This document shows positions 1 through 64,000 of a stretch of DNA of 64,000 nucleotides, piece after piece. Origin of the DNA: a virus (lineage: Duplodnaviria; Caudoviricetes); IMG/VR virus record IMGVR_UViG_3300033073_001045, positions 40,004 to 104,003 of that record. The stretch is one strand, 5' to 3'. The notes below the pieces were generated by a model. The model saw only the letters and a program-made list of their open reading frames with translations. It was not told the DNA's origin and searched no databases. Numbering within the stretch: position 1 is the stretch's first letter; each line of letters starts with the position of its first letter. The position numbers and the translations under genes were made by a program.

Positions 1-2465
1 GAATTTGTCTGAGTGTCGCTCATTTCTACAAGTTTACCAGCAACAATCTTATACATAGTTATATCTCTATAATTTTTATCCTTGGTAACATTTTGACTAG
101 TATTTATACATAAAAAGTATCCACTAGTATTATCTTCATTTAAGCAAAAAGCAATTCCACCCTTTGTTCTTTGTTCTGCAGTATCTTGACCAGATGCAGT
201 TTTTAATAGAGGAAAATACATGCTAGTCCCAATTACAAAATTTTTGCTAGCAAATGATCCTTGATCATTTGTATAATTATTTACTGGCCCGTTAGTAAAG
301 TCTTGTTCTATTGTATTTGGAGACACCATAGTTAATAAATTGTTATCTGTATATATAGTTGTTACTACACCGTCCTTATCAGTTGATTGCGCTGAAACAG
401 TATTAGGTGCAAATATAGTCATCATAGATCTTGGAACATCTTGCGAAAAGTTTTCTGACCACTGATTATTTTTAGCTGGTATGGTGTCTAACGTAAACTT
501 AGTATTGTTTAAAGAAGACGTACCAGACTTAGTATCTAAAATTCTTCCAGACCACTCAAGCTTCAATTTTTCAGTATTTACTTCATGTGCTATTGGAGCT
601 GGTAGGACACCAAATGCATTTCTTGTTTTAATTCTATACTGAGAGTCTGGTGCAAATGTATTTGGCTTGGAAAGTCCCTCAAACTTGCTTATATCTGAAT
701 CACTTGTTATCCAAACATATTTTAATCCAGATTCATCTACTGGCATGTAGTGAAACTTAATTGCATCATATTCTATTATTTCTTGATTTATTACAAGGTA
801 TCCAGAATATGCATTTAACTTTGTTGCATACCCGTCGATAACAATTGGCTGAAGTGTGACTACGCCAAGAGGTGCAGCTCCAGTTCCATTTAAATCTGGC
901 TCAGGTGTTGCAGATGCTGGTAATGAATTTATAAGTGCAGCTGCACCCAAAATCATTACTGGTGCATCATATAAGTCATCAGCATTTTTTCCAGCATATG
1001 AAGAAGATAATCTTGGAGTATATGATATTTTAACTGTTTTTACAGATGGAACATCTGAAGAATTCATTGCTATTATGTTAGATAGATTGAGTCCCTTATT
1101 GTCGTATCTAAATTTAAAATCTGACGTTCTATTTTTAAATATATACTCTCTGGTATAAAACTGTAAAATATTGTTCTCATCAAAAGTTGCAATCATCTGA
1201 GTATCTTTACAAAGATCTTGAATGTGTTGCCAAACGGTTTTAGCATTATCCGTGTACCAATAGTATGGTCGAATACTAGATGTATCTGGATCAGCCTTAT
1301 TAAAGTTATAGTTTGTAAATCCTACTGAATCAAGAAGTCTTCTAACTATAGACTGAGAGGATGATTCCTGTATAACTATATCTGGAGGGAATATTTCCTG
1401 TAATTCTTTAGCCCCATCTAATGCTTGGGCGGAAACATTTCCAAATTCATCAATACTATATTCTGATAAAAAATATATTCCTTGTTTTATATTTTCAGAT
1501 CCTATTTGAAAAAATGGCCTAATAATAATATCTTTATAAAAGTTTGTTTTTGTAGTATCAAATGCATAAGTTTTGTCATAAGAGAAACAAGATTTATCAA
1601 AAAAATTAAACGAGTAATCAGAATAGTTTGAGGTTACGTTGCCCACTGGTAATAGTCCATCAGCTTCATCTGACGCATTTTTTGTTATATTAAATGACAC
1701 TAGGTTGTCAGATATATCTTTAACATATCTTCCAGACATTTCAATTATTCCGATATAGCCGTTAGCAACTGTTACTGTATTGATCTGAAGAGATAGTTTG
1801 CTTATATTTATTGGTGACGACGGTGATATAAATTCTGTAGTAGTCCAACTTGTTCCATTATAATATAAGTTTAAAATACCATCTGATGGTATAGATACTG
1901 TTGCATTTGATGCAATTGTTAATTCACCGCCAGATATTTGAGTAGCTTTTATAGACCATGTTGCTGGAAGTCCGTGTGATGATTCAAATTTAATGGTTAC
2001 CTTATTAATTGCGGCTGTCTTTGCTGCTGGATAATTAACACTAATTATACAATTAGATAGTGATGTTCCAGATGCTTTTGGTGTTACCCAATATTTATAA
2101 GCTGTTTTAATTCCAGGCAAATACATGCGTGTAGTATAAGCTTTATCTGCAGAATATGTAATTGTTTTAGATGCAGATGGGTCGCCAAGAATAAAATATT
2201 GAATACCAGACCCTTGTGGTCGTCTTGGATTAATTATTGATGCGATTGGAAATAACTTTGTGAATGGTTTATACGTTGATCCATCACTAGCTGTTTTTGC
2301 AACTTCTAGGTCACCTTCAGGTTTTGCATCTGTTCCATTTGGACCACGTACTGTAACACCATCAATTAAATCATTCATATTGTATTCAAGCCAACATTTT
2401 GGCGTCATGCTAATTGATGCAGATTGATTAATAGTATCTAATGTTGTCTGTGTTACATTAATCAT
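1..2465 (-). CDS. Large minor tail / tail-tip protein (partial, runs off the left end)
   Basis: Not in the ORF track. ATG at 2465 (MINVTQTTLDTINQSASISMTPKCWLEYNMNDL...) overlaps the stop of the upstream gene. Position follows the tape measure and distal-tail-like gene. Confidence 0.7.
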   Translation of the reverse strand, partial: MINVTQTTLDTINQSASISMTPKCWLEYNMNDLIDGVTVRGPNGTDAKPEGDLEVAKTASDGSTYKPFTKLFPIASIINPRRPQGSGIQYFILGDPSASKTITYSADKAYTTRMYLPGIKTAYKYWVTPKASGTSLSNCIISVNYPAAKTAAINKVTIKFESSHGLPATWSIKATQISGGELTIASNATVSIPSDGILNLYYNGTSWTTTEFISPSSPINISKLSLQINTVTVANGYIGIIEMSGRYVKDISDNLVSFNITKNASDEADGLLPVGNVTSNYSDYSFNFFDKSCFSYDKTYAFDTTKTNFYKDIIIRPFFQIGSENIKQGIYFLSEYSIDEFGNVSAQALDGAKELQEIFPPDIVIQESSSQSIVRRLLDSVGFTNYNFNKADPDTSSIRPYYWYTDNAKTVWQHIQDLCKDTQMIATFDENNILQFYTREYIFKNRTSDFKFRYDNKGLNLSNIIAMNSSDVPSVKTVKISYTPRLSSSYAGKNADDLYDAPVMILGAAALINSLPASATPEPDLNGTGAAPLGVVTLQPIVIDGYATKLNAYSGYLVINQEIIEYDAIKFHYMPVDESGLKYVWITSDSDISKFEGLSKPNTFAPDSQYRIKTRNAFGVLPAPIAHEVNTEKLKLEWSGRILDTKSGTSSLNNTKFTLDTIPAKNNQWSENFSQDVPRSMMTIFAPNTVSAQSTDKDGVVTTIYTDNNLLTMVSPNTIEQDFTNGPVNNYTNDQGSFASKNFVIGTSMYFPLLKTASGQDTAEQRTKGGIAFCLNEDNTSGYFLCINTSQNVTKDKNYRDITMYKIVAGKLVEMSDTQTN

Positions 2466-2923
2466 TAGATTTCTTCCAGAGATATATCAACGTTCCAAAA
2501 TTCTTGTGGGTCTAGTCCACTTTCCATCTTTACATTTCTTCTAATAACATTAAATGAGGCAGACTGAAAGAAGGCTGTAAATATCTCATCTCTAGCAGAG
2601 ACTCCGTTGTAAGATACTTTTACCTTAAAAGAACCCTTTCCTTTATTTAAATAAAAGGTTTTAAGATCTTGAGCTCCCATTCCACCATCTATTGTCATAG
2701 AAGAAAATGATGGAATCATGCTCCATGAGGTGCTAATAGTTTTTTTATCAGCAATATGAATTTTTCTTAATGAGCCATTTGCCATTCTTGCTGTTTGCTC
2801 ATGCCTATATATATCTGTAGAAATAGCTGACCTATTATGCTCAGACAACTTTGTCCATGTTGGTGTACTAGTTGTTGAGGTATCAATAAACAATGCTGAT
2901 CCTACTGGTAGTGTTAAGCTCAT
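2465..2923 (-). CDS. Distal tail / minor tail protein
   Basis: Directly after the tape measure; 152 aa, beta-rich, RMANGSLR motif of the lambda gpM/Dit-like type. Confidence 0.6.
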   Translation of the reverse strand: MSLTLPVGSALFIDTSTTSTPTWTKLSEHNRSAISTDIYRHEQTARMANGSLRKIHIADKKTISTSWSMIPSFSSMTIDGGMGAQDLKTFYLNKGKGSFKVKVSYNGVSARDEIFTAFFQSASFNVIRRNVKMESGLDPQEFWNVDISLEEI

Positions 2924-5900
2924 GTATTAATCCTCACGTTTTTAGAAGTTCCTACCATTTTAGCATTAGTTTTTATGCTATCCTGTAGGAACTCATAGGC
3001 TGCAACCTTTGCCTTCATTACTAATTGATCTTCATTCATTCCAGGCGCAGCATGAATATGTTGTGTATATTGAATTGTTGTTCCAGAGTGTTGCTGGGCG
3101 CTTCCCATTTGAAGTGCGGCTTTATTTACATCATATCTTGGAGAGCTAAATGGTATCTTTGCTAGGTTAGGAATAATCATTCCTCCAAACGCCATTTCTG
3201 GGCCACGGTCTCCAACAATTGTAGGGATGTTTGGATCTAGCTTCATTGTTCCGTATCCAGCTTTTTCTATATTCCAAGTATTATACTGTCCCTCTCCAGT
3301 TACTCTCCACTTTTTACCATTTTTATCTAGGAACTCAAGTCCCTTTCTAATTTGACCAGTCTGAATTCCAGCAGCATTTAGGTTGCCAGTACCTACTGTT
3401 GGATTTTTTGTGCTTGGGCTTATAGCAAAAGATATAGACTTCAAAGCTTGACCGTTCTTATCTACATTAGGACCAAGGTCAACTTTTTTACCATTGATAA
3501 TTATGTCTCCGCTGCCCATTGTAATTCCCTTTGAAGAAAGTGCGCTAGTAACTGCGTCAATCGGCTTACCCATCAATTTGAGAGCCTCAGATGCAACATC
3601 TACACCCTTTAAATCTCCCTTAATTACACCAGCAGCCTTGCCAGTTGTAAGGAGACTTGATGCATCCCCCTTGCCAGCCTTTGAATCCTTAATATACTGA
3701 TCTACAGTTTTGCCAGCAGCTATTGCATTCAAAACAAGTGTGGTCATTGCTTTATTAAAATCTTCTATCTTCTGTTTTTGTGTAGCAATCTTTTCACCAA
3801 GTTTACCTAGATTTTCTGAAGCTAACGCAGCATTATCTGCAAGTTTTTCATTTGCTGAGTTTATTGCATCCATCTTTGCTTGAAGAGGTTTATTAGCGGC
3901 ATCTCTAGCATTTTCGATAGCAGCTCTTTGAGAGTTGTACTGCATTGTACTCTGTATGCCCTTCATATCAAGGGACAACTGCTGTGCTTCTGCGGTATTG
4001 CCTGTGGCTACTGCTGCTTCATATGCAGCCTTTTTCTTTTCAAGTTCTCTAGCTAAATCTGATTCTTGTTTTGCAGCATCAAGAGCTTTTAATCTAGCAT
4101 CAGCAAGTTTATTATTTGCATCTATTTGCTTTTGTAGAGCTCTTAGCTGATCTCTTGTGCTAATTTGCTGAGCAACAGACTGACCCCTTGCTGCCTTTTG
4201 TAAAGCCTTATATTGATTTTCTAATTTACCAAGATAAGCGTATTGTTCTTTTAAAATACCAGTTTCATTTTGTTTTGCAATAGTAGCACTTGCAACATCA
4301 GCTACTCTAGATAATGCAGCCACTGCTTCTGATCCAAGATTTGCAAGGTTGCCAGTAAATCCTTTAGCAGCTAGATTCATTTTTTGCCATAGGCTTACTA
4401 GTGTATCGGCTGGATTAATAACCTTTTTAAGTGCTGGATTTTGTTTGATCATTTCTTCTCTGGTGGCTTGAGTTAATTTAACCTTTGATGCCTCAAGATT
4501 ATTTAATCTTTGTAACATTTTTTCTTGTGCTTCGTACTCTGTAAGAATCTTAGTATTACCAGTCTTGTCAGCCTTTGCTGCTTTTTTACTACGATCAATT
4601 AAATCTTGGATGCCAGTATCAATTGCTGTCAATCCTGTATTTACTTGGTTTGCGCCTTCTCTTCCACCTTCTGACGCAGCAGTCTTATATCTAGATACAG
4701 CTCTAGCAGCAGCATCTTGCTTTGTTTCAATTCTATTAAATCCAGCATTTTGAATTGTATAGCTAGATGCAGTTAAAGCTTTATTAGAAACTTTAAACAT
4801 TGCCCAGATTTTCTTTGTTGCTTCTTCTGCTGAAAGACCAGCAGCCATTAGTTGAACCTTTAAATCTTCTGCAAGTTTTTTAGTATTCTTTTCTCCCTTT
4901 GTTTGATTAATTAATTTAATTTGATCACTGTATGTTTCTTTAACTTCTTTTCTAAGCTTCTTATATTCTTCAATTGTCATTTTAATTGGGGTGCCAGCAT
5001 TTTGCATGCTTTCGTATAGCAGTTGATTTTTTTCTCTTAAAGCTTGAATATTTGCAGCAGTCTCTGCTAGTTTACTGCTATAGTCTGTATACTTAAGCCC
5101 AGCTTTCTTTGCTGCCTCTGATGTAAGTCCATACTGTAGCATTCCAATTCTTAAATGCTCATTATGATCTTTCCATCTTTTATTTGCAATAATCAGTGCT
5201 GTGGCACCTATTCCAACTGCAAGATTTAAACGTGTAAGCGCCTTAAGTCCAAATCCAGCAAGTCTAGCAAATTTGCTTGTACTTCCAGATAGAGATTCAA
5301 GTTTACTTCCATACGATGTTAAGTTTCTTAAATCTTTACCATTAACAGAAACCCCTTCAACTGCTTTTGTTGCTCCTATTGGTGCAGTCCATTTACCCTT
5401 AGAGGTAATAGGTGCCTTAGATCCGCCACCGCCCATTGAACCCATTCCAAGCATAGAGCCAAGCATTGCTCCAATCATCTCACCGCCAGGGATACCGCTC
5501 ATCTTTCCAAGTGTTTGACCGCCAAACATTCCAAGCATTTGCATCATCATTAGCTTAATCATTCCTCCAGCATTATATCCATTTGGAATAATGCCACCAG
5601 AATTTCTTGGCACAAATATTTCTGGTCCATTTTCGCCAACAATATATGGTTTATTTCCAGATACTGGTCCGCCCATCTCTCTACCCTCAAGCTTAAAAAT
5701 TAATTGTTTTAATGAATCTGTTAATGGGGTTTCTTTCTTTGACTCCCAATTGACATACTTCTTTTTAAGTATGTCTCTATCTATGTCAGATAGCCTTCTA
5801 CGAGCCTCTGGAGCCGATAAGAGAGACGATGCGGCAGACCTTATAACAGAGTCTAGAACGCTTGGTTCTAAGGCCTTTATTAGGCTTCCAGCGGCGTTCT

Positions 5901-8900
5901 TAGTATATCCATATGGCATCTCTTTAGCTAATTCTGCTGCAAATTTATCATACAAGAAATTTTGAGCCCTCTTTGTTAAACCACTCTTGCCAAATAATTT
6001 TTCGCCCATTCCAATTGTTAATGAGTTTACGCCCCATGGAGCTGACTGATACATGCCTGGCTTTGGCTCTCCAGTTGGTCCAAATCCAGCACCAATTCTA
6101 AACATTGCTCTACCTTTTGTTACATTTCCAATTAAACCACCAATTGCAAATCCATTTGCTGCTGTTTTAAATGCAGCATCTGATAAGCTAACAGAATGAC
6201 CTGATTGTCTACGCTTAAGTTCATCTGCAGCTAACAATTTTGCAATTGCTGCTGGAGTCATAGGCTTGGCTTCTGAAACCTTTACAGATGAATGAATACC
6301 GTGAAGTTCTCTCCAATTTACAGATCTTGCATCAGATAATCTTTTTATCATTGCGTTATAAATTACTTTTTCTTCTGCATTTAAATCAAAAGAAGAAATT
6401 GTTTGTTTTAATTTTGGAAGTGCTTTGTCTATTTCTTTTATCATTCTGTCATGATATTGATCTGCAGTCATACTCTTTGGTACATCGACTGTTGCCTCGG
6501 CAAAGAATTTTTTAGCACCACCCTTTACACCAAGCAAATTAATAACAGCCTGATCTTTCATTGAAGGCATAGTTGCAGAGTAATCTCTTAATCCAGAAGC
6601 AGCGCTAAATACACCAGCTGGTCCAACATCGGCCAAAATATCTCCAGAAAGATTTCCTTTGGCTAAATCTTTATCTCCACGCAATGCAGAGGCAACTAAC
6701 TGTTTAAAATATTGATCTGTTGTAAATTTTCCATCTTGCTTTGCAAAGGCTTCATCATATTTAGATTCAAGAGCAAGTAGTCTTCTTTTACCCATTGGGT
6801 CTGTTGGGTCATTTATTACAACAACTTTTTGTTTTGGAGATTTTAGTCCGTGGACATCACGAGCAATTTGTGTTGCTCTTAGTTCTGCTAGAGCAGCCTT
6901 TTCATCAAGAACTGGCTTTACAAATACTTTATCTCCACCCTTTGAATATATACCACCAATTCCTGGAACTGGGAAGCTTCTCCCAGATGTAGGCTCAAGC
7001 AAATCATCATATTGAGTTACTGGCTTATGTGCAAATCTTGATTCTGCAACAGCAGCACTTGCTTTCTCCATTGCAATTTTCATAGCTCTTTGCTGTTCAA
7101 CTTGTTTAATTGCTCTAGGCATTCCTAAAAATAGTCTGCCTACTCCACCACCGCCAAATAATTTTTGTGCAAATATTTGTCCACCACTATTTGCTGCACG
7201 TTCAAGGTGTGCAAATCCAAGAGCTCTAGATGCTGCTCCCCTTCTCATAAGTTTAAATAAACTTGGGAGTGAAATTATTCCTTTACTTCTATCTAAAATT
7301 GCTTGAGGTACAGTTGTTCCAAATCTTTTTAGCCAAGCATTATCTTGTAGCTTAATAGCTTTATCTGTCATTAGTACTTCGTCTGGGAAGTAAGAGAAAG
7401 ATCTTTGTCCCTTAATCATTAATGCTCTTCTTACATCATTAGCGGCTAGATTTAAATCGGCTTCTCCCCAAAATGCTTGTCCAAAGTTACCAGCAGCCTT
7501 ATAACCCCATTTTGCATCTGGGCTTGTATGTGTACTGTGTAAGTTTGTAGCTGATACCTTGCCGTATTTATCAATTACCCAATTACCATTCTTTGATTCA
7601 AATCCTAAATCTTTAAATAGCCTATCTACAAAATCTTTACCGCCAAATTTATCTGGATTATTTCTTATATGATCAAGCATTTCTGCAGTAGGTCTAGCAT
7701 CACTTGCACCTATTCTTGCAGCCGCATTGGTATTAAGTTGTCTACGCTTTAATGGCTCTAGTCCAGCATTTGCATCTTTTACAATTTTAACTGCTTTTAC
7801 AAATTGCTTTTCTCTTATCTTTCTCCAAGCATTTTTATCTATAGTACCATTTTCAGTCATTGCGCCTTTAGGTTTAGGCAGCATAGCCTCTTCATAATTT
7901 TGTGTAGCTATTCTAACAGCATCATCAATTGCAATTCCTTTATTATTTAATACTGTTGCATCATGCATTATACTTCTATGCTGTAGTTCTTTTTGCCATC
8001 CACCATTTTGCATTGCATTTTGATATCTTTCTTGTAAACGAAGAATTTTTTTCCATGTTGTCCAATCTGGATTTCCACCAGACTCCAAACCAAATCCAGT
8101 TTTTCCAGGACCTCCATTTAGCGCATACATCAATGGCATATTTTTTTGTGCAATGTCTGCAGGAACAACTGCTTCTCCTGGAGTCAATACGACAGGTACG
8201 TTTCCTCCAGAATTTCTATATACTGGTCTTCCACCAAGTAAATCTTGAATTATTGGCATGTTTGCCTGTGTACCAGCTTTATTTATTACAAACGATCCAG
8301 CCTCTGCTGTTGTATGATACGTGTCAGTATTTCCAGTTCCTGGAACAATTCCACCCTTTGCAAGCTTAGGCTTTGTTGTTTGAATATTATATCCAGCTCC
8401 AGAAGTTCTAACGCCACCAAGCGCTCTTGCAATTCTATCTGCTATTTCTTTTGTTGTTCCCTTATGAAACATTTCTTTCATGTTTGACTTGCCAGTAACT
8501 GGATCAACAACTGGCTGTGATGTTAATGGTACTGTAGTTAAATTTGCAACTCTTCCCATAGATGCGGCAGTCATGCTTGCTGTCTCTGCAAGCATCGCTT
8601 CTACTGTTGCGTTGAGCTGAATTATTTTTGCTCTTGCCTGATCTACTGTTATTTTATTTGCTTGAACTTCAGCAACTATAGCCTGAACTTCTCTTGCAGC
8701 CAAATCTGTTATTTCAGAGAACTGAGGAAGTAGGGCCTGATATGCATCTGTTAAACTAGAAGTCACTGTTCCAGTTGCCATTACTTCTGTCTTAAGGGCT
8801 TTTATTTCTGCTTCTGACTGCATGGCAATTGCAGCTGTCATCGCATGCCACTTAGCAGCCTCCTGGGCAACAATTCCAGTAGATGTGCCATTAATCGATG

Positions 8901-11067
8901 TGACTCCAGGAATTTTTGGCATATCGTCGCTCATATATGCCTGTGGATTTTTACCAATTCTAATATTTACTGGCTTTGAACCTGGAACTGTTCCAAAAAT
9001 TGTTCCCATCTGTGCAATTCCAGAAGGAATTAAATGCGACATGTCTCTTGAGTGTGGTTTACCTACAAGTGGATTATCTTTATCTACAACTCTTCCACCA
9101 GCGCTACCTGCTGCAAGCACTGTTCCAGCAACCGTTGATATCGCAGGTTGAACTGCAACCTTTGCTGAATTTGCTTTTGTTTCTAAATCTGCTAAAGATT
9201 GTGTAAGAGTATTTACAGCATTTGATAATACTATTGTTGCTTCTGAGTCAGAATAAAATGTTGTTGCAAGTCCTTTAGCGGCAGCATCTGCAGCAATAAT
9301 CTCTGGAGTTAATAACTTAAATCCTTGTCCGCCCTTAGCTATTTGGCGAAGATGAAATATTCCTTTGATTACATATCCAATAAAGTTGCCCATAACACCA
9401 GTAAGCATGATGAGTGGACCTGCAATTGCTGTGAGTCCGCCAAGTGCATTTAAAAATGTTTTAACTGGACCAGGAAGATTTTCAAAAAACTTAATAATTC
9501 CATCAACAACCTTTAATACTTTTGTGCTTACTTTTAAGAACTGTTCGCCAGCTTGAGCAAGATCAGCTTGAACTGTAGCCCAGGCTCTCTTAAATTGACC
9601 AGATGCTGACTCTGTCATCATCTTTAATTCTCGTTCTGATATGCTAGCTAAATCAGATACACTAGCTTTCATTAAGTCCATAACCTGCAATGTTTGAGAT
9701 CCAGATTTACCAAGGTTTTCAAAAAGTGCAGACATTCTTGCATATTGAAACTTTCCAAATAGCTGTTCAATTGCTCTTGACTTCTGCAATGGGTTTAGTT
9801 GATCCAACGCAGATTGTAAATCAAGAATTGTTTGTGTTAAATTTCCAGCATTTGACGAAACAATTTGTTCAAGGTTAATTCCAAATCCAGTAAACATTTC
9901 TTTAGCAACTTTTGTTGGATTGATGAGTGAAGCCATTGCTGACTTAATAGCATTTGCACCTTCTGAGGCATTTACTCCACCTTCTTTCATTGCTGTAAGA
10001 TAAAGGGCTAAGTCTTTTACATCCCCACCAAGAGACTTAACAACTGGACCAGCTTTTGGAATTGCTTCAACTAAATCTGCAAGGCTTGTTGATGTTTGGT
10101 TTTCAACTGCGTTAAGGAAGTCAATAGACTCTGTTAGCTGATCTGTATTTTGTTTAAATGCATTTTGAATAGCAAGTGTTGCCTTCATTGCATCTTGTCG
10201 CTCTACTTCTCCAAGCACTGCAAGTCTAGATGTTTGTCTTGTTGCTTCTAGCAGCGCATTGCCTTGCTGACCAGTTGCTGCGAGGTCAGCAGCAAGAGCG
10301 ATAGTATCTTTATAAGCAACACCATATGAACTTGCTATCTCTTTTGCTGTAGCAGAAACATCTTTTCTTACTTTTGCAAGATCTTGTGAGGATACTGCAG
10401 CGAGACCTCCATAAACTTTTGTTAATCTTACAAGTTCTTGATCTGCTTCTCTAAATGCTTTTTGTGCTGCAGCTCCAAATGCAACAAGAGGAACTGTTAG
10501 ACCAACTGTTAATTGTCGACCAGCCCACTGTGTATTTTTACCCCAGTTAATTAATTGATTTGATCCATCAAGCATTACCTTGTTCATAATCGCAGCTTCT
10601 TGTCTTGCGATTGCCATCTTGTTTTTTACTTCGTCAAGGCCCTTTGCAACCATAATATTGTATTGCATTATTCCCTGTGCATTTTTACCAACAGGTTGTA
10701 CTATGGCTTGCTGTAGCATGACCTGCTGTTTAGCAAGATCTCTAATTAATGTGCTTGTTTTTTTAGTGTGGCCGTTCCAAGCGTTATAATATTCGTTTAG
10801 CTTAAGACGGCCACGATCTAAATTTTTACCAAACTTTTCTACATCTGATGATAGAGAAACAAAGTGTGAAGAAAATTGCCCAGTAGATCTCATTGTTTCC
10901 GCAAATGATTTATTCATTACGGCAATTTGATTTGCTAGCTTAGAGTTTGTTCCAGCTGTTGTTTCTTGCAGTTTTATGAGTTGGGCAGTAGTTGCAGCTA
11001 GCTGTGTTCGTAAACTGCTAAAATCTGCATTGGCGGTAATGTTGGTCGTGATCAAATTATCTGCCAT
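2920..11067 (-). CDS. Tape measure protein with inserted cargo domains
   Basis: 2715 aa. Ala/Leu-rich helical N-terminal TMP core (LTVGLTVPLVAFG..., EQLFGK), IVGENGPEIFVP and IVGDRGPE motifs, and position after the tail assembly chaperones. Confidence 0.93.
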   Translation of the reverse strand: MADNLITTNITANADFSSLRTQLAATTAQLIKLQETTAGTNSKLANQIAVMNKSFAETMRSTGQFSSHFVSLSSDVEKFGKNLDRGRLKLNEYYNAWNGHTKKTSTLIRDLAKQQVMLQQAIVQPVGKNAQGIMQYNIMVAKGLDEVKNKMAIARQEAAIMNKVMLDGSNQLINWGKNTQWAGRQLTVGLTVPLVAFGAAAQKAFREADQELVRLTKVYGGLAAVSSQDLAKVRKDVSATAKEIASSYGVAYKDTIALAADLAATGQQGNALLEATRQTSRLAVLGEVERQDAMKATLAIQNAFKQNTDQLTESIDFLNAVENQTSTSLADLVEAIPKAGPVVKSLGGDVKDLALYLTAMKEGGVNASEGANAIKSAMASLINPTKVAKEMFTGFGINLEQIVSSNAGNLTQTILDLQSALDQLNPLQKSRAIEQLFGKFQYARMSALFENLGKSGSQTLQVMDLMKASVSDLASISERELKMMTESASGQFKRAWATVQADLAQAGEQFLKVSTKVLKVVDGIIKFFENLPGPVKTFLNALGGLTAIAGPLIMLTGVMGNFIGYVIKGIFHLRQIAKGGQGFKLLTPEIIAADAAAKGLATTFYSDSEATIVLSNAVNTLTQSLADLETKANSAKVAVQPAISTVAGTVLAAGSAGGRVVDKDNPLVGKPHSRDMSHLIPSGIAQMGTIFGTVPGSKPVNIRIGKNPQAYMSDDMPKIPGVTSINGTSTGIVAQEAAKWHAMTAAIAMQSEAEIKALKTEVMATGTVTSSLTDAYQALLPQFSEITDLAAREVQAIVAEVQANKITVDQARAKIIQLNATVEAMLAETASMTAASMGRVANLTTVPLTSQPVVDPVTGKSNMKEMFHKGTTKEIADRIARALGGVRTSGAGYNIQTTKPKLAKGGIVPGTGNTDTYHTTAEAGSFVINKAGTQANMPIIQDLLGGRPVYRNSGGNVPVVLTPGEAVVPADIAQKNMPLMYALNGGPGKTGFGLESGGNPDWTTWKKILRLQERYQNAMQNGGWQKELQHRSIMHDATVLNNKGIAIDDAVRIATQNYEEAMLPKPKGAMTENGTIDKNAWRKIREKQFVKAVKIVKDANAGLEPLKRRQLNTNAAARIGASDARPTAEMLDHIRNNPDKFGGKDFVDRLFKDLGFESKNGNWVIDKYGKVSATNLHSTHTSPDAKWGYKAAGNFGQAFWGEADLNLAANDVRRALMIKGQRSFSYFPDEVLMTDKAIKLQDNAWLKRFGTTVPQAILDRSKGIISLPSLFKLMRRGAASRALGFAHLERAANSGGQIFAQKLFGGGGVGRLFLGMPRAIKQVEQQRAMKIAMEKASAAVAESRFAHKPVTQYDDLLEPTSGRSFPVPGIGGIYSKGGDKVFVKPVLDEKAALAELRATQIARDVHGLKSPKQKVVVINDPTDPMGKRRLLALESKYDEAFAKQDGKFTTDQYFKQLVASALRGDKDLAKGNLSGDILADVGPAGVFSAASGLRDYSATMPSMKDQAVINLLGVKGGAKKFFAEATVDVPKSMTADQYHDRMIKEIDKALPKLKQTISSFDLNAEEKVIYNAMIKRLSDARSVNWRELHGIHSSVKVSEAKPMTPAAIAKLLAADELKRRQSGHSVSLSDAAFKTAANGFAIGGLIGNVTKGRAMFRIGAGFGPTGEPKPGMYQSAPWGVNSLTIGMGEKLFGKSGLTKRAQNFLYDKFAAELAKEMPYGYTKNAAGSLIKALEPSVLDSVIRSAASSLLSAPEARRRLSDIDRDILKKKYVNWESKKETPLTDSLKQLIFKLEGREMGGPVSGNKPYIVGENGPEIFVPRNSGGIIPNGYNAGGMIKLMMMQMLGMFGGQTLGKMSGIPGGEMIGAMLGSMLGMGSMGGGGSKAPITSKGKWTAPIGATKAVEGVSVNGKDLRNLTSYGSKLESLSGSTSKFARLAGFGLKALTRLNLAVGIGATALIIANKRWKDHNEHLRIGMLQYGLTSEAAKKAGLKYTDYSSKLAETAANIQALREKNQLLYESMQNAGTPIKMTIEEYKKLRKEVKETYSDQIKLINQTKGEKNTKKLAEDLKVQLMAAGLSAEEATKKIWAMFKVSNKALTASSYTIQNAGFNRIETKQDAAARAVSRYKTAASEGGREGANQVNTGLTAIDTGIQDLIDRSKKAAKADKTGNTKILTEYEAQEKMLQRLNNLEASKVKLTQATREEMIKQNPALKKVINPADTLVSLWQKMNLAAKGFTGNLANLGSEAVAALSRVADVASATIAKQNETGILKEQYAYLGKLENQYKALQKAARGQSVAQQISTRDQLRALQKQIDANNKLADARLKALDAAKQESDLARELEKKKAAYEAAVATGNTAEAQQLSLDMKGIQSTMQYNSQRAAIENARDAANKPLQAKMDAINSANEKLADNAALASENLGKLGEKIATQKQKIEDFNKAMTTLVLNAIAAGKTVDQYIKDSKAGKGDASSLLTTGKAAGVIKGDLKGVDVASEALKLMGKPIDAVTSALSSKGITMGSGDIIINGKKVDLGPNVDKNGQALKSISFAISPSTKNPTVGTGNLNAAGIQTGQIRKGLEFLDKNGKKWRVTGEGQYNTWNIEKAGYGTMKLDPNIPTIVGDRGPEMAFGGMIIPNLAKIPFSSPRYDVNKAALQMGSAQQHSGTTIQYTQHIHAAPGMNEDQLVMKAKVAAYEFLQDSIKTNAKMVGTSKNVRINT

Positions 11068-11076
11068 GTATATATG

Positions 11077-11448
11077 TTACTCCCTGCGGTATCCTAATCC
11101 TGCTCCGATACCAAATCCAGCTTCCGCTGCAAACTCTCCTTGAAGTGATGCAACATCATCTGCTGATGCCGTTATTCCAAGGGCCCTTCTTCTTATATCT
11201 TCAAATGAAGACTTAGCCTCATCTGTATTATCTTCATTTAAATCAATGCCTTGTATTGATGCCAGGAATTTTCTTTTCTCTGATTCAGTTTTTTGCATTG
11301 ATTTAATTGTCTGGATAAGCTCTGGCATTGAAAGATTTTCTTCTATTTCTTCGTAATTTTTCCAATTACCTAAAAGAAAAACTTCTCCTTCTAAAGCGGC
11401 TAGATCTAGTTCTGTCCAGCCAGTACTGCTGCCGCTAGAAGGTTTGGG
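11077..11448 (-). CDS. Tail assembly chaperone, frameshifted C-terminal part (gpGT-like)
   Basis: The -1 frame is open from the slippery site CCCAAAC (11442-11448) through ...GWTELDLAALEGEVFLLGNWKNYEE... into the 11077-11328 ORF. Confidence 0.8.
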   Translation of the reverse strand, partial: PKPSSGSSTGWTELDLAALEGEVFLLGNWKNYEEIEENLSMPELIQTIKSMQKTESEKRKFLASIQGIDLNEDNTDEAKSSFEDIRRRALGITASADDVASLQGEFAAEAGFGIGAGLGYRRE

Positions 11449-11738
11449 TCGTCCATCTTAATTCCACCGCATACTTCAAGAATACGATTAATTGTTGGGA
11501 CATCTAATGTGTCTTCAAATGCATCTTTATCTGCTACAAGATCTGGTAGCTGTTTACGTAAAGCAATTCCACATGCTTCAATAAGGATTGTTAGTGTTTC
11601 GTCTTCTGTTTTTACTTCTTGCGTCTTTTCAATTACCTTCATAAAATCACGAAGCTCTTTAATTGTTAAAGGCTTGAGTTTTACGACTGAACCATTTTGT
11701 AGTTGAATTTCTTCAACATCATATACTGTAGTTGCCAA
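11406..11738 (-). CDS. Tail assembly chaperone (gpG-like)
   Basis: Between tail tube and TMP; acidic, 110 aa; contains the slippery heptamer near its end. Confidence 0.85.
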   Translation of the reverse strand: MATTVYDVEEIQLQNGSVVKLKPLTIKELRDFMKVIEKTQEVKTEDETLTILIEACGIALRKQLPDLVADKDAFEDTLDVPTINRILEVCGGIKMDDPNLLAAAVLAGQN

Positions 11739-11801
11739 TTTATCCTCCTAGGATTTTGTCTTAATTATTGTATCATATACAAAATACAAGGGCAATAGAA
11801 A

Positions 11802-11823
11802 GCCCCCTAATTTCTTAGGGGGC
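11802..11823 (-). terminator. Intrinsic terminator after the tail tube gene
   Basis: GCCCCCTAA-tttc-TTAGGGGGC hairpin, followed by T-rich sequence on the minus strand. Confidence 0.7.
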
Positions 11824-11846
11824 ATCTATTAATTAAATTATTTTAA

Positions 11847-12533
11847 TTAGACTGTCAAAACACGGTCTACGATGAAACCGTATTCCTGACCAGCGTTTGC
11901 TGAGTCACCTGATGGAAGCAAACGGAATGTAACTGGGAATGTTGATGCTGCGTTACGAGCCAAAGAGAACTGTGACTGCTGTACAGAAAGAACACGACGT
12001 GCATAATATACACGCTCAGTTGCTGTTGCCTCTGATGTTGGTGCCTGACCTACTGCAATAAGCTGACGCTCTGTTGGAGCCTCACCAAGTGCACCACCAG
12101 CAAGACCGAGTTTGTCTGTTGCTGTTAGTCCTGTTCCTGATGATGCCAATGTTGTTGAGCGCTGACCAAATACAGCTAGAACGTTCTCAAGAGTACCTTC
12201 TGCCATTTCTGTTGCGATCATAACTTCCATTGACTCCTTGAAGAGCTTTGCTGTATCAAGAAGCTGATCTACTGTTACTGAACCGTATGATGGGTTGTAT
12301 GTAACCTGAAGACCGTTATTTGTGTAACCTACGTTACGATATCCAAATGTACCAGCTGTCTGGTCGATATCATTAAGTGTTTTGGTAAAAGAGATACCAG
12401 ACTCATAAGCGTAATCGCCCTGACCTGGTTCTGCATTTTGCACATAGTCTGAATCGGTTACGTCAATGTTTGAAATAAACAATGGTGACGCACCAACAAG
12501 AATATTTTTAGCATTACCTACGTTTTGTGCCAT
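11847..12533 (-). CDS. Major tail (tube) protein
   Basis: VGYTNNGLQVTY...VDQ and FPVTFRLLP motifs typical of siphovirus tube proteins; synteny. Confidence 0.85.
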   Translation of the reverse strand: MAQNVGNAKNILVGASPLFISNIDVTDSDYVQNAEPGQGDYAYESGISFTKTLNDIDQTAGTFGYRNVGYTNNGLQVTYNPSYGSVTVDQLLDTAKLFKESMEVMIATEMAEGTLENVLAVFGQRSTTLASSGTGLTATDKLGLAGGALGEAPTERQLIAVGQAPTSEATATERVYYARRVLSVQQSQFSLARNAASTFPVTFRLLPSGDSANAGQEYGFIVDRVLTV

Positions 12534-12651
12534 GTTGTAAAACCTCCTGTTAAATAAATAAATATATATATATTGATTTTTTCAAATCAAAAGCTGGCTA
12601 GGCCCTTTTCCTCTATGTCTAATTTTAGAGCACAATACTCTAAAAAGCAAC

Positions 12652-13161
12652 TTAGGCGAAGCGTCCTAGTCGATCAGTAATTCTTGAATATTTTACCTCA
12701 ATCATTACATCTGTTGATAGGAACCCCTGGAGCTCTTGGGAGGGCTCTGTTGGGGTAGTTTCGATAACCATAGTATTATGGAATATGATTTTATTTGTAT
12801 TTCTTGATAAGTTTAAGTCTCTTGCCGAATCGTCCATTCTTCTAAATACGTCTAGCATAAGGTTTCTAATGGCATTAATTTCTGAGACATCTGTTGAATA
12901 TATTGTAAATAAAAGCTTCTCGCAGCATATTAGCCAGTTGTCCTCATATGTCATTCCTACCTTATCGTAGACGATATGAGTCTTCCCGCTCAAAAATTGA
13001 TTAAGCTCTGGTGATTGCTGGACTGGAATAATTGGAATTATCTCGTTCCCAGTATTTTCAATATAATAATCTGAAGACTTAACTAGTTTATTAAGTACTA
13101 GCTCTTCCCAGAGGTGCCTTCTTATTTCATACATAGCGTCTATGTTATAGTCGATTGTCAT
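12652..13161 (-). CDS. Tail terminator-like protein
   Basis: Size and position immediately upstream of the tail tube gene. Confidence 0.6.
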   Translation of the reverse strand: MTIDYNIDAMYEIRRHLWEELVLNKLVKSSDYYIENTGNEIIPIIPVQQSPELNQFLSGKTHIVYDKVGMTYEDNWLICCEKLLFTIYSTDVSEINAIRNLMLDVFRRMDDSARDLNLSRNTNKIIFHNTMVIETTPTEPSQELQGFLSTDVMIEVKYSRITDRLGRFA

Positions 13162-13949
13162 AGTGCTCCTCCAAATGATGTTGTTAATGCTGCCTCTGCT
13201 TGAAGCCTTACTGCATTTGCAGAGAATGAATATTTAACTTTCTTTATATCTGATGGCAACTTCATAGCCTTTACCATCTTTGAATTAAATATAGACTGAA
13301 AGCCAGAATTTTTAATTGCAGAGCTTACAAGCGGTCCAGAAAAATATTGACTATATGCCAATACAAATTGGTTTCTGGATGCTGTTCCGCCTGGTCTTTT
13401 TACCATGACAGAAGATCCTTTTGGCATGAATACTGGGATACCATCTATTTCAAATACAAGTCTTTCTGCAGACTTTGGTCTAATTACAATAGGCATTCCT
13501 TCTTCCATAACTGAAGCCTTATTGGCAAAAATATATTTCTTTCTTTGCTTTTTATTTTTTGATGGCACGGATGTCTTTGATAGCTTGTACTCAAAATCTA
13601 ATTTAAATGAAAGTCCTGGACCGTCTAGCTGTCTTAACTTAAAAAGTCTTGCTTTTTGATCACCAGTTTTATTCCACTCATAAACATGATGAAGAGACTT
13701 TGGCTTTATTCTTGCCTTTGAGTCTACATACTCACCGAACTCCTTATCTATCTGAGTAAATATTGTTTTCTTAAATAGTCTTTGAAATGCAGCATTTGCT
13801 TCTAGCTTAGCAAGGACATTTGATTGGTAATATAGGAATGCAGATATCTGTGCAACACTACTATCTTTTATTACTCCAGAAGACTTTGCTCCGACCATCA
13901 GTCTTTCAAGACCGCTGGCAGCTTGAAGGAGAGCTACGTTAGATTCCAA
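13158..13949 (-). CDS. Neck / tail completion protein (putative)
   Basis: Basic 263-aa protein between head-closure and terminator genes. Confidence 0.45.
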   Translation of the reverse strand: MESNVALLQAASGLERLMVGAKSSGVIKDSSVAQISAFLYYQSNVLAKLEANAAFQRLFKKTIFTQIDKEFGEYVDSKARIKPKSLHHVYEWNKTGDQKARLFKLRQLDGPGLSFKLDFEYKLSKTSVPSKNKKQRKKYIFANKASVMEEGMPIVIRPKSAERLVFEIDGIPVFMPKGSSVMVKRPGGTASRNQFVLAYSQYFSGPLVSSAIKNSGFQSIFNSKMVKAMKLPSDIKKVKYSFSANAVRLQAEAALTTSFGGAL

Positions 13950-14367
13950 TTTGCTGATTCTCCGACCTAAAGGCTATAGAGTTATAAGCCAATATATTTC
14001 CGAATGGATCTGTAATAGGTGTAGAGCTAGCTATCTCAAAAACAGTTGGTGTCTGTGTAGGCCAATTTAATTCTTTCCAAATAACATTGCCAGAAGAATC
14101 TCTAATGTTAGTGACCTTTTCTCTGTATGTTATTTGCTCAGATGTCCTAATTTCAATTACTTGCTCATTTGAATACTTTGAACCCATGCTTTGTTTATCT
14201 CCAGATCGTGCAGTAGATGACTTTGAGATAGTTCCTGTGGCTGTGCATGGCATAGTTTTTGAATACGACCACTGTTTCTTTATGGCCCCAGTAAGCTCGT
14301 CTTGCTCATCCTCTTGAACATATATGTCAAGATCCATGGTCATTAATGAATCTACTAGGCCGTTCAT
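13939..14367 (-). CDS. Head closure (stopper) protein
   Basis: Position after the adaptor; beta-rich, 142 aa. Confidence 0.6.
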   Translation of the reverse strand: MNGLVDSLMTMDLDIYVQEDEQDELTGAIKKQWSYSKTMPCTATGTISKSSTARSGDKQSMGSKYSNEQVIEIRTSEQITYREKVTNIRDSSGNVIWKELNWPTQTPTVFEIASSTPITDPFGNILAYNSIAFRSENQQIGI

Positions 14368-14368
14368 A

Positions 14369-15355
14369 TTATATAACTACCATTGAATTTATGACATAAG
14401 GGTAAAGTAACTGATCGGCGTAAGCATTTCCAGTTCCTTTATATGCATCTGATGCATATTCAAACTGCCAATCAAATGTCTTAATTGTCTTAAGATATTT
14501 GTTTGTCCAAATTCTATCTTTAGAGAAATAGTCTCCTATTAATTGAATAGCGGCTTGTTCTACATTGTCTGGGACTTCAGCCCAACCAAACTTACCCTGA
14601 ACTCTGTATTTAACATCTTTAATAAAAGCTCCATTATATGAGTCATTAATTGATGGTGGTACCATTCCATTTGCTGTATATACGCTATTGTCTAGCGAGT
14701 TAGCTCTATCTACTCTTAATCCAAATCCAGTCTCAGAAACAATAGGTGCAAACATCCAATTATTTATACTATTAATATTGTCTATCAGTAGAATATCATT
14801 TGCGTACAATTCATGTATTCTGTCTATTTTAAATGGCAGTGGCAGTATATCTGATCCAGACCCAATAACTGTTTCTGTACCATCGTATAAATAAAAGCGT
14901 TGCCCAGTGTAATTCTCAATTACTTTTCTGGCAAACTTTTCAGCCATTATTAATTCATGATAGCTCTTATACATTGGGTCTGATTGATCTGTGCCAAGAC
15001 CAAGGTCTTGAACGACTTCAGCTAAAGAAGCATATGGTGTCACTACATCTACAAATGTTTCATGAAGAATTTCGTTAGAATCTACAGAGTATTTCCAAAT
15101 TAGCTTTAAATTTTTGTTTCTACTTGTTAAAGCATATGGTATATTGATTTGGTATGAACCATAATCAACCTCTGATTTGTATGCTACTAAATCTTCTTCA
15201 ACTGGCACTAGTGGACTAATTGATGGGACGATTGCTGGGTCCTGTGTTATATCATAAATATCAACCAGAACATCGCTATCGGCATCGACTATTGTCCCGC
15301 CCCAAAATATTTTTGTTGATGCTGGGGCGCTACTATTTTTATATACTTCTGCCAT
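14369..15355 (-). CDS. Head-tail adaptor protein
   Basis: IENYTGQRF and FGWAEVPDNVEQAAIQL motifs of gp15/gp6-like adaptors; extra N-terminal domain. Confidence 0.75.
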   Translation of the reverse strand: MAEVYKNSSAPASTKIFWGGTIVDADSDVLVDIYDITQDPAIVPSISPLVPVEEDLVAYKSEVDYGSYQINIPYALTSRNKNLKLIWKYSVDSNEILHETFVDVVTPYASLAEVVQDLGLGTDQSDPMYKSYHELIMAEKFARKVIENYTGQRFYLYDGTETVIGSGSDILPLPFKIDRIHELYANDILLIDNINSINNWMFAPIVSETGFGLRVDRANSLDNSVYTANGMVPPSINDSYNGAFIKDVKYRVQGKFGWAEVPDNVEQAAIQLIGDYFSKDRIWTNKYLKTIKTFDWQFEYASDAYKGTGNAYADQLLYPYVINSMVVI

Positions 15356-15370
15356 TTATAATGTTAACGC

Positions 15371-15766
15371 TTAGTGATAGAAGTCTTGAACTTCCTTTGG
15401 TGTCGCTAAACGAAAACCCTCCTCTTTATCAAAGATTTTCTGAGCATCTTCTTCTGACATTGCTACAAACGGGTGATCCTTTGTAAATGTATGTTTTAGG
15501 ATATCGTATCTAGCATTTGCTCTTGTCATTCTTACGAGTACTGAGTCTTTAAGATCAACAGACTTTGGATCAAACTTTGGAAGTATTTCAATTTCTTCTG
15601 TATTGTCTTCTATATCCTGCATTGTCTTTTGATATACAGACCATGTTACGCCTTCTTCTGAAAGAGCGGCAATAATGTCTTTCTTACTTTTTAGACCTTC
15701 TGTATCAACAGCAAATTCTGTTGCAATAGCTCTTAGTTCTGCTACCTTTAATGTGTCAAACGACAT
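15371..15766 (-). CDS. Head-associated protein with Rho-N/HeH-like N-terminus
   Basis: LKVAELRAIA...KKDIIAAL helix-extension-helix pattern; follows the MCP. Confidence 0.5.
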   Translation of the reverse strand: MSFDTLKVAELRAIATEFAVDTEGLKSKKDIIAALSEEGVTWSVYQKTMQDIEDNTEEIEILPKFDPKSVDLKDSVLVRMTRANARYDILKHTFTKDHPFVAMSEEDAQKIFDKEEGFRLATPKEVQDFYH

Positions 15767-15821
15767 ATTATTTTCTCCTTTTTCTAGGTTCTTTAATTAT
15801 AGCATTGTTAAATTTAAATGA

Positions 15822-15849
15822 AAAGCCCCCAAAATTAATTGGGGGCCTT
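15822..15849 (-). terminator. Intrinsic terminator after the MCP gene
   Basis: GCCCCCAA...TTGGGGGC inverted repeat with TTTT downstream on the minus strand. Confidence 0.75.
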
Positions 15850-15872
15850 TCGGTAGTTTAATTCTTAATTAA

Positions 15873-16922
15873 TTAAGAAGCAACCTTAACGTTCTTTACG
15901 ACTACCCAAGCATCTGCTTGCTCGATTTGAACACCAACACGAGTATACATTGTGTACTCGATTGAGTCCTTGCGAGGCCAGAAGAAGCGGTAAACAGTTA
16001 CGTCACGCTTGATACCAATAACTACGTTATTTGGGAATGTCAAGTGAACATCACCGTGTGAGCCTGTTGCGCCATCGTAATCACCTGTTTGTGTCTCAGG
16101 AAGAAGTGGAACTTCAACGATTGGAATACCGAATGCATATGGAGCAACGTATCCTGCTGGTCCACCAAGAACTGGAACGTCGCCACGAATGATACCTGAA
16201 GCGATATCCTGTGGTGTTACGTTCTGAATGTTCTGTGAGTTTGAGTACAAGTAGTCTTGGATAAGATTTGATCCAGACAAGAAGCGAAGGTCTGTACGAC
16301 GCTGCTTGTACTTACGAGGCAAAGCCTTGAGAGCAGAGTTGAATACTGCACGATTTAGGCCCTGACCTTCTGCGTCAACAACGTGACCATAAGTCTTTGC
16401 CTTCTTTACAGCGCCATCAAATGACTTGTAAAGTGCGTCTCCTGTAAGAGAAGAGTCACCATTAAGAATAACATCTTCGATGTCATTTCCTGCTTGTGTT
16501 GCCATCATACGTGCAATATGATCTTCAAGATCTGCACCTTCGATGTTATCTTCTAGAGATTCAGTTGAAAGCTCCCAGTCCATGCGAAGCTTCTTTGTTG
16601 TGAGAGAGATCTTAGAGAATGTTACTCCGCTGTTAGTTGCGGTATTCTCGCCTTCTGATGCAAGCTTTACAAGCTTCTCACCAATAGACATACGATCAAT
16701 TTCAGTTGTATCAGCTTTCATACGGACCGTACGTGCAACCTTACCAATTACGGTAGCGTCGAACATATAATCTAGAAATCTAGCTGATTGTTCTGGGTTA
16801 AGGAGACCACCATTTCCATTTTCGGAAGCTGTGTGTACTCCTGCACCACCAGTTGAAGAGCCAAAGCCAGTTGATACTGTTGTACCTGCTGCTGCGGCCT
16901 TTTCTAATAGTTCATTACTCAT
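15873..16922 (-). CDS. Major capsid protein (HK97 fold)
   Basis: GGLLNPEQSARF, ELSTESLEDNIEG, LNGD and FGIPIVEVP motifs; downstream of the protease. Confidence 0.93.
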   Translation of the reverse strand: MSNELLEKAAAAGTTVSTGFGSSTGGAGVHTASENGNGGLLNPEQSARFLDYMFDATVIGKVARTVRMKADTTEIDRMSIGEKLVKLASEGENTATNSGVTFSKISLTTKKLRMDWELSTESLEDNIEGADLEDHIARMMATQAGNDIEDVILNGDSSLTGDALYKSFDGAVKKAKTYGHVVDAEGQGLNRAVFNSALKALPRKYKQRRTDLRFLSGSNLIQDYLYSNSQNIQNVTPQDIASGIIRGDVPVLGGPAGYVAPYAFGIPIVEVPLLPETQTGDYDGATGSHGDVHLTFPNNVVIGIKRDVTVYRFFWPRKDSIEYTMYTRVGVQIEQADAWVVVKNVKVAS

Positions 16923-16939
16923 TTTTTTTTCACCTACCC

Positions 16940-18349
16940 TTAGTTTGAAAAGATTTCATTTACGGAACCGAGGAAAGAACCGTTCCATTTTGATTTTGAT
17001 TGTCTTGCTATTCCTTCTGATCGGCCAAGATCTGAGGACTTCTTAATTGCTGTATCGCCTTCTACGGCATCTACACGCTTTTGAACACTATCAATAGTGC
17101 CCTTTATTTCTGACACAGCTGCACTAAGTGCGCTATGCTTTTCTGCCAACTCTGTAATTTGGCCATTGATGCTCTTGCTGAATGACTCTACAGTTTCTTT
17201 TATTTCTGAAACCTGTGCAGCATTAGCTTCTGTAGCCTTTACTAGAGTCTCCGAGAAAAATCCCTTAAGGTCGCCCAACATTTTTGCAAAATCAGGTTCA
17301 TCAACCGTGACTTCTTTTGTTTCGGCTGCTTTTTCAACGGAGTCGGCAGGAGTTGTTTCGACTGATGCTGGTGCATCTTCTGAAACTACATCAGACTTTT
17401 CAATAGCTACTTCTGCTTCAGATACAACATCTTCTGCTTCTGTAACGACTGAATCTTCAGCAACTTCAACAGCTGCTTCAACGACTGATTCTGGTACAGC
17501 TGTTTCAACTGGAGCTTCGACTATTGCCTCTGCTTCTTTGTTAACATTAAGCTTTTCCATCTCATTACCTCCTTCTGCGTTTGCCTGTTTTGCAATTGTT
17601 TGTGTTTCAGGCAACGTCAATCTTGACTTCTTAAATGAATCAAGAATTTTATCTATTTCTTTTGATTTAGATGCGTCTGAACTTTCTACCCATCCAATTA
17701 ATGTAGCTGGTTTACCAGATACTGGTGACTCAAATGTTTTTTCTGTCGACATAAAAACAGAATCACTTTCTTCGCAATAAAAAATATTTTCTGTAACAAC
17801 TTCTGTAGCCATTCCCTTGTATACAACTTGTCCGTTCATCTTTTCAATAGAAAAAATATTACATAGCTGGTTTGCTGGTGAGTCTACAATTGATAGCTCT
17901 ATGAGTTCATAATTTTTAATAAATCTTACTTGCTCGCCTGTAGATTTATTAATTTCGTTGTCTGCTTCTAAAATCTTTCCGCCTATTGAAAATCCTGATA
18001 GCGTTCCATCGAGAACTTTTTCCCATGTATCTTGTGCGCCTTTTGAAATATATGATGTAACATAAACTCCATTATAAAACTCTTTTGTTTTTTGATCATA
18101 ATAAGTTTCTGGTCTAAAAGAAACTACCTTGCCAACTGCAAGTGGCTGATGCATCTCACGAAGATTTCCTCTAAACGATTCAAACGCCTTCATGCTTGCT
18201 TCTGCTGTAACAACATCGCCAGTTTGATCTACGTTGTCTAGTGTCGCAAAACCAGATACAGTTCTCTGTTCACGATTTACTTTCGTGAATGGTACTGATA
18301 GGTGTACGTTGTCGCCATTACTGGACCACAGGGCCTTTTCAATGTTCAT
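16940..18349 (-). CDS. Prohead protease fused to an acidic scaffold region
   Basis: REMHQ, GFSIGG and ELSIVDSPAN HK97-type protease motifs; Glu/Ala-rich linker and coiled-coil C-terminus. Confidence 0.9.
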   Translation of the reverse strand: MNIEKALWSSNGDNVHLSVPFTKVNREQRTVSGFATLDNVDQTGDVVTAEASMKAFESFRGNLREMHQPLAVGKVVSFRPETYYDQKTKEFYNGVYVTSYISKGAQDTWEKVLDGTLSGFSIGGKILEADNEINKSTGEQVRFIKNYELIELSIVDSPANQLCNIFSIEKMNGQVVYKGMATEVVTENIFYCEESDSVFMSTEKTFESPVSGKPATLIGWVESSDASKSKEIDKILDSFKKSRLTLPETQTIAKQANAEGGNEMEKLNVNKEAEAIVEAPVETAVPESVVEAAVEVAEDSVVTEAEDVVSEAEVAIEKSDVVSEDAPASVETTPADSVEKAAETKEVTVDEPDFAKMLGDLKGFFSETLVKATEANAAQVSEIKETVESFSKSINGQITELAEKHSALSAAVSEIKGTIDSVQKRVDAVEGDTAIKKSSDLGRSEGIARQSKSKWNGSFLGSVNEIFSN

Positions 18350-18402
18350 ATGGTTAATTTTATATTGTTATTTACTATAACGCAAATAGCAGTTGATTAA
18401 AC

Positions 18403-19989
18403 TTATTTGACTTTTGGACCATCGCCTTTTGCATTTCGGCCTTCCCCATTTTTATCTGGGGCATTTTTAGCACGTTCCTGGTCTCTTGATCTATTCCCAG
18501 TAGACTTGGCATTTTGATCTGCTGCCTGCTGAGGCTTTAATTCTACTACTTCGTCTCCCCCATCAATAGGAACCATATTTTTTCTAATTCGAACTTCGTT
18601 TGGAGTTATGACCTGCATTCTCAAGTAAATTTCATCAATTTGGCTTTGAGTAATTTCATCAGTAAGGCTGAGTTCATTGAATTTTAATTCAACAACATCT
18701 GTCTTTTCTGCAATTAAATAATTAAGCTTTTTCTCAAGTCTATCCTGAGCTGGACGACAAACTTGCTCTTTAAATGTTTTATCAGCATCACGAGCAACTG
18801 CTAGATTTACACCCTCTGGCGTTCCAATTTTATTAATTGGGACACGGTGGGCCAAAAGGATTTCATCTCTATTTGTTTTACGATAAATATTAAATGATGA
18901 CTCCTGCTCTCCTGCCTCAATTGGCTCCATCTTAAATTCAGTCTTTGAGTCTGGTGTGTCTGCTGGAAGAGGAATATATAGAGATCTGTGATTCTTTCCT
19001 TTAAGTCCAACCTGGAAAAATTCTAGAAGCTTTCTTTCTGATTCTGGTGAAAGTTTTGCTCCCTTAACTGTAATAATATATCTTGGTACCGCTTTATTTT
19101 CAAAGTAGTCAAGGTTATATCTTCCAGCAAATTCATTACCAGCTAGCGCTTGCTGAGCAGCAATAATATCTGGAACACCATAGTAGTTATTCATTGGTGT
19201 ATATTTCTTCAAATGAATAATCTCATTTGGTCGATCTTCTTGTCCAGCAATTGGGCTTGGCGTTTCCATATCGCCAAAGTTTCTAAAGAAAACAGCCTTG
19301 CCGTAAAGAAGTTGTATGAAACCATCACGCAATCTTCTTACACGCATTGTCTTGGCTGGTATATGACCAATGTAGCCGATATCTCCAGCAACTGTACGAC
19401 CAATCTCAATGTAACCATTACCAGTCGCCTCAAGGTCTGTATAGGCCTTTATGAGGGTCTCTGTAAAAGACTCTTCTTCGTTGCAATCATCTAGCCATAA
19501 ATCAAGCTGTGTTTTAATTCTATTAATCTTTGCACGTGCTCTATCTAATTGTTTTTGATCAGTAATAGCATCCATTGCATCTTTTGTTTTTGGAGTTTCT
19601 GTAAATGTATATCCAAGACCAACAATATTTGAAACTTTTGCATTAATTGCAGCATAATTATATGTTGATATTTCATAAATCTTTGAAAGATATTCAAGGT
19701 TATAAGTTGGCTCGACAAGATCAAATAACGCATATCCGCTGATAGCTTGCTGCATTAGATTTTGCTGTGTGCCTACTCCAGAGGTACCAACAAAAGATTT
19801 TGAAAAATCTCTATTTACCTTGCGTCTAAATGTTGATCCAAGCCCACTTAATTTTTTAATTTCTTCTAGGCCAATATTAAATGGATCTTCATGCTCTGCT
19901 TCTTTTTTAAAAGAAAACCAATCTGCAGAATTAGATATATCTATTGTATTTGAGTCTTCTGACTCATCTTCTATAAATTCAGCTCTCAT
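18403..19989 (-). CDS. Portal protein
   Basis: DLEATGNGYIE, EIIHLK, YYGVPD, ILLAHRVP and ITPNEVR portal motifs. Confidence 0.93.
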   Translation of the reverse strand: MRAEFIEDESEDSNTIDISNSADWFSFKKEAEHEDPFNIGLEEIKKLSGLGSTFRRKVNRDFSKSFVGTSGVGTQQNLMQQAISGYALFDLVEPTYNLEYLSKIYEISTYNYAAINAKVSNIVGLGYTFTETPKTKDAMDAITDQKQLDRARAKINRIKTQLDLWLDDCNEEESFTETLIKAYTDLEATGNGYIEIGRTVAGDIGYIGHIPAKTMRVRRLRDGFIQLLYGKAVFFRNFGDMETPSPIAGQEDRPNEIIHLKKYTPMNNYYGVPDIIAAQQALAGNEFAGRYNLDYFENKAVPRYIITVKGAKLSPESERKLLEFFQVGLKGKNHRSLYIPLPADTPDSKTEFKMEPIEAGEQESSFNIYRKTNRDEILLAHRVPINKIGTPEGVNLAVARDADKTFKEQVCRPAQDRLEKKLNYLIAEKTDVVELKFNELSLTDEITQSQIDEIYLRMQVITPNEVRIRKNMVPIDGGDEVVELKPQQAADQNAKSTGNRSRDQERAKNAPDKNGEGRNAKGDGPKVK

Positions 19990-20324
19990 TGAACTTTTCC
20001 ATTTCTTAAAATTGAATCTTTATAGACGCCAATATCTAACGGATCTGGTGTAAGACCCCACTTAAGCCTTTCATTTTGATGTTCAAACTCTTCATCATCA
20101 ATTTTGCGTCTTCCTGCTAAAAACTTAGGTTGTCCTACATCTATTCCATACGAACGGACTTCTCTTGCAAGTGCGTCAATTCTAGAACGATTGCCTTTCT
20201 TTGAAGTTATCGATAAGAAATTTCCATCGTCATCACCAATCCATCTTCCATCTGGCATTTCCCAGACATATATTCCAAGGGTTGTTTCCTCGATGATCTG
20301 ACTTTTCTGATTCAATATGTTCAT
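19986..20324 (-). CDS. Conserved-looking hypothetical protein upstream of portal
   Basis: Clean ORF with an extended -10 just upstream; overlaps the portal start. Confidence 0.6.
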   Translation of the reverse strand: MNILNQKSQIIEETTLGIYVWEMPDGRWIGDDDGNFLSITSKKGNRSRIDALAREVRSYGIDVGQPKFLAGRRKIDDEEFEHQNERLKWGLTPDPLDIGVYKDSILRNGKVQ

Positions 20325-20389
20325 ATAGTACTAATTCTACCATTCTTTAATATCAAAGTCCAGATTTTGTCTTAGACATTTACAATATT

Positions 20390-22201
20390 TTATATATTTG
20401 TCCCAATAGGGTCCCTAGTTATAAGAAAAAACGGCAAATTGTCTGTTCCTGTGTTTTTTTCTACTAAAGTAATCCCTGTATCTTCTACTGATATCATGCC
20501 CAGCCCTATATATTTGGAATAATGATTATTCACCATATCTGATGTAAGCTGATGGTCGTATATTGCCAGGTTATTGTACATTGTTCCAGTACCCCATGAC
20601 AAGCCGTCTTGACTTTCATTAATACGCATATCTGTACTTGCAGACTCATTCAAAATAATAACTACGTGGTGCTGGATCCCTTCGGCAAAAAACTCATTTA
20701 TATTTGTAGCGTCGGACACGTTTACATTATTAACATAAATGGCGTCTATTCCAGTTTTAAGTATTAGCCCAGACGAGTCCCAAGACAATGACTCATTATT
20801 AGTCGAAAGTAGCACACATGGTCCAGAACCTGGTGTAAAAAACATTTCTACAGACATTATATTCATTTCAGAATTTATGCTAAATCCATGACCATCATAC
20901 ATCCTTAATCCATTATTACTGTTGTAGGATAGCACACGAGAATTACTTTTTGGTAGACAATATTCATAATCGGAGTATATTTTATCGTTAGAGTTATCTC
21001 CATAAAATGACTTATCAATAAAAAATAAAAATTCAATTGATCTTAGCACTGGCAAATATTTTGATGTGTCTTCTGAATTCATTCTTACTTTAATATACAT
21101 TACATCTTCAAACTGTTGATCATTTTTATTAAAAAATGGTATGGATTTTCCATTTGTACATGTAGTCCAATTTATATTATCTAAACTTACCTGAACAGAT
21201 ATTCCATCTGTATCACCATCCCAGTATACTTGTGAGGATGAAAGCCCAAGATAGTTTGGAATAACAACGTAGTCTGTAAAAATAAATTCTTTTGTTTGTT
21301 GATCTGTTGTTTTTTCAAAGTACAAGTACTGTTGATCTGTTGATAATTTAACGCTATCATTAGAAACATCAGACCATTTTTTTGAAATAGGATATGAATA
21401 AGAAAATGTATGTCTCATTCTATCTATATTCATACTAAATAAATGTCCTCCATCTGGATACACTATTTGTGATGCGTCAACCGATTTTGTGCCAGCAATG
21501 TAGTGTTTTGCTATTTGTGCTTGCGTCAGTTCTAATTTATAAAAAGCTATGCCATCTATCATAAATCTAATATCAGATTGACCAGACTTGAACGATATAC
21601 TGTTATTAGTAAATTTATAACTATTTAAAGAAAGTGAATTTTGAAGATTAGAGTTTATATATAATGAAATTTTATTTGTTGTAAATACACCAACTACATG
21701 AATTGCTTCTCTGAGAGAAAATGTGCTATGAATTTCATGCGATCCTACTGAAAATATAATATTACCATTTTCATAAAATATTCCTATATTATTTGATGGG
21801 TCACCAAGAAGTGTTATTCTTGATTCAGAATGTTCTGTTATTAAAAACCATCCTTCAATACTAAATGTATTGTCTGAATAATCCTTTGAACATATGCTAT
21901 TTACTGGATAATATATTAAAGTATCTGGTAAAACTTCTGTACCACGTTCCCCGCCATGATGTATAGGCATTATCTTTTTTAACGATGCATCAGTAGAAAA
22001 TCCATCGTTAAAATTACCAGAAAAATCATATACTGGAAGCCCACTAATTGCAGAATATGACACTCCGTTGTCTTTAAGATCTTGGTATGTTGCATATTTT
22101 ACTGTTAGTCCACTGTATGTTCCAACATCTCCAGAAGAAACTTCATCTAATTCATAAAAAGCAATAGGTTTATCTTTAAGGACAGTATATTTGTATGACA
22201 T
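20390..22201 (-). CDS. LamG/ConA-like domain virion protein
   Basis: FSIEGWF, HVVGVF, ISLYIN and LTQAQIAKHY LamG pattern; a second degenerate copy at the C-terminus. Confidence 0.75.
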   Translation of the reverse strand: MSYKYTVLKDKPIAFYELDEVSSGDVGTYSGLTVKYATYQDLKDNGVSYSAISGLPVYDFSGNFNDGFSTDASLKKIMPIHHGGERGTEVLPDTLIYYPVNSICSKDYSDNTFSIEGWFLITEHSESRITLLGDPSNNIGIFYENGNIIFSVGSHEIHSTFSLREAIHVVGVFTTNKISLYINSNLQNSLSLNSYKFTNNSISFKSGQSDIRFMIDGIAFYKLELTQAQIAKHYIAGTKSVDASQIVYPDGGHLFSMNIDRMRHTFSYSYPISKKWSDVSNDSVKLSTDQQYLYFEKTTDQQTKEFIFTDYVVIPNYLGLSSSQVYWDGDTDGISVQVSLDNINWTTCTNGKSIPFFNKNDQQFEDVMYIKVRMNSEDTSKYLPVLRSIEFLFFIDKSFYGDNSNDKIYSDYEYCLPKSNSRVLSYNSNNGLRMYDGHGFSINSEMNIMSVEMFFTPGSGPCVLLSTNNESLSWDSSGLILKTGIDAIYVNNVNVSDATNINEFFAEGIQHHVVIILNESASTDMRINESQDGLSWGTGTMYNNLAIYDHQLTSDMVNNHYSKYIGLGMISVEDTGITLVEKNTGTDNLPFFLITRDPIGTNI

Positions 22202-22204
22202 GTC

Positions 22205-23266
22205 CTAGGCCTCTTCTAGTGCTTTAACTCTCGCTGTAAGCTCTTGTACTGCTTTAATTAATGGAGCTATAAACTCTTCATATCTTAGTGCTTGTTCTGA
22301 ATTAATGTCTTCCTTATCGAGTAGAACCCATCCAGCAAAATCAACGCCAGCCTCATCAATAGCAGTTTTTACTTCTTGTGCAATTAATCCCCAGTGTGTT
22401 CTAGTTCCAGGAATAGACTGTCCATCTTCAGTAACTGAACCTTCAATAAATTTATAACTAACTGGACGAAGATCATTAATAAAATTAAGTCCTAAAGATG
22501 AATCCTCTATGTTTGTTTTTAATCTTAAATCCGATGTATTTATTGTTCCAGTATTTGAATAGATTGTTTTCCAAAATCTATTTCCTATAACATTTACCGT
22601 AGCATCTGGTGGCTGTCCAAGTGATATTAAATTATTAAATTGCGGGTACCAGTTTGCCGATACACCGTATGCATAGTTACCTGAGCCATCTGGAATTTTT
22701 AAGCTAATTAAATCTGTAATAGGATTAATACTTGCGTTTGCTCCAGCTGTGCCAGCTACGCCCTGTGGTCCCTGTGGTCCCTGTGGCCCTGTTGGTATAA
22801 TAAAATCTAAAAGCACATTACTAGAAGTTCCAGAATTTACTACTGAAGCATTTGATCCAGCTGCGCCAGTAGTAGTCGAATTAACTACTATTGTTGCTGC
22901 AGCATCACCTTTTGGTCCTTGAGGCCCAACTGGACCAACTGGACCAGTATCACCAGTGTCACCTTTTGGTCCCTGTGGTCCCTGTGGTCCATCGCCACCA
23001 ATTACGCCATCTACTCCCCTAGGTATTTCAAAATTTAATATTGCGGAAGAAGATGTTCCAGTATTTGTAACCTTGGCTTGTTCTGATGATGCAACCGAAG
23101 TAACCGTTCCGATACTTATTTCTGCAGCCACTCCTGGTTCACCTTGCGGACCAGGGTGTGCATCTAAATATGCATCAACATCTGCTGCTAAGTATCCAAG
23201 GTCTCTTGGAACATCTGGGGTGTCTGAATATTGCGGGTATCTGAACCCTTTCCCTGTTGTACTCAT
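22205..23266 (-). CDS. Collagen-like fibre with C-terminal intramolecular chaperone (peptidase S74)
   Basis: GPQ/GPK Gly-X-Y runs; SDLRLKTNI, GLIAQEV and LIKAVQEL S74 motifs. Confidence 0.88.
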   Translation of the reverse strand: MSTTGKGFRYPQYSDTPDVPRDLGYLAADVDAYLDAHPGPQGEPGVAAEISIGTVTSVASSEQAKVTNTGTSSSAILNFEIPRGVDGVIGGDGPQGPQGPKGDTGDTGPVGPVGPQGPKGDAAATIVVNSTTTGAAGSNASVVNSGTSSNVLLDFIIPTGPQGPQGPQGVAGTAGANASINPITDLISLKIPDGSGNYAYGVSANWYPQFNNLISLGQPPDATVNVIGNRFWKTIYSNTGTINTSDLRLKTNIEDSSLGLNFINDLRPVSYKFIEGSVTEDGQSIPGTRTHWGLIAQEVKTAIDEAGVDFAGWVLLDKEDINSEQALRYEEFIAPLIKAVQELTARVKALEEA

Positions 23267-23298
23267 TTTTAAATTATACCACCTTGATCTTTATCATA

Positions 23299-23979
23299 CT
23301 AGTGTCCTCCAACATGAAGAACCTGTCCAGTCAGACTGGATGAACGTTTATCCATGAGAAGTTCAACTAAATTTGCCACATCGTCTAAATCAAAAAGCCT
23401 TTGAATTATCTGACTTGATATTGCAGTTTGATCTCCATTTATAAGGTGTTTACGGGTAAGCCCAGTTATTATTGGACCTGGAGCTATACAGTTAGCCCTT
23501 ATATTTGTATGCGAAAGTTGTTTTGCAAAACCCTTAGTAAAAGATTCTACTCCAGCCTTTGAAGCAGAATACATAGTTGCTTCATTGGCCATATGAGCGG
23601 CAAGACTAGATATATTTATTATTGCAGTGTGTTCTTCTGGATCCATGTTTGAAAGGAATGCCTGACATGAATTAAATACCCCATTTAGATTTGTATTAAT
23701 GACATCATAAGCTTTATCTTCAAAAAAGAATCCAGCTGGTGTTGGCTCATATATGCCAGCACAATTTATTAATACGTTAACCTTTTTGCCAGCATCTAAT
23801 ATCTTTTTTGATATTTTGTACATCTGCTTTAAGTCACGAACATCAGCTATTTCTGTATCAAAATCTGGCTCATATTGAGGTTTATATAAAGATATTCCAA
23901 GAACATCATGGCCAGCAGAATGAAGTCTTTGCGCTATGTGCTGTCCCATGCCTGAACCAGATCCAGTTATAACTATCAT
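23299..23979 (-). CDS. Short-chain dehydrogenase/reductase (FabG-like)
   Basis: TGSGSGMG Rossmann motif, NCAG, ISS, YSASK catalytic motif, LTGQVLHVGG. Confidence 0.92.
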   Translation of the reverse strand: MIVITGSGSGMGQHIAQRLHSAGHDVLGISLYKPQYEPDFDTEIADVRDLKQMYKISKKILDAGKKVNVLINCAGIYEPTPAGFFFEDKAYDVINTNLNGVFNSCQAFLSNMDPEEHTAIINISSLAAHMANEATMYSASKAGVESFTKGFAKQLSHTNIRANCIAPGPIITGLTRKHLINGDQTAISSQIIQRLFDLDDVANLVELLMDKRSSSLTGQVLHVGGH

Positions 23980-24629
23980 TCTGAACCGTCCGAATAGTAT
24001 GGATTCTTTCTGTTATGGTACCAATTTGGAAGTGCGTATCTTACACCACTCGTTACCGCATCAACTTCATGAACATAAACATAATTTGATGGGAAGAACA
24101 ATATGGTTCCAGCCTCTGGCTTTAAATCAAGTCCTGCATGTGGAAATCTAAGATTACCGCCTTCATAATCGTCATTTAAATATAGTAATGCTGATAGAAC
24201 TCTGCTACTTATACCGTGATCAGAGTGTGCTGGCAAAAATCCGCTTTGCTTGTATTTAAGGACATGCATTGTTTTTTCTCTAGACTTAATATTTTTTTCC
24301 GCATATGGATACAAAGAAAAATAATGTTTTAGTCCAATTTCTAATGCACCAAATAGCTCAGAAGATATGAAGTGCTGTTCTTTGTAAAATCTATCAGAAG
24401 CTGGAATATCTTCTGGCTTTGGCAAAAATTTTTGCCAACAAAAAACAGTTTTTTCTGGGCCACCATGATCGTAATCCCATGCCTTCCATTCTTGAACAAA
24501 TGCAGACGAATAATCTTGCGACTCTTGTCTTTTTATTTCAAGCTCTTCTATCTTGTCAATAATAAGCTGTGGATCATTTATAATACCATTGTATTGAACT
24601 ACTCCTAAAGCGAGTTGCTTAAACTCCAT
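23976..24629 (-). CDS. 2OG-Fe(II) oxygenase (prolyl 4-hydroxylase-like)
   Basis: HSD...YLNDDYEGG...HEV...GVRY motifs. Confidence 0.9.
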   Translation of the reverse strand: MEFKQLALGVVQYNGIINDPQLIIDKIEELEIKRQESQDYSSAFVQEWKAWDYDHGGPEKTVFCWQKFLPKPEDIPASDRFYKEQHFISSELFGALEIGLKHYFSLYPYAEKNIKSREKTMHVLKYKQSGFLPAHSDHGISSRVLSALLYLNDDYEGGNLRFPHAGLDLKPEAGTILFFPSNYVYVHEVDAVTSGVRYALPNWYHNRKNPYYSDGSE

Positions 24630-25172
24630 TTAGCACTCCTTAAAATCTGGATCGATAAATTCTTCTTGCGTTGATTGCATGAAGAGGGCTGTGTATCTAT
24701 TTCCACTTTCAATTTTTGAAACACCATGTAAATATTCATAGTCATTTCCTGGGAAAAATATTGCTGAATATTTTTTAGGGCTGTGAACAAAATCTTTTTT
24801 AGGGAAATATATGTCGCCACCAGTATACTCATCATTTAAATATATGACAGAGCTATACTCAATAAAAGGTTCTTTCTCTATTGCATCTATATGTGGATTT
24901 CCGCTCATTCCTGCAGACCATCCAGACCCAAACGACTTAGTCACAATAACATCTTTCTCGGTTTGAAAGAATTCTTTTTGTACTGCATTAGATATCTTTG
25001 CATACTTTCTTAAAATATCCATGACCCTTTTATTATAAGGGAATGCCGTTCCCCCGTTTCTATCTGCATAATAATCTGGGTACGGGTTTATTTCTGATGG
25101 CCTAATAATTTCAGAGATAAGAATCTCTGCATCTTCTGGAGATATAAAATCTTCAATAATTTTTATCTTCAT
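24630..25172 (-). CDS. 2OG-Fe(II) oxygenase (prolyl 4-hydroxylase-like)
   Basis: HID...YLNDEYTGG...HGV...GNRY motifs; likely start MKIK at 25172. Confidence 0.9.
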   Translation of the reverse strand: MKIKIIEDFISPEDAEILISEIIRPSEINPYPDYYADRNGGTAFPYNKRVMDILRKYAKISNAVQKEFFQTEKDVIVTKSFGSGWSAGMSGNPHIDAIEKEPFIEYSSVIYLNDEYTGGDIYFPKKDFVHSPKKYSAIFFPGNDYEYLHGVSKIESGNRYTALFMQSTQEEFIDPDFKEC

Positions 25173-25819
25173 CCTAGTGGTACCCAACTTTGCTCATAGT
25201 ATCCTCCGCTTGAAATAAATCTAAGAGGTGTTACGTCGTAAGCAATGGTTATTCTATCCTCTTCAAATGGCCAGAGACCAATACTATGAGGATGTCCAGT
25301 TTCAGACAATATTGCTCTATTGTTTTTATTTACATTTTCAAATGGTTTATCATTATGAATCTTATAGTAGGTAGAGCTTGGCTCAGCATTGACACAATAG
25401 TATCCATGGAAGTATGGAATGCCCTTTCCTTCTGAATGATCATGATAAGAATCACTATTCTCTAAATCAACATGATTTTTATTTCCTTCTGAGTTAAACC
25501 ATCCATGCAACATGAATTGCTCTTTTTCAAAATCAAGGCCATAATATTCGCATGCCTCAATTGTCATTTTACGCAAAGCCTTATATAGTGCATAAATGTC
25601 TTCATTATAGAACTGAAAGATGTTGTAGAAGTTATCGATTCGCTGAGGGTTGTAACTGTTAAAGTAGTCTTTTGGTGCATTTAGCAATACATCTTTACCT
25701 ACACCTGGAACTTGTCCGTTCTTTAGCTCTTCCTTTTTGTTAAGCAAATATTCTTTAAGACCGATAAGATCATTATCTAGATATGCTTCAAAAAATTTAT
25801 GAGGCTTATTATTTTCCAT
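25169..25819 (-). CDS. Putative 2OG-Fe(II)/cupin oxygenase
   Basis: GWFN, HDH, FHGYYCV, GHPH and RITIAYD; paralog of 26649-27299. Confidence 0.65.
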   Translation of the reverse strand: MENNKPHKFFEAYLDNDLIGLKEYLLNKKEELKNGQVPGVGKDVLLNAPKDYFNSYNPQRIDNFYNIFQFYNEDIYALYKALRKMTIEACEYYGLDFEKEQFMLHGWFNSEGNKNHVDLENSDSYHDHSEGKGIPYFHGYYCVNAEPSSTYYKIHNDKPFENVNKNNRAILSETGHPHSIGLWPFEEDRITIAYDVTPLRFISSGGYYEQSWVPLG

Positions 25820-26649
25820 TAGTTTATTATCCTTGTTCTATTTAAATATCTTTCTCCGCCAATTTTGTCGGTTTCAGATTTATCTATTACATATGCTATA
25901 TCATCATTATTAAATGGAAGCTGTTTAATATCTATACCAAACAGCCCACGAACATTTTTATCATTCTCTTTAACAAAATCATTATATTTATGAGTTAAAG
26001 AAAATGGAACATATCCATGACGCTCAAGAGGGATTGTGTTATTTGTAAAAAGTTCTGTTGGTGCACAGAGGAGGTTGTAATGCTTATGATTTATATCTAT
26101 AGACATCTGTTCCTCTTCTCCATAATACTTTAAATGAGTTGGATACCCCAGCCACTTTATATCAGAGCTTAAACAAAATATAAAATCCCTGTCAATCATT
26201 TTAACTGGACTATAATCTTCTGATTTAGACTTTATAGCCTCAACCATAAATAAATTTTTGTTTTTGTATTCTAGTTTATGGTTACCAGATATTATAGTTT
26301 GATTATTGTATCTGACAGATTCCATTTTTTCTATAAGCTTTATGTCCCAGTCTTTAGACATATAGACGCCATCTCCACACTGCATAAAGTAATCACACAC
26401 TAGTATCCTTGACCCATCAAACTTATGAGCTATTGGACTTTTTATTGAATCCCACTTTGTGTGCTTATATATTATCTTTACATGGCTTGCATCTATATTA
26501 AATAAACGAGATCTTTCTACATTATTTTGATCTATAACATAAAGGGAAAGTTTATTTTTTCCACTAGACTTATTGACAATATCAGACAGCATAGCAATCA
26601 GATCTTTATTTTGAAAACTATACACAAATATGCCAATACTTTTATTCAT
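25819..26649 (-). CDS. GT-A glycosyltransferase-like protein resembling GT60 (Skp1 hydroxyproline GlcNAc transferase); metal motif degenerate
   Basis: DYFMQ...KDWDIKLI and YYGEEEQMS segments match the recalled family pattern; the usual DSH reads CGD here. Confidence 0.55.
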   Translation of the reverse strand: MNKSIGIFVYSFQNKDLIAMLSDIVNKSSGKNKLSLYVIDQNNVERSRLFNIDASHVKIIYKHTKWDSIKSPIAHKFDGSRILVCDYFMQCGDGVYMSKDWDIKLIEKMESVRYNNQTIISGNHKLEYKNKNLFMVEAIKSKSEDYSPVKMIDRDFIFCLSSDIKWLGYPTHLKYYGEEEQMSIDINHKHYNLLCAPTELFTNNTIPLERHGYVPFSLTHKYNDFVKENDKNVRGLFGIDIKQLPFNNDDIAYVIDKSETDKIGGERYLNRTRIIN

Positions 26650-27299
26650 TATAGAAGTGGTATCCAGTGCTGCTGCGGTGCGTTAGCCTCAATTAAGCTT
26701 TTTAGTGGCATTATGTCATATGCAATTGTTACTCTAGGACCTTCCCAGTCCCAATCTCCCATTGCATGCGGGTGGCCCATTTCAGAAACAATCATTCTAT
26801 TGTTTTTATTATGGTTTTCAACCTGCTTATCAAATACTTGATAGTATGTAATGGAAGGCTCTGCATTTACAGAATAGTAACCGTGAAAATAGGGGGCATA
26901 AGGGCCACCGTGATCATGCCAATCAAGCTTGCCAGAATGATTGTAATTAATATTAAACCAGCCCTGTACCATATACTTTTGTTCTTCAAAATTGACTTCA
27001 TAATATTCACATGCTTCCTTAATCATGTCTGATAGAGATTTATATAGTTTATATATTCCATCATGATAAAACTGAAATACATTATACTCACGCCATTTTA
27101 TTGTAGATACACTTGATGACGATAGCCAAGCGTCTTTTTGATTTACTGGAGTGATTCCTTTAAGGGTAAGATTTTCCATATTAGAATATTGAGTCTGTAA
27201 AAATGTTGCAAGATCACCTAAATCGTTATCTAGATACCTTTCAAAAAATTTATGATCTTTGCCGCTTGGTTTATTCAGCATCATCGGATTGTAATCCAT
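26649..27299 (-). CDS. Putative 2OG-Fe(II)/cupin oxygenase
   Basis: GWFN, WHDH, FHGYYSV, GHPH, RVTIAYD; start at 27299 has an AGGAG RBS. Confidence 0.65.
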   Translation of the reverse strand: MDYNPMMLNKPSGKDHKFFERYLDNDLGDLATFLQTQYSNMENLTLKGITPVNQKDAWLSSSSVSTIKWREYNVFQFYHDGIYKLYKSLSDMIKEACEYYEVNFEEQKYMVQGWFNINYNHSGKLDWHDHGGPYAPYFHGYYSVNAEPSITYYQVFDKQVENHNKNNRMIVSEMGHPHAMGDWDWEGPRVTIAYDIMPLKSLIEANAPQQHWIPLL

Positions 27300-28056
27300 C
27301 AGATACTCCTTTTCTATAATTTTTCCTTTGCCATATATAATTTTTATAATATGCAAATATTGATATTCTTCTTCGCTCTTCTTTTATTTTATTTTCTTCT
27401 ATACTATGTTCTGAGTAATCAATTTCTAGGTCCCAATCATCTCTTTTAATTGGTATTATTTGAAATATTGGCGTTCCTTTAGGTATCGTACCTATAAAAT
27501 TTCTTTTTAAGAAAAAAGCAGTAAATACTGGAGTGTGCCATTTATCCGTATCAATTATCCCAGATAAGGTCGTGAATGGCAAGTCATGCCTATTCATTGG
27601 ATGGGTTACAAGAATTGAGTATCCAGGTGGGGTCTCACAGTACCAATTTACTTTCCATCCAAAATGAAGTGGATGATGTCCCGTTGGTACTGCTACGTCA
27701 ATCATATTTCTTTTGTCTATAATCATGGCTTCACCATCCCACGTTAGAGTAGGAAAGCCACTTTCATCTAAATCAACATGAACATCGTAATCAAGCTTAT
27801 ACATATAGCCAGCAGTTAGTGTGTCGAAAAATGGCATACATAGCTTTGTACCAGCTGCGCTACCATCTGTTCCTCTATCATTTATTGGATGGAGCTTTGA
27901 TATATTATTTGATTTTTGAAAACGAGAAAGTTTTCTATACCAATCTGGCAAGAACCTAATAGATGGCTCTGGTTCTGATAAATAATTATTATGCTCTGGA
28001 TCAAAGTTGGTACCAAAGGTAGCGGGTGTAAACTTAATGATTAAATTATCACTCAT
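27271..28056 (-). CDS. DUF6065-like protein
   Basis: KLCMPFFD...GY, TPPGYSILVTHP, SGIIDTD, KGTPIFQIIPIKRDDW. Confidence 0.6.
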   Translation of the reverse strand: MSDNLIIKFTPATFGTNFDPEHNNYLSEPEPSIRFLPDWYRKLSRFQKSNNISKLHPINDRGTDGSAAGTKLCMPFFDTLTAGYMYKLDYDVHVDLDESGFPTLTWDGEAMIIDKRNMIDVAVPTGHHPLHFGWKVNWYCETPPGYSILVTHPMNRHDLPFTTLSGIIDTDKWHTPVFTAFFLKRNFIGTIPKGTPIFQIIPIKRDDWDLEIDYSEHSIEENKIKEERRRISIFAYYKNYIWQRKNYRKGVSDGLQSDDAE

Positions 28057-28759
28057 TACATAGCCCATCTATTATTTCTTTTGAGGCGGTCACTTCCATT
28101 TCGTACATATATGACCCCCTTTCTATCACTCCAACAGTTTCGGTCTGCATATGTCTTTTTGATTTAGTAAAATAAAAATCAATAAATTCTGGTTCCTTTA
28201 TTCTATCATTTTCGTTAGACTTTGTAAATGACCCAGATCTTTCTATAATAAATAAAGAAGGATCCTGTATTGTAGATTTAATTTTAAATTTTACATTTTC
28301 GTCTATAACCCATGGGGTATATATTTTAAAACATCTATCTGAGATTATATTATCGTTATTAATATCATATTCATTTGGTGACGGATAAAACTGCCTCTGC
28401 CAAACTTTATCTACAGAATAGAATATTTCATTTATAGGTTGTGACTTAAATATTCCTAAGTGACCAAGTGGTGGATCTGCTATTTGAACTAAGATGTCTG
28501 CATAATTATAATACTCTAATATAGCCTCTGTGTCGGAAATTCTTTTTACCGAAGGCTTGATAGAAAAAAATGATGCATAAAGATTTACTGGTTTTAATAT
28601 ACTTGATGAATATTGACTACTGTACTTTACTTGATGCCAGTCTGCCCATTTTGGAAACATATTTGAATACGCCATAATCTCTGCAAATGTCATTGTACCC
28701 ATCTTAGACCATGACTCAGACTCATATGGTGTCTTTAATATATTCTTCTTAGTTTTCAT
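28049..28759 (-). CDS. Hypothetical protein in the modification cluster
   Basis: Overlapping start/stop with both neighbours; no confident motif. Confidence 0.55.
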   Translation of the reverse strand: MKTKKNILKTPYESESWSKMGTMTFAEIMAYSNMFPKWADWHQVKYSSQYSSSILKPVNLYASFFSIKPSVKRISDTEAILEYYNYADILVQIADPPLGHLGIFKSQPINEIFYSVDKVWQRQFYPSPNEYDINNDNIISDRCFKIYTPWVIDENVKFKIKSTIQDPSLFIIERSGSFTKSNENDRIKEPEFIDFYFTKSKRHMQTETVGVIERGSYMYEMEVTASKEIIDGLCNE

Positions 28760-29472
28760 TTAAATGTTTTCTTAAACCACTTTTTTGTTCTATATCCATT
28801 TTGAAAAACAGATCTTACTGAAAGTTGACTTGCTCTATTTTGAAGATCAGAATCTCTATCTTTATTTATTTCACTTTCCCAGTCGTCACGTTTAAAAGGT
28901 ATTACTTGAACAATTGGTGTGCCTTGTTTTATGACACCCTTAAAGCCCTTCTCAACAAAAAATGATAGGTATCCGTCAGAAGGATATGTATCTGTATCTA
29001 TTAGTCCAGGAATAGCTTTTATAGGACTATAGTCTGCATGCATTGGTGATATAAAAAGAGAACTATACCCATCCTCTGTTTTTGCAAGCCACATTGGGTG
29101 GATTCTTAATACGTCATTATGAAAATATGGAGGTATAGGGTATTCAGATATTTGTTCTTTTAAATGATGTGCTAATAAAAATTTTTGAAATTCCATGACG
29201 TCATTTGCAACTTCAAATTTAACCCTATCTCCAGTTGCATCTATATTCATATCCATTGGACAAAGTAAATAATAACCAGCGGCCATGGAGTCAAATACCG
29301 CTTGACACTTTTTTACAGTAAGCAGCATGTTGCCATTATAAACATTATTATCATTATTTAAATAGCTTTCTTGTTTTTTCCACCATTCTGGAATATGCTT
29401 TTGAATTGGTATAGGCTTTGGAAATACCTCTGCTAAAAATCTATACTTGGGAATAAACTCTATTTTACTCAT
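28756..29472 (-). CDS. DUF6065-like protein (paralog of 27271-28056)
   Basis: TVKKCQAVFD...GY, GYSSLFISP, PGLIDTD, QGTPIVQVIPFKRDDW. Confidence 0.6.
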   Translation of the reverse strand: MSKIEFIPKYRFLAEVFPKPIPIQKHIPEWWKKQESYLNNDNNVYNGNMLLTVKKCQAVFDSMAAGYYLLCPMDMNIDATGDRVKFEVANDVMEFQKFLLAHHLKEQISEYPIPPYFHNDVLRIHPMWLAKTEDGYSSLFISPMHADYSPIKAIPGLIDTDTYPSDGYLSFFVEKGFKGVIKQGTPIVQVIPFKRDDWESEINKDRDSDLQNRASQLSVRSVFQNGYRTKKWFKKTFK

Positions 29473-30038
29473 ATAACTGGAATCCATTTCTGATAATATT
29501 GTCTATGTAAATACTCTAATGGAGATACATTTATATATACTGCCTCAAAATCATTACTTATATTATTAAACATTGCTTTTTGAGATGAGTGAAGTATCAT
29601 CAACAATCCAGGCTCTAACAATACTTCTTCTCCATTTATAAATACTGTGTCTTTGTCAGAAGAAATTACATATAGCCCCCAAAATGTTGTTCTAAAGCTT
29701 GGTGACATATCTAGTTCTACCTGAAGTGGCAGTGCCTTTTTGTCGAGAATTCGGGCATATAGATAGGGAAAACTTCTGTCAAAATTTATATCAAATTCTT
29801 TAAATGTCTCTTTTATTGAAAAACAAACCTCTTTATATATAGAATATATTTCTTTGCTATACATACCAAAAAAATTAAATGTTTTATGATCTACAAGTGA
29901 TACACGCTTGGCTTTTTTTGCAACATTTTTACCAAATCCATTACTAATATCCACAACGTGTTCAAACATGGAATCTACCATTTCGTTGTAATTATGCTTT
30001 AAAAAAGCATTATCAATTACACTAATTTTTCTTATCAT
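29469..30038 (-). CDS. Degenerate cupin/oxygenase-like protein
   Basis: FNFFG, FWGLYV and C-terminal QKWIPV echo the 25169/26649 paralogs (QSWVPL, QHWIPL), but the His ligands are missing. Confidence 0.4.
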   Translation of the reverse strand: MIRKISVIDNAFLKHNYNEMVDSMFEHVVDISNGFGKNVAKKAKRVSLVDHKTFNFFGMYSKEIYSIYKEVCFSIKETFKEFDINFDRSFPYLYARILDKKALPLQVELDMSPSFRTTFWGLYVISSDKDTVFINGEEVLLEPGLLMILHSSQKAMFNNISNDFEAVYINVSPLEYLHRQYYQKWIPVI

Positions 30039-30657
30039 CTGGCTCCCAAATGCTAATTGAATGCCATGCTGCTGGCATTATAGGGTCTTTATATGGGGCA
30101 TGCTCTGACTCCAAAAGAACTTGTGGCTTTACCCCACCCATTATTTTATCTAATTCTTCAGATTTTGACAAGTCTATTCTTTTCATAAATGATATAAGTT
30201 TAGTCATTTTCATTTGTAGATCAAAACCAGCTTGTGTATGGGCCCCACCCTGCCTTACCAAAACATTGTAATAAAACATAAACATTGAGTAGCCTAATAT
30301 AGCTAAAGAAGAATTTATTCTTTTTCTTCTTTTATCTGGTACAGTATAAAATCTATCACCAAATGCAATATGGCAGTCTTTCTTTTTATCATATTGTGCA
30401 AATATTATTGAAGCCCAGGAGTCTGGATACTCATTATTAATGAAGTTAGAAAATACTGCCGTTCCAGGTTTATGGTTTGGTGTAGAATAAACACACTCTA
30501 TTGCTCTTGAACCATATCTATCATTAAGTATTGTCCATTGAATCCAAGAGCCAGAAAGGTAATCTGGGTACTTTCTAAAAGTTGGGAATATATGTCCCTT
30601 GTACCAGATTACCCTTCTAAACCCATACGCCAATATCTGCTTGATATTGTTTAGCAT
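30022..30657 (-). CDS. GNAT-like hypothetical protein
   Basis: FYTVPDKRRKRINSSL resembles GNAT motif A; HTQAG downstream. Confidence 0.35.
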   Translation of the reverse strand: MLNNIKQILAYGFRRVIWYKGHIFPTFRKYPDYLSGSWIQWTILNDRYGSRAIECVYSTPNHKPGTAVFSNFINNEYPDSWASIIFAQYDKKKDCHIAFGDRFYTVPDKRRKRINSSLAILGYSMFMFYYNVLVRQGGAHTQAGFDLQMKMTKLISFMKRIDLSKSEELDKIMGGVKPQVLLESEHAPYKDPIMPAAWHSISIWEPDDKKN

Positions 30658-30660
30658 TAA

Positions 30661-32019
30661 TTATGCTGGAGGATTGTTAGGATCAACAGGATTTTCCTGC
30701 TGAGATAGCTTCCATTGCTGATATAGAGTTTCAAGTGAAGCTGCTAGTGTTTGTGCAGAGTCAGTGATAACTCCATCTGCATTAAGGTCTAATGGCTGAG
30801 AGTCATGTACCAATGCATTATCTGTAAAGAATACGTCGTAAGGTTCTGTGTTAATTGTAATAACTAGTTCCTTGCCTTCTGAAACTCTAAGTTCTACTAT
30901 TGGCTGCCAATCTGCAAATGTAGGTGAATATACTTGATCTGATTCAAGTACTTCTGTAACATTAACAAACTTTGCAATTCCATCTCTTTTTATTAGAATA
31001 TAGTGAGATACTGAGTATTTATTTCCATTAATAACAATAACCTTATCAACAATATGAGCAGCAAGTGCTGTAATTGTTGTCTCATACTGTGTATTTATTA
31101 CTGGATTTTCTGATGACCACCCAGCAAAATATTCTGCTAGTGGAGTTCCGCTAGATAAATCTAGGCCATCAATATTAGCTGAATAAAGAACATCACCGAC
31201 AGAAAGGTTATGTGCTAAAACTAATCCTTCTGGAACCTTTGAGCTAATAAGTGTATCTGCACCAATTGATTTAACTGGTGTGAATCCAAATGGAGTAAAT
31301 CCGAATGGTGTAAATCCGAATGGCGTAAAACCAAACGGTGTAAATCCGAATGGCGTAAAGCCAAACGGTGTGAATCCAAACGGTGTAAATCCAAATGGAG
31401 CAAAACCAAATGGAACAAAGCTGAATGCTGTTGTTACGTTTACAGACGAAGCTGAAGTACCAGAATTACCATTAGCATTTGTTGCATAAACATTATATGT
31501 TTGTTGTGTGCCCATTTCCTGTCCAACGCTTATAGATGTAGCTGATGTATCTCCAGCTTTACCATCTGAAGCAGTCCAGTGATAATTTGTAATTGCTTTT
31601 CCACCGCTTGCTGGGGCTGACCATGAAACAGAGTCTGTTCCAGCTGAGGGAGAAGATGCACTTGGTGCATTTGGTGTTGCAGGAACGGTTGTCGCTGTAA
31701 CAGCACCTGATGCACTTGAAGCAACTGAGTTACCAGATGCATTTGAAGCAACTACTGTAAATGTATAACTTGTATCTGAAAGCAAACCAGTTACTGTAAG
31801 TGGTGATGAAGATCCAGTTGCTGTGAATCCGCCTGGTGACGATGTTACTGTATAAGATGTAGCAGCTGGTGAGTTAGCTGGCAAGCTAAATGATACAGTT
31901 ACTGCACCATTATTATATGGTCTTCCAGTTCCAACATCTGATACAGATGTAATTGATGGTTGTTTTGGCTCAAGAAAATCATTTGCTCCTTGGCTCATTC
32001 TACCTGCTTGTTTTGACAT
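30661..32019 (-). CDS. FN3-domain virion protein with 9 PFGF(T/A) repeats and a C-terminal Hint domain
   Basis: Two FN3 repeats (SYTVTSSPGG...YTFTVVASNASG; VSWSAPASGG...YNVYATNANG), the repeat tract, then SIGADTLI...SVSH...DVFFTDNALVHD/S. Confidence 0.85.
   Translation of the reverse strand: MSKQAGRMSQGANDFLEPKQPSITSVSDVGTGRPYNNGAVTVSFSLPANSPAATSYTVTSSPGGFTATGSSSPLTVTGLLSDTSYTFTVVASNASGNSVASSASGAVTATTVPATPNAPSASSPSAGTDSVSWSAPASGGKAITNYHWTASDGKAGDTSATSISVGQEMGTQQTYNVYATNANGNSGTSASSVNVTTAFSFVPFGFAPFGFTPFGFTPFGFTPFGFTPFGFTPFGFTPFGFTPFGFTPVKSIGADTLISSKVPEGLVLAHNLSVGDVLYSANIDGLDLSSGTPLAEYFAGWSSENPVINTQYETTITALAAHIVDKVIVINGNKYSVSHYILIKRDGIAKFVNVTEVLESDQVYSPTFADWQPIVELRVSEGKELVITINTEPYDVFFTDNALVHDSQPLDLNADGVITDSAQTLAASLETLYQQWKLSQQENPVDPNNPPA
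31279..31413 (-). repeat. 15-bp coding tandem repeat x9 (PFGFA + 8 PFGFT)
   Basis: 135 bp; synonymous third-position variation between units. Confidence 0.97.
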
Positions 32020-32043
32020 ATTGTAGTCTCCCTTTAATTTCTA

Positions 32044-33897
32044 TTAAGCTGATAGGTCTCCAAAGACCAACCATCCGCTTGCTGTTTTCATTGCTGTTGC
32101 AACTGAGTTTGTAGTTCTTAATTTTAGACCTGGGGTTCCAACTACACTGTTAGTTGAAGCAAACTGTGCACCTGTACCTGACTCTTGATAAAAGTCAATT
32201 GATTGACCTGTTGAATATCCTGTAGCAGGCAAAGTAATTGTTACTGCTCCAGTAAGTGGAACAAACTTATCTTGTTCTCCTGATGCAAGTGTTGCAGAGG
32301 ATGAGATTGCTGTTGCAAAAGCGGTTATAGATGGAACTCCAGCTTTTACCTGTGTGCCATCTGAGAAAACAATACCAGATGATGGTGTAACTGTTGTTGC
32401 CTCAAATGCTCCAACCTTTAGAGCATCCATTGAGCCCTGTGCAAAATTAACTGTTGTTGTTGGTTCATCTGTTACACCCTTAAAAAGCTTCCACTTTCCA
32501 TCAGATGTATCTTTAACTAAACCTTGGTGTGCATATGTTCCATCATTATATGATGCTACAAAGCCTAGGTCTACTGAGTTTGAATTGTTTCCTTCACCTA
32601 AATAAATTACTGGATCAGCTGTTGTAAAGTTTGTTGTATTTACTGTTGTAGTTGTTCCAGATACTGTTAGGTTTCCAGATATTGTTAAATTACCAGATAG
32701 TGTTTGAGATGCAGCATCTGTTTTTACTAATTTAGTTGTATCTGCAATTCCGTGTACATTTGTTGTATCTGCTTCGTGAGCTGATAGCGCAGTAGATGCT
32801 GCAGATGTTGCTGCTGTCTGAGCATCTGATGCTTTACCATCTGCATAAGTTTTTGTTGCTAGTGCTGAAGTATCTGCAATTCCATGAACATTTGTTGTAT
32901 CTGCTTCGTGAGTAGAAACTGCATTGTCAGCATAAGATTTTGTAGCAAGTGCAGATGTATCGGCAATTCCATGTACTGAGGTTGTATCCGCAGCATGTAC
33001 TCCAAGTGCATCAGAGGCTGCAGTGATTGCTGCTGCTTCTGCATTATCTGCAGCTGTATCAGCATAAGACTTTGTAGCAAGAAGTGATGTATCTGCGATA
33101 CCATGTACTGAAGTTGTTGTTGCATTGTGTGTAGAGACTGCTCCAGTTGCAAAAGACTGAGCTGTAGTACCTACAGTATCTGCATAATTTTCAGCTGCTG
33201 TTATTGCTTCTGACTTTTTAGTATCTGCATAAGCTGCAGAAGATGTTCCTAAAGATGTAATTAGATTTTCTGCTATTCCATGCTTTGTGTCTGTGTAATT
33301 CTTAGCTGCGTTTAGAGAGTCAGCAACATCTGCATCTGTTGCAAGAACTGATGTGTCTGCAATTCCGTGTACATTTAATGACTTATCTGTATGTATTGTT
33401 AGTGCAGCAAGATCTTGTGTTTGCAAATATTCTGCATACTCTCTGCTTGCAACCACTGTTAAATCAATTTCTGATGTTGGGACTTTACCTTGTGCGTTTA
33501 GTGATGCAACGCCATTAGCAGCTCCACGATCATCCTGTGGGATATATGTAGCATCTGCTGTATTTTGTATTGCAGTTTCTCTTGCGTCTACATAAGACTT
33601 AAGTGCAATTACATTTGAGTCTACTGTAATTTCAATTGTATTTGTGCCGTCATTGTATGACTTTGTGAGTCCAGCTCCCAATGAAAGGGCATTATTAATA
33701 GCATCCTGTGAGATTTCGCCGATAGCAACATCTGAGTTGTTAGCGTATGAAAGAGCAGTCCAGGTGCTTGTTCCGTTACCAAACTTAAATAGATTTGTGT
33801 CTGTTTCAACACCCATTTCACCAGCTGCTAGAACTGGATTTGTTGTGGACCACTGTGAAGCAGTTCCTCGTCTTACTTGAATTCTTACTGTTGCCAT
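32044..33897 (-). CDS. Tail fibre-like structural protein (Mtd-N-like N-terminus, HGIADTS repeats)
   Basis: RIQVRRGTASQW...NPVLAAGEMGVETDT...KFGNG N-terminus; five VHGIADT repeats. Confidence 0.75.
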   Translation of the reverse strand: MATVRIQVRRGTASQWSTTNPVLAAGEMGVETDTNLFKFGNGTSTWTALSYANNSDVAIGEISQDAINNALSLGAGLTKSYNDGTNTIEITVDSNVIALKSYVDARETAIQNTADATYIPQDDRGAANGVASLNAQGKVPTSEIDLTVVASREYAEYLQTQDLAALTIHTDKSLNVHGIADTSVLATDADVADSLNAAKNYTDTKHGIAENLITSLGTSSAAYADTKKSEAITAAENYADTVGTTAQSFATGAVSTHNATTTSVHGIADTSLLATKSYADTAADNAEAAAITAASDALGVHAADTTSVHGIADTSALATKSYADNAVSTHEADTTNVHGIADTSALATKTYADGKASDAQTAATSAASTALSAHEADTTNVHGIADTTKLVKTDAASQTLSGNLTISGNLTVSGTTTTVNTTNFTTADPVIYLGEGNNSNSVDLGFVASYNDGTYAHQGLVKDTSDGKWKLFKGVTDEPTTTVNFAQGSMDALKVGAFEATTVTPSSGIVFSDGTQVKAGVPSITAFATAISSSATLASGEQDKFVPLTGAVTITLPATGYSTGQSIDFYQESGTGAQFASTNSVVGTPGLKLRTTNSVATAMKTASGWLVFGDLSA

Positions 33898-33939
33898 TTT
33901 ATCTCCTAGTTTTTAATTATAGCATTTATTAACTTTTAA

Positions 33940-34278
33940 TTAGGCTATTTCGCCTGAATCAAAAATCATTGATGCTTCTTCTGTTGATGGTGTGCCCCCA
34001 TCTGCGAATTTTGTGGCAGTGGTAACAACACCATTTGCCTGAACTGTATAAACTGGTTGACCATCATAATCAATAGCCAGCCCAATATCCATAAAAGATA
34101 TACCGCTTACATCTGGAATCTGTGAAACAAGAGCTATTGGCTCCCATGTTCCATTGATGTATATCTCTAATTGATTTGAGGAAGAATTAAATGCTACAGG
34201 AGTTGACCCTAGCGTTATCTGGTTGCCCTCTACTACAAGGCCATTTTTTACTCTAAAATTTTTATCTGTTGTTGCCAT
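33940..34278 (-). CDS. Small structural protein
   Basis: KNFRVKNGLVV N-terminus shared with the neighbouring fibre gene. Confidence 0.55.
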   Translation of the reverse strand: MATTDKNFRVKNGLVVEGNQITLGSTPVAFNSSSNQLEIYINGTWEPIALVSQIPDVSGISFMDIGLAIDYDGQPVYTVQANGVVTTATKFADGGTPSTEEASMIFDSGEIA

Positions 34279-34346
34279 TTAAGTTCACATATCCCCTAAT
34301 TGTTTTGGTGGGGTTTTGAAAGGACCCCAAACCTTTTATTTAATTA

Positions 34347-35594
34347 TTAGTCACCATATGACATAAGTGTTCCAGAAACAATTATCTCTGTTCCATCATT
34401 ATGTGTAGGTGATACCTTAAGTTCAATATTATTGCCGTTCATTCCAGCTGTAATATCTCCCAAAATTCCATTGGTGGTTACAATTCCATATTCTGAAATT
34501 GCAATATTATTTGAGTTGTCTCTTGTTAAAAGAATCTCAGATACCTGTGAGTTGGCTCCGTTTCTCATTCTAACTAAGAACTTAGCAGATGCACCCTTGT
34601 TGTGATTCCATGAACATGCCACAACTTCGCTACCTGTATTAGCGTAAGCATATGATGCAATTTGATCTGTCATCCAGCCAATTGAAACTTCTGTGAATTG
34701 TGTGTCTCCAGAAGTTAGGCTATTTACAGCATTATCAGTATATGTAGCTGCTGCTGTCTGTGCCGCATTAGCCTTATTAGTTGCATCTGTTGACGCTGTA
34801 GCTTCTGCTGCTGTCTGTGCAGCTGATGCGTATCCCTGTGCTGCTGTATCAAGATCTGAAATTTCTTGGTTTACATAAGTTGTATCTGCTTTAGTTGCAA
34901 CTAAATTAGCAACATCTGTTGCATAATTTGGGTTATCTGCAATTGCTGCAGCCAATTCATTAAGTGTATCAAGAAGTGCTGGTGCTCCAGAAACAAGCGC
35001 TGCGACTTCCTGGTCTGTGTATGCATTAGCATCTGAAATTGCTTCTGATTTAGCAGTTGCAATTGCTGAATTACGTGCTGAGACTTCATTTGTAATTGCT
35101 GTTGAAATTGCTGAGTTACGATCTGAAACTTCATCTGAAATTGCAGATGAAATTGCATTATTTCTATTTGTAACTTCTGTTGATATTAAACCATCTGCAT
35201 AATTTTCTGCATTTGACTGTGCATTATTTGCTTTAGTTGTTGCATCAGAAGCTGCAGTACTTACTGCATTGCTTGCTGCAGAATCAGCATAAGTTTGTGC
35301 ACTTGCAAGTGCTGCATTTGCTTTATTTGTAGCATCTGTTGCTGCTGCAGATTGAGCAGCTGAAGCAGATCCATATGAGTCAAAAGTATTTGCATTGACT
35401 GTGAGGTTTCCAGCACCATCTACGTTAAATACATTTGTATCAACAGATTTAACAAGAGTTGCTCCACCAACAAGGTTGAGAATATAGTTATCTCCGCCTG
35501 TTTCTGTAAGTATATTTTGGCCATTGATGGTACCTGTTGTACCTTCTACAATAAGACCTGATTTGATTCTAAAGTTTTTTACTACCGTTGCCAT
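34347..35594 (-). CDS. Fibre-like structural protein
   Basis: AATDATNKAN coiled repeats and APALLDTLNELAAAI fibre motif. Confidence 0.7.
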   Translation of the reverse strand: MATVVKNFRIKSGLIVEGTTGTINGQNILTETGGDNYILNLVGGATLVKSVDTNVFNVDGAGNLTVNANTFDSYGSASAAQSAAATDATNKANAALASAQTYADSAASNAVSTAASDATTKANNAQSNAENYADGLISTEVTNRNNAISSAISDEVSDRNSAISTAITNEVSARNSAIATAKSEAISDANAYTDQEVAALVSGAPALLDTLNELAAAIADNPNYATDVANLVATKADTTYVNQEISDLDTAAQGYASAAQTAAEATASTDATNKANAAQTAAATYTDNAVNSLTSGDTQFTEVSIGWMTDQIASYAYANTGSEVVACSWNHNKGASAKFLVRMRNGANSQVSEILLTRDNSNNIAISEYGIVTTNGILGDITAGMNGNNIELKVSPTHNDGTEIIVSGTLMSYGD

Positions 35595-35619
35595 ATTTAT
35601 GACTCCTCTTGCTACCTAT

Positions 35620-36171
35620 TTATATTTTTACAGCTGTTCTGATAAACCTTGCAGATATATCAGTACTTACTGGTGCCACTACAAGACTAATTATACCTGA
35701 ATTTTCTTCAAATGTATAACTAAATAAACTGTTATTGGTATTTGAAACAATATCTGATTCTGAAACGTGTACATTCATACCATCTTGAACTGCAGATAAT
35801 GTACATGTGTAAAATTCTGCACCTCTTGTTATCTGAAGTCTATACTGTACACTTCTCCATACATCTATTGCAAAAGAGTCAATAGATGTTGGATTTTCTA
35901 TACCATTAACAGTAAGATCGTTATTGCCATCCAGGCCAAGCAACTCTGAAATATTATCAGTATTATTTGATAAACCATCTACTAGTGTTGCTAGCTCATT
36001 AACCTTATATGTTATTGTTGAGCTATCTGATGAATTTGTTACTCCAATAACATTTTCTATTGCCTCTATAGCATCATTTACATTCTGGTGCTGCTGGGCA
36101 TGACCAGATAATGAGTCAGTTGCTTCAGGGTTTGAAAGGTTATCTTTTTCTACAGGAAATGTTGTTGTCAT
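35620..36171 (-). CDS. Structural protein
   Basis: HAQQHQNVNDAIEAIE N-terminal motif; C-terminal beta domain similar to that of 34347-35594. Confidence 0.55.
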   Translation of the reverse strand: MTTTFPVEKDNLSNPEATDSLSGHAQQHQNVNDAIEAIENVIGVTNSSDSSTITYKVNELATLVDGLSNNTDNISELLGLDGNNDLTVNGIENPTSIDSFAIDVWRSVQYRLQITRGAEFYTCTLSAVQDGMNVHVSESDIVSNTNNSLFSYTFEENSGIISLVVAPVSTDISARFIRTAVKI

Positions 36172-36218
36172 TTTCCCTCCTTGTGGTGCATCTTATATAT
36201 GTAATTATACACTACATT

Positions 36219-39053
36219 TTATTGCTGCTGTGATGATTTCCATTCTTGGTACAGTTGCTCTAATGATGTTGCCAGGCTTTGACTGCTTGAGCTTATTGCT
36301 CCTGGTGTTTGTGCATTAAACTCATGTGAGTCGTGAACAATAGCATTGTCTGTAAAAAATACATCGTACGGCTCTGTATTAATTGATATAACCAAATCCT
36401 TTGATTGTTGATGCCTGAATTCAAGAATTGGCTGCCAGGCATCGTACAAAGGAGAATAAATGCTATCTGTTTCAAGTACGTCATATACTTTTACAAACTT
36501 AACTTCATCATTTCTCTTTACTAAAATATAGTGAGAAAGTGAATATTTATTTCCATTTATAATTATAACCTCATCAACTATTCTTGCAGATAACGACACA
36601 ATAGTTGTTTCATAGTTTGTATCTATGACAGGATTTTCTGCCGACCATGATCCTAAATATGAAGAAAGCGATTGTCCAGATGTTAGGTCTAGGCCTTCTA
36701 TATTTGCTGAGTATAATACGTCTCCAACAGAAAGGTTATGTGCTAAAACTAATCCTTCTGGAACTTTAGATGCAACTAATGTATCTGCACCAATTGATTT
36801 AACTGGAGTAAATCCAAATGGTGTGAATCCAAATGGTGTAAAACCAAATGGTGTAAAACCAAATGGTGTAAAACCAAATGGTGTAAAACCAAATGGTGTA
36901 AAACCAAATGGCGGAATATAACAAGCATTTGGTATTCCAAGCAAAGAAATAATTTCTGCGCTAGATAGATTTGGATTAGATGTGGTGCCAGTTATCATAC
37001 TGTAACCAGTTCCAGTATTAGGGTAGGCACCTTGACCACCATTTGCAGTATATGCTCCATAATAGTTACCACTAGGTCCATGACACATTACGTATATATT
37101 ATATCCTGGAGCCTGATACTGATATCTATTAATACTAATTCCAGTTGGGAAACTTATATATCTTGTGTCATATGCAGTTCCAGCAATTGGTGACTGTGAA
37201 ACAATTTGTCCAGCTAACCCAGGATCTGATGTTCCAGTATTTTGATTTGTAGAAAGTGTCCAATCGCCATATGTTCCATCAGCGGTTGTTGAGCCTACAT
37301 AATTTGGCACGTACTTATAAACAACTGCTGGCTCTTGATAAATATATGAGCTAACACTAACTGTAACTGGTAGATCTGCTTGCTGCACTGAATATGTTCC
37401 AGCTGAAGGTGTTTGACTAGCAATCTTGCCAACTAATGAATTGTTTGATGTTCCAGTTCCAGCTGCATAGTAAATAACATAGTTAGTTCCATTATATGCG
37501 CTTTGAGATCCAACAAAATTTGGAATAGTTACTGAAACTGGAGGATTTACTGTAGCAGTAGCATATCCAGATGATGCTACTGGATTTGATGTTCCAGCAG
37601 AGTTTGTTGCAGTAGCAAAAGCACGATATCTTATTCCATTTTCAACATCGCTAGCATCAACAGTATATGATTGCGGTGACGTACCATTTCTTAGTTCAAC
37701 ACCATCTGAAATTGATTGTGGTACTGAACCAGCTTTAGCAATAATCTTTACATTATATGATGTAGGGTTATTCTCCCAACCACTTGTTGATGCCGTAATT
37801 GTGTCTCCAGCATATACTTCTCCAGTTGGAGACAAGAATGCTGTTCCGTTTGCTGGTATTTTATATGCAGATGTAAATACACCAGAATTTGAATCCCAAT
37901 AATATTCTTGTGTTGGATTTTCAAGTGTGATGGTTGACGGTGTTCCTTGGAATCCACTTGAGGTTCCATATATTCTTACTTTCCATGGACCAGACTCAAC
38001 TCCTGCTTGATAGCAAGTTATATAGCTTGATGTGGAATTTATTCCTGTCATTGATACTGGACCAAAATCTGATCCGTCTGGCCATAATGAATATATCTCA
38101 TATCTTGTTGGAGTTATATTATTTAGTGACCATTCAATTTTACCCGCATATTGATCATATAGTCCAGTTGCAGTTATTGTTGCAGTTACAGATGGCTTAT
38201 TTGGAAGAAGATCAAGGATATCTTTGCTTGATCCAGTTCCAGTAAATGTAAAGTTTTGATTTGCTGTAGCCCAACGCCACCACTCTAATGCTTGACTTGT
38301 ATTATTAAATGGTTGAACAGATATGCCAAGGGTTGTCTTGCCAAATAAAAATGTAGGGTCTGGCGATCCAAAATCTTTGTCATAAAGATTATTTGTTTTT
38401 CCATTTATTGTTATTGTTTCCGCTGGTATTCCTGGACCCTGATATGTTACATAATATCCATCAGCACCTTCTGAAACATCCCAGAAAAATCTTATCTTTC
38501 CATTTAAATATCCGCTTCCATCTTGTTGAACAAAAGCTGTTGAATTTGCTATTCTTTGTGGTGGGAGTGGAGAGCTATCAATAGATGCGTGTACTGGTTC
38601 ACTATCTGTTCCTCCAGTAACTGCAATAACTGTACATTTAATAAAATATCCAACCTCATCTTTTGTTAATATATAACTACTAGATGTTGCACCAGAAATA
38701 TCTAGCCATGTTGTTATTGTTTTATATCTTGTTGGTACATATGAGCTTCCGTTTTCTTGAAACTCCTCAACTCTTGAATTATATCCCTTTGACCATTGAT
38801 ATTTATATGAGTCTGGCTCAATTGCCCACGTTCCATTACTTACTGATACTGTTTGTCCAGCTCCATATCCAAATGATCCAGCAGACCAAGTAAATTCTGG
38901 AGCAGTAATATTTGATTGTCCTGAGTAAAAGTCAACCCATGCTGAGCCATTCCACATTAAAGCTTTTTTAGCAGACTTCCATGAGCCACCGTCAAAAATG
39001 TTTAATTTTTTAGGACTATTCCAGCTTGAACCATCAAATATTTTAAATGACAT
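36219..39053 (-). CDS. Ig-like/PASTA-like multidomain virion protein with 7 PFGFT repeats and a C-terminal Hint domain
   Basis: Ig-like SNGTW...YKYQW...GATSSSY domain; two VP(N)xVG...G(K/Q)IxSQxPxAG units; PFGFT x7; SIGADTLV...SLSH...DVFFTDNAIVHD/S. Confidence 0.82.
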   Translation of the reverse strand: MSFKIFDGSSWNSPKKLNIFDGGSWKSAKKALMWNGSAWVDFYSGQSNITAPEFTWSAGSFGYGAGQTVSVSNGTWAIEPDSYKYQWSKGYNSRVEEFQENGSSYVPTRYKTITTWLDISGATSSSYILTKDEVGYFIKCTVIAVTGGTDSEPVHASIDSSPLPPQRIANSTAFVQQDGSGYLNGKIRFFWDVSEGADGYYVTYQGPGIPAETITINGKTNNLYDKDFGSPDPTFLFGKTTLGISVQPFNNTSQALEWWRWATANQNFTFTGTGSSKDILDLLPNKPSVTATITATGLYDQYAGKIEWSLNNITPTRYEIYSLWPDGSDFGPVSMTGINSTSSYITCYQAGVESGPWKVRIYGTSSGFQGTPSTITLENPTQEYYWDSNSGVFTSAYKIPANGTAFLSPTGEVYAGDTITASTSGWENNPTSYNVKIIAKAGSVPQSISDGVELRNGTSPQSYTVDASDVENGIRYRAFATATNSAGTSNPVASSGYATATVNPPVSVTIPNFVGSQSAYNGTNYVIYYAAGTGTSNNSLVGKIASQTPSAGTYSVQQADLPVTVSVSSYIYQEPAVVYKYVPNYVGSTTADGTYGDWTLSTNQNTGTSDPGLAGQIVSQSPIAGTAYDTRYISFPTGISINRYQYQAPGYNIYVMCHGPSGNYYGAYTANGGQGAYPNTGTGYSMITGTTSNPNLSSAEIISLLGIPNACYIPPFGFTPFGFTPFGFTPFGFTPFGFTPFGFTPFGFTPVKSIGADTLVASKVPEGLVLAHNLSVGDVLYSANIEGLDLTSGQSLSSYLGSWSAENPVIDTNYETTIVSLSARIVDEVIIINGNKYSLSHYILVKRNDEVKFVKVYDVLETDSIYSPLYDAWQPILEFRHQQSKDLVISINTEPYDVFFTDNAIVHDSHEFNAQTPGAISSSSQSLATSLEQLYQEWKSSQQQ
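36807..36911 (-). repeat. 15-bp coding tandem repeat x7 (PFGFT)
   Basis: 105 bp, mostly identical units. Confidence 0.97.
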
Positions 39054-39061
39054 TGTATCTC

Positions 39062-40873
39062 CTAGTACTGAATATAAATATCTCCGACGGATACACCTGT
39101 AGGAGGAGTAGCGCTTGTACCGTAAGATATGGTGTTGCCAGTTATTGCTGTATTAGAATTTGAATATCCGCTAGAAATTGTTGCGGTGCCACCCAAAGAA
39201 ACTTGTGTTCCATTTATGGTTATATAGCTATTCTCTAAATATGAATTTGAAATGCTAGAAACCAGTCTAACAGATCCGTTTGCTGTTTCTAATATTCCAG
39301 AACCAAGATCTGGTAAAGCAATAGTTCCAGTAAATACAGGATTATTTTTTGTAGCATATGTATTTTCTGCATCTGAAATAGATAAATAAGTTGCAACTGC
39401 ATTATCTACACTTAGGAAAGTTTCTGCAAGTGTTGCCTCTTTAAGATATGTAATATCTGCTTCTGATTTAGTTAAATATGAAGCTGTAGCATCTGTTAAA
39501 GACAGATATGTTGTTGCAGCATCAGACTCCTTTAAATATCCTACAATTTCAGCTCCAGTAGGTATAGTTACAACTCCAGTAAATATAGGATCATGTTTTG
39601 GAGCCTTTAATGCTACATTAGAAATAGTTTCATATGTTGTGGCTGCCAAAGATGAGTCTAGCTTTAATCCAATTGCTGTATTAATTGCAGACAAACCATC
39701 TTGATTATTTGAAAGAGCTGTAGCTAGTTCTGCAAGAGTATTTAGTGTTCCAGGTGCTGATGCAACAAGAGCTGCAACTGCATCATCTGCATATTGTTTA
39801 GTAGCAATATTTGTTGGTATAACTGAATCTGCAAGTTTACCGCTTGAATCCAATCCAGCAAAACCATTTATTGCATTTCTGTCTGCTTCTAAAACATAAT
39901 CAGACAATGTGTTATTTAAATTAGATGTTAGTTCTGTTCTTAAATCATCAACTGCTCCAAGGGCAACTTGAAGTACTTGCCCTCTTGCTGAATTTGTTGC
40001 GGCAACCGCTCTAGCATTTGTAAAATAGAGATTTGTTCCTTCTGGAAGATCTGTAGTAGTATGAATACCTATATTTATATTTGCAACAGCTGAAGCTATA
40101 TCAGACGCAACCGCTGTTCTTGCTCTTGTGTCTGTAAAATACAGCCTTGATCCTTCTGATATATTTGAAGTTGTTAGGCCTCCAACCGCTGCTGTAATTG
40201 CAGAGGATCTGGCATTTGCTTCTGATTGAATTGCAGCATTTCTTAGAATAACTTCGTTTGAAATGGCTGATTCAATTGCGGCAGTAAGAGCTGTAGATAT
40301 ATCAAGATCTTTATCTGTTGCGTCTGTTGCTGCCGCTAAAATAGCTTCTGATTTAGCTGCATTTGCTTTTGCTGATGCATCTGTAGCTGCAGCAGATATT
40401 GCTTCTGCTTTTGCATTATTTGCCTTTGTAGTAGCATCTGTAGCTGCAGCAGATATTGCTTCTGCTTTTGCAATAGAAATATTTTCTTCTGCATTTGCTT
40501 CAGCTAACGAAAAGGCATTTGTAATGTTATCTGCTACTGCTGCTTCTGCTCTAGCATCTGTAAAATAAAGATTTGAGCCTTCTCTAATTCCTGTAGTTGA
40601 AACTGCATTTAAAGCTGCAGCAAAATCTGCAGAAATTGATATTTCATCTGGCAACTGAGACACATCAATTTTACCAACAGAATTTAGTGTAGCAATTCCA
40701 TTTGCCTCTCCAGGCTTTAGTGCATACGAAGTAATATCGTTCCAATGTAGACCATTACCAATTTTAAACTTTAGAGTATCTGTTTCTATACCAATTTCTC
40801 CATTAAGCAAAATTGGATTATTTAGAGTCCAGTTTATTGCCAGGTCTCTTCTAAATTGTATTCTTATTGACAT
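39062..40873 (-). CDS. Tail fibre-like structural protein (Mtd-N-like N-terminus)
   Basis: RIQFRRD...NPILLNGEIGIETDT; three EGxxLYFT repeats; APGTLNTLAELA; YLxxxxAxxTY repeats. Confidence 0.75.
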   Translation of the reverse strand: MSIRIQFRRDLAINWTLNNPILLNGEIGIETDTLKFKIGNGLHWNDITSYALKPGEANGIATLNSVGKIDVSQLPDEISISADFAAALNAVSTTGIREGSNLYFTDARAEAAVADNITNAFSLAEANAEENISIAKAEAISAAATDATTKANNAKAEAISAAATDASAKANAAKSEAILAAATDATDKDLDISTALTAAIESAISNEVILRNAAIQSEANARSSAITAAVGGLTTSNISEGSRLYFTDTRARTAVASDIASAVANINIGIHTTTDLPEGTNLYFTNARAVAATNSARGQVLQVALGAVDDLRTELTSNLNNTLSDYVLEADRNAINGFAGLDSSGKLADSVIPTNIATKQYADDAVAALVASAPGTLNTLAELATALSNNQDGLSAINTAIGLKLDSSLAATTYETISNVALKAPKHDPIFTGVVTIPTGAEIVGYLKESDAATTYLSLTDATASYLTKSEADITYLKEATLAETFLSVDNAVATYLSISDAENTYATKNNPVFTGTIALPDLGSGILETANGSVRLVSSISNSYLENSYITINGTQVSLGGTATISSGYSNSNTAITGNTISYGTSATPPTGVSVGDIYIQY

Positions 40874-41337
40874 TAGTTTGATCCTCCGAGGTCTAATACC
40901 TCACCATCTGATTCTGTTATAGAACTACCGCCATCTATAATTGTGTCATTTGTATCTGGTTCGAATATAGAGTTATACTCTCCTCCATCAAATGCAGTTA
41001 GCTCTTGCCATGCTCCATCATTGTTAGACAACGGCGTTCCTCCTTCTACCCCAATAATTTGTGGGTAATTAATTTGTGGTCCAGACTCTACGTTAATAGA
41101 GTCAAAGGTTATTTTATTCTGTATATCAATTGTATGTACATCGCCATCATAATTATGTGTGTGCATGTAAAATGGTGTTGGATCATCGCTTGGAGGAGTT
41201 AGCTCTACCCAAACTGTTCCATTATATATTCTAAGATTTTTAGTTACAATATTAAAATATACATCGCCTTCTATAGCTACTGACGGGTCCTCGTAAGAAG
41301 TTAATAGATTAAGCGCCACCATCATTTGTCTTGACAT
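40873..41337 (-). CDS. Structural protein
   Basis: GDVYFN...LRIYNGTVW fibre-type motif; DGG motifs. Confidence 0.55.
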   Translation of the reverse strand: MSRQMMVALNLLTSYEDPSVAIEGDVYFNIVTKNLRIYNGTVWVELTPPSDDPTPFYMHTHNYDGDVHTIDIQNKITFDSINVESGPQINYPQIIGVEGGTPLSNNDGAWQELTAFDGGEYNSIFEPDTNDTIIDGGSSITESDGEVLDLGGSN

Positions 41338-41339
41338 AA

Positions 41340-42290
41340 TTATCCTAACACAACTACTTTAAATTCTCCAGCTGAAGGTGCAACTGCAAAATCAATAGTT
41401 ACTGTATCTGCATTTGTATGTTTTACATCTGCTTCAACTTGTGCATATGGTGTTGATGCCTGATATATCTGCACAATTACATCTGTTGTATTTAAATTAT
41501 GTGTTACAGTATATGAGGTTGAAGATGTAGCTAAGGTCTGTGCAAATTTTCTTGCAATTGAATGGTAGTTAGCACCATCATTGGTAATTTGCCATTCTGT
41601 AGCAGACTCTTTCCATAATAAAGATACATCTGCTTCATCGCCACGCTCAACGACAATTCCAGCATCTGTAATTGGTGTTCCTTCAAAATTTGTATTAAGT
41701 TTTATTGTATTATCTACAAGATTAACTTCAGTTCTATTAATAGCATTTACTGTTCCATTTACATTTAGATTTCCATCTACTTGTAAATTGCCGCCAATTG
41801 TAACATCGCTAGTTGTAGAAATAGTCTCAGTATTTAATGCTTCTGTATTTACTGTTCCAGTAGAAATACTTGTAGCAATAGTTACATCTGCTGGCAAACT
41901 AATTGTTGGTGTTGATCCTTCTGATCCAGATCCACTTACTGTGATCTGATTTGTAGTTCCATTTATTCCAGATACATAATTGCCAGATGTATGTGTTCCA
42001 AGTTGAACGATTGGCATAGCATGCTGGTGATCAGCTCTAGCTACCGAACTAGATGTACCCTCTGATGCGCTATCTCCAGGTGTTATTGTTGTTGGAACAA
42101 TGCCTGTTCCAAAATCACCAGAAGCTCTAAGCCATTGTGTTCCATTAAAGAAGTATAAAAAGTGATCTGATGAATCAAAGTAAATTTGACCAGATACTGG
42201 GTTTGAAGGCGCTGCGCCTAAATTCTGAATTCTTGCATTGAGTAGTTCATTTTTATTTAAATCAATGCTAACTAAATATTTTTTTGCCAT
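41340..42290 (-). CDS. Structural (fibre-like) protein
   Basis: GQIYFDS, ARADHQH and VTHNLNT motifs. Confidence 0.65.
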
Positions 42291-42304
42291 TTGCTATCTC
42301 CCTT

Positions 42305-42751
42305 TTAAGACAGGTAAACTGTCCCTGAAAATGGCTGAGCCATTGTCAATGTTATTTTGTTTAAAGAGCTGTACTCTATACCAGTTTCTAAAATATCTCC
42401 TGCACTTGATTTTACTGTAGCGTTTGGACTAAATCCTAAGCCGTGATTTATTTCAACAGAATATATCCCATCAACTGGCCCTACCAATTGATTGAGTTCC
42501 CAAGATGCTTGAAAGTGTTCTGGTGCATTATTTAAAAATATTACTGTTGCATCTGCCCAGGAACTATCTGATCTTTTTGGACCGTAGAACTCAGTTGTTT
42601 CGGTATTATAATAAAAATCGCCAAGCAAACCTAAATTATTTGCTGGCGCTGCAGAACCATTTAAAATAGTTTTTCCTCTTGGTCCTTGTGGGCCAGGAGT
42701 AGAAACTATAACCTGATTTTTTGTTTCTTTAACAATTACTTTTTCGGACAT
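42305..42751 (-). CDS. Structural protein
   Basis: GPQGPRG, GDFYYN and NHGLGF motifs. Confidence 0.55.
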   Translation of the reverse strand: MSEKVIVKETKNQVIVSTPGPQGPRGKTILNGSAAPANNLGLLGDFYYNTETTEFYGPKRSDSSWADATVIFLNNAPEHFQASWELNQLVGPVDGIYSVEINHGLGFSPNATVKSSAGDILETGIEYSSLNKITLTMAQPFSGTVYLS

Positions 42752-43101
42752 TATATGGTTACCGATCTGCTGAGAGTTATAAAACCTTCAAGGAGTTTTA
42801 TTTTATTCCCATTAGAATCGATGACCATAATGTCGTAAGACGACTTTGGATAGAACAGTTTATTTGTTTGAGTTGGTGTCATTTTAACGTTAAGTGTGCC
42901 AGTTGGCCCATCTATTGTTATTCCTCCAGATGGAGATGTTAAAGTGAATGCTAGTTTAGATCCACCTTTTGTATCTCTAACCTGTAACTTTGCCGATGCA
43001 CCAGTAAGATCAATAGCTGTTACTTCATCTTCTTGTGTATATTGCACTTGAAAATCGAAGGTAGCATTTTGATCTACTTCAAAGTTTTTCTGTACTGCCA
43101 T
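42751..43101 (-). CDS. Baseplate/BppU-N-like small structural protein
   Basis: IDLTGASAKLQVR...YDI...LLEG pattern. Confidence 0.55.
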   Translation of the reverse strand: MAVQKNFEVDQNATFDFQVQYTQEDEVTAIDLTGASAKLQVRDTKGGSKLAFTLTSPSGGITIDGPTGTLNVKMTPTQTNKLFYPKSSYDIMVIDSNGNKIKLLEGFITLSRSVTI

Positions 43102-43170
43102 TTGCCATAGTCTCCTAAATAGGAATACTCCTGTACCAATTTTAGCACAGGAGTATTTCTAATTGACTAT

Positions 43171-43413
43171 TTATTTAGATTCTGATGTGAATCCAAATTC
43201 TTTATTACTTGGACTTAGAGCCTTAAGAATAACTGGAGCTACCGCAGCAATTCCACCCATAAGGAGGTCCTTTGGATTTGTGTTTCCAGTCATGTAAAGT
43301 GCAATTGCAGCTGATAGGAATGCTCTAGCATATGTTCCTAGTGCTGCTAGGATTTGCTCTGTCATCGTTACCTTTCCGTCTTTGTTTAAATCCGCTTTAT
43401 CGAATTTAGCCAT
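43171..43413 (-). CDS. Holin-like small membrane protein
   Basis: Start MAKF at 43413 with GGAGA RBS; two hydrophobic segments; xARAFL...PVILKALxPxxxxFG pattern. Confidence 0.55.
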   Translation of the reverse strand: MAKFDKADLNKDGKVTMTEQILAALGTYARAFLSAAIALYMTGNTNPKDLLMGGIAAVAPVILKALSPSNKEFGFTSESK

Positions 43414-43480
43414 TTTATCATCTCCATTTTGGGCGTCATGCCCAGAATTTTGGGGTAAACCCAATACCATAATTCTATCA

Positions 43481-45415
43481 CTATGCAGAAATATCTACAA
43501 GTTCACAATTCCCATCTGAACTACAAGCAAGCGTTGCATTTGTTGAAGTACCGTCTTCTGTCTCATAAAAAGATAAGTCTTCCCATCTAATATTTTTTGG
43601 CATTTTTGCAAGAAGTTCCTGATACTCTTCTTTTGATACTTCCTGGTATGGAGCCTGCTTATAAGAGTGATCTGAATGCGGAAGAAATGAAATTCCAGAT
43701 ACTTCGTCAAAGTGCTTATATACCCAAGCACCAACTTCCATCCATTCGTCTTCTTTTACTGAAACAGTAATTGATGGCTTGTGCTCGCACCATGCACGTT
43801 GATAGACAAGCCAAATATTTAAATGCTCTAGTGCTGTCAAATCATTTCTAACTACAGCACCTTCTGGGGCTTTTACTGGAAATGAAAAAACATATGTATC
43901 ATTTGGCTTCATGACATCATCTTCAACTGGGATACCAACCTCTTTAAAAAATGTTGAGATTGGGTCGCCTTTTGAACCACGAACTGTACGAATATAATAT
44001 TGCGAATGCCATGGATGCATTCCTGAAGATACCCCGACCAATTGGGATACTGTACCAGAAGGCTTTACGCATGTAATAGCTGCAGACACAGGAATCCCAA
44101 TTTTCCCAGCCTCTTCTGTATTAATTTCTCTTGCACGTTCACGCATTGACATTAGGAATGCTTCAAGAGCAACAATATCTTCCTTGCCAGACATAAACTT
44201 ATGTCCAAACTGTCCAGTCAAAGAAACTCCAAGAAGTCTTTCTTCTTCTGTATTGTCTTTCCATATCTTTCGAAGATATTTAAAATCAGTTAGGGTTGAC
44301 TGCCACGTTCCAAGAATTGTAGCAAGCTCAACTTTGCGTTTAATGTCTTCTTTTGTATCCTTTTCACGTAGTACGACTTCTGAAAGATTACAAAACTGAT
44401 AGGGACGTAGAATAATTTCTGAGCACGGATTAGTTCCGTAATGGATTTCAGGGTCTCTGAGACCATATTTAGCCGCTTGTTTCTGCGCTGCTGCGACATT
44501 ATAGATTCCACGTTCGCCAGACTTTGAGTCATAAAGAGATTTCCATTCTGCAATAAATTGTTCCATCTCTGGTTTGCGAGAATACGCAACAGAGTTATTA
44601 GACAAAGCTCTCTGTGGGTTATTCTCCCACCAATTACCAGATTTTGCTTGCGCCATTTCAATATCATTAATGTTAGATAGAGAAATCATAGCTGATCTAC
44701 GTACACCACCAACAACAACTACCTCACCAATTTTGCACATAATATCATGAGCCTCAATTGGCTTTAACTGACGACCTGCTGCATTTTTAAATTTTGCAAT
44801 AGTGAAATCAAAAAGGTTTATAAGTGGTTGTGGTCCAGATGATCGACCACCCATTGTTTTAAGTCTTGCTCCAGCTGGACGAACTTTAGAAACATCAACT
44901 GCTGGGATGTGACCAGTCCATAAAAGTGCTAAAAGTTCACGATATGCTTTAGCCCAACCTTGTTTTGAGTCTTCAACAACAATTACTGTATCAGATTTTT
45001 CTAATGATTCAGGAACGGCAGGAAGCTTATTAACGTACTTATACTCAACAGAGAAACCAACACCTGTTCCGCACATCAAGATATACATAGTTTCATCAAA
45101 TGATCTTGGTGAGTCAACTGGAACAAATGAACAGTTATATCCAGCAACATTATCTCTTTCTAATGCTGCTCCAGATGTCATTACAGAGCGCATAGAAGGC
45201 ATTACATTTCTATCAAATACAAATTTTTTTAACTCATCAACTAATTTTTGATCTGGTGAGTAATCATAATTATTTTTTAAATGCTTTGTCATAAAGTCAA
45301 AGTATCTATCTACAGTTTCACCCCATGTTTCTCTTCTTCCTTCTGAATCTACCCACTTTGCATAACGTGATAGAGCAATAAAGTTTTCATAAGGGTTTTC
45401 TATAGTTTTTGACAT
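43481..45415 (-). CDS. nrdJ: Class II (adenosylcobalamin-dependent) ribonucleotide reductase
   Basis: YNCSF, GTGVGFSV, VGGVRRSA, TNPCSEI, TCVKPSGTVSQL and C-terminal CxxxxxC. Confidence 0.92.
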   Translation of the reverse strand: MSKTIENPYENFIALSRYAKWVDSEGRRETWGETVDRYFDFMTKHLKNNYDYSPDQKLVDELKKFVFDRNVMPSMRSVMTSGAALERDNVAGYNCSFVPVDSPRSFDETMYILMCGTGVGFSVEYKYVNKLPAVPESLEKSDTVIVVEDSKQGWAKAYRELLALLWTGHIPAVDVSKVRPAGARLKTMGGRSSGPQPLINLFDFTIAKFKNAAGRQLKPIEAHDIMCKIGEVVVVGGVRRSAMISLSNINDIEMAQAKSGNWWENNPQRALSNNSVAYSRKPEMEQFIAEWKSLYDSKSGERGIYNVAAAQKQAAKYGLRDPEIHYGTNPCSEIILRPYQFCNLSEVVLREKDTKEDIKRKVELATILGTWQSTLTDFKYLRKIWKDNTEEERLLGVSLTGQFGHKFMSGKEDIVALEAFLMSMRERAREINTEEAGKIGIPVSAAITCVKPSGTVSQLVGVSSGMHPWHSQYYIRTVRGSKGDPISTFFKEVGIPVEDDVMKPNDTYVFSFPVKAPEGAVVRNDLTALEHLNIWLVYQRAWCEHKPSITVSVKEDEWMEVGAWVYKHFDEVSGISFLPHSDHSYKQAPYQEVSKEEYQELLAKMPKNIRWEDLSFYETEDGTSTNATLACSSDGNCELVDISA

Positions 45416-45551
45416 TTATCCGACCTTTTCTCCGCCTTGCGGTTTATTTTAATGTAAGATTCCAATTCTACCAAAACAAACTTCTTTAAGGAAGAAGTTA
45501 CAAAAAGTTTTTTACTTTCTTAATAATTTTTATTAGTCAACTATTTTAGTC

Positions 45552-45704
45552 TTGACATCGAAAATAGAAATAGTATACTTTTTGTAGGGGGGTCGGGGGG
45601 TCAGTAAATCAATAAATTAATAATATATTATATATAAGTATTACTTTATATACTGTTTATTCTAGTCAACTGACTTGACAGTAACTTAATTTCAATGCTA
45701 TTAT
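45552..45704 (+). promoter_or_regulatory. Two sigma70/SigA-type promoters upstream of the transglycosylase
   Basis: TTGACA-N16-TATACT (45552-45579) and TTGACA-N18-TATTAT (45675-45704). Confidence 0.65.
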
Positions 45705-45731
45705 TATAGTTCGTTATCTCTAAAGGAGGAA

Positions 45732-46283
45732 ATGCCAATGGAGAATATAAAACAAAAGCTTAGTGATTTTGTTCATAGTACGACTGCAATTGTAATGATA
45801 ACATTATTTTTGTTCTCGAACAATACCTTGACAACAGCACATGCTTTAACAGTAAAACCAAAGACAGAAGTACAACTTAAGAAAGAAACCTTAGACAAGT
45901 ACAGCAACACTGTTTATAAGCCTTCTGACCAACTTTCAGGGGAAGAATTAAAAGATCTTCTCTGGGCTGTTGGATTTGAAGGAAAAGCCCTTAAAACGGC
46001 TTGGGCCATTGCTATGAGGGAGTCCAATGGACGACCAAAAGCTTACAATGGTAACAGAGCAACTGGAGACAGTTCTTATGGAATTTTTCAGATCAATATG
46101 TTGGGTAACCTCGGCGTAGATCGTAAAGAAAAATTTGACCTGACGTCAAATGCACTATTATTTGACCCAGTAAAAAACGCAGAGATAACGTATTACATGA
46201 CGAACGGCGGCCAAGATTGGTCATCATGGAAAGGGTTAACACCCAGAGCTCAGGAATTTTATTTAAAGTTCCCACAAAGTTGA
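45732..46283 (+). CDS. Lysozyme-like lytic transglycosylase with N-terminal signal/anchor
   Basis: AIAMRESNG, SYGIFQIN and DWSSW SLT-like motifs; hydrophobic N-terminus; AAGGAGG RBS. Confidence 0.85.
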   Translation: MPMENIKQKLSDFVHSTTAIVMITLFLFSNNTLTTAHALTVKPKTEVQLKKETLDKYSNTVYKPSDQLSGEELKDLLWAVGFEGKALKTAWAIAMRESNGRPKAYNGNRATGDSSYGIFQINMLGNLGVDRKEKFDLTSNALLFDPVKNAEITYYMTNGGQDWSSWKGLTPRAQEFYLKFPQS

Positions 46284-46296
46284 TCGGAGAGGGTTA

Positions 46297-46520
46297 TGCA
46301 AAAGATACAATACGTATCTAAGTACATAGCTCTTGCAGAGGAAGGCCTTGTTCCTAGGATATTATGCCCAATGGATCAGGGCCTTCTTCTATGCAACCAG
46401 GATATAGATGATAGTATATACTTATATTGTCTTTCTTGTAATTATAAAAAAACAATTGGTGTGTCTATGTATCAATCAATTATGGAGGCTGTGAGGAAAA
46501 ATAGTGAGCATTTACATTAA
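46297..46520 (+). CDS. Small Zn-ribbon-like protein
   Basis: CPMD...CLSC; GGAGAGG RBS (start coordinate approximate). Confidence 0.5.
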
Positions 46521-47496
46521 TGATATTAAATTCCCAGATAATCACTTATTTGATGTGATAGTTGATCCAATATTTTTAAATTTATCTTCAGAGGGGTCTT
46601 CAAATAATAAACCTTTGCATACAAAAATGTTAGTTCAATGGATACAGCATGGAATGACAATTGTTGTTGATGGTAATAATTTAATGGTTAAAAAAATATC
46701 AATTGATCCTGCCTCAAATAAAACACCATTTTATTTTATGCACATATATAAAAATTCTGGACTTTCTTTAAAAGAAGAGCTAATGAAATATTTTATAGGT
46801 GAGCAGGTATATATTAATTTTATTGGCCATGTTAATGATGATGAACTTCTTACATCAAAGTTAATATCAGGACATTTTGCTTCATATCCAACTGATCTAT
46901 ATCAAAAATATGATAAAAAGTTGCATACAGTTTCTATATTTAGAGATCCAGTAGATAGAACAATAAGCCACTTTCTGTATGAAAATAATTTAAGAACAAT
47001 GGAAGCCAGACAAAATAAAAATATGCCAACCGTAGAGGATATGGATATATTTTTATCTGATCATAATAATTTTAGTATTATAAAAGATCTACAGTCTAAG
47101 AACCTTACATCTACAATGGATACAGAGCTATCTAACAAGGTTGCCCAATCATTATTTACTGGAGAGTCAGACATACATCATTCAATTATGGAGCTTGGGT
47201 CTACATCAAGATTTATTTCTAGCTCAACAGACGAATCTAATTGGCGTAATCACTTGCAAAAACTATCTTTATATGGAACCACTAATAATAGAGATAAATT
47301 TTTAAATGATCTTGTTGGCCTTCTTAATTATGAAAAATATGAGGCTGATGGAATTAGAAATATTGTAGTAAATAGAAATCCATATTCTACAGAACAATTC
47401 AAGAAGTTGTTGCCTAAAAGAATGATAGAATATATTAAAGATTTTAATCAGAACGATATGGCGCTTTATGAACACCTTTTGTCTAAAGGATTATGA
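46504..47496 (+). CDS. Sulfotransferase-family protein
   Basis: HIYKNSGLS (5'-PSB-like), SGHF and RDPVDRTISHF (3'-PB-like) motifs. Confidence 0.75.
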   Translation: MSIYINDIKFPDNHLFDVIVDPIFLNLSSEGSSNNKPLHTKMLVQWIQHGMTIVVDGNNLMVKKISIDPASNKTPFYFMHIYKNSGLSLKEELMKYFIGEQVYINFIGHVNDDELLTSKLISGHFASYPTDLYQKYDKKLHTVSIFRDPVDRTISHFLYENNLRTMEARQNKNMPTVEDMDIFLSDHNNFSIIKDLQSKNLTSTMDTELSNKVAQSLFTGESDIHHSIMELGSTSRFISSSTDESNWRNHLQKLSLYGTTNNRDKFLNDLVGLLNYEKYEADGIRNIVVNRNPYSTEQFKKLLPKRMIEYIKDFNQNDMALYEHLLSKGL

Positions 47497-47577
47497 TGCC
47501 TGAGTACGAGTCAAAACCAATACCAGTTACCGATGCAATGGGTAGAGAAATATTTTGGGAGGATATAGGGAGACCAG

Positions 47578-47769
47578 ATGAACGAACAAACAAGTAATTT
47601 AGAAGAGAACCTACCAATGGTTAATTACATAATGCTTCATAGAATTTATGACGTGTTAACTATTATGGCAAATGCGGTAGATCCAGATAAAACATCTAAG
47701 ATGATTGATCTTCATGAGCAAGGATTCCTTCTTGGCCCAGCACCTTCATTTACACCAAGCGAGGAATAA
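47578..47769 (+). CDS. Hypothetical protein
   Basis: GGGAG RBS; stop overlaps the P450 start. Confidence 0.6.
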   Translation: MNEQTSNLEENLPMVNYIMLHRIYDVLTIMANAVDPDKTSKMIDLHEQGFLLGPAPSFTPSEE

Positions 47770-49157
47770 TGGTAGCACCATTTTTTTATAAAAAAAGAAA
47801 GCATCCCTTTGTTCCAAGACCAATAACAAAGAAATATTTTTATAAAAGCGGACTAGATTTAAAGGTTTCAAATTTTATAGACCCAAAAGAAATGCTTTTT
47901 AAGTCTTGGAAAAATAAGGCAGATATGTTTTTAGAAATATCTAAAAAGCATGGACCATTTTCTTCGTTTTTTATTGCAAATGAATTAACTTTTACAATTT
48001 TTGATCCTGCTGATGTATATGAAGTTCTTATTGGTAAACAAAATCAATTTATAAAAGGTAATGCCTGGAATAGAATTAGAAAATTTGCTGGCGATGGTCT
48101 TGTAACAGCAGAAGAACCTAACCACATGAAAAATAGAAGGTATATACAGCCACATTTTAATCATAAAAAAATTGTAGATGACTATTCAAAGGTAATGATT
48201 AAAAAAGTTACAGAAAGACAAAATCTATATCTAGATTCAAATAAAAAAATGGATCTTCACAACGAGATGGTTTCTTTAGTATTTGATATAGTTATAGAAT
48301 CTTTATTTGGCATAACAGAAAAGGTTGATTCAATCCCTGTTAAAAAGAATATGGAAATAGCAATGGATTCTGTTGAGAGAACTATTGCTCCTGGTTTAGA
48401 TAGATACGATTTTACATCACTTCCTATATTTAAAAAGTTTAGAACTGCATCTTTAGACCTACATGATTTTGCAATAAATTTAATAGCAAAAAGAAAGTCT
48501 GATAAGTCTGAACATGATGACTTACTTTCTCTTTTAATTGACTCATATATGACAGATGATCAAATATCTGATGAAGTCATAACAATAATTTTAGCTGGAT
48601 TCGAGACAACAGCAAATACGTTATCTTGGATTTTTTCTTATTTAAATGAGAATAAAGACATATACGATGAGTTAATTGAAGAATCTATAAAGATATCAAA
48701 GTCTAATAATTTTATTGAAGATATAAATTCATCTGAATTGCTTGATGGAATAATAAAGGAAACTCTTAGGCTAAAGCCATCTCTTTGGATTCTACCAAGA
48801 ATGGCAGCAAATGATATATCAGTAGGAGATAAATTTATTCCAAAGGGTGCAAATGTAATTTTATCACCATACGTAACACATAGAAATGAAAGTGTATATA
48901 TAGATCCCGAAAAATTTATACCTTCTAGATGGAACAATTCTTTTGAAAAGACATTGCCTAGGGGAGCCTATGTACCATTTAGCGCTGGTCCAAGAAAATG
49001 TATAGGCGATCAATTTGCCTTGCTTGAAATGAAAATAATATTATGTTTATTTTCTGCAAAGTTTAAGATAAAAGTTCATGGAAAATTCCCAGAGGCGGCA
49101 GCAAGAGGAACTCTTAGACTTGCACATAGGGTTAAAATGAGTATTGAAAATGTATAG
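47769..49157 (+). CDS. Cytochrome P450
   Basis: AGFETT I-helix, ETLR (ExxR), PSRW, and FSAGPRKCIG heme-Cys motif. Confidence 0.96.
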   Translation: MVAPFFYKKRKHPFVPRPITKKYFYKSGLDLKVSNFIDPKEMLFKSWKNKADMFLEISKKHGPFSSFFIANELTFTIFDPADVYEVLIGKQNQFIKGNAWNRIRKFAGDGLVTAEEPNHMKNRRYIQPHFNHKKIVDDYSKVMIKKVTERQNLYLDSNKKMDLHNEMVSLVFDIVIESLFGITEKVDSIPVKKNMEIAMDSVERTIAPGLDRYDFTSLPIFKKFRTASLDLHDFAINLIAKRKSDKSEHDDLLSLLIDSYMTDDQISDEVITIILAGFETTANTLSWIFSYLNENKDIYDELIEESIKISKSNNFIEDINSSELLDGIIKETLRLKPSLWILPRMAANDISVGDKFIPKGANVILSPYVTHRNESVYIDPEKFIPSRWNNSFEKTLPRGAYVPFSAGPRKCIGDQFALLEMKIILCLFSAKFKIKVHGKFPEAAARGTLRLAHRVKMSIENV

Positions 49158-49722
49158 GATAGAACCTTCAATAGATAATTTAGAACTTTCTCATGGGCTT
49201 ATTACAGAAGAAATATTGGAATACACAAGCAGTCAGCTCGATTATTTTTTAAGTTTAGTATGTAATCAGCAATTAGGTGTCAAAAACAATATTGAATTTA
49301 TTATAGAGCATGGTGACGATGTGCTTCCATATATAGTTTGTATTATATGTAAAGATAATAGTTTTTCTGTTACAATGGAAGAAAGCAAATCAATAATATC
49401 ATTAAATCCTGGAGACCTACTAATATTTCCATCAGAAATGTCACACGGAATATCTAATCCAGATAATGCTGTAATAAAAAAGCTATTTTATAGGCAAAAG
49501 ATTGATAACAGCATAGGTGACAAAAACTTTATAATTACATCAACGCTTATTGATAAATATGAAATAGTAATAAGTGCGAACTCAGAAGAAGAGGCGTTGG
49601 AAAAAGCAAAGGCCACTCCGATATCTAGTTGGAACCACCTTGATTTATATCCAGACGTCGAAGACAGAAAAATAATAAGATACGCAAAATGGAATAATTT
49701 TTCAGCAAAAGCTATTGACTAA
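49144..49722 (+). CDS. Hypothetical protein with a degenerate cupin/2OG-like N-terminal half
   Basis: PGDLLIFPSEMSHGI motif. Confidence 0.45.
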   Translation: MKMYRIEPSIDNLELSHGLITEEILEYTSSQLDYFLSLVCNQQLGVKNNIEFIIEHGDDVLPYIVCIICKDNSFSVTMEESKSIISLNPGDLLIFPSEMSHGISNPDNAVIKKLFYRQKIDNSIGDKNFIITSTLIDKYEIVISANSEEEALEKAKATPISSWNHLDLYPDVEDRKIIRYAKWNNFSAKAID

Positions 49723-49749
49723 TAACATAGCCTGCTTTATAATTATTTA

Positions 49750-49818
49750 TTGAGAGTCGAGTCTACTCCTCTTATTAATGCCTACTATGGATCCGCCTCC
49801 TGGTAGGCATTAATTTTT
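49750..49818 (+). ncRNA. Candidate small RNA with its own promoter and terminator
   Basis: TTGACT-N17-TATAAT at 49715-49743; no ORF; long hairpin 49774-49814 followed by a T-run. Confidence 0.5.
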
Positions 49819-50524
49819 ATATGCTAATACACTTTTCAAGAGCGAGTTGATATTTTGCATTAACAATATCAAGACTAATTGCATCTGATAGTTCTGTAAA
49901 TTTATTTTTTACAAGATCATAATTTTCTGTTCTATTTACTGGATTTACTACTATGTGGTTTACAGCAAAAGATGTATGTATATCAGCATAATCATCTGCC
50001 TCATCATACGCATTATCATCCCAATCTTCGTACCCAGCTTTTGCTAGAATGTCCTTAACTACAAGTTTTCTTTTTATAGGATCGGTAGTGTCTTCAAATC
50101 TATATGATAGATGAGAATCATCTGTTCCACTTATAATTGCGTCAAGATATCTTTCAGTTTTCTTTAATACCAGTCCAGCCATTCTAATAAAATAAAGATC
50201 GTTTGTAAGAAGTTGCGTACCAAGAACATTTTCGTTAAGCGGTGTTGTTCCTTCAGCTACAGCTTTTTCAGCATACTTTTGTGCATTTGTTAATGTCAGT
50301 ACTAAATCTGATACAGCTATGTCATAAGGATTTCTTACAACTGCAACCTGTATTTGATTTTCATGAGATGTCTTCCATAGGTTTATTTTTGAGCTATTAG
50401 TAGACTCTAGGTCAATTTTTTCAAAATATAGGCTTCCCTTAGTAGGCAACATATTTCTAATAAGCGTAGACATGTATGTACTAGATGTGCGGCGCTGAGA
50501 ATTAAACAGGATCTTTTTAATCAT
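49817..50524 (-). CDS. Sulfotransferase-like protein
   Basis: RRTSSTY (PRSGST-like), VRNPYD and RFED motifs; near-leaderless promoter. Confidence 0.55.
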   Translation of the reverse strand: MIKKILFNSQRRTSSTYMSTLIRNMLPTKGSLYFEKIDLESTNSSKINLWKTSHENQIQVAVVRNPYDIAVSDLVLTLTNAQKYAEKAVAEGTTPLNENVLGTQLLTNDLYFIRMAGLVLKKTERYLDAIISGTDDSHLSYRFEDTTDPIKRKLVVKDILAKAGYEDWDDNAYDEADDYADIHTSFAVNHIVVNPVNRTENYDLVKNKFTELSDAISLDIVNAKYQLALEKCISI

Positions 50525-50724
50525 ATATAGAATTATAGCATCTTGATCATTTAAGTGCAGTGCGAAAAGTGAAAAGTGCGGCGGGAGAAGAAGAGATGTA
50601 TAATTATCTTATGAGTCCTAGATATTTTGCCAAATTTAGTCAGCATCCTAGAGCTGAGGATCAATGGTATCATTTTACCCCAAAGGGCTATATAGACAAT
50701 TCTCCAGAATTTAAGCTACATGTA

Positions 50725-51459
50725 TTAAAACTTAGGCTTTTTATGCTCATAAAGCGTTTCTTTAGAATCAAGTAATTCCTCGCCATTCCAGATATTTATA
50801 TCCTTACAGACATAGTCCGAACGTTCCTCAATTATATAAAATTGATCTTTAATTTGCTCTCGTTCATCTTTCCAGATAAACCAGCAAAATAACATATCTA
50901 AATGAGTGCCTTTTGGCATATATCCATCTCGCCAATGTATTTGCTGACTTCCAGACATAACTATAGCTTCATTATCAGTCAACTGAAATTTTTCATATTC
51001 TACTACTATGGGCCAATCAACATCATGTTTTAATTGAAGATCAATTACAACTGATTGTGGCCTATATGTGCCTTCATGACTTTTCACTCCACGCTCATCA
51101 GCAATTCTTTTTTGTCTTGGAGATCCTTTTCTTGGATAATCAGCGTGTGGTACAAGTTTAGACTTTAGGCCATAATCGGTTGAGTACTTTGCAAATGCTG
51201 CTTCATGAAATTCTAATCCAGGTAAATATTTTTCAACGGCGGCAGAGACTTGAGATATTACTATATCAGGCATAGATATATGCCATGCTCTACATCCCCA
51301 AGGTTTTAATCTGAAATGAGATTTATATTTATCTATATGTGCATATAGTTCGTCTATAGCTTCTTTGGTGAGAACTTCTTTAATTGTGAATACTTTAAAA
51401 TCTTCACCAGGTATTGGTTTTCCCGCTTTTAATTTAAGATATCCTTCTGGAGCACTCAT
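50725..51459 (-). CDS. 2OG-Fe(II) oxygenase-like protein
   Basis: PHAD...DLQL...WPIVVE...SGSQQIHWR. Confidence 0.7.
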   Translation of the reverse strand: MSAPEGYLKLKAGKPIPGEDFKVFTIKEVLTKEAIDELYAHIDKYKSHFRLKPWGCRAWHISMPDIVISQVSAAVEKYLPGLEFHEAAFAKYSTDYGLKSKLVPHADYPRKGSPRQKRIADERGVKSHEGTYRPQSVVIDLQLKHDVDWPIVVEYEKFQLTDNEAIVMSGSQQIHWRDGYMPKGTHLDMLFCWFIWKDEREQIKDQFYIIEERSDYVCKDINIWNGEELLDSKETLYEHKKPKF

Positions 51460-51722
51460 ATATTGGCTTGAATTTCGTATTTTTTATTTTCAGTCAACTG
51501 GAATAATATGTTCATTAATTTAGCACAATCGTCATGTCTCCACCACATATCGCAATATCCGTCAGATACATTTAAGCACTTGGATAGCTGATCATCAAGA
51601 TACTCATTTACATAGCCTAGACAGCTTCTAGCGACCTTTTGGTAGTCAGTTGGATAGTTACTGTATGCCGACGTAGATTTCATCTCAGAAACCATCTGAG
51701 CAATTATTTTAGCTCTTACCAT
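51456..51722 (-). CDS. Hypothetical Cys/His-containing protein
   Basis: ORF overlapping the downstream start; CDMWWRHDDC. Confidence 0.5.
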   Translation of the reverse strand: MVRAKIIAQMVSEMKSTSAYSNYPTDYQKVARSCLGYVNEYLDDQLSKCLNVSDGYCDMWWRHDDCAKLMNILFQLTENKKYEIQANI

Positions 51723-51872
51723 TGTGTGCCTAACTTTTTAAGATATAAGACCCATTTGTAAATGGTCTTTACAGACAGCAACCATTGCATAGTCTATAGC
51801 GTCAGTATATAGCGCTTCTTTATCGCAATAATAACATTTTTCTTTTTCCATAGTTAAATAATTATACCATTG

Positions 51873-51947
51873 TAGGGATATTGGGATTTGAACCCAAAGT
51901 CGATTGTATATAAGACAATTGCTTTAACCAGATTAAGCTATATCCCC
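51873..51947 (-). tRNA. tRNA-Ile (anticodon UAU)
   Basis: GGGGATA/TATCCCT acceptor, GCTT/AAGC D-stem, ATTGT-CT TAT AT-ACAAT anticodon arm, TTGGG-TTCAAAT-CCCAA T-arm; discriminator A, no encoded CCA. Confidence 0.9.
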
Positions 51948-52398
51948 TTGGGATTAGCGTATTCGATCTGTTATTTTTTTAATGCATTCTACGCAAAAAT
52001 TTTCTAAGGTCCCCCTCGAATTTAATCTTTCTACGTATTTAGGATTATCACAAAAATTGCATTTCATAGTGTGATCAATACAAGGACATACCACGCAACT
52101 AAAATAATACCTAGAGTTGTTAAAAACTGCCGTCCTTTATCCATACAGTAAGTATACTATATATTCTAGTCAACTACAATATCAGATTTTACAAAAATGT
52201 TAATATTTTTTTTTCTTGTATGATACATACATTTAGCAATGTCCGATTTGTCCGATAGTCCGCACATATTAGGGCTATTTGTGATGTATCTCACAAAGTA
52301 TTTTTTCAATATGTCCCTAATGTCCGTTTTGCGAGTTGATATTTGTCAGACCCCTCTGATAGTCTTAAGACATAAGGTTAAAGAAAGGAGATAAGCAA

Positions 52399-52557
52399 AT
52401 GCTTACTCAAACTACACTAGACAAGATAGTCTATGAATATCAACACGGTGGTGTTAAGTCTAACCACCCTGAATTAACTACCCGTGAGCGTAAGGCTCTT
52501 CTGAAGTATCTCTTCAGCCTACCTGCTCATTGTGATACATGTCACACACACGCATAA
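52399..52557 (+). CDS. Small early protein (52 aa)
   Basis: AAGGAG RBS; MLTQTTLDKIVYEYQHGG...HCDTCHTHA; below the ORF-track cutoff. Confidence 0.6.
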   Translation: MLTQTTLDKIVYEYQHGGVKSNHPELTTRERKALLKYLFSLPAHCDTCHTHA

Positions 52558-52632
52558 GCGTGTCGTGTTGATAATGTCCCCTCTATACGCTACAATTTCA
52601 GACATAAAGAACTAACGAAAGAAGAACAATAA

Positions 52633-52785
52633 ATGACAATCACTTACTCAATATGGGATGGCTCTCAACTACTAGGTGTAGATTTCAAGGCTTCCTCCCC
52701 TGATGAAATGAACACTTTTGTAAAAGAACTACAAAAGGTTTCTAAAAATGTTGTAGCACATATGCGAAAGGTAGAACAGAACTAA
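52633..52785 (+). CDS. Small early protein (50 aa)
   Basis: Follows a promoter and the AACGAAAG leader; MTITYSIWDGSQLLG... Confidence 0.6.
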   Translation: MTITYSIWDGSQLLGVDFKASSPDEMNTFVKELQKVSKNVVAHMRKVEQN

Positions 52786-53424
52786 TGATGACTAAATGGG
52801 ATACAATTCAATCAGACCTAGACCCAGTAACACCTAAGTATTGGGGAGATGAACACGAATTTGATAAGTCAATAGATGATGATGACGATATTGAATTCTC
52901 ACTAGATAATTGGGAGGAGATGTAATGACTACTAATCGCCTACTAACTACCGCCGTTCAATTAGGCATAGGTATCCCTGCGCTATATATGGCGAGGATCG
53001 TATTCCGTGATTTCGTAGCGGAGATGCGTGAAATGTGGCACGAATCACAATAAAATAACGGCGTGTCGGCTTGACAAAATCAAGCTGGCCCGCAAAGGCA
53101 CGGGGTCGGGCGTGTCGTTATGAAAGAGTTATAAAAACCCTGAAAATTTACGGCGTGTCGATTTGACAGACAATTCGGACATTTTTATGTGATGAGTATC
53201 ACACGACTTGAGCGTCTCAAAGTTTGGAATTACTGGCTAGTAATGTGAAAAATGTCAGTGGCTTAGGCTATAATTGCAGACATAACAACGAAAGAAAGAA
53301 GGTCTTAAATGAACCTAGAAGAATTCAAGGCTCACGTTATCGCACAACGTGAAGCAAGCAAGGCGGAAGCGTTGTCAGTGCTATCTGCTACAATTACCAA
53401 AACAACAAAGAAAGGCGACAACTA

Positions 53425-53625
53425 ATGTCAGCAAATGTCTATAATGTAGAAAGTCTCCTAGTGGGAAAAATGTATTACTCTAATTCAGTAAAAGGCGAGA
53501 TTATCTCAGCCGAAAAAAATAGTGATGTATGGTATGCGGATTGCGATACCTACAAGGTGCAGGTTCGCCCTACCAATTCTATCAAAGATACTTACCGCTA
53601 TGTAGCAGTAAAGGTTGGTGAGTAA
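53425..53625 (+). CDS. Hypothetical early protein
   Basis: Own promoter (53373) and GAAAGG RBS. Confidence 0.65.
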   Translation: MSANVYNVESLLVGKMYYSNSVKGEIISAEKNSDVWYADCDTYKVQVRPTNSIKDTYRYVAVKVGE

Positions 53626-53918
53626 ATGGGATTTATTGAATTCGCTAGAATAAATGAAGATGGAGTTTCTTGGGTAGATTTATCCGAAGCGACACCTGAT
53701 GAATTATTCAACATTGAATTAGGCTTACTAAATGAGGGAGCCCTATTCAATACACCTGAAGCCAAATAAGAAAGGAAAACTAAAATGGTAAAAGATGTAA
53801 AAGAAATAATTGCCGTTTCTTGTGATGAGTGTGGCGGTGCAGGTTTCCTATTTTGGGGAGATGAAAATAACTATGATGTAGAAGCGTGTGATTGCGCTCT
53901 TGATGATTGGAACATTTA

Positions 53919-54128
53919 ATGTATAAAATAACTTTATCTTATGACGGCAACGCTCCGCATTGGCAAAAAGACTATGACAACGAATTTGAGGCTTGGAAAG
54001 ATTTCTTTGCTTTCGTTGATTGGGGTTTCGCTAACGAATACTCAACTGTAAATCTTTATAATTCAGAATTGAAATGCTTTACCCGTCATTTCTATCGTGA
54101 GGGAAGAAAGGTCGTAACTGTAAAATGA
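53919..54128 (+). CDS. Hypothetical early protein
   Basis: In a run of overlapping small ORFs; likely start MYKI. Confidence 0.55.
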   Translation: MYKITLSYDGNAPHWQKDYDNEFEAWKDFFAFVDWGFANEYSTVNLYNSELKCFTRHFYREGRKVVTVK

Positions 54129-54313
54129 TGACACGCAAAGATTATATTTCTACTGCAGAAATTCTAAAGTATGTGAGCAACAAAACTCACCCAGCCGTAT
54201 TTTCTAAAATGGTAAATGATTTTGCAGAGATGTTTGCAAAAGATAATCCTCGTTTTGATGTAACAAAGTTTCACGAAGCAAGCGGATATAAAGTAAAAAC
54301 TTTTACAAATTAA
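54125..54313 (+). CDS. Hypothetical early protein
   Basis: MMTRKDY...FAKDNPRFD pattern, common in small phage proteins. Confidence 0.65.
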   Translation: MMTRKDYISTAEILKYVSNKTHPAVFSKMVNDFAEMFAKDNPRFDVTKFHEASGYKVKTFTN

Positions 54314-54639
54314 AAAGAAAAGGAACAGAAAATGACAAAAGAAAAAGTAAAACGTGTTCAAGAATTGCGCCGATCAAATGCAGCAACACCAATTCCATCT
54401 AAGAAAAAATATAAACGTAAAGTAAAACACAAAAAAGAAAAATATTTAAAAACTTATTGCGAATTGGTAGCTCCATTTTTTGAATAGTTGAATTTTCAAC
54501 TATTCGCCCGCAAAAGCGTGGGGGCTATATGTGATTTAAGACACAATGTGATTTTCCCCACAAAATTTACGGCGTGTCGTTTTGTAAATGTCAGTCTATT
54601 CTGTTATAATTCTATCACCAACCAACGAAAGGCCAATTC

Positions 54640-55359
54640 ATGAAACTAAAAAGGTCTAATGATAGAAAGGTGGCTAACCTTGTCACTAAAAATGGAAAGC
54701 AGGCAGCAATTGCTAACACGTTCGGATTGCCCGCAGGAAAAAACTATTCATGTCCTGGCGCAACGTCTATCTGTGAGACTGTTTGCTACGCTGGCAAATT
54801 GGAAAAGTTATTCCCAGGAGTAAAAACTAATCTTCTGCATAACTGGGATCTTCTTAAAGACGCAGATAGCAAAACGATGATTTCTCTTCTTGATGAAATG
54901 ATTAAAGAATTCAAGGCTGATTGTCTTAAGAAAGACGCCCCTATGTTATTCCGTATTCACTGGGACGGAGATTTTTTTAGCGACGCTTATGCATATGCAT
55001 GGAAAAACGTTATCTCTAGTCATGAAGATGTTCAATTCTGGGTATATACACGTGTAAAGTCTGCAGCGCTTATTCTTAAGGATGTATCTAATCTTTCACT
55101 GTACTATTCAACGGATGATGAGAATAAAGAAATTGCATTCGATTTAAAAACTAATTCTAAGGTCCGCCTTGCTTACCTAGGCAAGACATTCGCCTCAACC
55201 GAAGACACAATGAAAGAATTAACTGGAAAGCCTGGCGCTAAGTGCCCTGAAAATAATAAAAGCATTCCATTAATTTCTGGCAATGGGTCCGCCTGTGTTT
55301 CATGTGGCTTGTGTGTCTACGGTAAAGCAGACATTCGATTTTCTGCGAGTAAAAAATGA
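54640..55359 (+). CDS. GP88-like (radical-SAM-related Fe-S) protein
   Basis: CPGATSICETVCYA, RIHWDGDF, FWVYTR and C-terminal CP...CxxCxxC. Confidence 0.75.
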   Translation: MKLKRSNDRKVANLVTKNGKQAAIANTFGLPAGKNYSCPGATSICETVCYAGKLEKLFPGVKTNLLHNWDLLKDADSKTMISLLDEMIKEFKADCLKKDAPMLFRIHWDGDFFSDAYAYAWKNVISSHEDVQFWVYTRVKSAALILKDVSNLSLYYSTDDENKEIAFDLKTNSKVRLAYLGKTFASTEDTMKELTGKPGAKCPENNKSIPLISGNGSACVSCGLCVYGKADIRFSASKK

Positions 55360-55702
55360 GCTCAACCGATTTTTTAGGAGCTGTGATTGGAATCATTCTT
55401 ATTTTATTTTTATGCTCTCCGATTGTACTAGCTATATATATGTGGACCAATGCAAAAATAGATATCGATAAAGACGGCAAGGATGATCTTCCTAATCGTT
55501 GGGATGGGTAACGGCGTGTCGTGTTGACAATTGTCAGCACGGCCCGTATATGTAGGGGGTTTTCCACAGGCTTACGGATAATTGTGGATAACCCTGGATT
55601 TTTGTGATGATTATCACAAAAGCTGCGACACGCCGATAATGGATTAGGAAATGTCGGTGGCTTAGGCTATAATACTATTATTCAACCAACGAAAGGTAAA
55701 AA

Positions 55703-56161
55703 ATGCTAAAAGAAAAAATCACAGTAGGCGAAGCCATAACACTTATTCATGATTCACTTATGACCTTTGAAGATGGTCTGCCAAGTGCAGATATTTCTGC
55801 AATTATTTATGCAATTAACAATGATATTCAGATTCGTGATTACTTGCTAGGACTTCCTGATACTTTCCCTATGGATACTTGCAAGGCATTCTTATCTTAT
55901 ATCTCTGATTCAGTAGATGGTGCAGAACGCTACTCAGTAGATACTATTGCTTCTGCATATTTCTTTGAAACTGGCGATATTGAAATGGCAGTAATGCTAC
56001 TTGCTACCGCTCTTGATACCAAGTCTGATTATTCTTTGGCTCTATTGCTAAAGCGTGTAGTTGAGGCAGGTTGGCCATCCGATTCTTTCCGCCGTATGCG
56101 TGAAGAATTGCACCCACAGGTAATTGCAAACCTAGAGGAAAAGCAAGACGAACTAATCTAG
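55703..56161 (+). CDS. DUF4192-like protein
   Basis: DIQIRDYLLG and ALxxxxDYSLALLLxRxxxAGWP motifs. Confidence 0.55.
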   Translation: MLKEKITVGEAITLIHDSLMTFEDGLPSADISAIIYAINNDIQIRDYLLGLPDTFPMDTCKAFLSYISDSVDGAERYSVDTIASAYFFETGDIEMAVMLLATALDTKSDYSLALLLKRVVEAGWPSDSFRRMREELHPQVIANLEEKQDELI

Positions 56162-56236
56162 TTAATATGGTGGCACCGATAAATGTCGGTGCCACCTGCT
56201 ATACTTCCACTATAACTACAAACAAAAGGAAAACAA

Positions 56237-56503
56237 ATGGGACTAAACACAGCTATTGACCTAGAGGCAAGTCTATCACTTGAGGCAGGACTTGCTTATC
56301 ACTTACAGGCTAATCACTATCCACCCGTTCCCGTTGCCATGGTGCAACCTTGCATAGATGCTATTGACGCATATTGGGAGGAAGATTATCAGCGACAAAT
56401 TGATCTGCCAAAAGATATTACCTGGCGTGGACAAACTACTGCACCTGCATCGGCTATCGTAGAGGCTCACCACCTAGACGCCTGGCTTATGGAAAGTGAT
56501 TAA
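56237..56503 (+). CDS. Hypothetical early protein
   Basis: Own promoter (56184) and AAGGA RBS; HLQANHYPPVP. Confidence 0.7.
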   Translation: MGLNTAIDLEASLSLEAGLAYHLQANHYPPVPVAMVQPCIDAIDAYWEEDYQRQIDLPKDITWRGQTTAPASAIVEAHHLDAWLMESD

Positions 56504-56909
56504 TCTCACAATTAAATAATCTTAAATAGTAAAACAGGGCTAGACAAATGTCAGACCCCTATGTTAGAATACCTACCTACACAGAAAAGAGGCAAAAATG
56601 ACAATCAACGAAAAGTTGTATCAGGTTGGCGATTTATTCACCACCCTAAAGTCAAAGAAGACAGGTGTGATTAAAGAAATCCACCCACAGGCATCTGGCT
56701 CGGTGCGTGTGTTGCTAGAAATGCCAAACAAGGAAACTCGCTGGACAACAGTTTCAGCAAGCACTTTGGCAGTATAACTAAATAAACGAAACAGGGGCAG
56801 TTTCGGAAGTGTTCTAGCCCAATGTCGTAAGTAAGAACTTCCACCCTACGGGGTTGTCAGACCCCTATGTTATACTAACCACTAAACCAACCAACGAAAG
56901 AGGAAACAA

Positions 56910-57335
56910 ATGGCTAGAAACGGAAAATCTATTAGCGTGAAAATCGCTACACCAAAGGTAATCAAGGCACTAGAAACACGCCTTGCTGAATTGGAAAAGT
57001 CATACGCCACACAAGGCGAGAACGAGGCAAAGTATCAGAAAGCCCGTGATAAGTGGCAAAAGGAAATCGGTAAGTGGGCTGTTGCTAACTTTGCTAAGGC
57101 AGAGAACATCAGAACAAACTATCGCAACTGGAACAAAACTCTAAATGTAGATTTTGACCTTATTGTAAATGAAACTGATTTCCCTAAAGAGCCTGAAAAG
57201 GACTTTGAGATTATCCACTCTCACACTTACAATGAAATGAAAGAGGAAATCACGAACGCAATTCGTATCCTCAAAATGACAGACGAGGAAGTTGTAAATA
57301 CTTCTACTTACAACGCAATCGCCCGTTATCTATAA
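56910..57335 (+). CDS. Hypothetical early protein
   Basis: Own promoter (56855) and CCAACGAAAGAGG leader. Confidence 0.75.
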   Translation: MARNGKSISVKIATPKVIKALETRLAELEKSYATQGENEAKYQKARDKWQKEIGKWAVANFAKAENIRTNYRNWNKTLNVDFDLIVNETDFPKEPEKDFEIIHSHTYNEMKEEITNAIRILKMTDEEVVNTSTYNAIARYL

Positions 57336-57350
57336 TTCCTAAATAGGAAA

Positions 57351-57380
57351 TGTCCTGAGCATGACAACTAAAACTGCTCA
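57351..57380 (+). ncRNA. Compact H-type pseudoknot, copy 1
   Basis: TGTC/GACA stem; loop GAGCA pairs with downstream TGCTC after AAAAC. Confidence 0.55.
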
Positions 57381-57408
57381 CCACACAACTACTAACAAAG
57401 GAAATAAA

Positions 57409-57669
57409 ATGCGTAATCGTTTTAGAGTAGAAATCTATGACGCAGATAAAAATAACGACATCACGATTTATTCAGATCAAGGTGTTGATAAAGAATATCT
57501 AACTGAATTAGTATTCAGTAATATCAGAAACTTTAGTGGAAAAATTAACGCTTATGTTTTTGATAATGTAAAGAAAAAGAAAACAACTGCAATGTTTCTT
57601 GATGAAAACACTGTGCAGTTTAATAAAAATATAATTAATAATGCGACAAGGATAGAGCTTGGGATTTAA
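57409..57669 (+). CDS. Hypothetical early protein
   Basis: Start MRNRF at 57409 with AAGGA RBS. Confidence 0.65.
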   Translation: MRNRFRVEIYDADKNNDITIYSDQGVDKEYLTELVFSNIRNFSGKINAYVFDNVKKKKTTAMFLDENTVQFNKNIINNATRIELGI

Positions 57670-57846
57670 TCCTGGGCTCTGCCCGCAATATTGAGGGGTT
57701 ATCCACAGCGTTACGGCCACCTGTGGATAACTCCTGAAAATTTGTGAGATTGATCACACGAGACAATTCGGACAAATGACTAACTAATCTTGTAAATGTC
57801 AGACCCCTTTGCTATAATTGCACAATCAACCAATCGAAAGGAAATC

Positions 57847-58851
57847 ATGGCTCACAATCTCGAAACCGAAAACGGCGAAGTTGCATTTGCTCTTCGTGGT
57901 GCTCCTGCATGGCACAATCTCGCAAATCGTATTTTCTCACAAGATGAGGAAGTAACTACACAAACAATGCTTGATGAAGCAAAACTATCCAATTGGAATG
58001 TTCGTTTATCTCCACTAACTGACCACATTTCAGAATCTTGGAATGATGTATCTCAGGCTCAATTGGTTATTCGTGATAACCCATTTAATGGCGGAACTGA
58101 TGTTCTCGCTACTGTTGGTAAGCGTTACAAGCCTGTGCAAAATGAAGAATTGTTTGCATTTGCTGACGCTATTCATGACGCTAATGCTGATTGCCGTTGG
58201 GAATCTGCTGGCTCTCTTAAAAAAGGTAAAGTTGTATTTGGAACTGTAGATATTCCACGCACAATGGTATTAGACCCACAAGGTGCTAATGACCAAACAA
58301 AACTTTATCTTATCGTATGGACATCTCACGACGGTTCTGTTGCTGTTCAAGCAGCGGTTACACCTGTTCGTGTAGTTTGCCAAAATACTTTGAATCTTGC
58401 AATGCGTAATGCAAAGCAATCTTTCAAAATTCGTCATACTCAATCTGTTGAGGGTCGTATTCAAGTTGCTCGTGAGACTCTTGGTCTTGCGCTAGGTTAC
58501 TTTGATGAATTTGAGAAGCAGGCTCAAGCCCTTTATTCTCAATCAATTACTGACGCAGAATTCTCAAAGTTGATTCAGACAATTTATCCAAAGCCTGAAA
58601 AAGACGCTAAGGGTGCAATTAAAAAGTGGGAAAATAAAGTTGTCTTAATTGATGACCTTTATCATAACTCACCTACTAACGCTAATATCAAGGGAACAAA
58701 ATGGGGTGCGTTTAATGCACTTACTGAACGCCTTGATTACTTCCGCTCTGGTCGTGGTAATTCAGAATCACTTATGGCGGGTGCAAGTGGTTTTGACCCA
58801 GTTCTAACCGCAGAAAAAAATAAGTTGTATCGAATGGTTGCAACTTTCTAA
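57847..58851 (+). CDS. DUF932 family (phage/plasmid-like) protein
   Basis: PAWH, YKPVQN, SAGSL, TSHDGS, TPVRVVCQNTL, RHT and GTKWGAFNA motifs; start MAHNL after GAAAGG RBS. Confidence 0.88.
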   Translation: MAHNLETENGEVAFALRGAPAWHNLANRIFSQDEEVTTQTMLDEAKLSNWNVRLSPLTDHISESWNDVSQAQLVIRDNPFNGGTDVLATVGKRYKPVQNEELFAFADAIHDANADCRWESAGSLKKGKVVFGTVDIPRTMVLDPQGANDQTKLYLIVWTSHDGSVAVQAAVTPVRVVCQNTLNLAMRNAKQSFKIRHTQSVEGRIQVARETLGLALGYFDEFEKQAQALYSQSITDAEFSKLIQTIYPKPEKDAKGAIKKWENKVVLIDDLYHNSPTNANIKGTKWGAFNALTERLDYFRSGRGNSESLMAGASGFDPVLTAEKNKLYRMVATF

Positions 58852-58857
58852 ATAAAA

Positions 58858-58886
58858 AAATCCTGAGCAAGATTTAAAACTGCTCA
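58858..58886 (+). ncRNA. Compact H-type pseudoknot, copy 2
   Basis: AAATC/GATTT stem (covaries with copy 1); same CTGAGCA loop and AAAAC-TGCTC tail. Confidence 0.55.
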
Positions 58887-58892
58887 CCATTT

Positions 58893-58965
58893 GGTTCGTT
58901 AGCTTAGCGGTTAAAGCGCTACCCTGTCACGGTAGAGATCACGAGTTCAAATCTCGTACGAATCG
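58893..58965 (+). tRNA. tRNA-Asp (anticodon GUC)
   Basis: GGTTCGT/ACGAATC acceptor, GCTT/AAGC D-stem, CTACC-CT GTC AC-GGTAG anticodon arm, ACGAG-TTCAAAT-CTCGT T-arm; discriminator G. Confidence 0.92.
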
Positions 58966-59082
58966 CTCTCATATAATGAGACGCCCGCAATATTGAGGGT
59001 GTGATGTTTATCATACGGAGGATCGAAAAAAACCCTGGAATTCTGTAGACAAATGTCAGTGGGGTCCTGTATAATTCTCGGC

Positions 59083-59691
59083 ATGTCAGAATTTAAATCA
59101 TATTGGTATGTATGTCAATCTTGTGATGCATCAATTGAAGTTGTGTCTAAGGGAATCCATTTCCAAGACCCAACATGTAATTGTAATAATTCAGAGGTTG
59201 TGTGGTGTCAGACCAGTGTGGTAGAATCAGACCCTACAAACGAAAGGCAACAAATGGAAACAACAACAAATTATGATGCTAATGTACTTGTAACTTACAA
59301 AGATATTACTGACGGTGTTACAACATATCCAACACTTAAGGTTAATGAACTTGAGTGGAAGTTGGAGCGAATCAAAAGACTAGAACAGCAGTTATCTTTT
59401 TCTAATGGTCAGATTAGCCGCATCATTGAAAACTTATCTGAAGATGGTTGGTTTAATCCAAACTATGAAAAGGAAGAAGTTCTCAACGACCTTTGTGAAA
59501 TTCTTGACTACGAACCAAAGAAAGAAATTTGTTTTGAGGGCGTAATTCATTTCTCAGGTCGTGTCGATGTTAAACTTTCAGAACTTGAAGACTTTGACCT
59601 TGATGACATGTTGTCAGAACTATCAGTTGATGTATACAACGGCGATGTTGTTATCGATGATTATTCAGTCGAAGATGTGCGTGAGTGCTAA
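59083..59691 (+). CDS. Hypothetical protein with N-terminal Zn-ribbon; second in-frame start at 59254
   Basis: Leaderless ATG 7 nt after TATAAT; CQSC...CNC; internal promoter 59206 and AACGAAAGG RBS before METTT. Confidence 0.65.
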   Translation: MSEFKSYWYVCQSCDASIEVVSKGIHFQDPTCNCNNSEVVWCQTSVVESDPTNERQQMETTTNYDANVLVTYKDITDGVTTYPTLKVNELEWKLERIKRLEQQLSFSNGQISRIIENLSEDGWFNPNYEKEEVLNDLCEILDYEPKKEICFEGVIHFSGRVDVKLSELEDFDLDDMLSELSVDVYNGDVVIDDYSVEDVREC

Positions 59692-59906
59692 TGTATTTTG
59701 AGTTAACTGCAAAAGATGAACGTTCCCTCCGTCTCTCATTTTGGGAGGCGGAGGTAATGGGACTCGATCCTGAATATACTAGCCGTGCATTGACTTTCAG
59801 CATAGGAACTGGTAGTATTGAGAAAGTGAGTAACATCAGAGATAAGTTTAATTTAACAGAAACTTACTGGTCTGATGCAGAACCAACAGGATACACAGGG
59901 AGATAA
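59691..59906 (+). CDS. Hypothetical protein
   Basis: Start overlaps the upstream stop. Confidence 0.55.
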   Translation: MYFELTAKDERSLRLSFWEAEVMGLDPEYTSRALTFSIGTGSIEKVSNIRDKFNLTETYWSDAEPTGYTGR

Positions 59907-60050
59907 AATGTCAGACTATAAAGATGGTTTTGAAGATGGTTATAAGTTTGCTCGTGAAGAGCTAATGGAAAAGCTTTCAGAGATTGATATCACTGATATC
60001 GACTCTTGGATTCTTGACCGTCTTGCAGAAATGATTGAGGGTGGCTCTCT

Positions 60051-60248
60051 ATGAGAGATAGAGAATACATTCCTTGCGATGCCTGCGGATCATCTGACTC
60101 TATGTATTTAGTTAAACTAGTAGATGGCGAGCTATCTTTTTGCGGCCACCATTACAATAAAAACAAAGAGGCGCTAGACAAAGTTGCCTATGAAGTGATA
60201 GAATTAAACAAGACAGAAGAAGTACCTCAACTAGAAACGGCGGAATAA
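60051..60248 (+). CDS. Small Zn-binding protein
   Basis: CDAC...FCGHH. Confidence 0.65.
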   Translation: MRDREYIPCDACGSSDSMYLVKLVDGELSFCGHHYNKNKEALDKVAYEVIELNKTEEVPQLETAE

Positions 60249-60249
60249 A

Positions 60250-60618
60250 ATGGGTGACAGAGCAAACTTTGGATTTAAAGATTCCAAGGGCGATACAGTA
60301 TTTCTATACGGGCACTGGGCTGGCCATAGAATGCTAGAGAACTTGGCGGATGCTGTAGAGCATGCACGTCCACGGTGGAATGATGAATCATATGCAACAC
60401 GTATTACTATTAGCAGGCTAGTAAATGAAGAATGGACTAGTGAGACTGGATGGGGTATTACCGTAAATGAATTGGCGGACAATGAGCACAAGGTACCTAT
60501 TATTGACTGGACCAACAAAACATTTACATTAATGGAAGAGGACCTTAAGACAGAAGTATTTAGTTTAACTCTAGATAAATTTGTCGATAAGTATTCTAGT
60601 CAACTAAGTATGGTATAA
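60250..60618 (+). CDS. Hypothetical protein
   Basis: MGDRA...LYGHWAG...RWNDESYATRI. Confidence 0.7.
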   Translation: MGDRANFGFKDSKGDTVFLYGHWAGHRMLENLADAVEHARPRWNDESYATRITISRLVNEEWTSETGWGITVNELADNEHKVPIIDWTNKTFTLMEEDLKTEVFSLTLDKFVDKYSSQLSMV

Positions 60619-60625
60619 TTAGACC

Positions 60626-60782
60626 AGGACCCTTGGTCCTGGTTTTAATAGGAAATGAATGGTGCATCTATTAGTCTACGGGCCAGGTGCTAAGTAAAGC
60701 GGATTTATTTCTTTCGTTGGAAATCCAGGCAGCCAATTCATACCCCCTAGTCAGCTTCAACTCTGATCCTAGGGGGTTTCTA
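60626..60782 (+). ncRNA. Candidate trans-acting antisense sRNA
   Basis: TGGTATAAT at 60611-60619; outer stem 60656-65/60729-40; GGATTT/AAATCC hairpin with loop ATTTCTTTCGTTGG; terminator ACCCCCTAG...CTAGGGGGT-TTC. Confidence 0.6.
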
Positions 60783-60959
60783 TTTGCCCGCAAAAAGCTG
60801 AGGGTAACATATCTCTTTTACGGATGTCAAGTAAATACCCTGAAAATTCCACATAGTAAGATCAATTTTGATCAAATGTGGTGGGAATCACAGGAGCATA
60901 GTATTCCATTTGTCAGTGGTCTGATATATAATTCTCTTATATCAACGAAAGGATATAAA

Positions 60960-61733
60960 ATGCCAAATTGGGTATATAACACATTAACAATTCAAGGACC
61001 TAAGTCTGAAATTGATATGATTAAAGATAGACTTAATAAGCCTTTTACATTAGCACAAGAGACATTTGGTATGGGTGATATTAGTTCATCAGGATTCCCC
61101 ACCAAAATTAAATTAGTTGAATACAATAATCCTGTATTTGCTTTCCATAACATCCATTCATATAAGGATTATGGCATTACTGATGAGGAATATGCATGCC
61201 AGCCAAATCGTGATGGTGTAGACATGACACAGCCTGATTGGTTTGCTAAGTCTGTTGAGTTTGCTAAAACTCAAAAAGATTGGTATTCATGGAACAATAC
61301 TAACTGGGGAACTAAATGGGATGTTGCTGTTCGTGATGATGATGAGTATCCAAACACAGAACTAATTGAATATAAGTCTGAGGGTGATGACAACTGGCTT
61401 GTATATAAATATGAAACTGCATGGTCTCCTGCCGTAACTATTCTAACTAAACTAAGTAATCTTGTTCCAAATTCCGTCCTTACTCTTGAATATGAAGAGG
61501 AGACAGGCTGGGGTGGAGAATATGAGATTATCCGTGGTGAGGTTAAAGAATTAGCCGAATGGGAAAATCGTTGCTATGCTTGCCAATCTTTTGATACATT
61601 GTCTTATTGTGAAGATGATTGCGGTGAGTTCTGCTCTAATTGCAATCAGGGTTCATGGCAGGATGAAGAGGCTATGAAAGAATGTCAGACCCATAAGGTA
61701 TTATTGGAATCTACAGAAAAGGTGGAAGCATAA
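60960..61733 (+). CDS. YubB/Api92-like ferredoxin-fold protein
   Basis: MPNWV start after promoter 60911; WNNTNWGTKWD and YETAWSP motifs. Confidence 0.75.
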   Translation: MPNWVYNTLTIQGPKSEIDMIKDRLNKPFTLAQETFGMGDISSSGFPTKIKLVEYNNPVFAFHNIHSYKDYGITDEEYACQPNRDGVDMTQPDWFAKSVEFAKTQKDWYSWNNTNWGTKWDVAVRDDDEYPNTELIEYKSEGDDNWLVYKYETAWSPAVTILTKLSNLVPNSVLTLEYEEETGWGGEYEIIRGEVKELAEWENRCYACQSFDTLSYCEDDCGEFCSNCNQGSWQDEEAMKECQTHKVLLESTEKVEA

Positions 61734-61887
61734 TGGATACAGCATATAAGCCGTATACAATTGATGAACTAATCACAACTATCTATGAAGATAATTATTC
61801 ACATATTGAATTTATGGAAAATATGAATGGCGGAGATTGCGATTGTAATATACATTCAGCAATGAATCTAATAGAAAGTTATATGTA

Positions 61888-62106
61888 ATGGAAGAAATGA
61901 TCGCTTATCTTGAATTACATTTACTTAGTTTAGAACAAGATTCTGAAAAGCTTGAAAAACTAATGGATGCTTATTCTAACTATGAAGATGATGAGTATAG
62001 AGAATTAGAGATTGAAGATATTAGTACCAATGGACAGTATATTGCTACCGCCCACATTTTGTCAGTGGCTCGTGATATACTTGCCAAAACAACAAAGGAG
62101 CACTAA
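61888..62106 (+). CDS. Hypothetical acidic protein
   Basis: In a chain of overlapping ORFs. Confidence 0.55.
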   Translation: MEEMIAYLELHLLSLEQDSEKLEKLMDAYSNYEDDEYRELEIEDISTNGQYIATAHILSVARDILAKTTKEH

Positions 62107-62405
62107 TGCACTACGATATTGAAAACTCAGAGGACCTTGCACCACATCTACAGCGTATGGTAGACCATGGAGTAAATGGTCTTGACATCATGCATGGGGA
62201 ACTTAAGAATCTCATGCTAATGGCTGATTCACAACTTGAGGAGGCACAGCGTATTGAGGAAGAGAACGACTACTCAGACGCTATGGAATCTATGGAGCGG
62301 AAGTACTGGGAGGGCATGTCAGACGCTTATACACATTTGTACAAACTAACATATGACTTATCATTTGCAATTGCTGGACTACGAAAGGATGACAACGGTG
62401 AGTGA
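62106..62405 (+). CDS. Hypothetical acidic protein
   Basis: Promoter 62060 and AAGGAG RBS. Confidence 0.7.
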   Translation: MHYDIENSEDLAPHLQRMVDHGVNGLDIMHGELKNLMLMADSQLEEAQRIEEENDYSDAMESMERKYWEGMSDAYTHLYKLTYDLSFAIAGLRKDDNGE

Positions 62406-62757
62406 ATTAGATCTGCAGGAACAAACACGTAGAGACGATGTCTATAATGATTTAAACAATATTGTAGACCAATTGACAGCCTTGCCTGTCTTCCCGTCAC
62501 TGATGTGGGTATGGTCCTTTGACATCATTCGCAATATATTTGAAGAACATCAATTTGGAACAGAATGGGATGACTATTCAATTAAAGATAATGTAACACT
62601 TAAAGATATCTTTGATAAGTTTTGGGAAGATGTCGACAGTCTTGGAATTAACATGGATTTTGGTGGAGAGGTTGTTGAAGAAACAATCAGAGATTGGATG
62701 ATTGACAGGGAATTCCTGGCCATGGTTGAGGAGGAGGACGAAGATGAAGATGAGTGA
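62398..62757 (+). CDS. Hypothetical acidic protein
   Basis: GTG start at 62398 after ACGAAAGGA. Confidence 0.6.
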   Translation: MSELDLQEQTRRDDVYNDLNNIVDQLTALPVFPSLMWVWSFDIIRNIFEEHQFGTEWDDYSIKDNVTLKDIFDKFWEDVDSLGINMDFGGEVVEETIRDWMIDREFLAMVEEEDEDEDE

Positions 62758-63218
62758 TTCGTACATCAATGATCAATTAAGTAAAGCCCAACAACTCTTG
62801 TGGGGTGGCTCCGAAACTGAAAATATCGAAGCACATAACATCATTGCTAAATTAATTAAAGATCGTATCGAACAGGTCGAATCGATCTAAGGGCAAAAAA
62901 AATTGTTTACGGCAACTATTTACAAATTCCTGAAAAGTTGCTATAATAAATAAAACAACTATCTCTTGAAAGGAGATTATCAAATGACAACAAAGCGTGA
63001 ATATCTAAAGCAGCAAGGCATTACAGTTGGCGTACGTGGCCGTTTCTCTGGCGCAGCCAAGGTAGCTCTAGCTGAGGCGGAAGCTAAGGGCATTAAGTTT
63101 ACAGCTGAGGTTCCTGCGAACAAGGCCAAGTAAAACCAGGGACGGGGTTTAGGAATCGTTGGTCCTTGACCTCGTCTCTTATTTTTGATATAATCAACGG
63201 TTAGGCGAGAGGCGGAAT

Positions 63219-63590
63219 ATGAGTAAGTCACCTGAAATCAAAGTAGCAGAATCATTAGTTAATCTAATGGATGACCATTGGTTTAATCCGACTATATTTG
63301 GTCGTTATTTGGCGGAACAACCGCTATATACGATTGATAGGGTCATGGAAATGATTGTGTCGGTTATATCAGAACAATCAAAGATGTATGAGATACATAA
63401 AAATCGTGGGGAATCATCAGAAGGCTTAATGCTTGCCAATGAACTCAATGAATGTGTCAAAGCATACCAAGAAGATAACAAAGTAAATAATCTTAAACTA
63501 CCGTCCCGTTCCTATACAGTCAAAAAGCGGGAGGAAGTTAAAGACTACACATTTGGATGGCGGAGTGAAGAACTAGATCCATTCAATTAG
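63219..63590 (+). CDS. Hypothetical protein
   Basis: TGATATAAT upstream and GAGGCGG RBS. Confidence 0.65.
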   Translation: MSKSPEIKVAESLVNLMDDHWFNPTIFGRYLAEQPLYTIDRVMEMIVSVISEQSKMYEIHKNRGESSEGLMLANELNECVKAYQEDNKVNNLKLPSRSYTVKKREEVKDYTFGWRSEELDPFN

Positions 63591-64000
63591 GCATATACAA
63601 TGAGAGACGAATGCCTGGATATATAGATAAACATATATAGCCCAAATGATCCACAGGATGATTCCACATTCTGTGGATTTTTTGTATGCTGTGGGCTATG
63701 GGCCAAATTTTCTATTTACGACATGTGATCAAAATCCCTGAAATTTTCCAGAACATGGGCCAAATTTTGCATTTACGAAGCCTTGACAAAAACCCCTGAA
63801 AATGCTAGAAAATGTGTACAAAATATGTCTAAATAGATAATGAATCATTATAAATGTCGACAAATTTGTACAGAATCTGGCAAAATTTGATCAAAATTTC
63901 TGCATAAAACTATTGACAAATATGGATCAATATGCTGCTATATGGGGATGTATGTCTATATAAATAAACATTACGATGATTTAAGTGCTAAGCCTTGCTC

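What the first reader, a model, noticed from the sequence alone, without database searches (positions are those of the whole stretch)
30661..39053. Two unrelated virion proteins share a portable (PFGFT)n - Ser/Asp Hint - helical tail module
Seen: an FN3 protein (30661-32019) and an Ig/PASTA protein (36219-39053) both end in (PFGFT)9 or 7, then PVK, then a 156-aa domain (30802-31269; 36330-36797), then a short tail with SLE(T/Q)LYQ(Q/E)WK. The domain has Hint blocks: N-terminal SIGADT, AHNLSVGDVL, SxSH in place of TxxH, and INTEPYDVFFTDNAxVHD followed by Ser. Synonymous variation in the repeat DNA suggests selection on the peptide. Known: Hint domains autoprocess via an N-terminal Cys/Ser; terminal Asn is usual and Asp is rare; Hedgehog uses Hint plus a short C-terminal region to ligate a lipid. 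Inference: autocleavage at K|S leaves an activated ester at the end of a hydrophobic FG-like tag. This could cross-link or lipidate virion appendages, splice on the tail, or release modified peptide cores. I know of no described system with this architecture.
Basis: partly seen in the sequence, partly recalled or inferred. Interest (0 to 1): 0.85.

Follow-up and report, generated by a model that had tools for sequence, protein, structure and literature searches.

The report
Phage appendage proteins with self-processing Hint cap
Two tail-module proteins of an uncultured freshwater phage, probably of actinobacteria, each end in a phenylalanine-rich repeat followed by a genuine intein-like (Hint) self-processing domain; they belong to a large viral family for which I found no published description, and the domain most likely cuts itself off the protein.

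Summary
ORFs 30661-32019 (452 aa, two FN3 domains) and 36219-39053 (944 aa, PASTA-like) have otherwise unrelated bodies. Both end in (PFGFx)9 or (PFGFT)7, then PVK, a 156-aa domain and a 36-46 aa helical tail; the shared part is 73% identical.

The Hint reading is supported:
- A family profile hits a bacterial intein-like (BIL) domain (2LWY, E 5.5e-8) and inteins.
- An AlphaFold model (pLDDT 89) matches BIL2 of Tetrahymena, the Ssp DnaB intein, 2LWY and Hedgehog.
- Ser1 aligns with intein Cys1, and the terminal Asp with intein Asn.

The family has at least 127 clusters at 50% identity. The domain almost always sits at the extreme C-terminus, usually behind Pro/aromatic repeats of varying unit. 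Three chemotypes occur: Ser1…His-Asp-Ser/Thr, Ser1…Tyr/Phe-Asp/Asn, and Cys1…His-Asn-(x)Lys. The helical tail is confined to the nearest relatives. Natural Hint-less alleles end right after the repeat.

Best reading: a self-removing BIL-type cap on phage appendage proteins, acting by ester formation at K|S and then splicing or hydrolysis. Covalent transfer, lipidation and peptide release have no support here. This scan has met the same family on other DNA. It is a new variant of a known kind.

The parts
30661..32019 (-). Gene A: 452-aa protein, FN3-FN3 then (PFGFx)9, PVK, Hint and tail
   Evidence: ORF. Pfam fn3 at residues 37-102 (E 2.7e-8) and a PKD/FN3-like match at 141-191. More than 1600 homologues of the N-terminal 200 aa, mostly 400-460 aa, some on contigs of about 95-125 kb.
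31279..31413 (-). Gene A repeat: PFGFA plus 8 x PFGFT (residues 203-247). PVK linker at 31270-31278
   Evidence: TRF finds period 15 with 9.2 copies. All unit-to-unit DNA differences are synonymous third-position changes. Copy number is roughly 4-10 in related loci, read from the upstream sequences printed.
30802..31269 (-). Gene A Hint (BIL-type) domain, Ser251-Asp406. Ser251 is the nucleophile; Ser336-x-x-His339 is block B; Asp395 is block F; His405-Asp406 is block G
   Evidence: Profile against PDB sequences: 2LWY BIL E 5.5e-8, plus inteins. AF2 pLDDT 89.4, pTM 0.85. Foldseek: 6Y75 BIL2, 1MI8, 2LWY, 1AT0. dN/dS 0.07-0.10 against orthologues.
30664..30801 (-). Gene A tail: Ser407 (+1) and 45 further residues, with a predicted helix around SLETLYQQWK
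   Evidence: Helix at model residues 175-195, pLDDT 66-82. Consensus conserved in near relatives. dN/dS 0.12-0.15. Absent from most of the family.
36219..39053 (-). Gene B: 944-aa protein with an unrelated body (PASTA-like unit at residues 533-568, 37350-37457) and the same C-terminal cassette
   Evidence: ORF. Weak PASTA match, E 0.0022. Orthologues of 917-964 aa in loci L003-L009. PASTA is clear in other family members.
36807..36911 (-). Gene B repeat: 7 x PFGFT (residues 715-749). PVK at 36798-36806
   Evidence: TRF finds period 15, 7.2 copies, 95% matches. Five identical DNA units and two synonymous variants.
36330..36797 (-). Gene B Hint domain, Ser753-Asp908
   Evidence: Part of the 73%-identical shared stretch. 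Family HMM E 3.4e-55. dN/dS 0.19 against the gene A copy with dS 1.17, so the paralogues are old.
36222..36329 (-). Gene B tail: Ser909 (+1) and 35 further residues, with SLEQLYQEWK
32044..33897 (-). Context: fibre gene with an Mtd_N head directly upstream of gene A. A second one lies at 39062-40873 upstream of gene B
   Evidence: Pfam Mtd_N E 2.9e-15 and 4.3e-11. PHROG tail-fibre families. The same order is kept in related loci, including Hint-less ones.

Best explanation
Both genes encode appendage proteins of the tail-fibre module of a roughly 104-kb freshwater phage, probably of actinobacteria. Each carries a portable C-terminal cassette: a Pro/Phe-rich pentapeptide repeat stalk, a 156-aa mini Hint domain of the bacterial-intein-like (BIL) kind, and a short helical tail.

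Proposed mechanism:
1. The Hint domain has a full set of class-1 splicing residues: Ser1, S-x-x-H, block-F Asp, His-Asp and Ser+1.
2. After folding, Ser251 (gene A) or Ser753 (gene B) attacks the carbonyl of the preceding Lys in an N-to-O acyl shift.
3. The resulting ester is resolved within the molecule or by water. One route is transfer to Ser+1 followed by cyclisation of the terminal Asp, which splices the tail onto the repeat. The other is hydrolysis.
4. Either way the Hint domain is discarded. The mature protein ends in the aromatic repeat, with or without the tail.

The role I commit to is a self-removing cap for the distal, sticky repeat end of the appendage. This is the job that the unrelated Peptidase_S74 chaperone does on the collagen-like fibre of the same phage.

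Shown: the architecture, the fold, residue conservation, purifying selection, the family-wide layout and the existence of Hint-less alleles. Inferred: that cleavage happens, the fate of the ester, and the biological role.
For: Fold and register:
- The profile of 42 homologues hits the BIL domain 2LWY (E 5.5e-8) and several inteins. Ser1 aligns with Cys1 of gp41-1, and the terminal Asp with the terminal Asn of 2LWY and gp41-1.
- 11 of 42 members hit Pfam Intein_splicing on their own (best E 6e-9); others hit Hint_2, Hom_end_hint or PT-HINT.
- The AF2 model has pLDDT 89.4. Its best Foldseek matches are BIL2 6Y75 (E 3.5e-7, TM 0.74 on the target), Ssp DnaB intein, 2LWY (TM 0.80), and also Hedgehog 1AT0 and 6TYY.

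Catalytic residues conserved across at least 127 clusters: position 1 Ser 59 / Cys 17; block B His 114 of 123; block F Asp 110 of 125; terminal Asp 76 / Asn 43.

Selection: the domain has dN/dS 0.07-0.10 against orthologues.

A working C-terminal half in this chemotype: +1 is Ser/Thr in 35 of 41 His-Asp members, against 10 of 46 members with an aromatic or Leu penultimate residue (Fisher p 2e-9, not corrected for phylogeny).

Cap rather than body:
- The domain ends 1-9 residues before the stop in most clusters.
- 97 of 118 FN3 homologues carry it.
- About seven end right after the aromatic repeat instead. One of these (P0221) is seen on at least 4 contigs in the same place behind the Mtd_N fibre gene, with no Hint in any frame.

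Phage appendage context:
- Mtd_N fibre genes flank both genes, and an S74 collagen-like fibre lies at 22205-23266.
- A distant member lies next to a 2570-aa S74 fibre gene.
- Erwinia phage pEa_SNUABM_1 gp111, annotated 'virion structural protein', is a collagen-like protein with a C-terminal Cys1…His-Asn Hint.

Inteins ending in Asp can still cleave and splice (Amitai, Dassa and Pietrokovski, J Biol Chem 2004). BIL domains cleave or splice (Dassa et al., J Biol Chem 2004).
Against: - No processing has been observed; everything about chemistry is inferred from residues.
- The C-terminal apparatus varies across the family (His/Tyr/Phe penultimate, Asp/Asn terminal, variable +1), so splicing cannot be the family-wide function.
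- The tail is under purifying selection (dN/dS 0.12-0.15). It is modelled as a fairly confident helix in a model with pTM 0.85. It may therefore serve the Hint domain rather than the mature protein.
- A 'cap' role has no direct support, and I have no evidence on oligomeric state.
- Hint-less alleles can also be read as showing that the domain is dispensable, or that those lineages work differently.
- The Fisher test treats related clusters as independent.
Confidence: 0.55

Rival explanations
1. Covalent transfer. The Hint-made ester is not hydrolysed or spliced but passed to an outside nucleophile. Candidates are a lysine of another virion protein (as BIL2 of Tetrahymena does with ubiquitin-like domains), an amine of the host cell wall, or a lipid or sugar hydroxyl (as Hedgehog does with cholesterol). 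The appendage would then be anchored covalently.
For: - The best structural match is BIL2 of the Tetrahymena BUBL1 locus. According to PMC8616854 it forms an isopeptide bond to lysines of other proteins without ATP.
- Hedgehog Hint domains are also matched.
- Many family members carry PASTA domains, which bind peptidoglycan precursors (established for PknB-type kinases).
- In the Cys1…His-Asn chemotype a Lys stands at +1 or +2 in 26 of the 31 short C-terminal tails listed.
- The terminal Asp could serve as a general base, as Asp does in Hedgehog (recalled).
Against: - No acceptor is identified.
- Alleles that lack the Hint domain altogether sit in the same genomic slot. That is hard to square with an obligatory conjugation step.
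- The +1 Ser/Thr conserved in the window's chemotype is what splicing needs, not transfer.
- Bacteria lack sterols.
- The tail that would stand in for Hedgehog's sterol-recognition region is missing from most of the family.
Confidence: 0.2
2. Selfish element. The Hint domain is a mini-intein-like parasite without a homing endonuclease. It spreads between genes through the repeat DNA and has no role for the phage.
For: - All class-1 splicing residues are present in the window's copies.
- There are two copies in one genome.
- Hint-less alleles exist.
- Codon identity between the paralogues is raised just behind the repeat: 15 of 18 identical codons in the first 20, against about half elsewhere. 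This suggests local recombination.
Against: - It does not interrupt a conserved host site. It sits at the extreme C-terminus, and most homologues have only 1-9 residues behind it.
- The Hint-less alleles lack the tail as well, so they are not 'empty sites'.
- A useless C-terminal appendix need not splice and would decay. Yet catalytic residues are kept down to about 25-30% identity, and dN/dS is 0.07-0.10.
- The Ser1 chemotype shows a constant pairing with Pro/aromatic repeats: aromatic 0.23 and Pro 0.23 in the 40 residues before Ser1, against 0.10 and 0.08 elsewhere. This points to a joint function.
Confidence: 0.1
3. Non-catalytic tip domain. The Hint fold stays on the appendage and acts as a binding or assembly domain, without any cleavage.
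For: - C-terminal domains of phage fibres are usually the receptor-binding parts (established).
- Other family members carry a small Cys-rich domain in the same position behind the repeat (P0212, P0196).
Against: The best-conserved positions are exactly the Hint catalytic ones: the position-1 nucleophile, the block-B His, the block-F Asp and the terminal Asp/Asn. The surface between the blocks varies freely. Position 1 switches only between Ser and Cys.
Confidence: 0.1
4. Peptide-precursor reading. The repeat is a core peptide that is modified by the neighbouring enzymes and released by the Hint domain.
For: A conserved enzyme cluster lies directly downstream, with an SDR, a P4H-type 2OG oxygenase and two DUF6065-like genes.
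Against: - The repeat is fused to large folded FN3 or PASTA bodies that are themselves well conserved.
- Hint cleavage frees the repeat's C-terminal end only; nothing would cut its N-terminal side.
- The genes lie in the fibre module.
Confidence: 0.03

Closest known systems
Bacterial intein-like (BIL) domains, e.g. Clostridium thermocellum BIL (PDB 2LWY); types A and B of Amitai et al. 2003 and Dassa et al. 2004 (recalled)
   Same: - Best sequence-profile hit (E 5.5e-8) and among the best structural hits (TM 0.80 on the target).
- A mini Hint domain without an endonuclease.
- Sits in variable regions of surface-type proteins rather than in conserved enzyme sites.
- The C-terminal nucleophile is not always present.
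   Different: - Ser1 and terminal Asp instead of Cys1 and Asn in the window's chemotype.
- Placed at the very C-terminus.
- Preceded by Pro/aromatic repeats.
- Encoded by phages in the fibre module.
- No Pfam or NCBIfam model of its own.
BIL2 of the Tetrahymena thermophila BUBL1 locus (PDB 6Y75, 6TMM; PMC8616854)
   Same: Top Foldseek match (E 3.5e-7). A Hint domain that activates the C-terminus of the domain in front of it.
   Different: BIL2 lies between two ubiquitin-like domains and transfers the upstream one to a lysine. Here no acceptor is known, and the passenger is a phage appendage with a repeat stalk.
Class-1 mini-inteins (Ssp DnaB 1MI8, gp41-1 6RIZ, Pho RadA 4E2U), including inteins with a terminal Asp (Amitai et al. 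2004, recalled)
   Same: Blocks A, B, F and G align residue for residue, and Ser1, His-Asp and Ser+1 would allow splicing.
   Different: It is not inserted in a conserved site of a housekeeping protein. The 'C-extein' is 1-9 residues in most homologues. Hint-less alleles are not simple empty sites.
Hedgehog/Hog C-terminal autoprocessing domain (PDB 1AT0, 6TYY)
   Same: A C-terminal Hint that releases an N-terminal passenger through an ester. In the window's subclade a short helical region follows it.
   Different: A weaker structural match than BIL or inteins (E about 3e-4 to 2e-3). Ser instead of Cys. It has the intein-type block G (His-Asp). The helical tail is absent from most of the family. 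No sterol is available in bacteria.
Peptidase_S74 intramolecular chaperone of phage tailspikes and fibres (PF13884)
   Same: A self-cleaving C-terminal module on phage fibres, which is the role I propose here. The same phage uses S74 on its collagen-like fibre at 22205-23266.
   Different: An unrelated fold and chemistry (Ser-Lys dyad, obligate trimer). The two genes studied here give no S74 match.
Pretoxin HINT (PT-HINT, PF07591) of polymorphic toxins
   Same: 4 of 42 family members hit this Pfam model (best E 2.8e-7). It is a Hint used for autoproteolytic release in surface proteins.
   Different: PT-HINT lies in front of a C-terminal toxin that it releases. Here there is nothing, or only a short tail, behind the domain.

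Membership tests
Hint superfamily (Hedgehog/intein fold) | Hint beta-fold with pseudo-twofold symmetry | tested here: met
   AF2 model pLDDT 89.4. 42 PDB matches at E <= 0.001; all those listed are inteins, BIL or Hedgehog domains.
Hint superfamily (Hedgehog/intein fold) | Block A: Cys/Ser nucleophile as first residue | tested here: met
   Ser251 and Ser753. Position 1 is Ser 59 / Cys 17 / Trp 1 in the family. It aligns with Cys1 of gp41-1.
Hint superfamily (Hedgehog/intein fold) | Block B: Thr-x-x-His | tested here: met
   S-V-S-H and S-L-S-H in the window. Family: S 81 / T 40 at the first position and His in 114 of 123.
Intein in the strict sense | Block G His-Asn (rarely Asp/Gln) followed by a Cys/Ser/Thr +1 nucleophile | tested here: met
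   His-Asp-Ser in both copies. Within the His-Asp chemotype +1 is Ser/Thr in 35 of 41. Across the whole family this is not conserved.
Intein in the strict sense | In-frame insertion in a conserved site of a host protein, with intein-less alleles whose flanks are contiguous | tested here: not met
   The domain is C-terminal with 1-9 residues behind it in most clusters. Hint-less alleles end after the repeat and lack the tail.
Intein in the strict sense | Protein splicing demonstrated | not testable with these tools
   Needs expression and mass spectrometry.
Bacterial intein-like (BIL) domains | Hint domain nearest to BIL motifs, in variable regions of surface or secreted proteins, without a homing endonuclease | tested here: met
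   Best profile hit is 2LWY. At 156 aa there is no room for an endonuclease. The domain is fused to many unrelated bodies. I did not test type A or B motif assignment, because no BIL type profiles were available.
Hedgehog-type autoprocessing (cholesterol or other lipid transfer) | Hint followed by a conserved sterol/adduct recognition region needed for transfer | tested here: not met
   The tail is present in only 14 of about 124 clusters. Transfer itself cannot be tested here.
Peptidase_S74 intramolecular chaperone | Match to PF13884 | tested here: not met
   No match in either protein, while the neighbouring fibre at 22205-23266 matches at E 7.9e-16.

The most novel reading that the evidence does not exclude
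The Hint domain stays on the assembled virion as a loaded acyl donor. At the cell surface the ester at the end of the aromatic stalk is discharged onto an amine of the host wall, for example the peptidoglycan stem peptide or lipid II that the PASTA-type bodies of many family members would bind. Alternatively it is discharged onto a lysine of another virion protein. This would be an ATP-independent, sortase- or BUBL-like covalent anchoring step in phage adsorption or assembly.
Probability: 0.12. Interest if true: 0.9.

Novelty: new variant of a known kind. Interest (0 to 1): 0.6.

Why it matters
Hint domains are known as inteins, as Hedgehog processing domains, as BIL domains of unclear purpose and as pretoxin cutters. 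This is a large family, apparently phage-borne: no cellular copy turned up in a close-relatives scan. It has at least 127 clusters at 50% identity, and there are more than 1600 homologues of the FN3 body alone. A BIL-type Hint domain regularly ends appendage proteins and is usually paired with Pro/aromatic repeats.

If the domain removes itself, this is a second and chemically different way, beside the S74 chaperone, of maturing phage fibres. It would also give BIL domains a concrete biological setting to test.

The three natural chemotypes form a ready-made series for asking which residues decide between splicing, cleavage and transfer. They are Ser1…His-Asp-Ser, Ser1…Tyr/Phe-Asp and Cys1…His-Asn-Lys.

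Small Ser-based Hint domains that work behind a hydrophobic repeat may also be of use in protein engineering.

Tried and rejected
- Single-sequence AlphaFold gave a useless model (pLDDT 35.6). Only the model built on the 42-row alignment was used.
- Pfam, PHROGs and NCBIfam on the window's own domain give no Hint family. There is only a PHROG 'virion structural protein' match at E 1.5e-6, and a direct PDB sequence search found nothing. The Hint assignment needed a family profile.
- The search for related loci with the whole alignment failed for lack of a conserved stretch. With P0015 as query it found nothing.
- A scan of one genome per prokaryote species for close relatives found none. This method sees close relatives only, so it is weak evidence that the family is confined to phages.
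- Complex prediction with three copies of PVK-Hint-tail returned 'no answer' (score 0.00). This says nothing either way about oligomerisation.
- Laying contigs of four public runs on gene A showed near-identical pieces in aquatic, freshwater, estuary and lake metagenomes. Short-read contigs break at the repeat, so no copy-number information came from it.
- Five literature searches found nothing on C-terminal Hint domains of phage fibres (Hint domain + phage + tail fiber; bacterial intein-like + phage; Hint domain + structural protein; intein-like + tail fiber; Hint + actinophage). The phage papers I opened mention only ordinary inteins or intein-type Hint domains in terminase, RNR or helicase genes. 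The library lacks most subscription journals, so this is not proof of novelty.
- Rejected: the + strand ORFs at 31280-31489 and 36625-36921 are the reverse reading of the repeat, (NPNGV)n, not genes.
- Rejected: an 'FG-nucleoporin-like' function. The likeness is compositional only.

Full report
WHAT IS THERE

The window is the last 64 kb of a 104-kb IMG/VR virus record estimated 94% complete. Genes 30661-32019 and 36219-39053 lie on the minus strand inside a run of fibre-type genes:
- Two proteins with an Mtd_N head, at 32044-33897 and 39062-40873.
- Several Ala/Thr/Ser-rich repeat proteins.
- Further downstream, a collagen-like protein with a Peptidase_S74 end, at 22205-23266.
- The portal, protease and head genes.

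The genome carries a WhiB gene above the Pfam cut-off. Its portal is 56-57% identical to portals of 120-130 kb Streptomyces phages. Near-identical DNA occurs in freshwater, lake, estuary and wastewater metagenomes; twelve runs from seven studies hold at least half of the sampled words. The phage is therefore most likely a freshwater actinophage. This is an inference.

The two proteins share one strong, ungapped local match of 230 residues at 73% identity (E 1e-118). Their N-terminal bodies are not significantly alike. Gene A has two FN3 domains. Gene B has only a sub-threshold PASTA match, although PASTA is clear in other family members.

The shared part has the following layout:
- Nine or seven PFGF(T/A) units.
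- PVK.
- A tail of 46 or 36 residues carrying SLE(T/Q)LYQ(Q/E)WK.

The eight PFGFT units of gene A use seven different DNA spellings. All five variable sites are third codon positions and every change is silent, whereas only 24% of random single changes would be. The claim of selection on the peptide is sound. Copy number differs among related phages, roughly 4 to 10 units judged from the printed upstream sequences.

THE DOMAIN IS A HINT DOMAIN

The window's own sequence hits no Hint model. An exhaustive HMMER search found 127 cluster representatives, and a profile of 42 of them (A2) gave these results:
- It hits the solved BIL domain 2LWY (E 5.5e-8), then the Aes123 PolB1, gp41-1, Pho RadA and DnaX inteins, and BIL2 of Tetrahymena.
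- In those alignments Ser1 falls on Cys1 of gp41-1, and both share Thr at position 6. The terminal Asp falls on the terminal Asn of 2LWY and gp41-1.
- On their own, 11 of the 42 members hit Pfam Intein_splicing. Others hit Hint_2, Hom_end_hint or PT-HINT.

With this alignment AlphaFold gives pLDDT 89.4 and pTM 0.85. Foldseek finds 42 PDB matches at E <= 0.001, and all those listed are Hint-fold proteins. They are led by BIL2 (6Y75), the Ssp DnaB intein and 2LWY, with Hedgehog further down.

In the viral structure library the best matches are uncultured Caudovirales proteins with PASTA or FN3 bodies. One is already auto-named 'Hint domain containing protein'. The protein-language-model atlas likewise returns mostly viral Hint clusters.

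THE FAMILY

Conservation:
- Position 1 is Ser (59) or Cys (17).
- Block B is S/T-x-x-H, with His in 114 of 123.
- The block-F Asp is kept in 110 of 125.
- The terminal residue is Asp (76) or Asn (43).

Three chemotypes stand out:
- Ser1…His-Asp, with +1 Ser/Thr in 35 of 41 members. The window's genes belong here.
- Ser1…Tyr/Phe-Asp/Asn, with a variable +1 residue.
- Cys1…His-Asn, with +1 Ser/Thr/Cys in only 2 of 31. A Lys stands at +1 or +2 in 26 of the 31 short tails listed.

The link between a penultimate His and a +1 nucleophile is strong (Fisher p 2e-9), but it is not corrected for shared ancestry.

Position in the protein. The domain nearly always ends the protein. Most clusters have 1-9 residues behind the terminal Asp/Asn, and only 14 have 20 or more. 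So the helical tail belongs to the window's subclade only. There it is conserved and under purifying selection (dN/dS 0.12-0.15), as is the domain itself (0.07-0.10).

What lies in front of Ser1. Usually there is a low-complexity tract rich in Pro and aromatic residues, with a unit that changes from lineage to lineage: PFGFT, PFFP, GAF, PFS, GFxHYA, PYYN, PPPF. In the Ser1 chemotype the last 40 residues hold 23% aromatic and 23% Pro, against 10% and 8% in the rest of the protein. The Cys1 chemotype shows this much less.

The bodies in front are diverse: FN3, PASTA, Ig-like and Cys-rich modules, and collagen-like in Erwinia phage pEa_SNUABM_1 gp111.

Genomic setting. Several phage contigs of about 108-112 kb carry two such genes. 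A scan of one genome per prokaryote species found no close relative.

HINT-LESS ALLELES

Among 118 homologues of the FN3 body, 97 carry the Hint domain. About seven end directly after the aromatic repeat.
- One of these, P0221, is found on at least four contigs. It sits in the same slot behind the Mtd_N fibre gene, whose C-terminal part is 85% identical to the window's. The stop codon follows the repeat, and no Hint is detectable in any frame.
- Two others, P0212 and P0196, carry a small Cys-rich end instead.

An appendage that ends in the bare repeat is therefore a viable form.

HOW IT MOST LIKELY WORKS

The window's copies have every residue that class-1 splicing needs. The universal features of the family are the N-terminal nucleophile and block B. 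The conserved reaction is therefore formation of a (thio)ester at the junction with the passenger.

In the window's chemotype the kept His-Asp and +1 Ser/Thr suggest the C-terminal half also works. The ester would pass to Ser+1 and the Asp would cyclise, joining the tail to the repeat. Otherwise water resolves the ester. In both cases the Hint domain leaves and the mature protein ends in the aromatic stalk, which matches the natural Hint-less form.

I read the domain as a self-removing cap, comparable in role but not in fold to the S74 module that the same phage uses on its collagen-like fibre. My confidence is about 0.55. The fold and the catalytic competence are far more certain than the role.

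RIVALS

- Transfer of the ester to an outside nucleophile has a real precedent in BIL2, which makes an isopeptide bond to lysine (PMC8616854), and in Hedgehog. It would fit the PASTA bodies and the conserved Lys of the Cys1 chemotype. No acceptor is known, however, and Hint-less alleles argue against an obligatory step (0.2).
- A selfish mini-intein is unlikely, given the position at the extreme C-terminus, the strong purifying selection and the pairing with the repeat (0.1).
- A non-catalytic tip domain is unlikely, because the catalytic positions are the most conserved ones (0.1).
- A peptide-precursor reading has nothing for it beyond the neighbouring enzymes (0.03).

SURROUNDINGS

Directly downstream of gene A lies a tightly packed cluster at 23299-30657.
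- It includes an SDR, a P4H-type 2OG-Fe(II) oxygenase (PF13640), a second oxygenase-like gene and two DUF6065/phrog_7084 paralogues. Several genes have no family. The first gene is perhaps GNAT-like, an atlas lead only.
- The cluster is syntenic in 26-31 of 37 near loci.
- Parts of it lie within 10 kb in the more distant Tyr/Phe-Asp subgroup: the DUF6065-like genes in 29 of 36 loci and the oxygenase in 19 of 36.
- The Hint-less lineage keeps only two or three of these genes, though it still has a PF13640 gene nearby.

This cannot be told apart from shared ancestry. The oxygenase could as well act on the collagen-like fibre. It is a lead, not a finding.

EARLIER NOTES OF THIS SCAN

The same kind of protein has been reported on other DNA by this scan: FN3, Pro/aromatic tract and Hint; fibres ending in Hint; Lys-tailed Hint caps; and hydroxylase cassettes next to them. 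Other first-reader notes cover this same stretch.
- These notes agree with my reading.
- The enzyme-cluster lead came from them.
- The fold, the chemotypes, the Hint-less alleles and the selection tests were done independently here.

NOVELTY

The fold and its chemistry are known. One relative already carries an automatic 'Hint domain' label in a protein database. I found no paper on this architecture: a BIL-type Hint domain as the regular end of phage appendage proteins, usually behind Pro/aromatic repeats, in three chemotypes. I file it as a new variant of a known kind, with interest 0.6.

Noticed in passing
window 23299-30657 (-): A tightly packed 11-gene cluster lies directly downstream of gene A. 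It holds an SDR (PF00106), a P4H-type 2OG-Fe(II) oxygenase (PF13640), a second oxygenase-like gene, two DUF6065/phrog_7084 paralogues and six ORFs without a family. It is syntenic in 26-31 of 37 near loci, partly kept in a distant subgroup, and reduced in the Hint-less lineage. It may tailor the Pro-rich repeat or the collagen-like fibre.
   Followed up: partly
window 22205-23266 (-): A collagen-repeat fibre protein ends in a Peptidase_S74 self-cleaving chaperone (E 7.9e-16). The same phage thus uses two unrelated self-processing end modules on different appendages.
   Followed up: partly
family members P0073-P0127 (Cys1…His-Asn chemotype): Behind the terminal Asn a Lys stands at +1 or +2 in 26 of the 31 short tails listed, and seven proteins end in His-Asn-Lys-stop. 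This recalls the lysine-directed chemistry of BIL2.
   Followed up: partly
P0212, P0196; P0221, P0160, P0163, P0172, P0220, P0240 (homologues of gene A): Behind the aromatic repeat the end module is exchangeable. It can be a Hint domain, a small Cys-rich domain, or nothing at all.
   Followed up: partly
window 31210-31278 and 36738-36806 (first 20 codons from PVK): The two paralogues have dS about 1.2 overall, but 15 of 18 shared residues use the identical codon just behind the repeat, against about half elsewhere. Possible local gene conversion seeded by the shared repeat DNA.
   Followed up: partly
L081:2909-4351 (Erwinia phage pEa_SNUABM_1 gp111, NC_061448.1): A cultured jumbo phage has a 480-aa 'virion structural protein' with collagen-like repeats and a C-terminal Cys1…His-Asn-Thr Hint domain, next to tail and tail-fibre genes. 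It could serve as an experimental model.
   Followed up: partly
G000:C1:6285-6458 (outside the window) and window 18403-19989: A WhiB gene above the Pfam cut-off, and a portal 56-57% identical to those of Streptomyces phages, in a genome whose windows run at about 31-41% G+C. This points to a phage of low-GC aquatic actinobacteria.
   Followed up: partly
window 31280-31489 (+) and 36625-36921 (+): Open frames on the opposite strand of the repeats read (NPNGV)n. They are by-products of the repeat, not genes.
   Followed up: yes
window 2920-11067 (-): A 2715-aa ORF upstream of the head-tail genes, probably the tape measure or another giant structural protein. Not examined.
   Followed up: no
window 31225-31252: Contigs of four public short-read assemblies break at or near the repeat-Hint junction, as expected for a repeat shared by two genes. 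Copy numbers in short-read assemblies of this family should be treated with care.
   Followed up: partly

Follow-up and report, generated by a model that had tools for sequence, protein, structure and literature searches.

The genome of an uncultured lake phage carries, in one arm, approximately 14 promoters of the same build as those from which PafBC activates host genes such as recA, which makes it probable that the phage borrows the DNA-damage sensor of its host. The window (the whole stretch of 64,000 nucleotides that was analysed) comes from the 104-kb record of a siphophage with a G+C content of 37%, a member of an abundant group found in freshwater-type metagenomes. The phage is distantly related to the Streptomyces Stanwilliamsviridae, with 57% identity in the portal protein, and its genome is of a Stanwilliamsviridae-like type with DnaE, primase, DnaB and tRNAs. 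The genome encodes a WhiB protein scoring above the Pfam cut-off and, in the arm, an Lsr2-like gene identified by a PHROG match. Homologues of its Gp88 protein were confined to phages of Mycobacterium and Streptomyces, apart from two weak Synechococcus-phage matches, and leaderless starts are located 7 nt 3' of canonical -10 sequences. Judged by these sequence features together with its kinship to the Stanwilliamsviridae, the phage is an actinophage.

Promoters of the small-gene arm

The pattern TGTCRG-N10-TAnnnT is present 15 times in the window, always on the + strand and between nucleotides 52344 and 62081, while dinucleotide-shuffled versions of the window averaged 1.06 matches and never exceeded 4. 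The remainder of the 104-kb record includes one further match. The sequence-only reading had counted 15 copies, 14 of them TGTC(A/G)G; all 15 sites found here have this form (13 TGTCAG and two TGTCGG), and a 16th TGTC-N12-TAnnnT on the + strand of the arm, at 52575, is TGTCCC. Its three quoted examples (55652, 59054 and 57797) are exact, and its distance of 16 nt is valid from start to start but not as a literal gap of 16 nt, which showed no enrichment. The sites end 25-35 nt 5' of a start codon in 13 cases when the next called start is considered, counting from the last T of the -10, and in 14 of the 15 when the 59054 site, which precedes a 38-aa ORF, is included. A GAAAGG-type RBS is found between the -10 and the start codon. 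The location just upstream of an RBS or start codon, as well as that of three sites (53373, 61683 and 62060) inside the end of the previous gene, had been recognized before. The predicted elements, all on the + strand, are the following.

52344..63679, +, arm of approximately 30 small genes, which contains every PafBC-type promoter
52344..52365, +, PafBC-type promoter with -10 TAGTCT, the first of the arm; ATG 52399 34 nt downstream
52575..52596, +, variant TGTCCC-N10-TACAAT, with a TTGATA -35-like hexamer at 17 nt; ORF 52633 37 nt downstream
53253..53274, +, PafBC-type promoter, TGTCAGTGG..TATAAT; ATG 53309 35 nt downstream
53373..53394, +, PafBC-type promoter within the 3' end of gene 53309-53425; ATG 53425 31 nt downstream
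53426..53447, +, pattern match over the first eight codons of gene 53425, probably no promoter; G/C absent at -21/-20
54589..54610, +, PafBC-type promoter with TGn extended -10; Gp88-family gene (54640) 30 nt downstream
55652..55673, +, PafBC-type promoter, TGTCGG variant; ATG 55703 30 nt downstream
56184..56205, +, PafBC-type promoter, TGTCGG variant; ATG 56237 32 nt downstream; the -26 element pairs with upstream sequence in an 11-bp hairpin
56549..56570, +, PafBC-type promoter, TGTCAGACCCC class; ATG 56598 28 nt downstream
56855..56876, +, PafBC-type promoter; ATG 56910 34 nt downstream; a GGGGT/ACCCC hairpin has TGTCAG as its loop
57797..57818, +, PafBC-type promoter; DUF932 gene (57847) 29 nt downstream; alignable in 80 of 80 relatives
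59054..59075, +, PafBC-type promoter with a TAGACA -35-like hexamer at 18 nt; 38-aa ORF 59108 33 nt downstream
59206..59227, +, PafBC-type promoter; ATG 59254 27 nt downstream
60911..60932, +, PafBC-type promoter; ATG 60960 (Api92-like ferredoxin-like domain protein) 28 nt downstream
61683..61704, +, PafBC-type promoter within the 3' end of gene 60960-61733; ATG 61733 29 nt downstream
62060..62081, +, PafBC-type promoter within the 3' end of gene 61888-62106; ATG 62106 25 nt downstream
63648-63679, +, strong hairpin-T terminator that closes the arm

By their build, these sites are predicted promoters of the housekeeping-sigma (SigA) type, each with a short leader and serving one or two genes. 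The 53426 match, which covers the opening codons of the 53425 gene and has no G/C pair at -21/-20, is probably not a promoter but a chance product of the coding sequence.

The genes of the arm include members of the Gp88 family, DUF932, DUF4192-like, Api92-like and Lsr2-like genes and many orphans. Each record of a Streptomyces BE-cluster phage has two copies of the Gp88 homologue, at 4-5 kb from the end of the genome, a position and copy number that fit an early module within a terminal repeat. Gene content and the positions of homologues in related phages indicate that the arm is probably an early host-takeover module.

The phage has other promoters. A canonical class has the consensus cTATTGACA-N17/18-TAtAAT, with two representatives at the arm end, and the structural genes apparently depend on an extended -10 alone. 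The PafBC-type promoters are thus one of three classes, which corrects the sequence-only reading on this point. In addition, a TGTGA-N6-TCACA palindrome accompanies most PafBC-type promoters.

62919..62947, +, canonical promoter TTTACA-17-TATAAT with TGn, ahead of the 49-aa ORF 62984; arm end
63166..63194, +, canonical promoter TTGACC-17-TATAAT with TGn, ahead of the 123-aa ORF 63219; arm end
52280..52295, no strand assigned, perfect TGTGA-N6-TCACA palindrome, its centre 56.5 nt 5' of the TGTC of promoter 52344
Starts 52531, 53188, 55603 and 57743, other perfect copies of the palindrome
Starts 53034, 54530, 54547, 56495, 59000 and 60877, copies with one mismatch

Eleven of the 12 copies in this genome are within the arm, and among 80 relatives 441 of 459 perfect palindromes had a TGTCRG promoter no more than 120 nt downstream. 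The distance from the palindrome centre to TGTC has its main peaks at 36.5, 46.5 and 56.5 nt and a lesser one at 41.5 nt, so that the palindrome is helically phased with respect to the core promoter as in the class I arrangement of the CRP family. Its phased location upstream of most copies points to a second regulator and suggests an input through a CRP-family dimer bound at TGTGA-N6-TCACA.

Conservation and relation to cellular recA promoters

In the 80 relatives (1.32 Mb) the pattern was found 1152 times on the same strand and seven times on the opposite strand, and the reversed-pattern control gave 17 matches. A scan of spacer lengths from 6 to 15 yielded 1167 matches for N10 and between 2 and 116 for each other length. 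In 300 orthologous promoter alignments the TGTC at -28 to -25 is 100% conserved, the G at -23 99.7%, positions -12, -11, -9 and -7 at least 97.7% and -14 93%, whereas the spacer and flanks are 27-86% conserved. Three to nine same-strand copies per contig persist even in diverged relatives, in which only 10-30% of the DNA can be aligned and amino-acid identity is 53-65%. The -10 of this class is AT-rich (TAtAAT), TGn precedes it in approximately 76% of the copies, and position -24 strongly favors A (about 90%) over G. The logo has no -35 element, with at most 0.39 bit at -36 to -30 besides an A-richness at -31 to -29; a minority of copies have four or five of six matches to a -35, e.g. TTGTAA or TAGACA at 17-18 nt. 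The motif was not found in 16 cultured actinophages, 11 of which are mycobacteriophages and have a PafBC-using host, so it is not a general actinophage habit.

PafB recognizes the GTC triplet through its helix-turn-helix, PafC bridges to region 4 of sigma, and the activator responds to single-stranded DNA. The published PafBC consensus, tGTCgg(N10)tA(N3)T, defined by ChIP-seq and cryo-EM, consists of a -26 element and a -10 without a -35 (PMC8635444). The phage sites have this architecture, in line with the RecA-NDp motif named in the sequence-only reading. Promoters of this type (RecA-NDp or recA P1-type) depend on PafBC in Mycobacterium and other Actinobacteria, a mechanism known as 'sigma adaptation' (PMC8635444, PMC6789036, PMC11804915). 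One paper did not recover the M. smegmatis PafBC motif in S. venezuelae (PMC9380542), which indicates that the PafBC regulon is not uniform across the phylum.

A metagenome scan for TGTCAG-N10-TAnnnT followed by the RecA N-terminal motif identified at least 120 contigs. Of the retrieved recA-promoter contigs, 78 of 80 encode an actinobacterial-type RecA, and they include actinobacterial contigs of 44-47% GC; those of 44% GC show the synteny dapA-rnj-ftsK-pgsA-cinA-HTH-recA-recX. Flanks of unique promoters, 52 from cellular recA genes and 388 from phages, were compared at positions unconstrained by the search pattern. The frequencies in the cellular and phage sets were 82% and 92% for W at -22, 98% and 93% for S at -21, 96% and 93% for S at -20 (despite the 38% GC of the phage), and 46% and 53% for C at -19. 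The most frequent triplets of both sets include TGG, TGC and ACC. The interpretation given in the sequence-only reading is supported in part, and the recA promoters, including some on low-GC actinobacterial contigs, add new support to it.

Candidate readers of the -26 element

We consider reading of the phage promoters by host PafBC the best explanation, with somewhat more in its favor than against it. The phage would have no reader of its own and would depend on the PafBC of a low-GC freshwater actinobacterial host; the arm would fire once single-stranded DNA arises in the cell during infection, whether through processing of the ends of incoming DNA, attack by nucleases or the onset of replication, and TGTGA-N6-TCACA upstream would add the input of a CRP-family dimer. 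We infer PafBC as the reader, single-stranded DNA as the trigger and the early timing of the arm. A point against PafBC is that it is inactive without single-stranded DNA, an odd need for genes that are to open an infection. That a virulent phage gives the start of its infection to two host sensors, PafBC, which also controls DNA repair, and a CRP-type regulator, is a tentative proposal to which we assign slightly less than an even chance. If it is true, the cell's signal of foreign or damaged DNA would turn on the takeover and counter-defence genes of the phage. Use of 'sigma adaptation' by a virus would then be seen for the first time in nature, and in a phage group that ranks among the most abundant in lakes. 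Our literature search found no paper on such a phage regulon, in agreement with the sequence-only reading, which was not aware of one.

A phage-encoded or virion-delivered factor could instead read the -26 element by a sigma appropriation like that of T4 MotA/AsiA, which we regard as unlikely. Canonical promoters would act first and one of their products would redirect host RNAP-SigA to the TGTCAG promoters, the likeness to PafBC sites being convergence or mimicry of the PafB helix-turn-helix. A separate canonical class does exist, with two members at the arm end that could be the first source of such a reader; approximately 30 proteins of the arm could not be assigned to a family, and a dedicated reader could be any one of these orphans or come from the virion. 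The motif is also missing from cultured actinophages of PafBC-bearing hosts, and T4 middle promoters too swap the -35 for a box near the -10 (mentioned in PMC8635444). On the other hand, six phage genomes, of which two have terminal repeats, yielded no WYL domain, Sigma70_r2 or HTH_Crp_2, which removes the option, raised by the sequence-only reading, of an own WYL activator encoded elsewhere. Among 34 proteins (small arm genes and neighbours) there was no match to MotA/AsiA-type or other transcription-factor families, and the sole small HTH protein detected has orthologues with 53-57% identity in Streptomyces phages that are free of the motif. Furthermore, the preferences at -22/-21/-20 and the exact 10-nt spacing are common to the recA promoters, unexpected for an independent reader, and the location of arm-gene homologues in the terminal repeat of related phages fits first-transcribed genes.

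Extended -10 promoters can work without a -35 in many bacteria, and host RNAP-SigA might suffice here. TGTCAG would then be an operator-like repressor or timing site through which a phage or host factor shuts off or modulates the arm. The TGn found before most -10s and the partial -35 sequences of some copies agree with this, as do the -26 elements that form hairpins with upstream sequence. The structural genes, which seem to use an extended -10 alone, indicate that TGTCAG need not be required for initiation. However, spacing to the -10 that is exact to a single base in more than 1100 copies is needless for a repressor, the element is single and asymmetric, unlike typical operators, the -35 positions are nearly free of information, and the same element and spacing mark activator-dependent cellular recA promoters; we consider this explanation improbable. 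Finally, PafBC responds to DNA damage and could turn on the lytic genes of a prophage, with the upstream palindromes as repressor operators. Such a temperate switch is very improbable given that a search of five genomes with a CheckV completeness estimate of at least 94% revealed neither a tyrosine nor a serine integrase, that the genome type is that of virulent phages, and that the only genome-collection match consists of free contigs within a mis-binned MAG, with no integrated copy.

Comparison with known systems

The phage promoters have in common with PafBC (RecA-NDp) promoters the TGTC(R)G at -28 to -23, the 10-nt spacer, TAnnnT and the lack of a -35, and with cellular recA promoters also the W-S-S at -22 to -20. 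They differ in being viral, in their number (approximately 14 per genome, in one arm), and in preceding small orphan genes rather than repair genes, as well as in the AT-rich -10 with TGn, the A at -24 and the phased upstream TGTGA-N6-TCACA. Host-takeover modules of the SPO1/T5 type are found in terminal repeats and have dense early promoters with consensus host -35/-10 sequences. The arm resembles them in its many tiny genes, with a strong promoter for each or every second one, and in the homologues of its genes that lie in the terminal repeat of related Streptomyces phages, but it uses activator-type promoters. T4 middle promoters are alike in that a box near the -10 takes the place of the -35 and an adaptor puts sigma region 4 to a new use (PMC8635444); both T4 adaptors are phage-encoded and remodel sigma, whereas no equivalent gene was detected in this phage, whose box corresponds to that of a host activator. 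Published work describes the WYL regulators BrxR and CapW of anti-phage systems and a reported part of PafBC in mycobacteriophage resistance (PMC9122601, PMC11662680; Rafique 2025 cited in PMC12848934). There, as in the reading by host PafBC proposed here, WYL regulators that sense single-stranded DNA couple infection or DNA damage to transcription, but the host sensor serves defence in those systems, whereas in this phage viral genes are apparently under its control.

Promoter motif of the small-gene arm

The 64-kb window (bases 40004-104003 of a 104,003-bp IMG/VR virus record) has 15 matches to TGTCRG-N10-TAnnnT, the first at 52344 and the last ending at 62081, every one of them on the + strand. 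In dinucleotide-preserving shuffles the mean is 1.06 and the maximum 4, and the other 40 kb of the phage record add one more match. The 15 matches lie in a block of about 30 small + strand genes, here called the arm (52344-63679). The cluster of TGTC-N12-TAnnnT copies noticed in the sequence-only reading is therefore real. Its TAnnnT "16 nt later" is correct as a start-to-start distance, whereas a literal 16-nt gap gives 9 matches against 11.6 expected. That reading counted 14 TGTC(A/G)G among 15; all 15 matches here have this sequence, and TGTCCC at 52575 begins a further + strand TGTC-N12-TAnnnT within the arm. The placement just before a ribosome-binding site or start was also borne out, as a start codon is found 25-35 nt past each site, behind a GAAAGG-type ribosome-binding site, with the exception of site 53426. 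This one coincides with the opening codons of a gene and probably arose by chance from the coding sequence. The start downstream of site 59054 is that of a 38-aa ORF.

Two of the sites are associated with hairpins. The hairpin GGTGGCACCGA...TCGGTGCCACC (56173-56200) spans promoter 56184, including its -26 element, and at site 56855 the TGTCAG is the loop of a GGGGT-TGTCAG-ACCCC hairpin (56850-56865). In both cases the preceding gene may have its terminator here, overlapping the next promoter. In the leaders of the arm genes (52614-62390) an A/C-rich stretch recurs whose end, at the ribosome-binding site, is (C)CAACGAAAGG, and G is nearly absent from +1 to +10.

Conservation was assessed in 80 IMG/VR relatives, taken from 317 hits to the DUF932 gene and 91-95% identical in its amino acid sequence. 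In their 1.32 Mb, 1152 matches run in the direction of the genes and 7 in the opposite one, a reversed control pattern matches 17 times, and when the spacer was varied from 6 to 15 the N10 length gave 1167 matches while each other length gave at most 116. The logo of 850 unique instances reads aaa-TGTCAG-(T/A)-S-S-c ... (C/A)-T-G-c-TAtAAT, with hardly any information in the expected -35 region. In 300 alignments of orthologous promoters, positions -28 to -25 are 100% conserved, -23 is 99.7%, -12, -11, -9 and -7 are at least 97.7%, and -14 is 93% conserved, compared with only 27 to 86% for the spacer and flanks. Contigs of far-diverged relatives (10-30% of the DNA alignable, 53-65% amino acid identity) carry 3-9 same-strand copies each, and in complete relatives all copies fall within one arm of about 11 kb. 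The strand bias, the fixed spacer, the selective conservation and the confinement to a single arm argue that the sites are real promoters under selection, built from a -26 element plus a -10 that is extended in most copies. Four RNA-labelled runs yielded only assembled contigs of relatives, which do not amount to proof of transcription.

Two other identities for the element were considered and rejected. A WhiA box (GACAC / GTGTC) does not fit, as the base at -29 is A or T where the box has G, and the bottom-strand CTGACA is not a divergent -35 since no conserved -10 exists at the proper distance upstream.

A second element, the palindrome TGTGA-N6-TCACA, a CRP/GlxR-type site, is found upstream of most of these promoters, and 11 of its 12 copies in this genome are inside the arm.

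TGTGA-N6-TCACA sites (16 nt; window 52280-60892), by start
52280, 52531, 53034, 53188, 54530, 54547
55603, 56495, 57743, 59000, 60877

Among the 80 relatives, 441 of 459 perfect palindromes lie no more than 120 nt upstream of a TGTCRG promoter, and the distances from palindrome centre to TGTC have maxima at 36.5, 46.5 and 56.5 nt, spaced by one helical turn, and a secondary one at 41.5. This phasing suggests that a regulator binds the palindromes as a dimer and acts from the same side of the helix in each case.

The phage and its other promoters

The phage has a siphovirus-type genome of 37% GC that encodes a 2715-aa tape measure protein, a portal that shares 56-58% identity with its counterparts in Streptomyces phages of the Stanwilliamsviridae family, a protease, a DnaE-type polymerase, a primase, DnaB and seven tRNAs. 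Further genes specify a WhiB protein that passes the Pfam cut-off and an Lsr2-like protein. The arm promoters represent one of three promoter classes: the minus-strand replication module has canonical cTATTGACA-N17/18-TAtAAT promoters, and the structural genes have an extended -10 only (TGnTAtAAT).

Canonical promoters, tRNAs and P450 gene (window coordinates unless stated)
Record 707, 4190, 17579 and 28979, -, outside the window: cTATTGACA-N17/18-TAtAAT before replication-module genes
45675-45704: promoter of the cTATTGACA-N17/18-TAtAAT class
62919: canonical promoter at the end of the arm
63166-63194: canonical promoter at the end of the arm
51872-51947, -: tRNA-Ile(TAT), located where the arm and the minus-strand genes diverge
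58893-58966, +: tRNA-Asp(GTC), within the arm
Record 17743-18119: cluster of the five other tRNAs
47769-49157, +: full-length cytochrome P450 gene (Pfam E 1e-71)

For several canonical promoters, among them four copies of the cTATTGACA class, the distance from the end to an ATG is exactly 7 nt, implying leaderless mRNAs. Such mRNAs are common in Actinobacteria. Among cultured phages, homologues of the phage's Gp88-family protein were found in Mycobacterium and Streptomyces phages only, plus two weak Synechococcus-phage hits. To judge from the WhiB and Lsr2-like proteins, the Gp88 homologues and the leaderless starts, the phage is an actinophage. The DNA runs containing the stretch come from aquatic, freshwater, estuary and wastewater metagenomes.

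Searches for relatives in culture and for a host gave little. No cultured phage matched the arm by megablast or a 944-aa virion protein by tblastn, homologue searches with WhiB returned phages or short metagenome contigs only, and a P450 atlas search gave no pointer to the host. Canonical promoters at 45552 and 45675 precede the group of + strand genes to which the P450 gene belongs. Among the 34 scanned proteins, one had a weak ferrochelatase PHROG hit (E 2.5e-4); Nanopelagicales have been reported to be haem auxotrophs (PMC10202952). Against genome contigs the phage WhiB had a single match, on a contig of a MAG labelled Bacteroidia (JBBALJ01, 3.6 Mb). The contigs of this phage type in the MAG number at least six or seven (C6, C57, C106, C174, C213, C215 and L097); motif clusters and a WhiB that is 70% identical occur among them. 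Their presence in one MAG probably reflects mis-binning by composition or coverage, and we do not take the match as evidence on the host.

The motif is at chance level, 0-1 matches each, in four Stanwilliamsviridae, eleven mycobacteriophages of different clusters and phiC31, which points to a regulon special to this freshwater group among the phages tested.

Relation to cellular recA promoters

PMC8635444 gives the in vivo consensus of promoters served by PafBC, the actinobacterial WYL-domain activator, as tGTCgg(N10)tA(N3)T without a -35, and describes a cryo-EM structure in which the GTC triplet, at -23 to -28, is read by the PafB helix-turn-helix while PafC bridges to sigma region 4. The phage sites have the same sequence and geometry, i.e. 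the -26 element, N10, TAnnnT and no -35. The assignment to the PafBC (RecA-NDp) motif made from the sequence alone thus agrees with the published consensus, and a PafBC-type architecture for the phage promoters is well supported.

A cellular counterpart was sought by scanning metagenome contigs for TGTCAG-N10-TAnnnT and then for the RecA N-terminal motif at 68-128 nt. At least 120 contigs matched, and 78 of the 80 examined carry an actinobacterial-type RecA; the other two (39% GC, Bacteroidota-like RecA) appear to be chance matches and were excluded from the comparison. The contigs examined are mostly of 60-74% GC, with five at 53-54% and the following three lower.

recA promoters (TGTCAG-N10-TAnnnT) on low-GC metagenome contigs
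L142, 2601-2622, -, contig of 44% GC
L129, 5580-5601, -, contig of 44% GC
L132, 696-717, -, contig of 46.6% GC

In these three fragments of actinobacterial chromosomes the promoter lies about 30-35 nt before recA, and the gene order of L142 is dapA, RNase J, ftsK, pgsA, cinA, an HTH gene, recA and recX, the usual actinobacterial arrangement. These loci suggest that the promoter type extends to low-GC, probably freshwater, actinobacteria.

The positions constrained by neither search were compared between 52 unique cellular recA promoters and 388 unique phage promoters.

Flank preferences (cellular recA promoters; phage promoters)
-22, W: 82%; 92%
-21, S: 98%; 93%
-20, S: 96%; 93%
-19, C: 46%; 53%

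TGG, TGC and ACC are among the commonest -22 to -20 triplets in both sets, and 93% G/C at two adjacent positions is far off the composition of a 38% GC genome. The older RecA-NDp consensus of Gamulin 2004 is reportedly tTGTCRgtg-8nt-TAnnnT, with which the phage preferences at -22 to -19 are consistent.

Candidate readers of the -26 element

The sequence-only reading had offered a phage-encoded WYL activator as an alternative. No WYL domain was found in the phage genome or in five relatives (two with terminal repeats), and this alternative lost its ground. Searches of the phage also failed to detect a sigma region 2 or a CRP-type HTH, and among the 34 proteins scanned (small arm genes and neighbours) nothing matched MotA/AsiA or any further family of transcription factors. 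A single small HTH protein was detected, as follows.

Record 21058-21201, -, outside the window: 48-aa sigma-region-4-like helix-turn-helix protein of the replication module

Its gene lies, with translational coupling, between one for a RuvC-like protein and one of 113 aa; the protein is conserved in Streptomyces Stanwilliamsviridae, where its annotation reads "helix-turn-helix DNA binding domain protein". It is unlikely to be the reader, because orthologues 53-57% identical occur in Streptomyces phages Muntaha and BillNye, both of which lack the motif. With no phage-encoded reader found and the lone small HTH protein shared with motif-free phages, a host factor would be the most economical reader. 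To our knowledge PafBC is the one factor known to have this specificity. In BE-cluster Streptomyces phages the homologues of the arm's Gp88 gene lie 4-5 kb from the genome end and occur twice per record, i.e. within the terminal repeat. This location fits a first-transcribed takeover module, and the arm, if it is such a module, would have to rely on host proteins.

Reading of the -26 elements by host PafBC is, with modest confidence, our best explanation of the promoters. Against it, most of the arm proteins are orphans, any of which could be a dedicated reader; a phage-made factor is on the whole unlikely given the searches described. Two further points against it are that PafBC requires ssDNA and that the extended -10 might be enough for initiation. 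In the latter case the element would have an operator-like role on self-sufficient promoters, a quite unlikely reading. A prophage induction switch seems very improbable: no integrase was found in five genomes that CheckV estimates to be 94% complete or more, so that the phage is probably virulent.

If host PafBC does read these elements, viral gene expression would be coupled to the host ssDNA alarm (PMC11804915 names ssDNA as the activating ligand) and perhaps also to cAMP status. The idea is directly testable, since model actinobacteria with pafBC mutants and purified PafBC already exist, and hundreds of natural promoter variants are now available for dissecting the requirements of the -26 element. 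The range of PafBC-type promoters would also widen to include freshwater actinobacteria of low GC and their phages, which are very abundant.

The novelty claimed for a phage regulon of this kind stands as far as the accessible portions of the literature mentioning both PafBC and phage extend: they deal with WYL regulators of defence systems and include one report of PafBC affecting mycobacteriophage resistance, and describe no such promoters in a phage.

As a rule, the early genes of phages have strong promoters of the plain host kind, and a special promoter class relies on factors that the phage makes itself; the arm would instead be a phage regulon made from a host promoter type that is activator-dependent and damage-sensing.

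Follow-up and report, generated by a model that had tools for sequence, protein, structure and literature searches.

The spacer that follows a 122-aa gene on the + strand of this viral genome raises the question of whether it encodes a small RNA, and whether that RNA could act on the leaders of the phage's own genes. The original prediction, made from the sequence alone, answered that a simple hairpin RNA silences all genes behind one promoter class. The genome is a single viral contig of 104,003 bp (~104 kb) with 36.5% G+C, and the window, i.e., the whole stretch of DNA analysed here, comprises its last 64 kb. Around the small-RNA locus we found genes for GP88 (PF17338), DUF932, DUF4192, and Api92-like (DUF1281_C) proteins, families typical of Actinobacteria phages. 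A search with the DUF932 protein placed the nearest cultured relatives among Streptomyces, Mycobacterium, Microbacterium, and Arthrobacter phages, at no more than 52% identity. The virus is a low-GC actinobacterial phage. A near-identity search of positions 59000-63000 against 50,697 phage records gave no match, and relatives were retrieved from IMG/VR via two flanking proteins, which yielded more than 140 loci, mostly on contigs of 100-116 kb.

The element spans positions 60611-60785 of the + strand and is predicted from its sequence to be a gene for a small RNA of ~160 nt, with its own promoter and terminator and apart from the genes that it would target. The promoter, the P2 hairpin, its 14-nt loop, the outer stem, and the terminator were all located where the original prediction had placed them. 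The 122-aa gene (60250-60618) ends with its stop codon (60616-60618) inside the extended -10 promoter TGGTATAAT (60611-60619), and the small-RNA transcript is predicted to start near 60626. Both sequence and fold show a GC-rich hairpin, ACCAGGACC/GGUCCUGGU (60623-60643), followed by UUUU within 60621-60646, which is likely the terminator of the upstream gene. Because the predicted start lies inside the 5' arm of this hairpin, small-RNA transcripts would carry a shortened form only, and the segment may thus have a dual role as their 5'-terminal stem-loop. The three-way-junction core of ~85 nt follows at 60655-60741 (covariance model R1 match at 60656-60739, 75.4 bits, E 4e-15). It folds into an outer stem P0 (60655-63/60732-41), a helix P1 with an apical extension (60664-69/60685-90), a joint J1/2 UAAGUAAA (60691-98), and a P2 arm (60699-60730). 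The P2 hairpin GGAUUU/AAAUCC (60701-06/60721-26) closes the 14-nt loop AUUUCUUUCGUUGG (60707-60720), the proposed seed, which is the exact complement of the leader CCAACGAAAGAAAU, and the loop core CUUUCGUU (60711-60718) is invariant across the P2 variants that bear the loop. In the modelled transcript, the loop has a mean unpaired probability of 0.5-0.6, indicating moderate accessibility. An intrinsic terminator (60743-60785) ends the gene with an 8-bp G+C stem CCCCCUAG/CUAGGGGG (60743-50/60769-76), an inner stem, and a U-rich tail UUUCUAUUU. The junction RNA is single-copy in this genome. The only frames here are one of 12 codons (60655-60693) and a 40-aa ORF on the minus strand; since relatives differ by indels of 1-2 nt and the 12-codon frame is lost among them, a protein-coding gene was ruled out.

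The spacer harbouring the small RNA is conserved among relatives. We derived the fold from alignments of 33 and 58 distinct sequences and built a covariance model on it; of the 99 related IMG/VR loci searched with this model, ~90 gave a single copy each. The results showed that 96.7% of pair cells were standard, vs 80.9% in shuffles and 25-48% in slid-partner controls, and that compensatory changes on both sides occurred in 14 of 16 pairs; the alignment counted was fitted to the covariance model, so these figures lean towards the model, and the same exchanges are visible in MAFFT alignments. P0 has the form ..UGGU/GCCA.., and its outer pairs co-vary between AUGG/CCAU, GUGG/CCAC, GGG/CCC, and AGG/CCU. 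P1 (GCnnCU.../...AGnnGC) exchanges AU, GC, CG, and GU pairs, its apical part being variable or absent, and the joint UAA(G/A)UAAA is single-stranded and almost invariant. P2 opens with GC and closes with (A)GC, and one A precedes the 3' strand of P0. U-G pairs are invariant and G-U pairs frequent in the family fold, which fits the + strand alone and places the RNA on that strand. With Rfam 15 at gathering thresholds, only two tRNAs were found in the whole window, and with E up to 10 the models, including C4 antisense RNA, 6C, and riboswitches, gave three chance-level matches in 60560-60960 (14-15 bits vs thresholds of 50-100). On this comparative evidence, the element is a conserved, previously undescribed structured RNA family of freshwater actinobacterial phages. 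The original prediction of a simple hairpin has to give way to a conserved three-way junction, which is also found with other P2 arms.

Two further pairings were considered and rejected. The inner P2-loop helix AUUUCU/GGAAAU given by RNAalifold is not kept in the GGAUCU/AGAUCC or large-loop subgroups, and so is no general feature; a pairing of J1/2 with UUUACU of large P2 loops is unchanged when J1/2 changes. The family is plentiful in freshwater viral metagenomes, with ~90 loci and more than 100 pattern matches among the matches listed. A pattern scan of bacterial and archaeal genomes gave at least 120 matches, and only one of the matches listed has the fold, namely L231, a contig of 3.5 kb from a Bacteroidia bin, probably phage DNA. 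The remaining matches are chance, as expected from the loose gaps of the pattern, and no host-encoded copy of the junction RNA was found among the bacterial and archaeal matches listed.

The signals that flank the junction were compared in the same way. Most members, including subgroups with different upstream genes and 5' hairpins, have the motif TGnTAnnnT at a distance of 26-48 nt before the junction. In the relatives, the -10 is followed after ~7 nt by a 5' hairpin whose sequence varies, at the expected transcription start. Downstream of the junction, most relatives have a CCCCC.../...GGGGG hairpin that differs in sequence and has a U run behind it. In one subgroup, a plain -10-like hexamer stands immediately in front of P0, and both the 5' hairpin and the terminator are missing. 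These sequence comparisons support a separate + strand RNA gene with its own conserved extended -10 and terminator. Extended -10 promoters with no -35 also precede minus-strand operons at 51869, 50540, 33924, 23281, and 15804, so the small-RNA promoter does share its class with structural-operon promoters, as had been proposed. The minus-strand (structural) operons of this class use GGAG-type ribosome-binding sites, which the loop does not match. An extended -10 could equally be read at once by the host polymerase. Metatranscriptome runs X5 and X6 yielded no contig over 60521-60871, and run X7 yielded one 334-nt contig of a relative over 60420-60733, which is strandless, shows no ends, and may be DNA carry-over; run X1 is probably DNA. 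The RNA-library contigs neither support nor refute transcription of the small RNA.

We then looked at the leaders that the loop would address. The sequence CAACGAAAG has seven copies in the window against 0.3 expected, a count that 0 of 100 shuffles reached; five of them are + strand leaders, one is the reverse complement in the P2 loop, and one is a reverse complement inside an ORF at 54010. The leader core AACGAAAG, to which CUUUCGUU is complementary, occurs seven times on the + strand of the whole genome. Every copy follows a TGTC-N12-TAnnnT promoter, 11-17 nt from its TAnnnT, and precedes a start codon by 7-14 nt. These + strand tags lie at 52614-52621 (TGTC promoter at 52575; predicted duplex with the loop, -15.7 kcal/mol), 53287-53294 (TGTC promoter at 53253; -15.9), 54624-54631 (GP88-family gene 54640-55359; -15.9), 55688-55695 (gene 55703-56161; -15.8), 56893-56900 (gene 56910-57335; the best target, -17.7), 59239-59246 (TGTC promoter at 59206), and 60944-60951 (Api92-like (DUF1281_C) gene 60960-61733; -14.7). 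On the same strand, the leader of the DUF932 gene has a variant with one extra base, CCAAUCGAAAGG (57830-57841; bulged duplex, -14.4), and an incomplete match stands at 62381 as a partial tag. The leaders thus agree with those originally listed, down to the insertion at 57830 and the partial tag at 62381, and the TGTC-N-TAnnnT pattern and its position before the leaders were confirmed. The number of leaders is smaller than had been claimed: among the 16 TGTC promoters of this genome, seven have an exact tag and one a near tag, so that the tag is found in no more than about half of the TGTC leaders, and to speak of a "master switch of the whole regulon" goes too far.

To rank the targets, we used a genome-wide duplex scan and discarded a ranking by crude ORF starts, several of which were misplaced. 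When the loop was scanned against both strands of the 104-kb genome, seven leaders were among the best 14 sites (-14.4 to -17.7 kcal/mol; genome mean -4.4, sd 2.1). The tag sits 4-10 nt from the predicted mRNA 5' end and includes the Shine-Dalgarno GAAAGG, which pairs with CCUUUC at the 3' end of 16S rRNA; the AAC that precedes GAAAGG is without a Shine-Dalgarno-type explanation. A single 9-mer reverse-complement match is expected ~0.15-0.4 times in a genome of such size, and a lone match is only weakly beyond chance; the loop/leader match is significant because it is conserved in relatives.

Across the relatives, P2 is the variable arm, with 34 distinct versions, whose stems have 3-9 pairs and whose loops measure 13 to ~23 nt. 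The core CUUUCGUU, often extended to CCUUUCGUU, is the sole loop stretch common to all 34 versions, and the stem and flanks vary. Some phages have the junction RNA with another arm: L070 and L072 carry a different P2 loop, CUGGGGGUGUU, and P2 of L049, L057, and L075 is a mini-hairpin, GCGC-ACA-GCGC or GCGC-UUAG-GCGC. In further relatives, the junction RNA is absent within the locus. We considered the variant loop CUGGGGGUGUU of L070/G001 as a reader of a shared leader of its own and rejected it, since it fits no set of ribosome-binding sites and its matches to a recurring GACACGCCCGAC box are weak. The leader tag is found throughout the clade: 1.12 Mb of loci contain 567 copies of ACGAAAG on the gene strand vs 150 on the opposite strand, and the latter number is about one per locus (145 loci).

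In the loop-less phages, orthologous leaders keep the TGTC promoter and GAAAGG and read AAAGAAAGG, AAGGAAAGG, ACAGAAAGG, or CCGAAAGG, so the Shine-Dalgarno is retained and the AAC part alone is lost. The tag AACGAAAG was found in 209 of 359 TGTC leaders of loop-bearing loci vs 5 of 33 in loop-less ones (Fisher 1.7e-6), and in 492 of 715 vs 0 of 16 in a second, pattern-drawn sample whose contigs partly overlap the first; the loop-less groups are phages with another P2 or without the RNA, and these counts are not phylogenetically independent. The frequency of the tag in loop-bearing phages is 58-69% of TGTC leaders. The leader of the Api92 gene gave the same picture, with the tag present in 54 of 68 loop-bearing relatives (the other 14 mostly read AGCGAAAGG or AUCGAAAGG), absent from 11 loop-less ones, and present once in a truncated locus. 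In a tree of the Api92 gene, the loop-less phages fall in four separate places and their leaders are always untagged; the 3-4 independent contrasts that this gives do not suffice for a sign test, and for mosaic phages a tree built from one gene is a weak guide. For the relatives as a whole, these sequence comparisons support the conservation of loop-leader complementarity and its co-occurrence with the tag.

The position adjoining the core was informative as well. If C precedes the core in the loop, the tag in the leader is followed by G in 97 of 106 cases; U, which pairs with G or A, goes with G in 63 and A in 24; and A goes with G in 35 and A in 21 (Fisher 3e-6). The neighbour position co-varies in the direction that pairing predicts, and G after the tag also strengthens the Shine-Dalgarno, which is a second possible cause of the pattern. 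The base 3' of the loop core shows no co-variation with the leader. As to whether seed and targets evolve together, the signs are mixed: co-occurrence is strong and the neighbour position co-varies, but the core itself is invariant, the independent contrasts are few, and one genome is tagged without the RNA. That genome is G003, the complete genome behind L019, which has 3-4 tagged leaders with TGTC promoters and five AACGAAAG copies in its early region, and in which neither a junction RNA nor a CUUUCGUU hairpin was found. The whole contigs of three loop-less phages likewise have no CUUUCGUU hairpin anywhere, and the isolated CTTTCGTT copies of G001-G004, which are loop-less genomes, are all inside open frames and form no hairpin. 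In L017, the P2 loop is lost from the junction RNA and the tagged leaders are kept; this phage has a plain 11-bp hairpin elsewhere, after another gene, with the loop UUCCCUUUCGUUG, and L059 and L060 have a similar additional hairpin. That two scaffolds display one and the same loop suggests that the loop does the work.

Gene anatomy, fold, loop conservation, tag co-occurrence, and neighbour co-variation are computed observations, and for transcription, pairing in the cell, repression, and timing we infer the following course. The transcript would start at the extended -10 and run through a short hairpin, the three-way junction, and the terminator. The junction would present P2 so that the loop core (C/U)CUUUCGUU could pair with AACGAAAG(G/A), the tag that 7-8 transcription units of the phage carry in their short 5' leaders. 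The predicted duplex of 8-13 bp, at -14 to -18 kcal/mol, would cover the ribosome-binding site, and because the tag lies so close to the 5' end and includes the Shine-Dalgarno, pairing would hinder 30S binding on all tagged mRNAs together and perhaps hasten their decay. The small RNA shares its promoter class with the structural operons, whereas its targets have TGTC promoters, and it could therefore turn off the tagged genes at the time when the extended -10 class is active. The labels "early" and "late", the shut-off timing, and the on/off circuit with PafBC that the original prediction put forward are conjectural. Judged on sequence evidence, the small RNA probably silences the tagged genes, about half of the promoter-proximal genes, as a set. 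That it does so as a trans-acting antisense RNA blocking the ribosome-binding sites of tagged phage mRNAs is a reading to which we give about an even chance.

Several other explanations were weighed against this antisense reading. The main job of the RNA may be in its scaffold, e.g., in binding a protein or ligand, so that the P2 loop would recognise something other than the leaders and the complementarity would come from the resemblance of CCUUUC/GAAAGG, the anti-Shine-Dalgarno and Shine-Dalgarno. The scaffold (GGUGC..., UAA(G/A)UAAA, GCAGCC) is indeed more conserved than P2; J1/2 and the junction bases are invariant with no base-pairing explanation; and ~10 of 112 viral contigs keep the scaffold with unrelated or minimal P2 arms, some of them without TGTC promoters. 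This persistence suggests some role beyond carrying the loop, which the antisense model does not explain. Resemblance to the anti-Shine-Dalgarno, however, leaves out the GUU by which the invariant loop core exceeds CCUUUC, and the matching AAC is lost exactly in the loop-less phages; the scaffold-free hairpin with the same loop also speaks against it, and we consider this explanation rather unlikely. The same pairing evidence could also serve a different outcome, namely nuclease guidance, 5'-end protection, or a delay of translation rather than its end. The short distance of the tag from the predicted mRNA 5' end would suit such an outcome, and the conserved scaffold could recruit a protein partner. 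The duplex nevertheless covers the Shine-Dalgarno, and in known small RNAs that target ribosome-binding sites such coverage blocks initiation. The genes on either side change from subgroup to subgroup, so that none for a nuclease or a partner is a constant neighbour, and another outcome of the pairing appears quite unlikely to us.

A junction fold with an immediate terminator resembles an aptamer with its expression platform, and the element lies ~220 nt upstream of the Api92-like gene in most loci, so a riboswitch-like or attenuator leader that controls read-through into this gene in cis was also considered. The Api92-like gene, however, has its own TGTC promoter and leader beyond the terminator, the fold offers no evident anti-terminator pairing, one subgroup has no terminator at all, and L018, L048, L052, and L067 carry the RNA ~2.3 kb downstream of the Api92 gene. 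With no Rfam riboswitch match even at E up to 10, the element does not have the features of a terminating riboswitch or attenuator, and we regard action in cis as very unlikely. It is hardly credible that the spacer holds just two terminators and that the loop matches the leaders by chance. The low surprise of a single 9-mer match and the second copy in the ORF at 54010 would allow for this, but it is contradicted by ~100 divergent contigs, with a single copy of the RNA in each genome, a loop that does not vary, and three helices that show compensatory changes, and the indels and the lost 12-codon frame leave no coding explanation for the conservation. Beyond the antisense reading, the junction may be a general display platform with an exchangeable P2 arm, which would give the virus addressable RNA-guided silencing of its own genes via a ribosome-binding-site tag, possibly as a ribonucleoprotein whose partner recognises the invariant junction; we put this forward tentatively and think it doubtful.

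Among known systems, the working principle of the proposed antisense RNA appears closest to the c4 RNA and to the Gram-positive loop-seed small RNAs 6C, RsaE, and RoxS. The c4 antisense RNA of P1 and P7 (Rfam C4), which Citron and Schuster are said to have described in 1990, reportedly pairs through loop boxes with the ribosome-binding region of icd-ant and blocks translation. Both are phage-encoded structured RNAs with an exposed loop and short complementary boxes in place of full antisense overlap. The c4 RNA serves one immunity-region operon of temperate enterobacterial phages and is processed from the transcript of its own target, whereas the present RNA has its own promoter, faces 7-8 separate tagged units, folds into a different three-way junction, and has no Rfam C4 match. 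Actinobacteria lack Hfq. The actinobacterial 6C, the staphylococcal RsaE and RNAIII, and RoxS of Bacillus are Hfq-independent and pair through pyrimidine-rich loops with the Shine-Dalgarno regions of several mRNAs. The loop described here is likewise a pyrimidine-rich hairpin-loop seed against a purine-rich Shine-Dalgarno, which suits Hfq-less hosts. Those RNAs are, however, host RNAs with C-rich (CCCC/UCCC) loops and host regulons; the present loop reads CUUUCGUU, its gene and proposed targets are all phage-borne, and its scaffold is unrelated. OOP of lambda and sar of P22 are cis-antisense phage RNAs, transcribed opposite a single target and fully complementary to it. The present RNA resembles them as a small phage RNA with proposed base-pairing control of phage genes, but it shares the strand of its proposed targets, is encoded at a distance from them, and has a seed of 8-13 nt. 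With a different fold and no matching Rfam model, the small RNA belongs to none of the compared families.

To our knowledge, phage small RNAs mostly target host genes or a single phage operon, and little is known to us of RNA regulation in Actinobacteria. Within the terms searched, a recent review of phage-derived small RNAs (PMC12197685) describes no RNA directed at a leader common to a phage's own genes. In its biological role, the proposed antisense RNA would be closest to RegB and RegA of T4, which inactivate many early mRNAs via a short motif in the initiation region (GGAG for RegB) and ease the change of expression phase (PMC3014915). The T4 factors are proteins; the present factor would be an RNA, with base pairing as its means of reading the tag, and because the tag extends the Shine-Dalgarno by AAC, untagged genes would be spared, in contrast to RegB and RegA. 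What is new here is an undescribed RNA family with strong covariation support, together with a layout of tag and reader. The loop, the tag, and the natural variants without one or both form a clean test system. Cultures of Nanopelagicales type are available (PMC10202952). If the junction is a display platform, variants with other P2 loops would address other targets. Some of the virus's own transcription units appear to be marked by an 8-9 nt tag fused to the Shine-Dalgarno, for which the virus appears to provide one reader RNA; if true, this would be an RNA counterpart of T4 RegA and RegB.

The small RNA gene (window 60611-60785, plus strand) is followed, after its terminator, by a GCCCGC-N9-GAGGGTAACATATCTCTTTTACGGATGTCAA block (60786-60830), which is kept at this position in nearly all relatives. 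The block still adjoins the small RNA in the related loci L018 and L048, where the RNA sits elsewhere in the genome, and on this sequence comparison the two seem to move together. It may serve as a promoter, given its TAnnnT behind GGG, or else as an operator or an additional part of the RNA. Further downstream, an inverted repeat, TTCCACAT...ATGTGGTGGGAATCACAGG (60872-60910), lies immediately 5' of the TGTC promoter of the Api92 gene; it is conserved in relatives and looks like a candidate binding site for a transcription factor.

Extended -10 promoters (TGnTATAAT) that lack a -35 element were found before minus-strand operons at window positions 51869, 50540, 33924, 23281 and 15804 (minus strand), and upstream of the window at about 14514 and 12114 of the whole phage contig (G000:C1). 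After two promoters of this type, both outside the window, a perfect hairpin stands at about +7, the same arrangement as at the small RNA gene, and these hairpins may be 5' stabilising stem-loops or more small RNAs. The window carries two phage tRNA genes, tRNA-Ile with anticodon TAT (51872-51947, minus strand) and tRNA-Asp (GTC; 58893-58966, plus strand), the latter among the TGTC-promoter genes. A typical small RNA copy of the same type as the phage copies was also found in L231, a 3.5-kb contig assigned to a MAG with a Bacteroidia label; this contig is most likely misbinned phage DNA and not a clue to the host.

The anti-leader sequence, the complement of the leader tag, was also found on other carriers. 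A second CTTTCGTTG (54010-54018, plus strand) lies without a hairpin within a small ORF (53907-54128), where it would place anti-leader sequence within an mRNA; it is probably a chance occurrence. In L017 (6360-6400) and L059 (5714-5749), a plain G+C hairpin with (C)CUUUCGUU in its loop is located between a gene end and a TATAAT promoter, and these hairpins are a second, scaffold-free display of the loop sequence of the small RNA.

The three-way-junction scaffold also occurs with other arms. In L039 (3714-3785) and L017 (3715-3785), P2 is a short hairpin and the P1 apical loop has the sequence ACC(C)UUUC(G/A); an anti-Shine-Dalgarno-like sequence may have been relocated to the P1 arm. The scaffold bears an unrelated or minimal P2 in L070 (5835-5915), L075 (6102-6171) and L049 (6254-6322), as well as in L331, L344, L361 and L376, and some of the contigs with such a P2 lack any TGTC promoter within up to 14 kb. 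Since the scaffold is found with unrelated or minimal P2 arms, the RNA family is wider than its anti-leader version.
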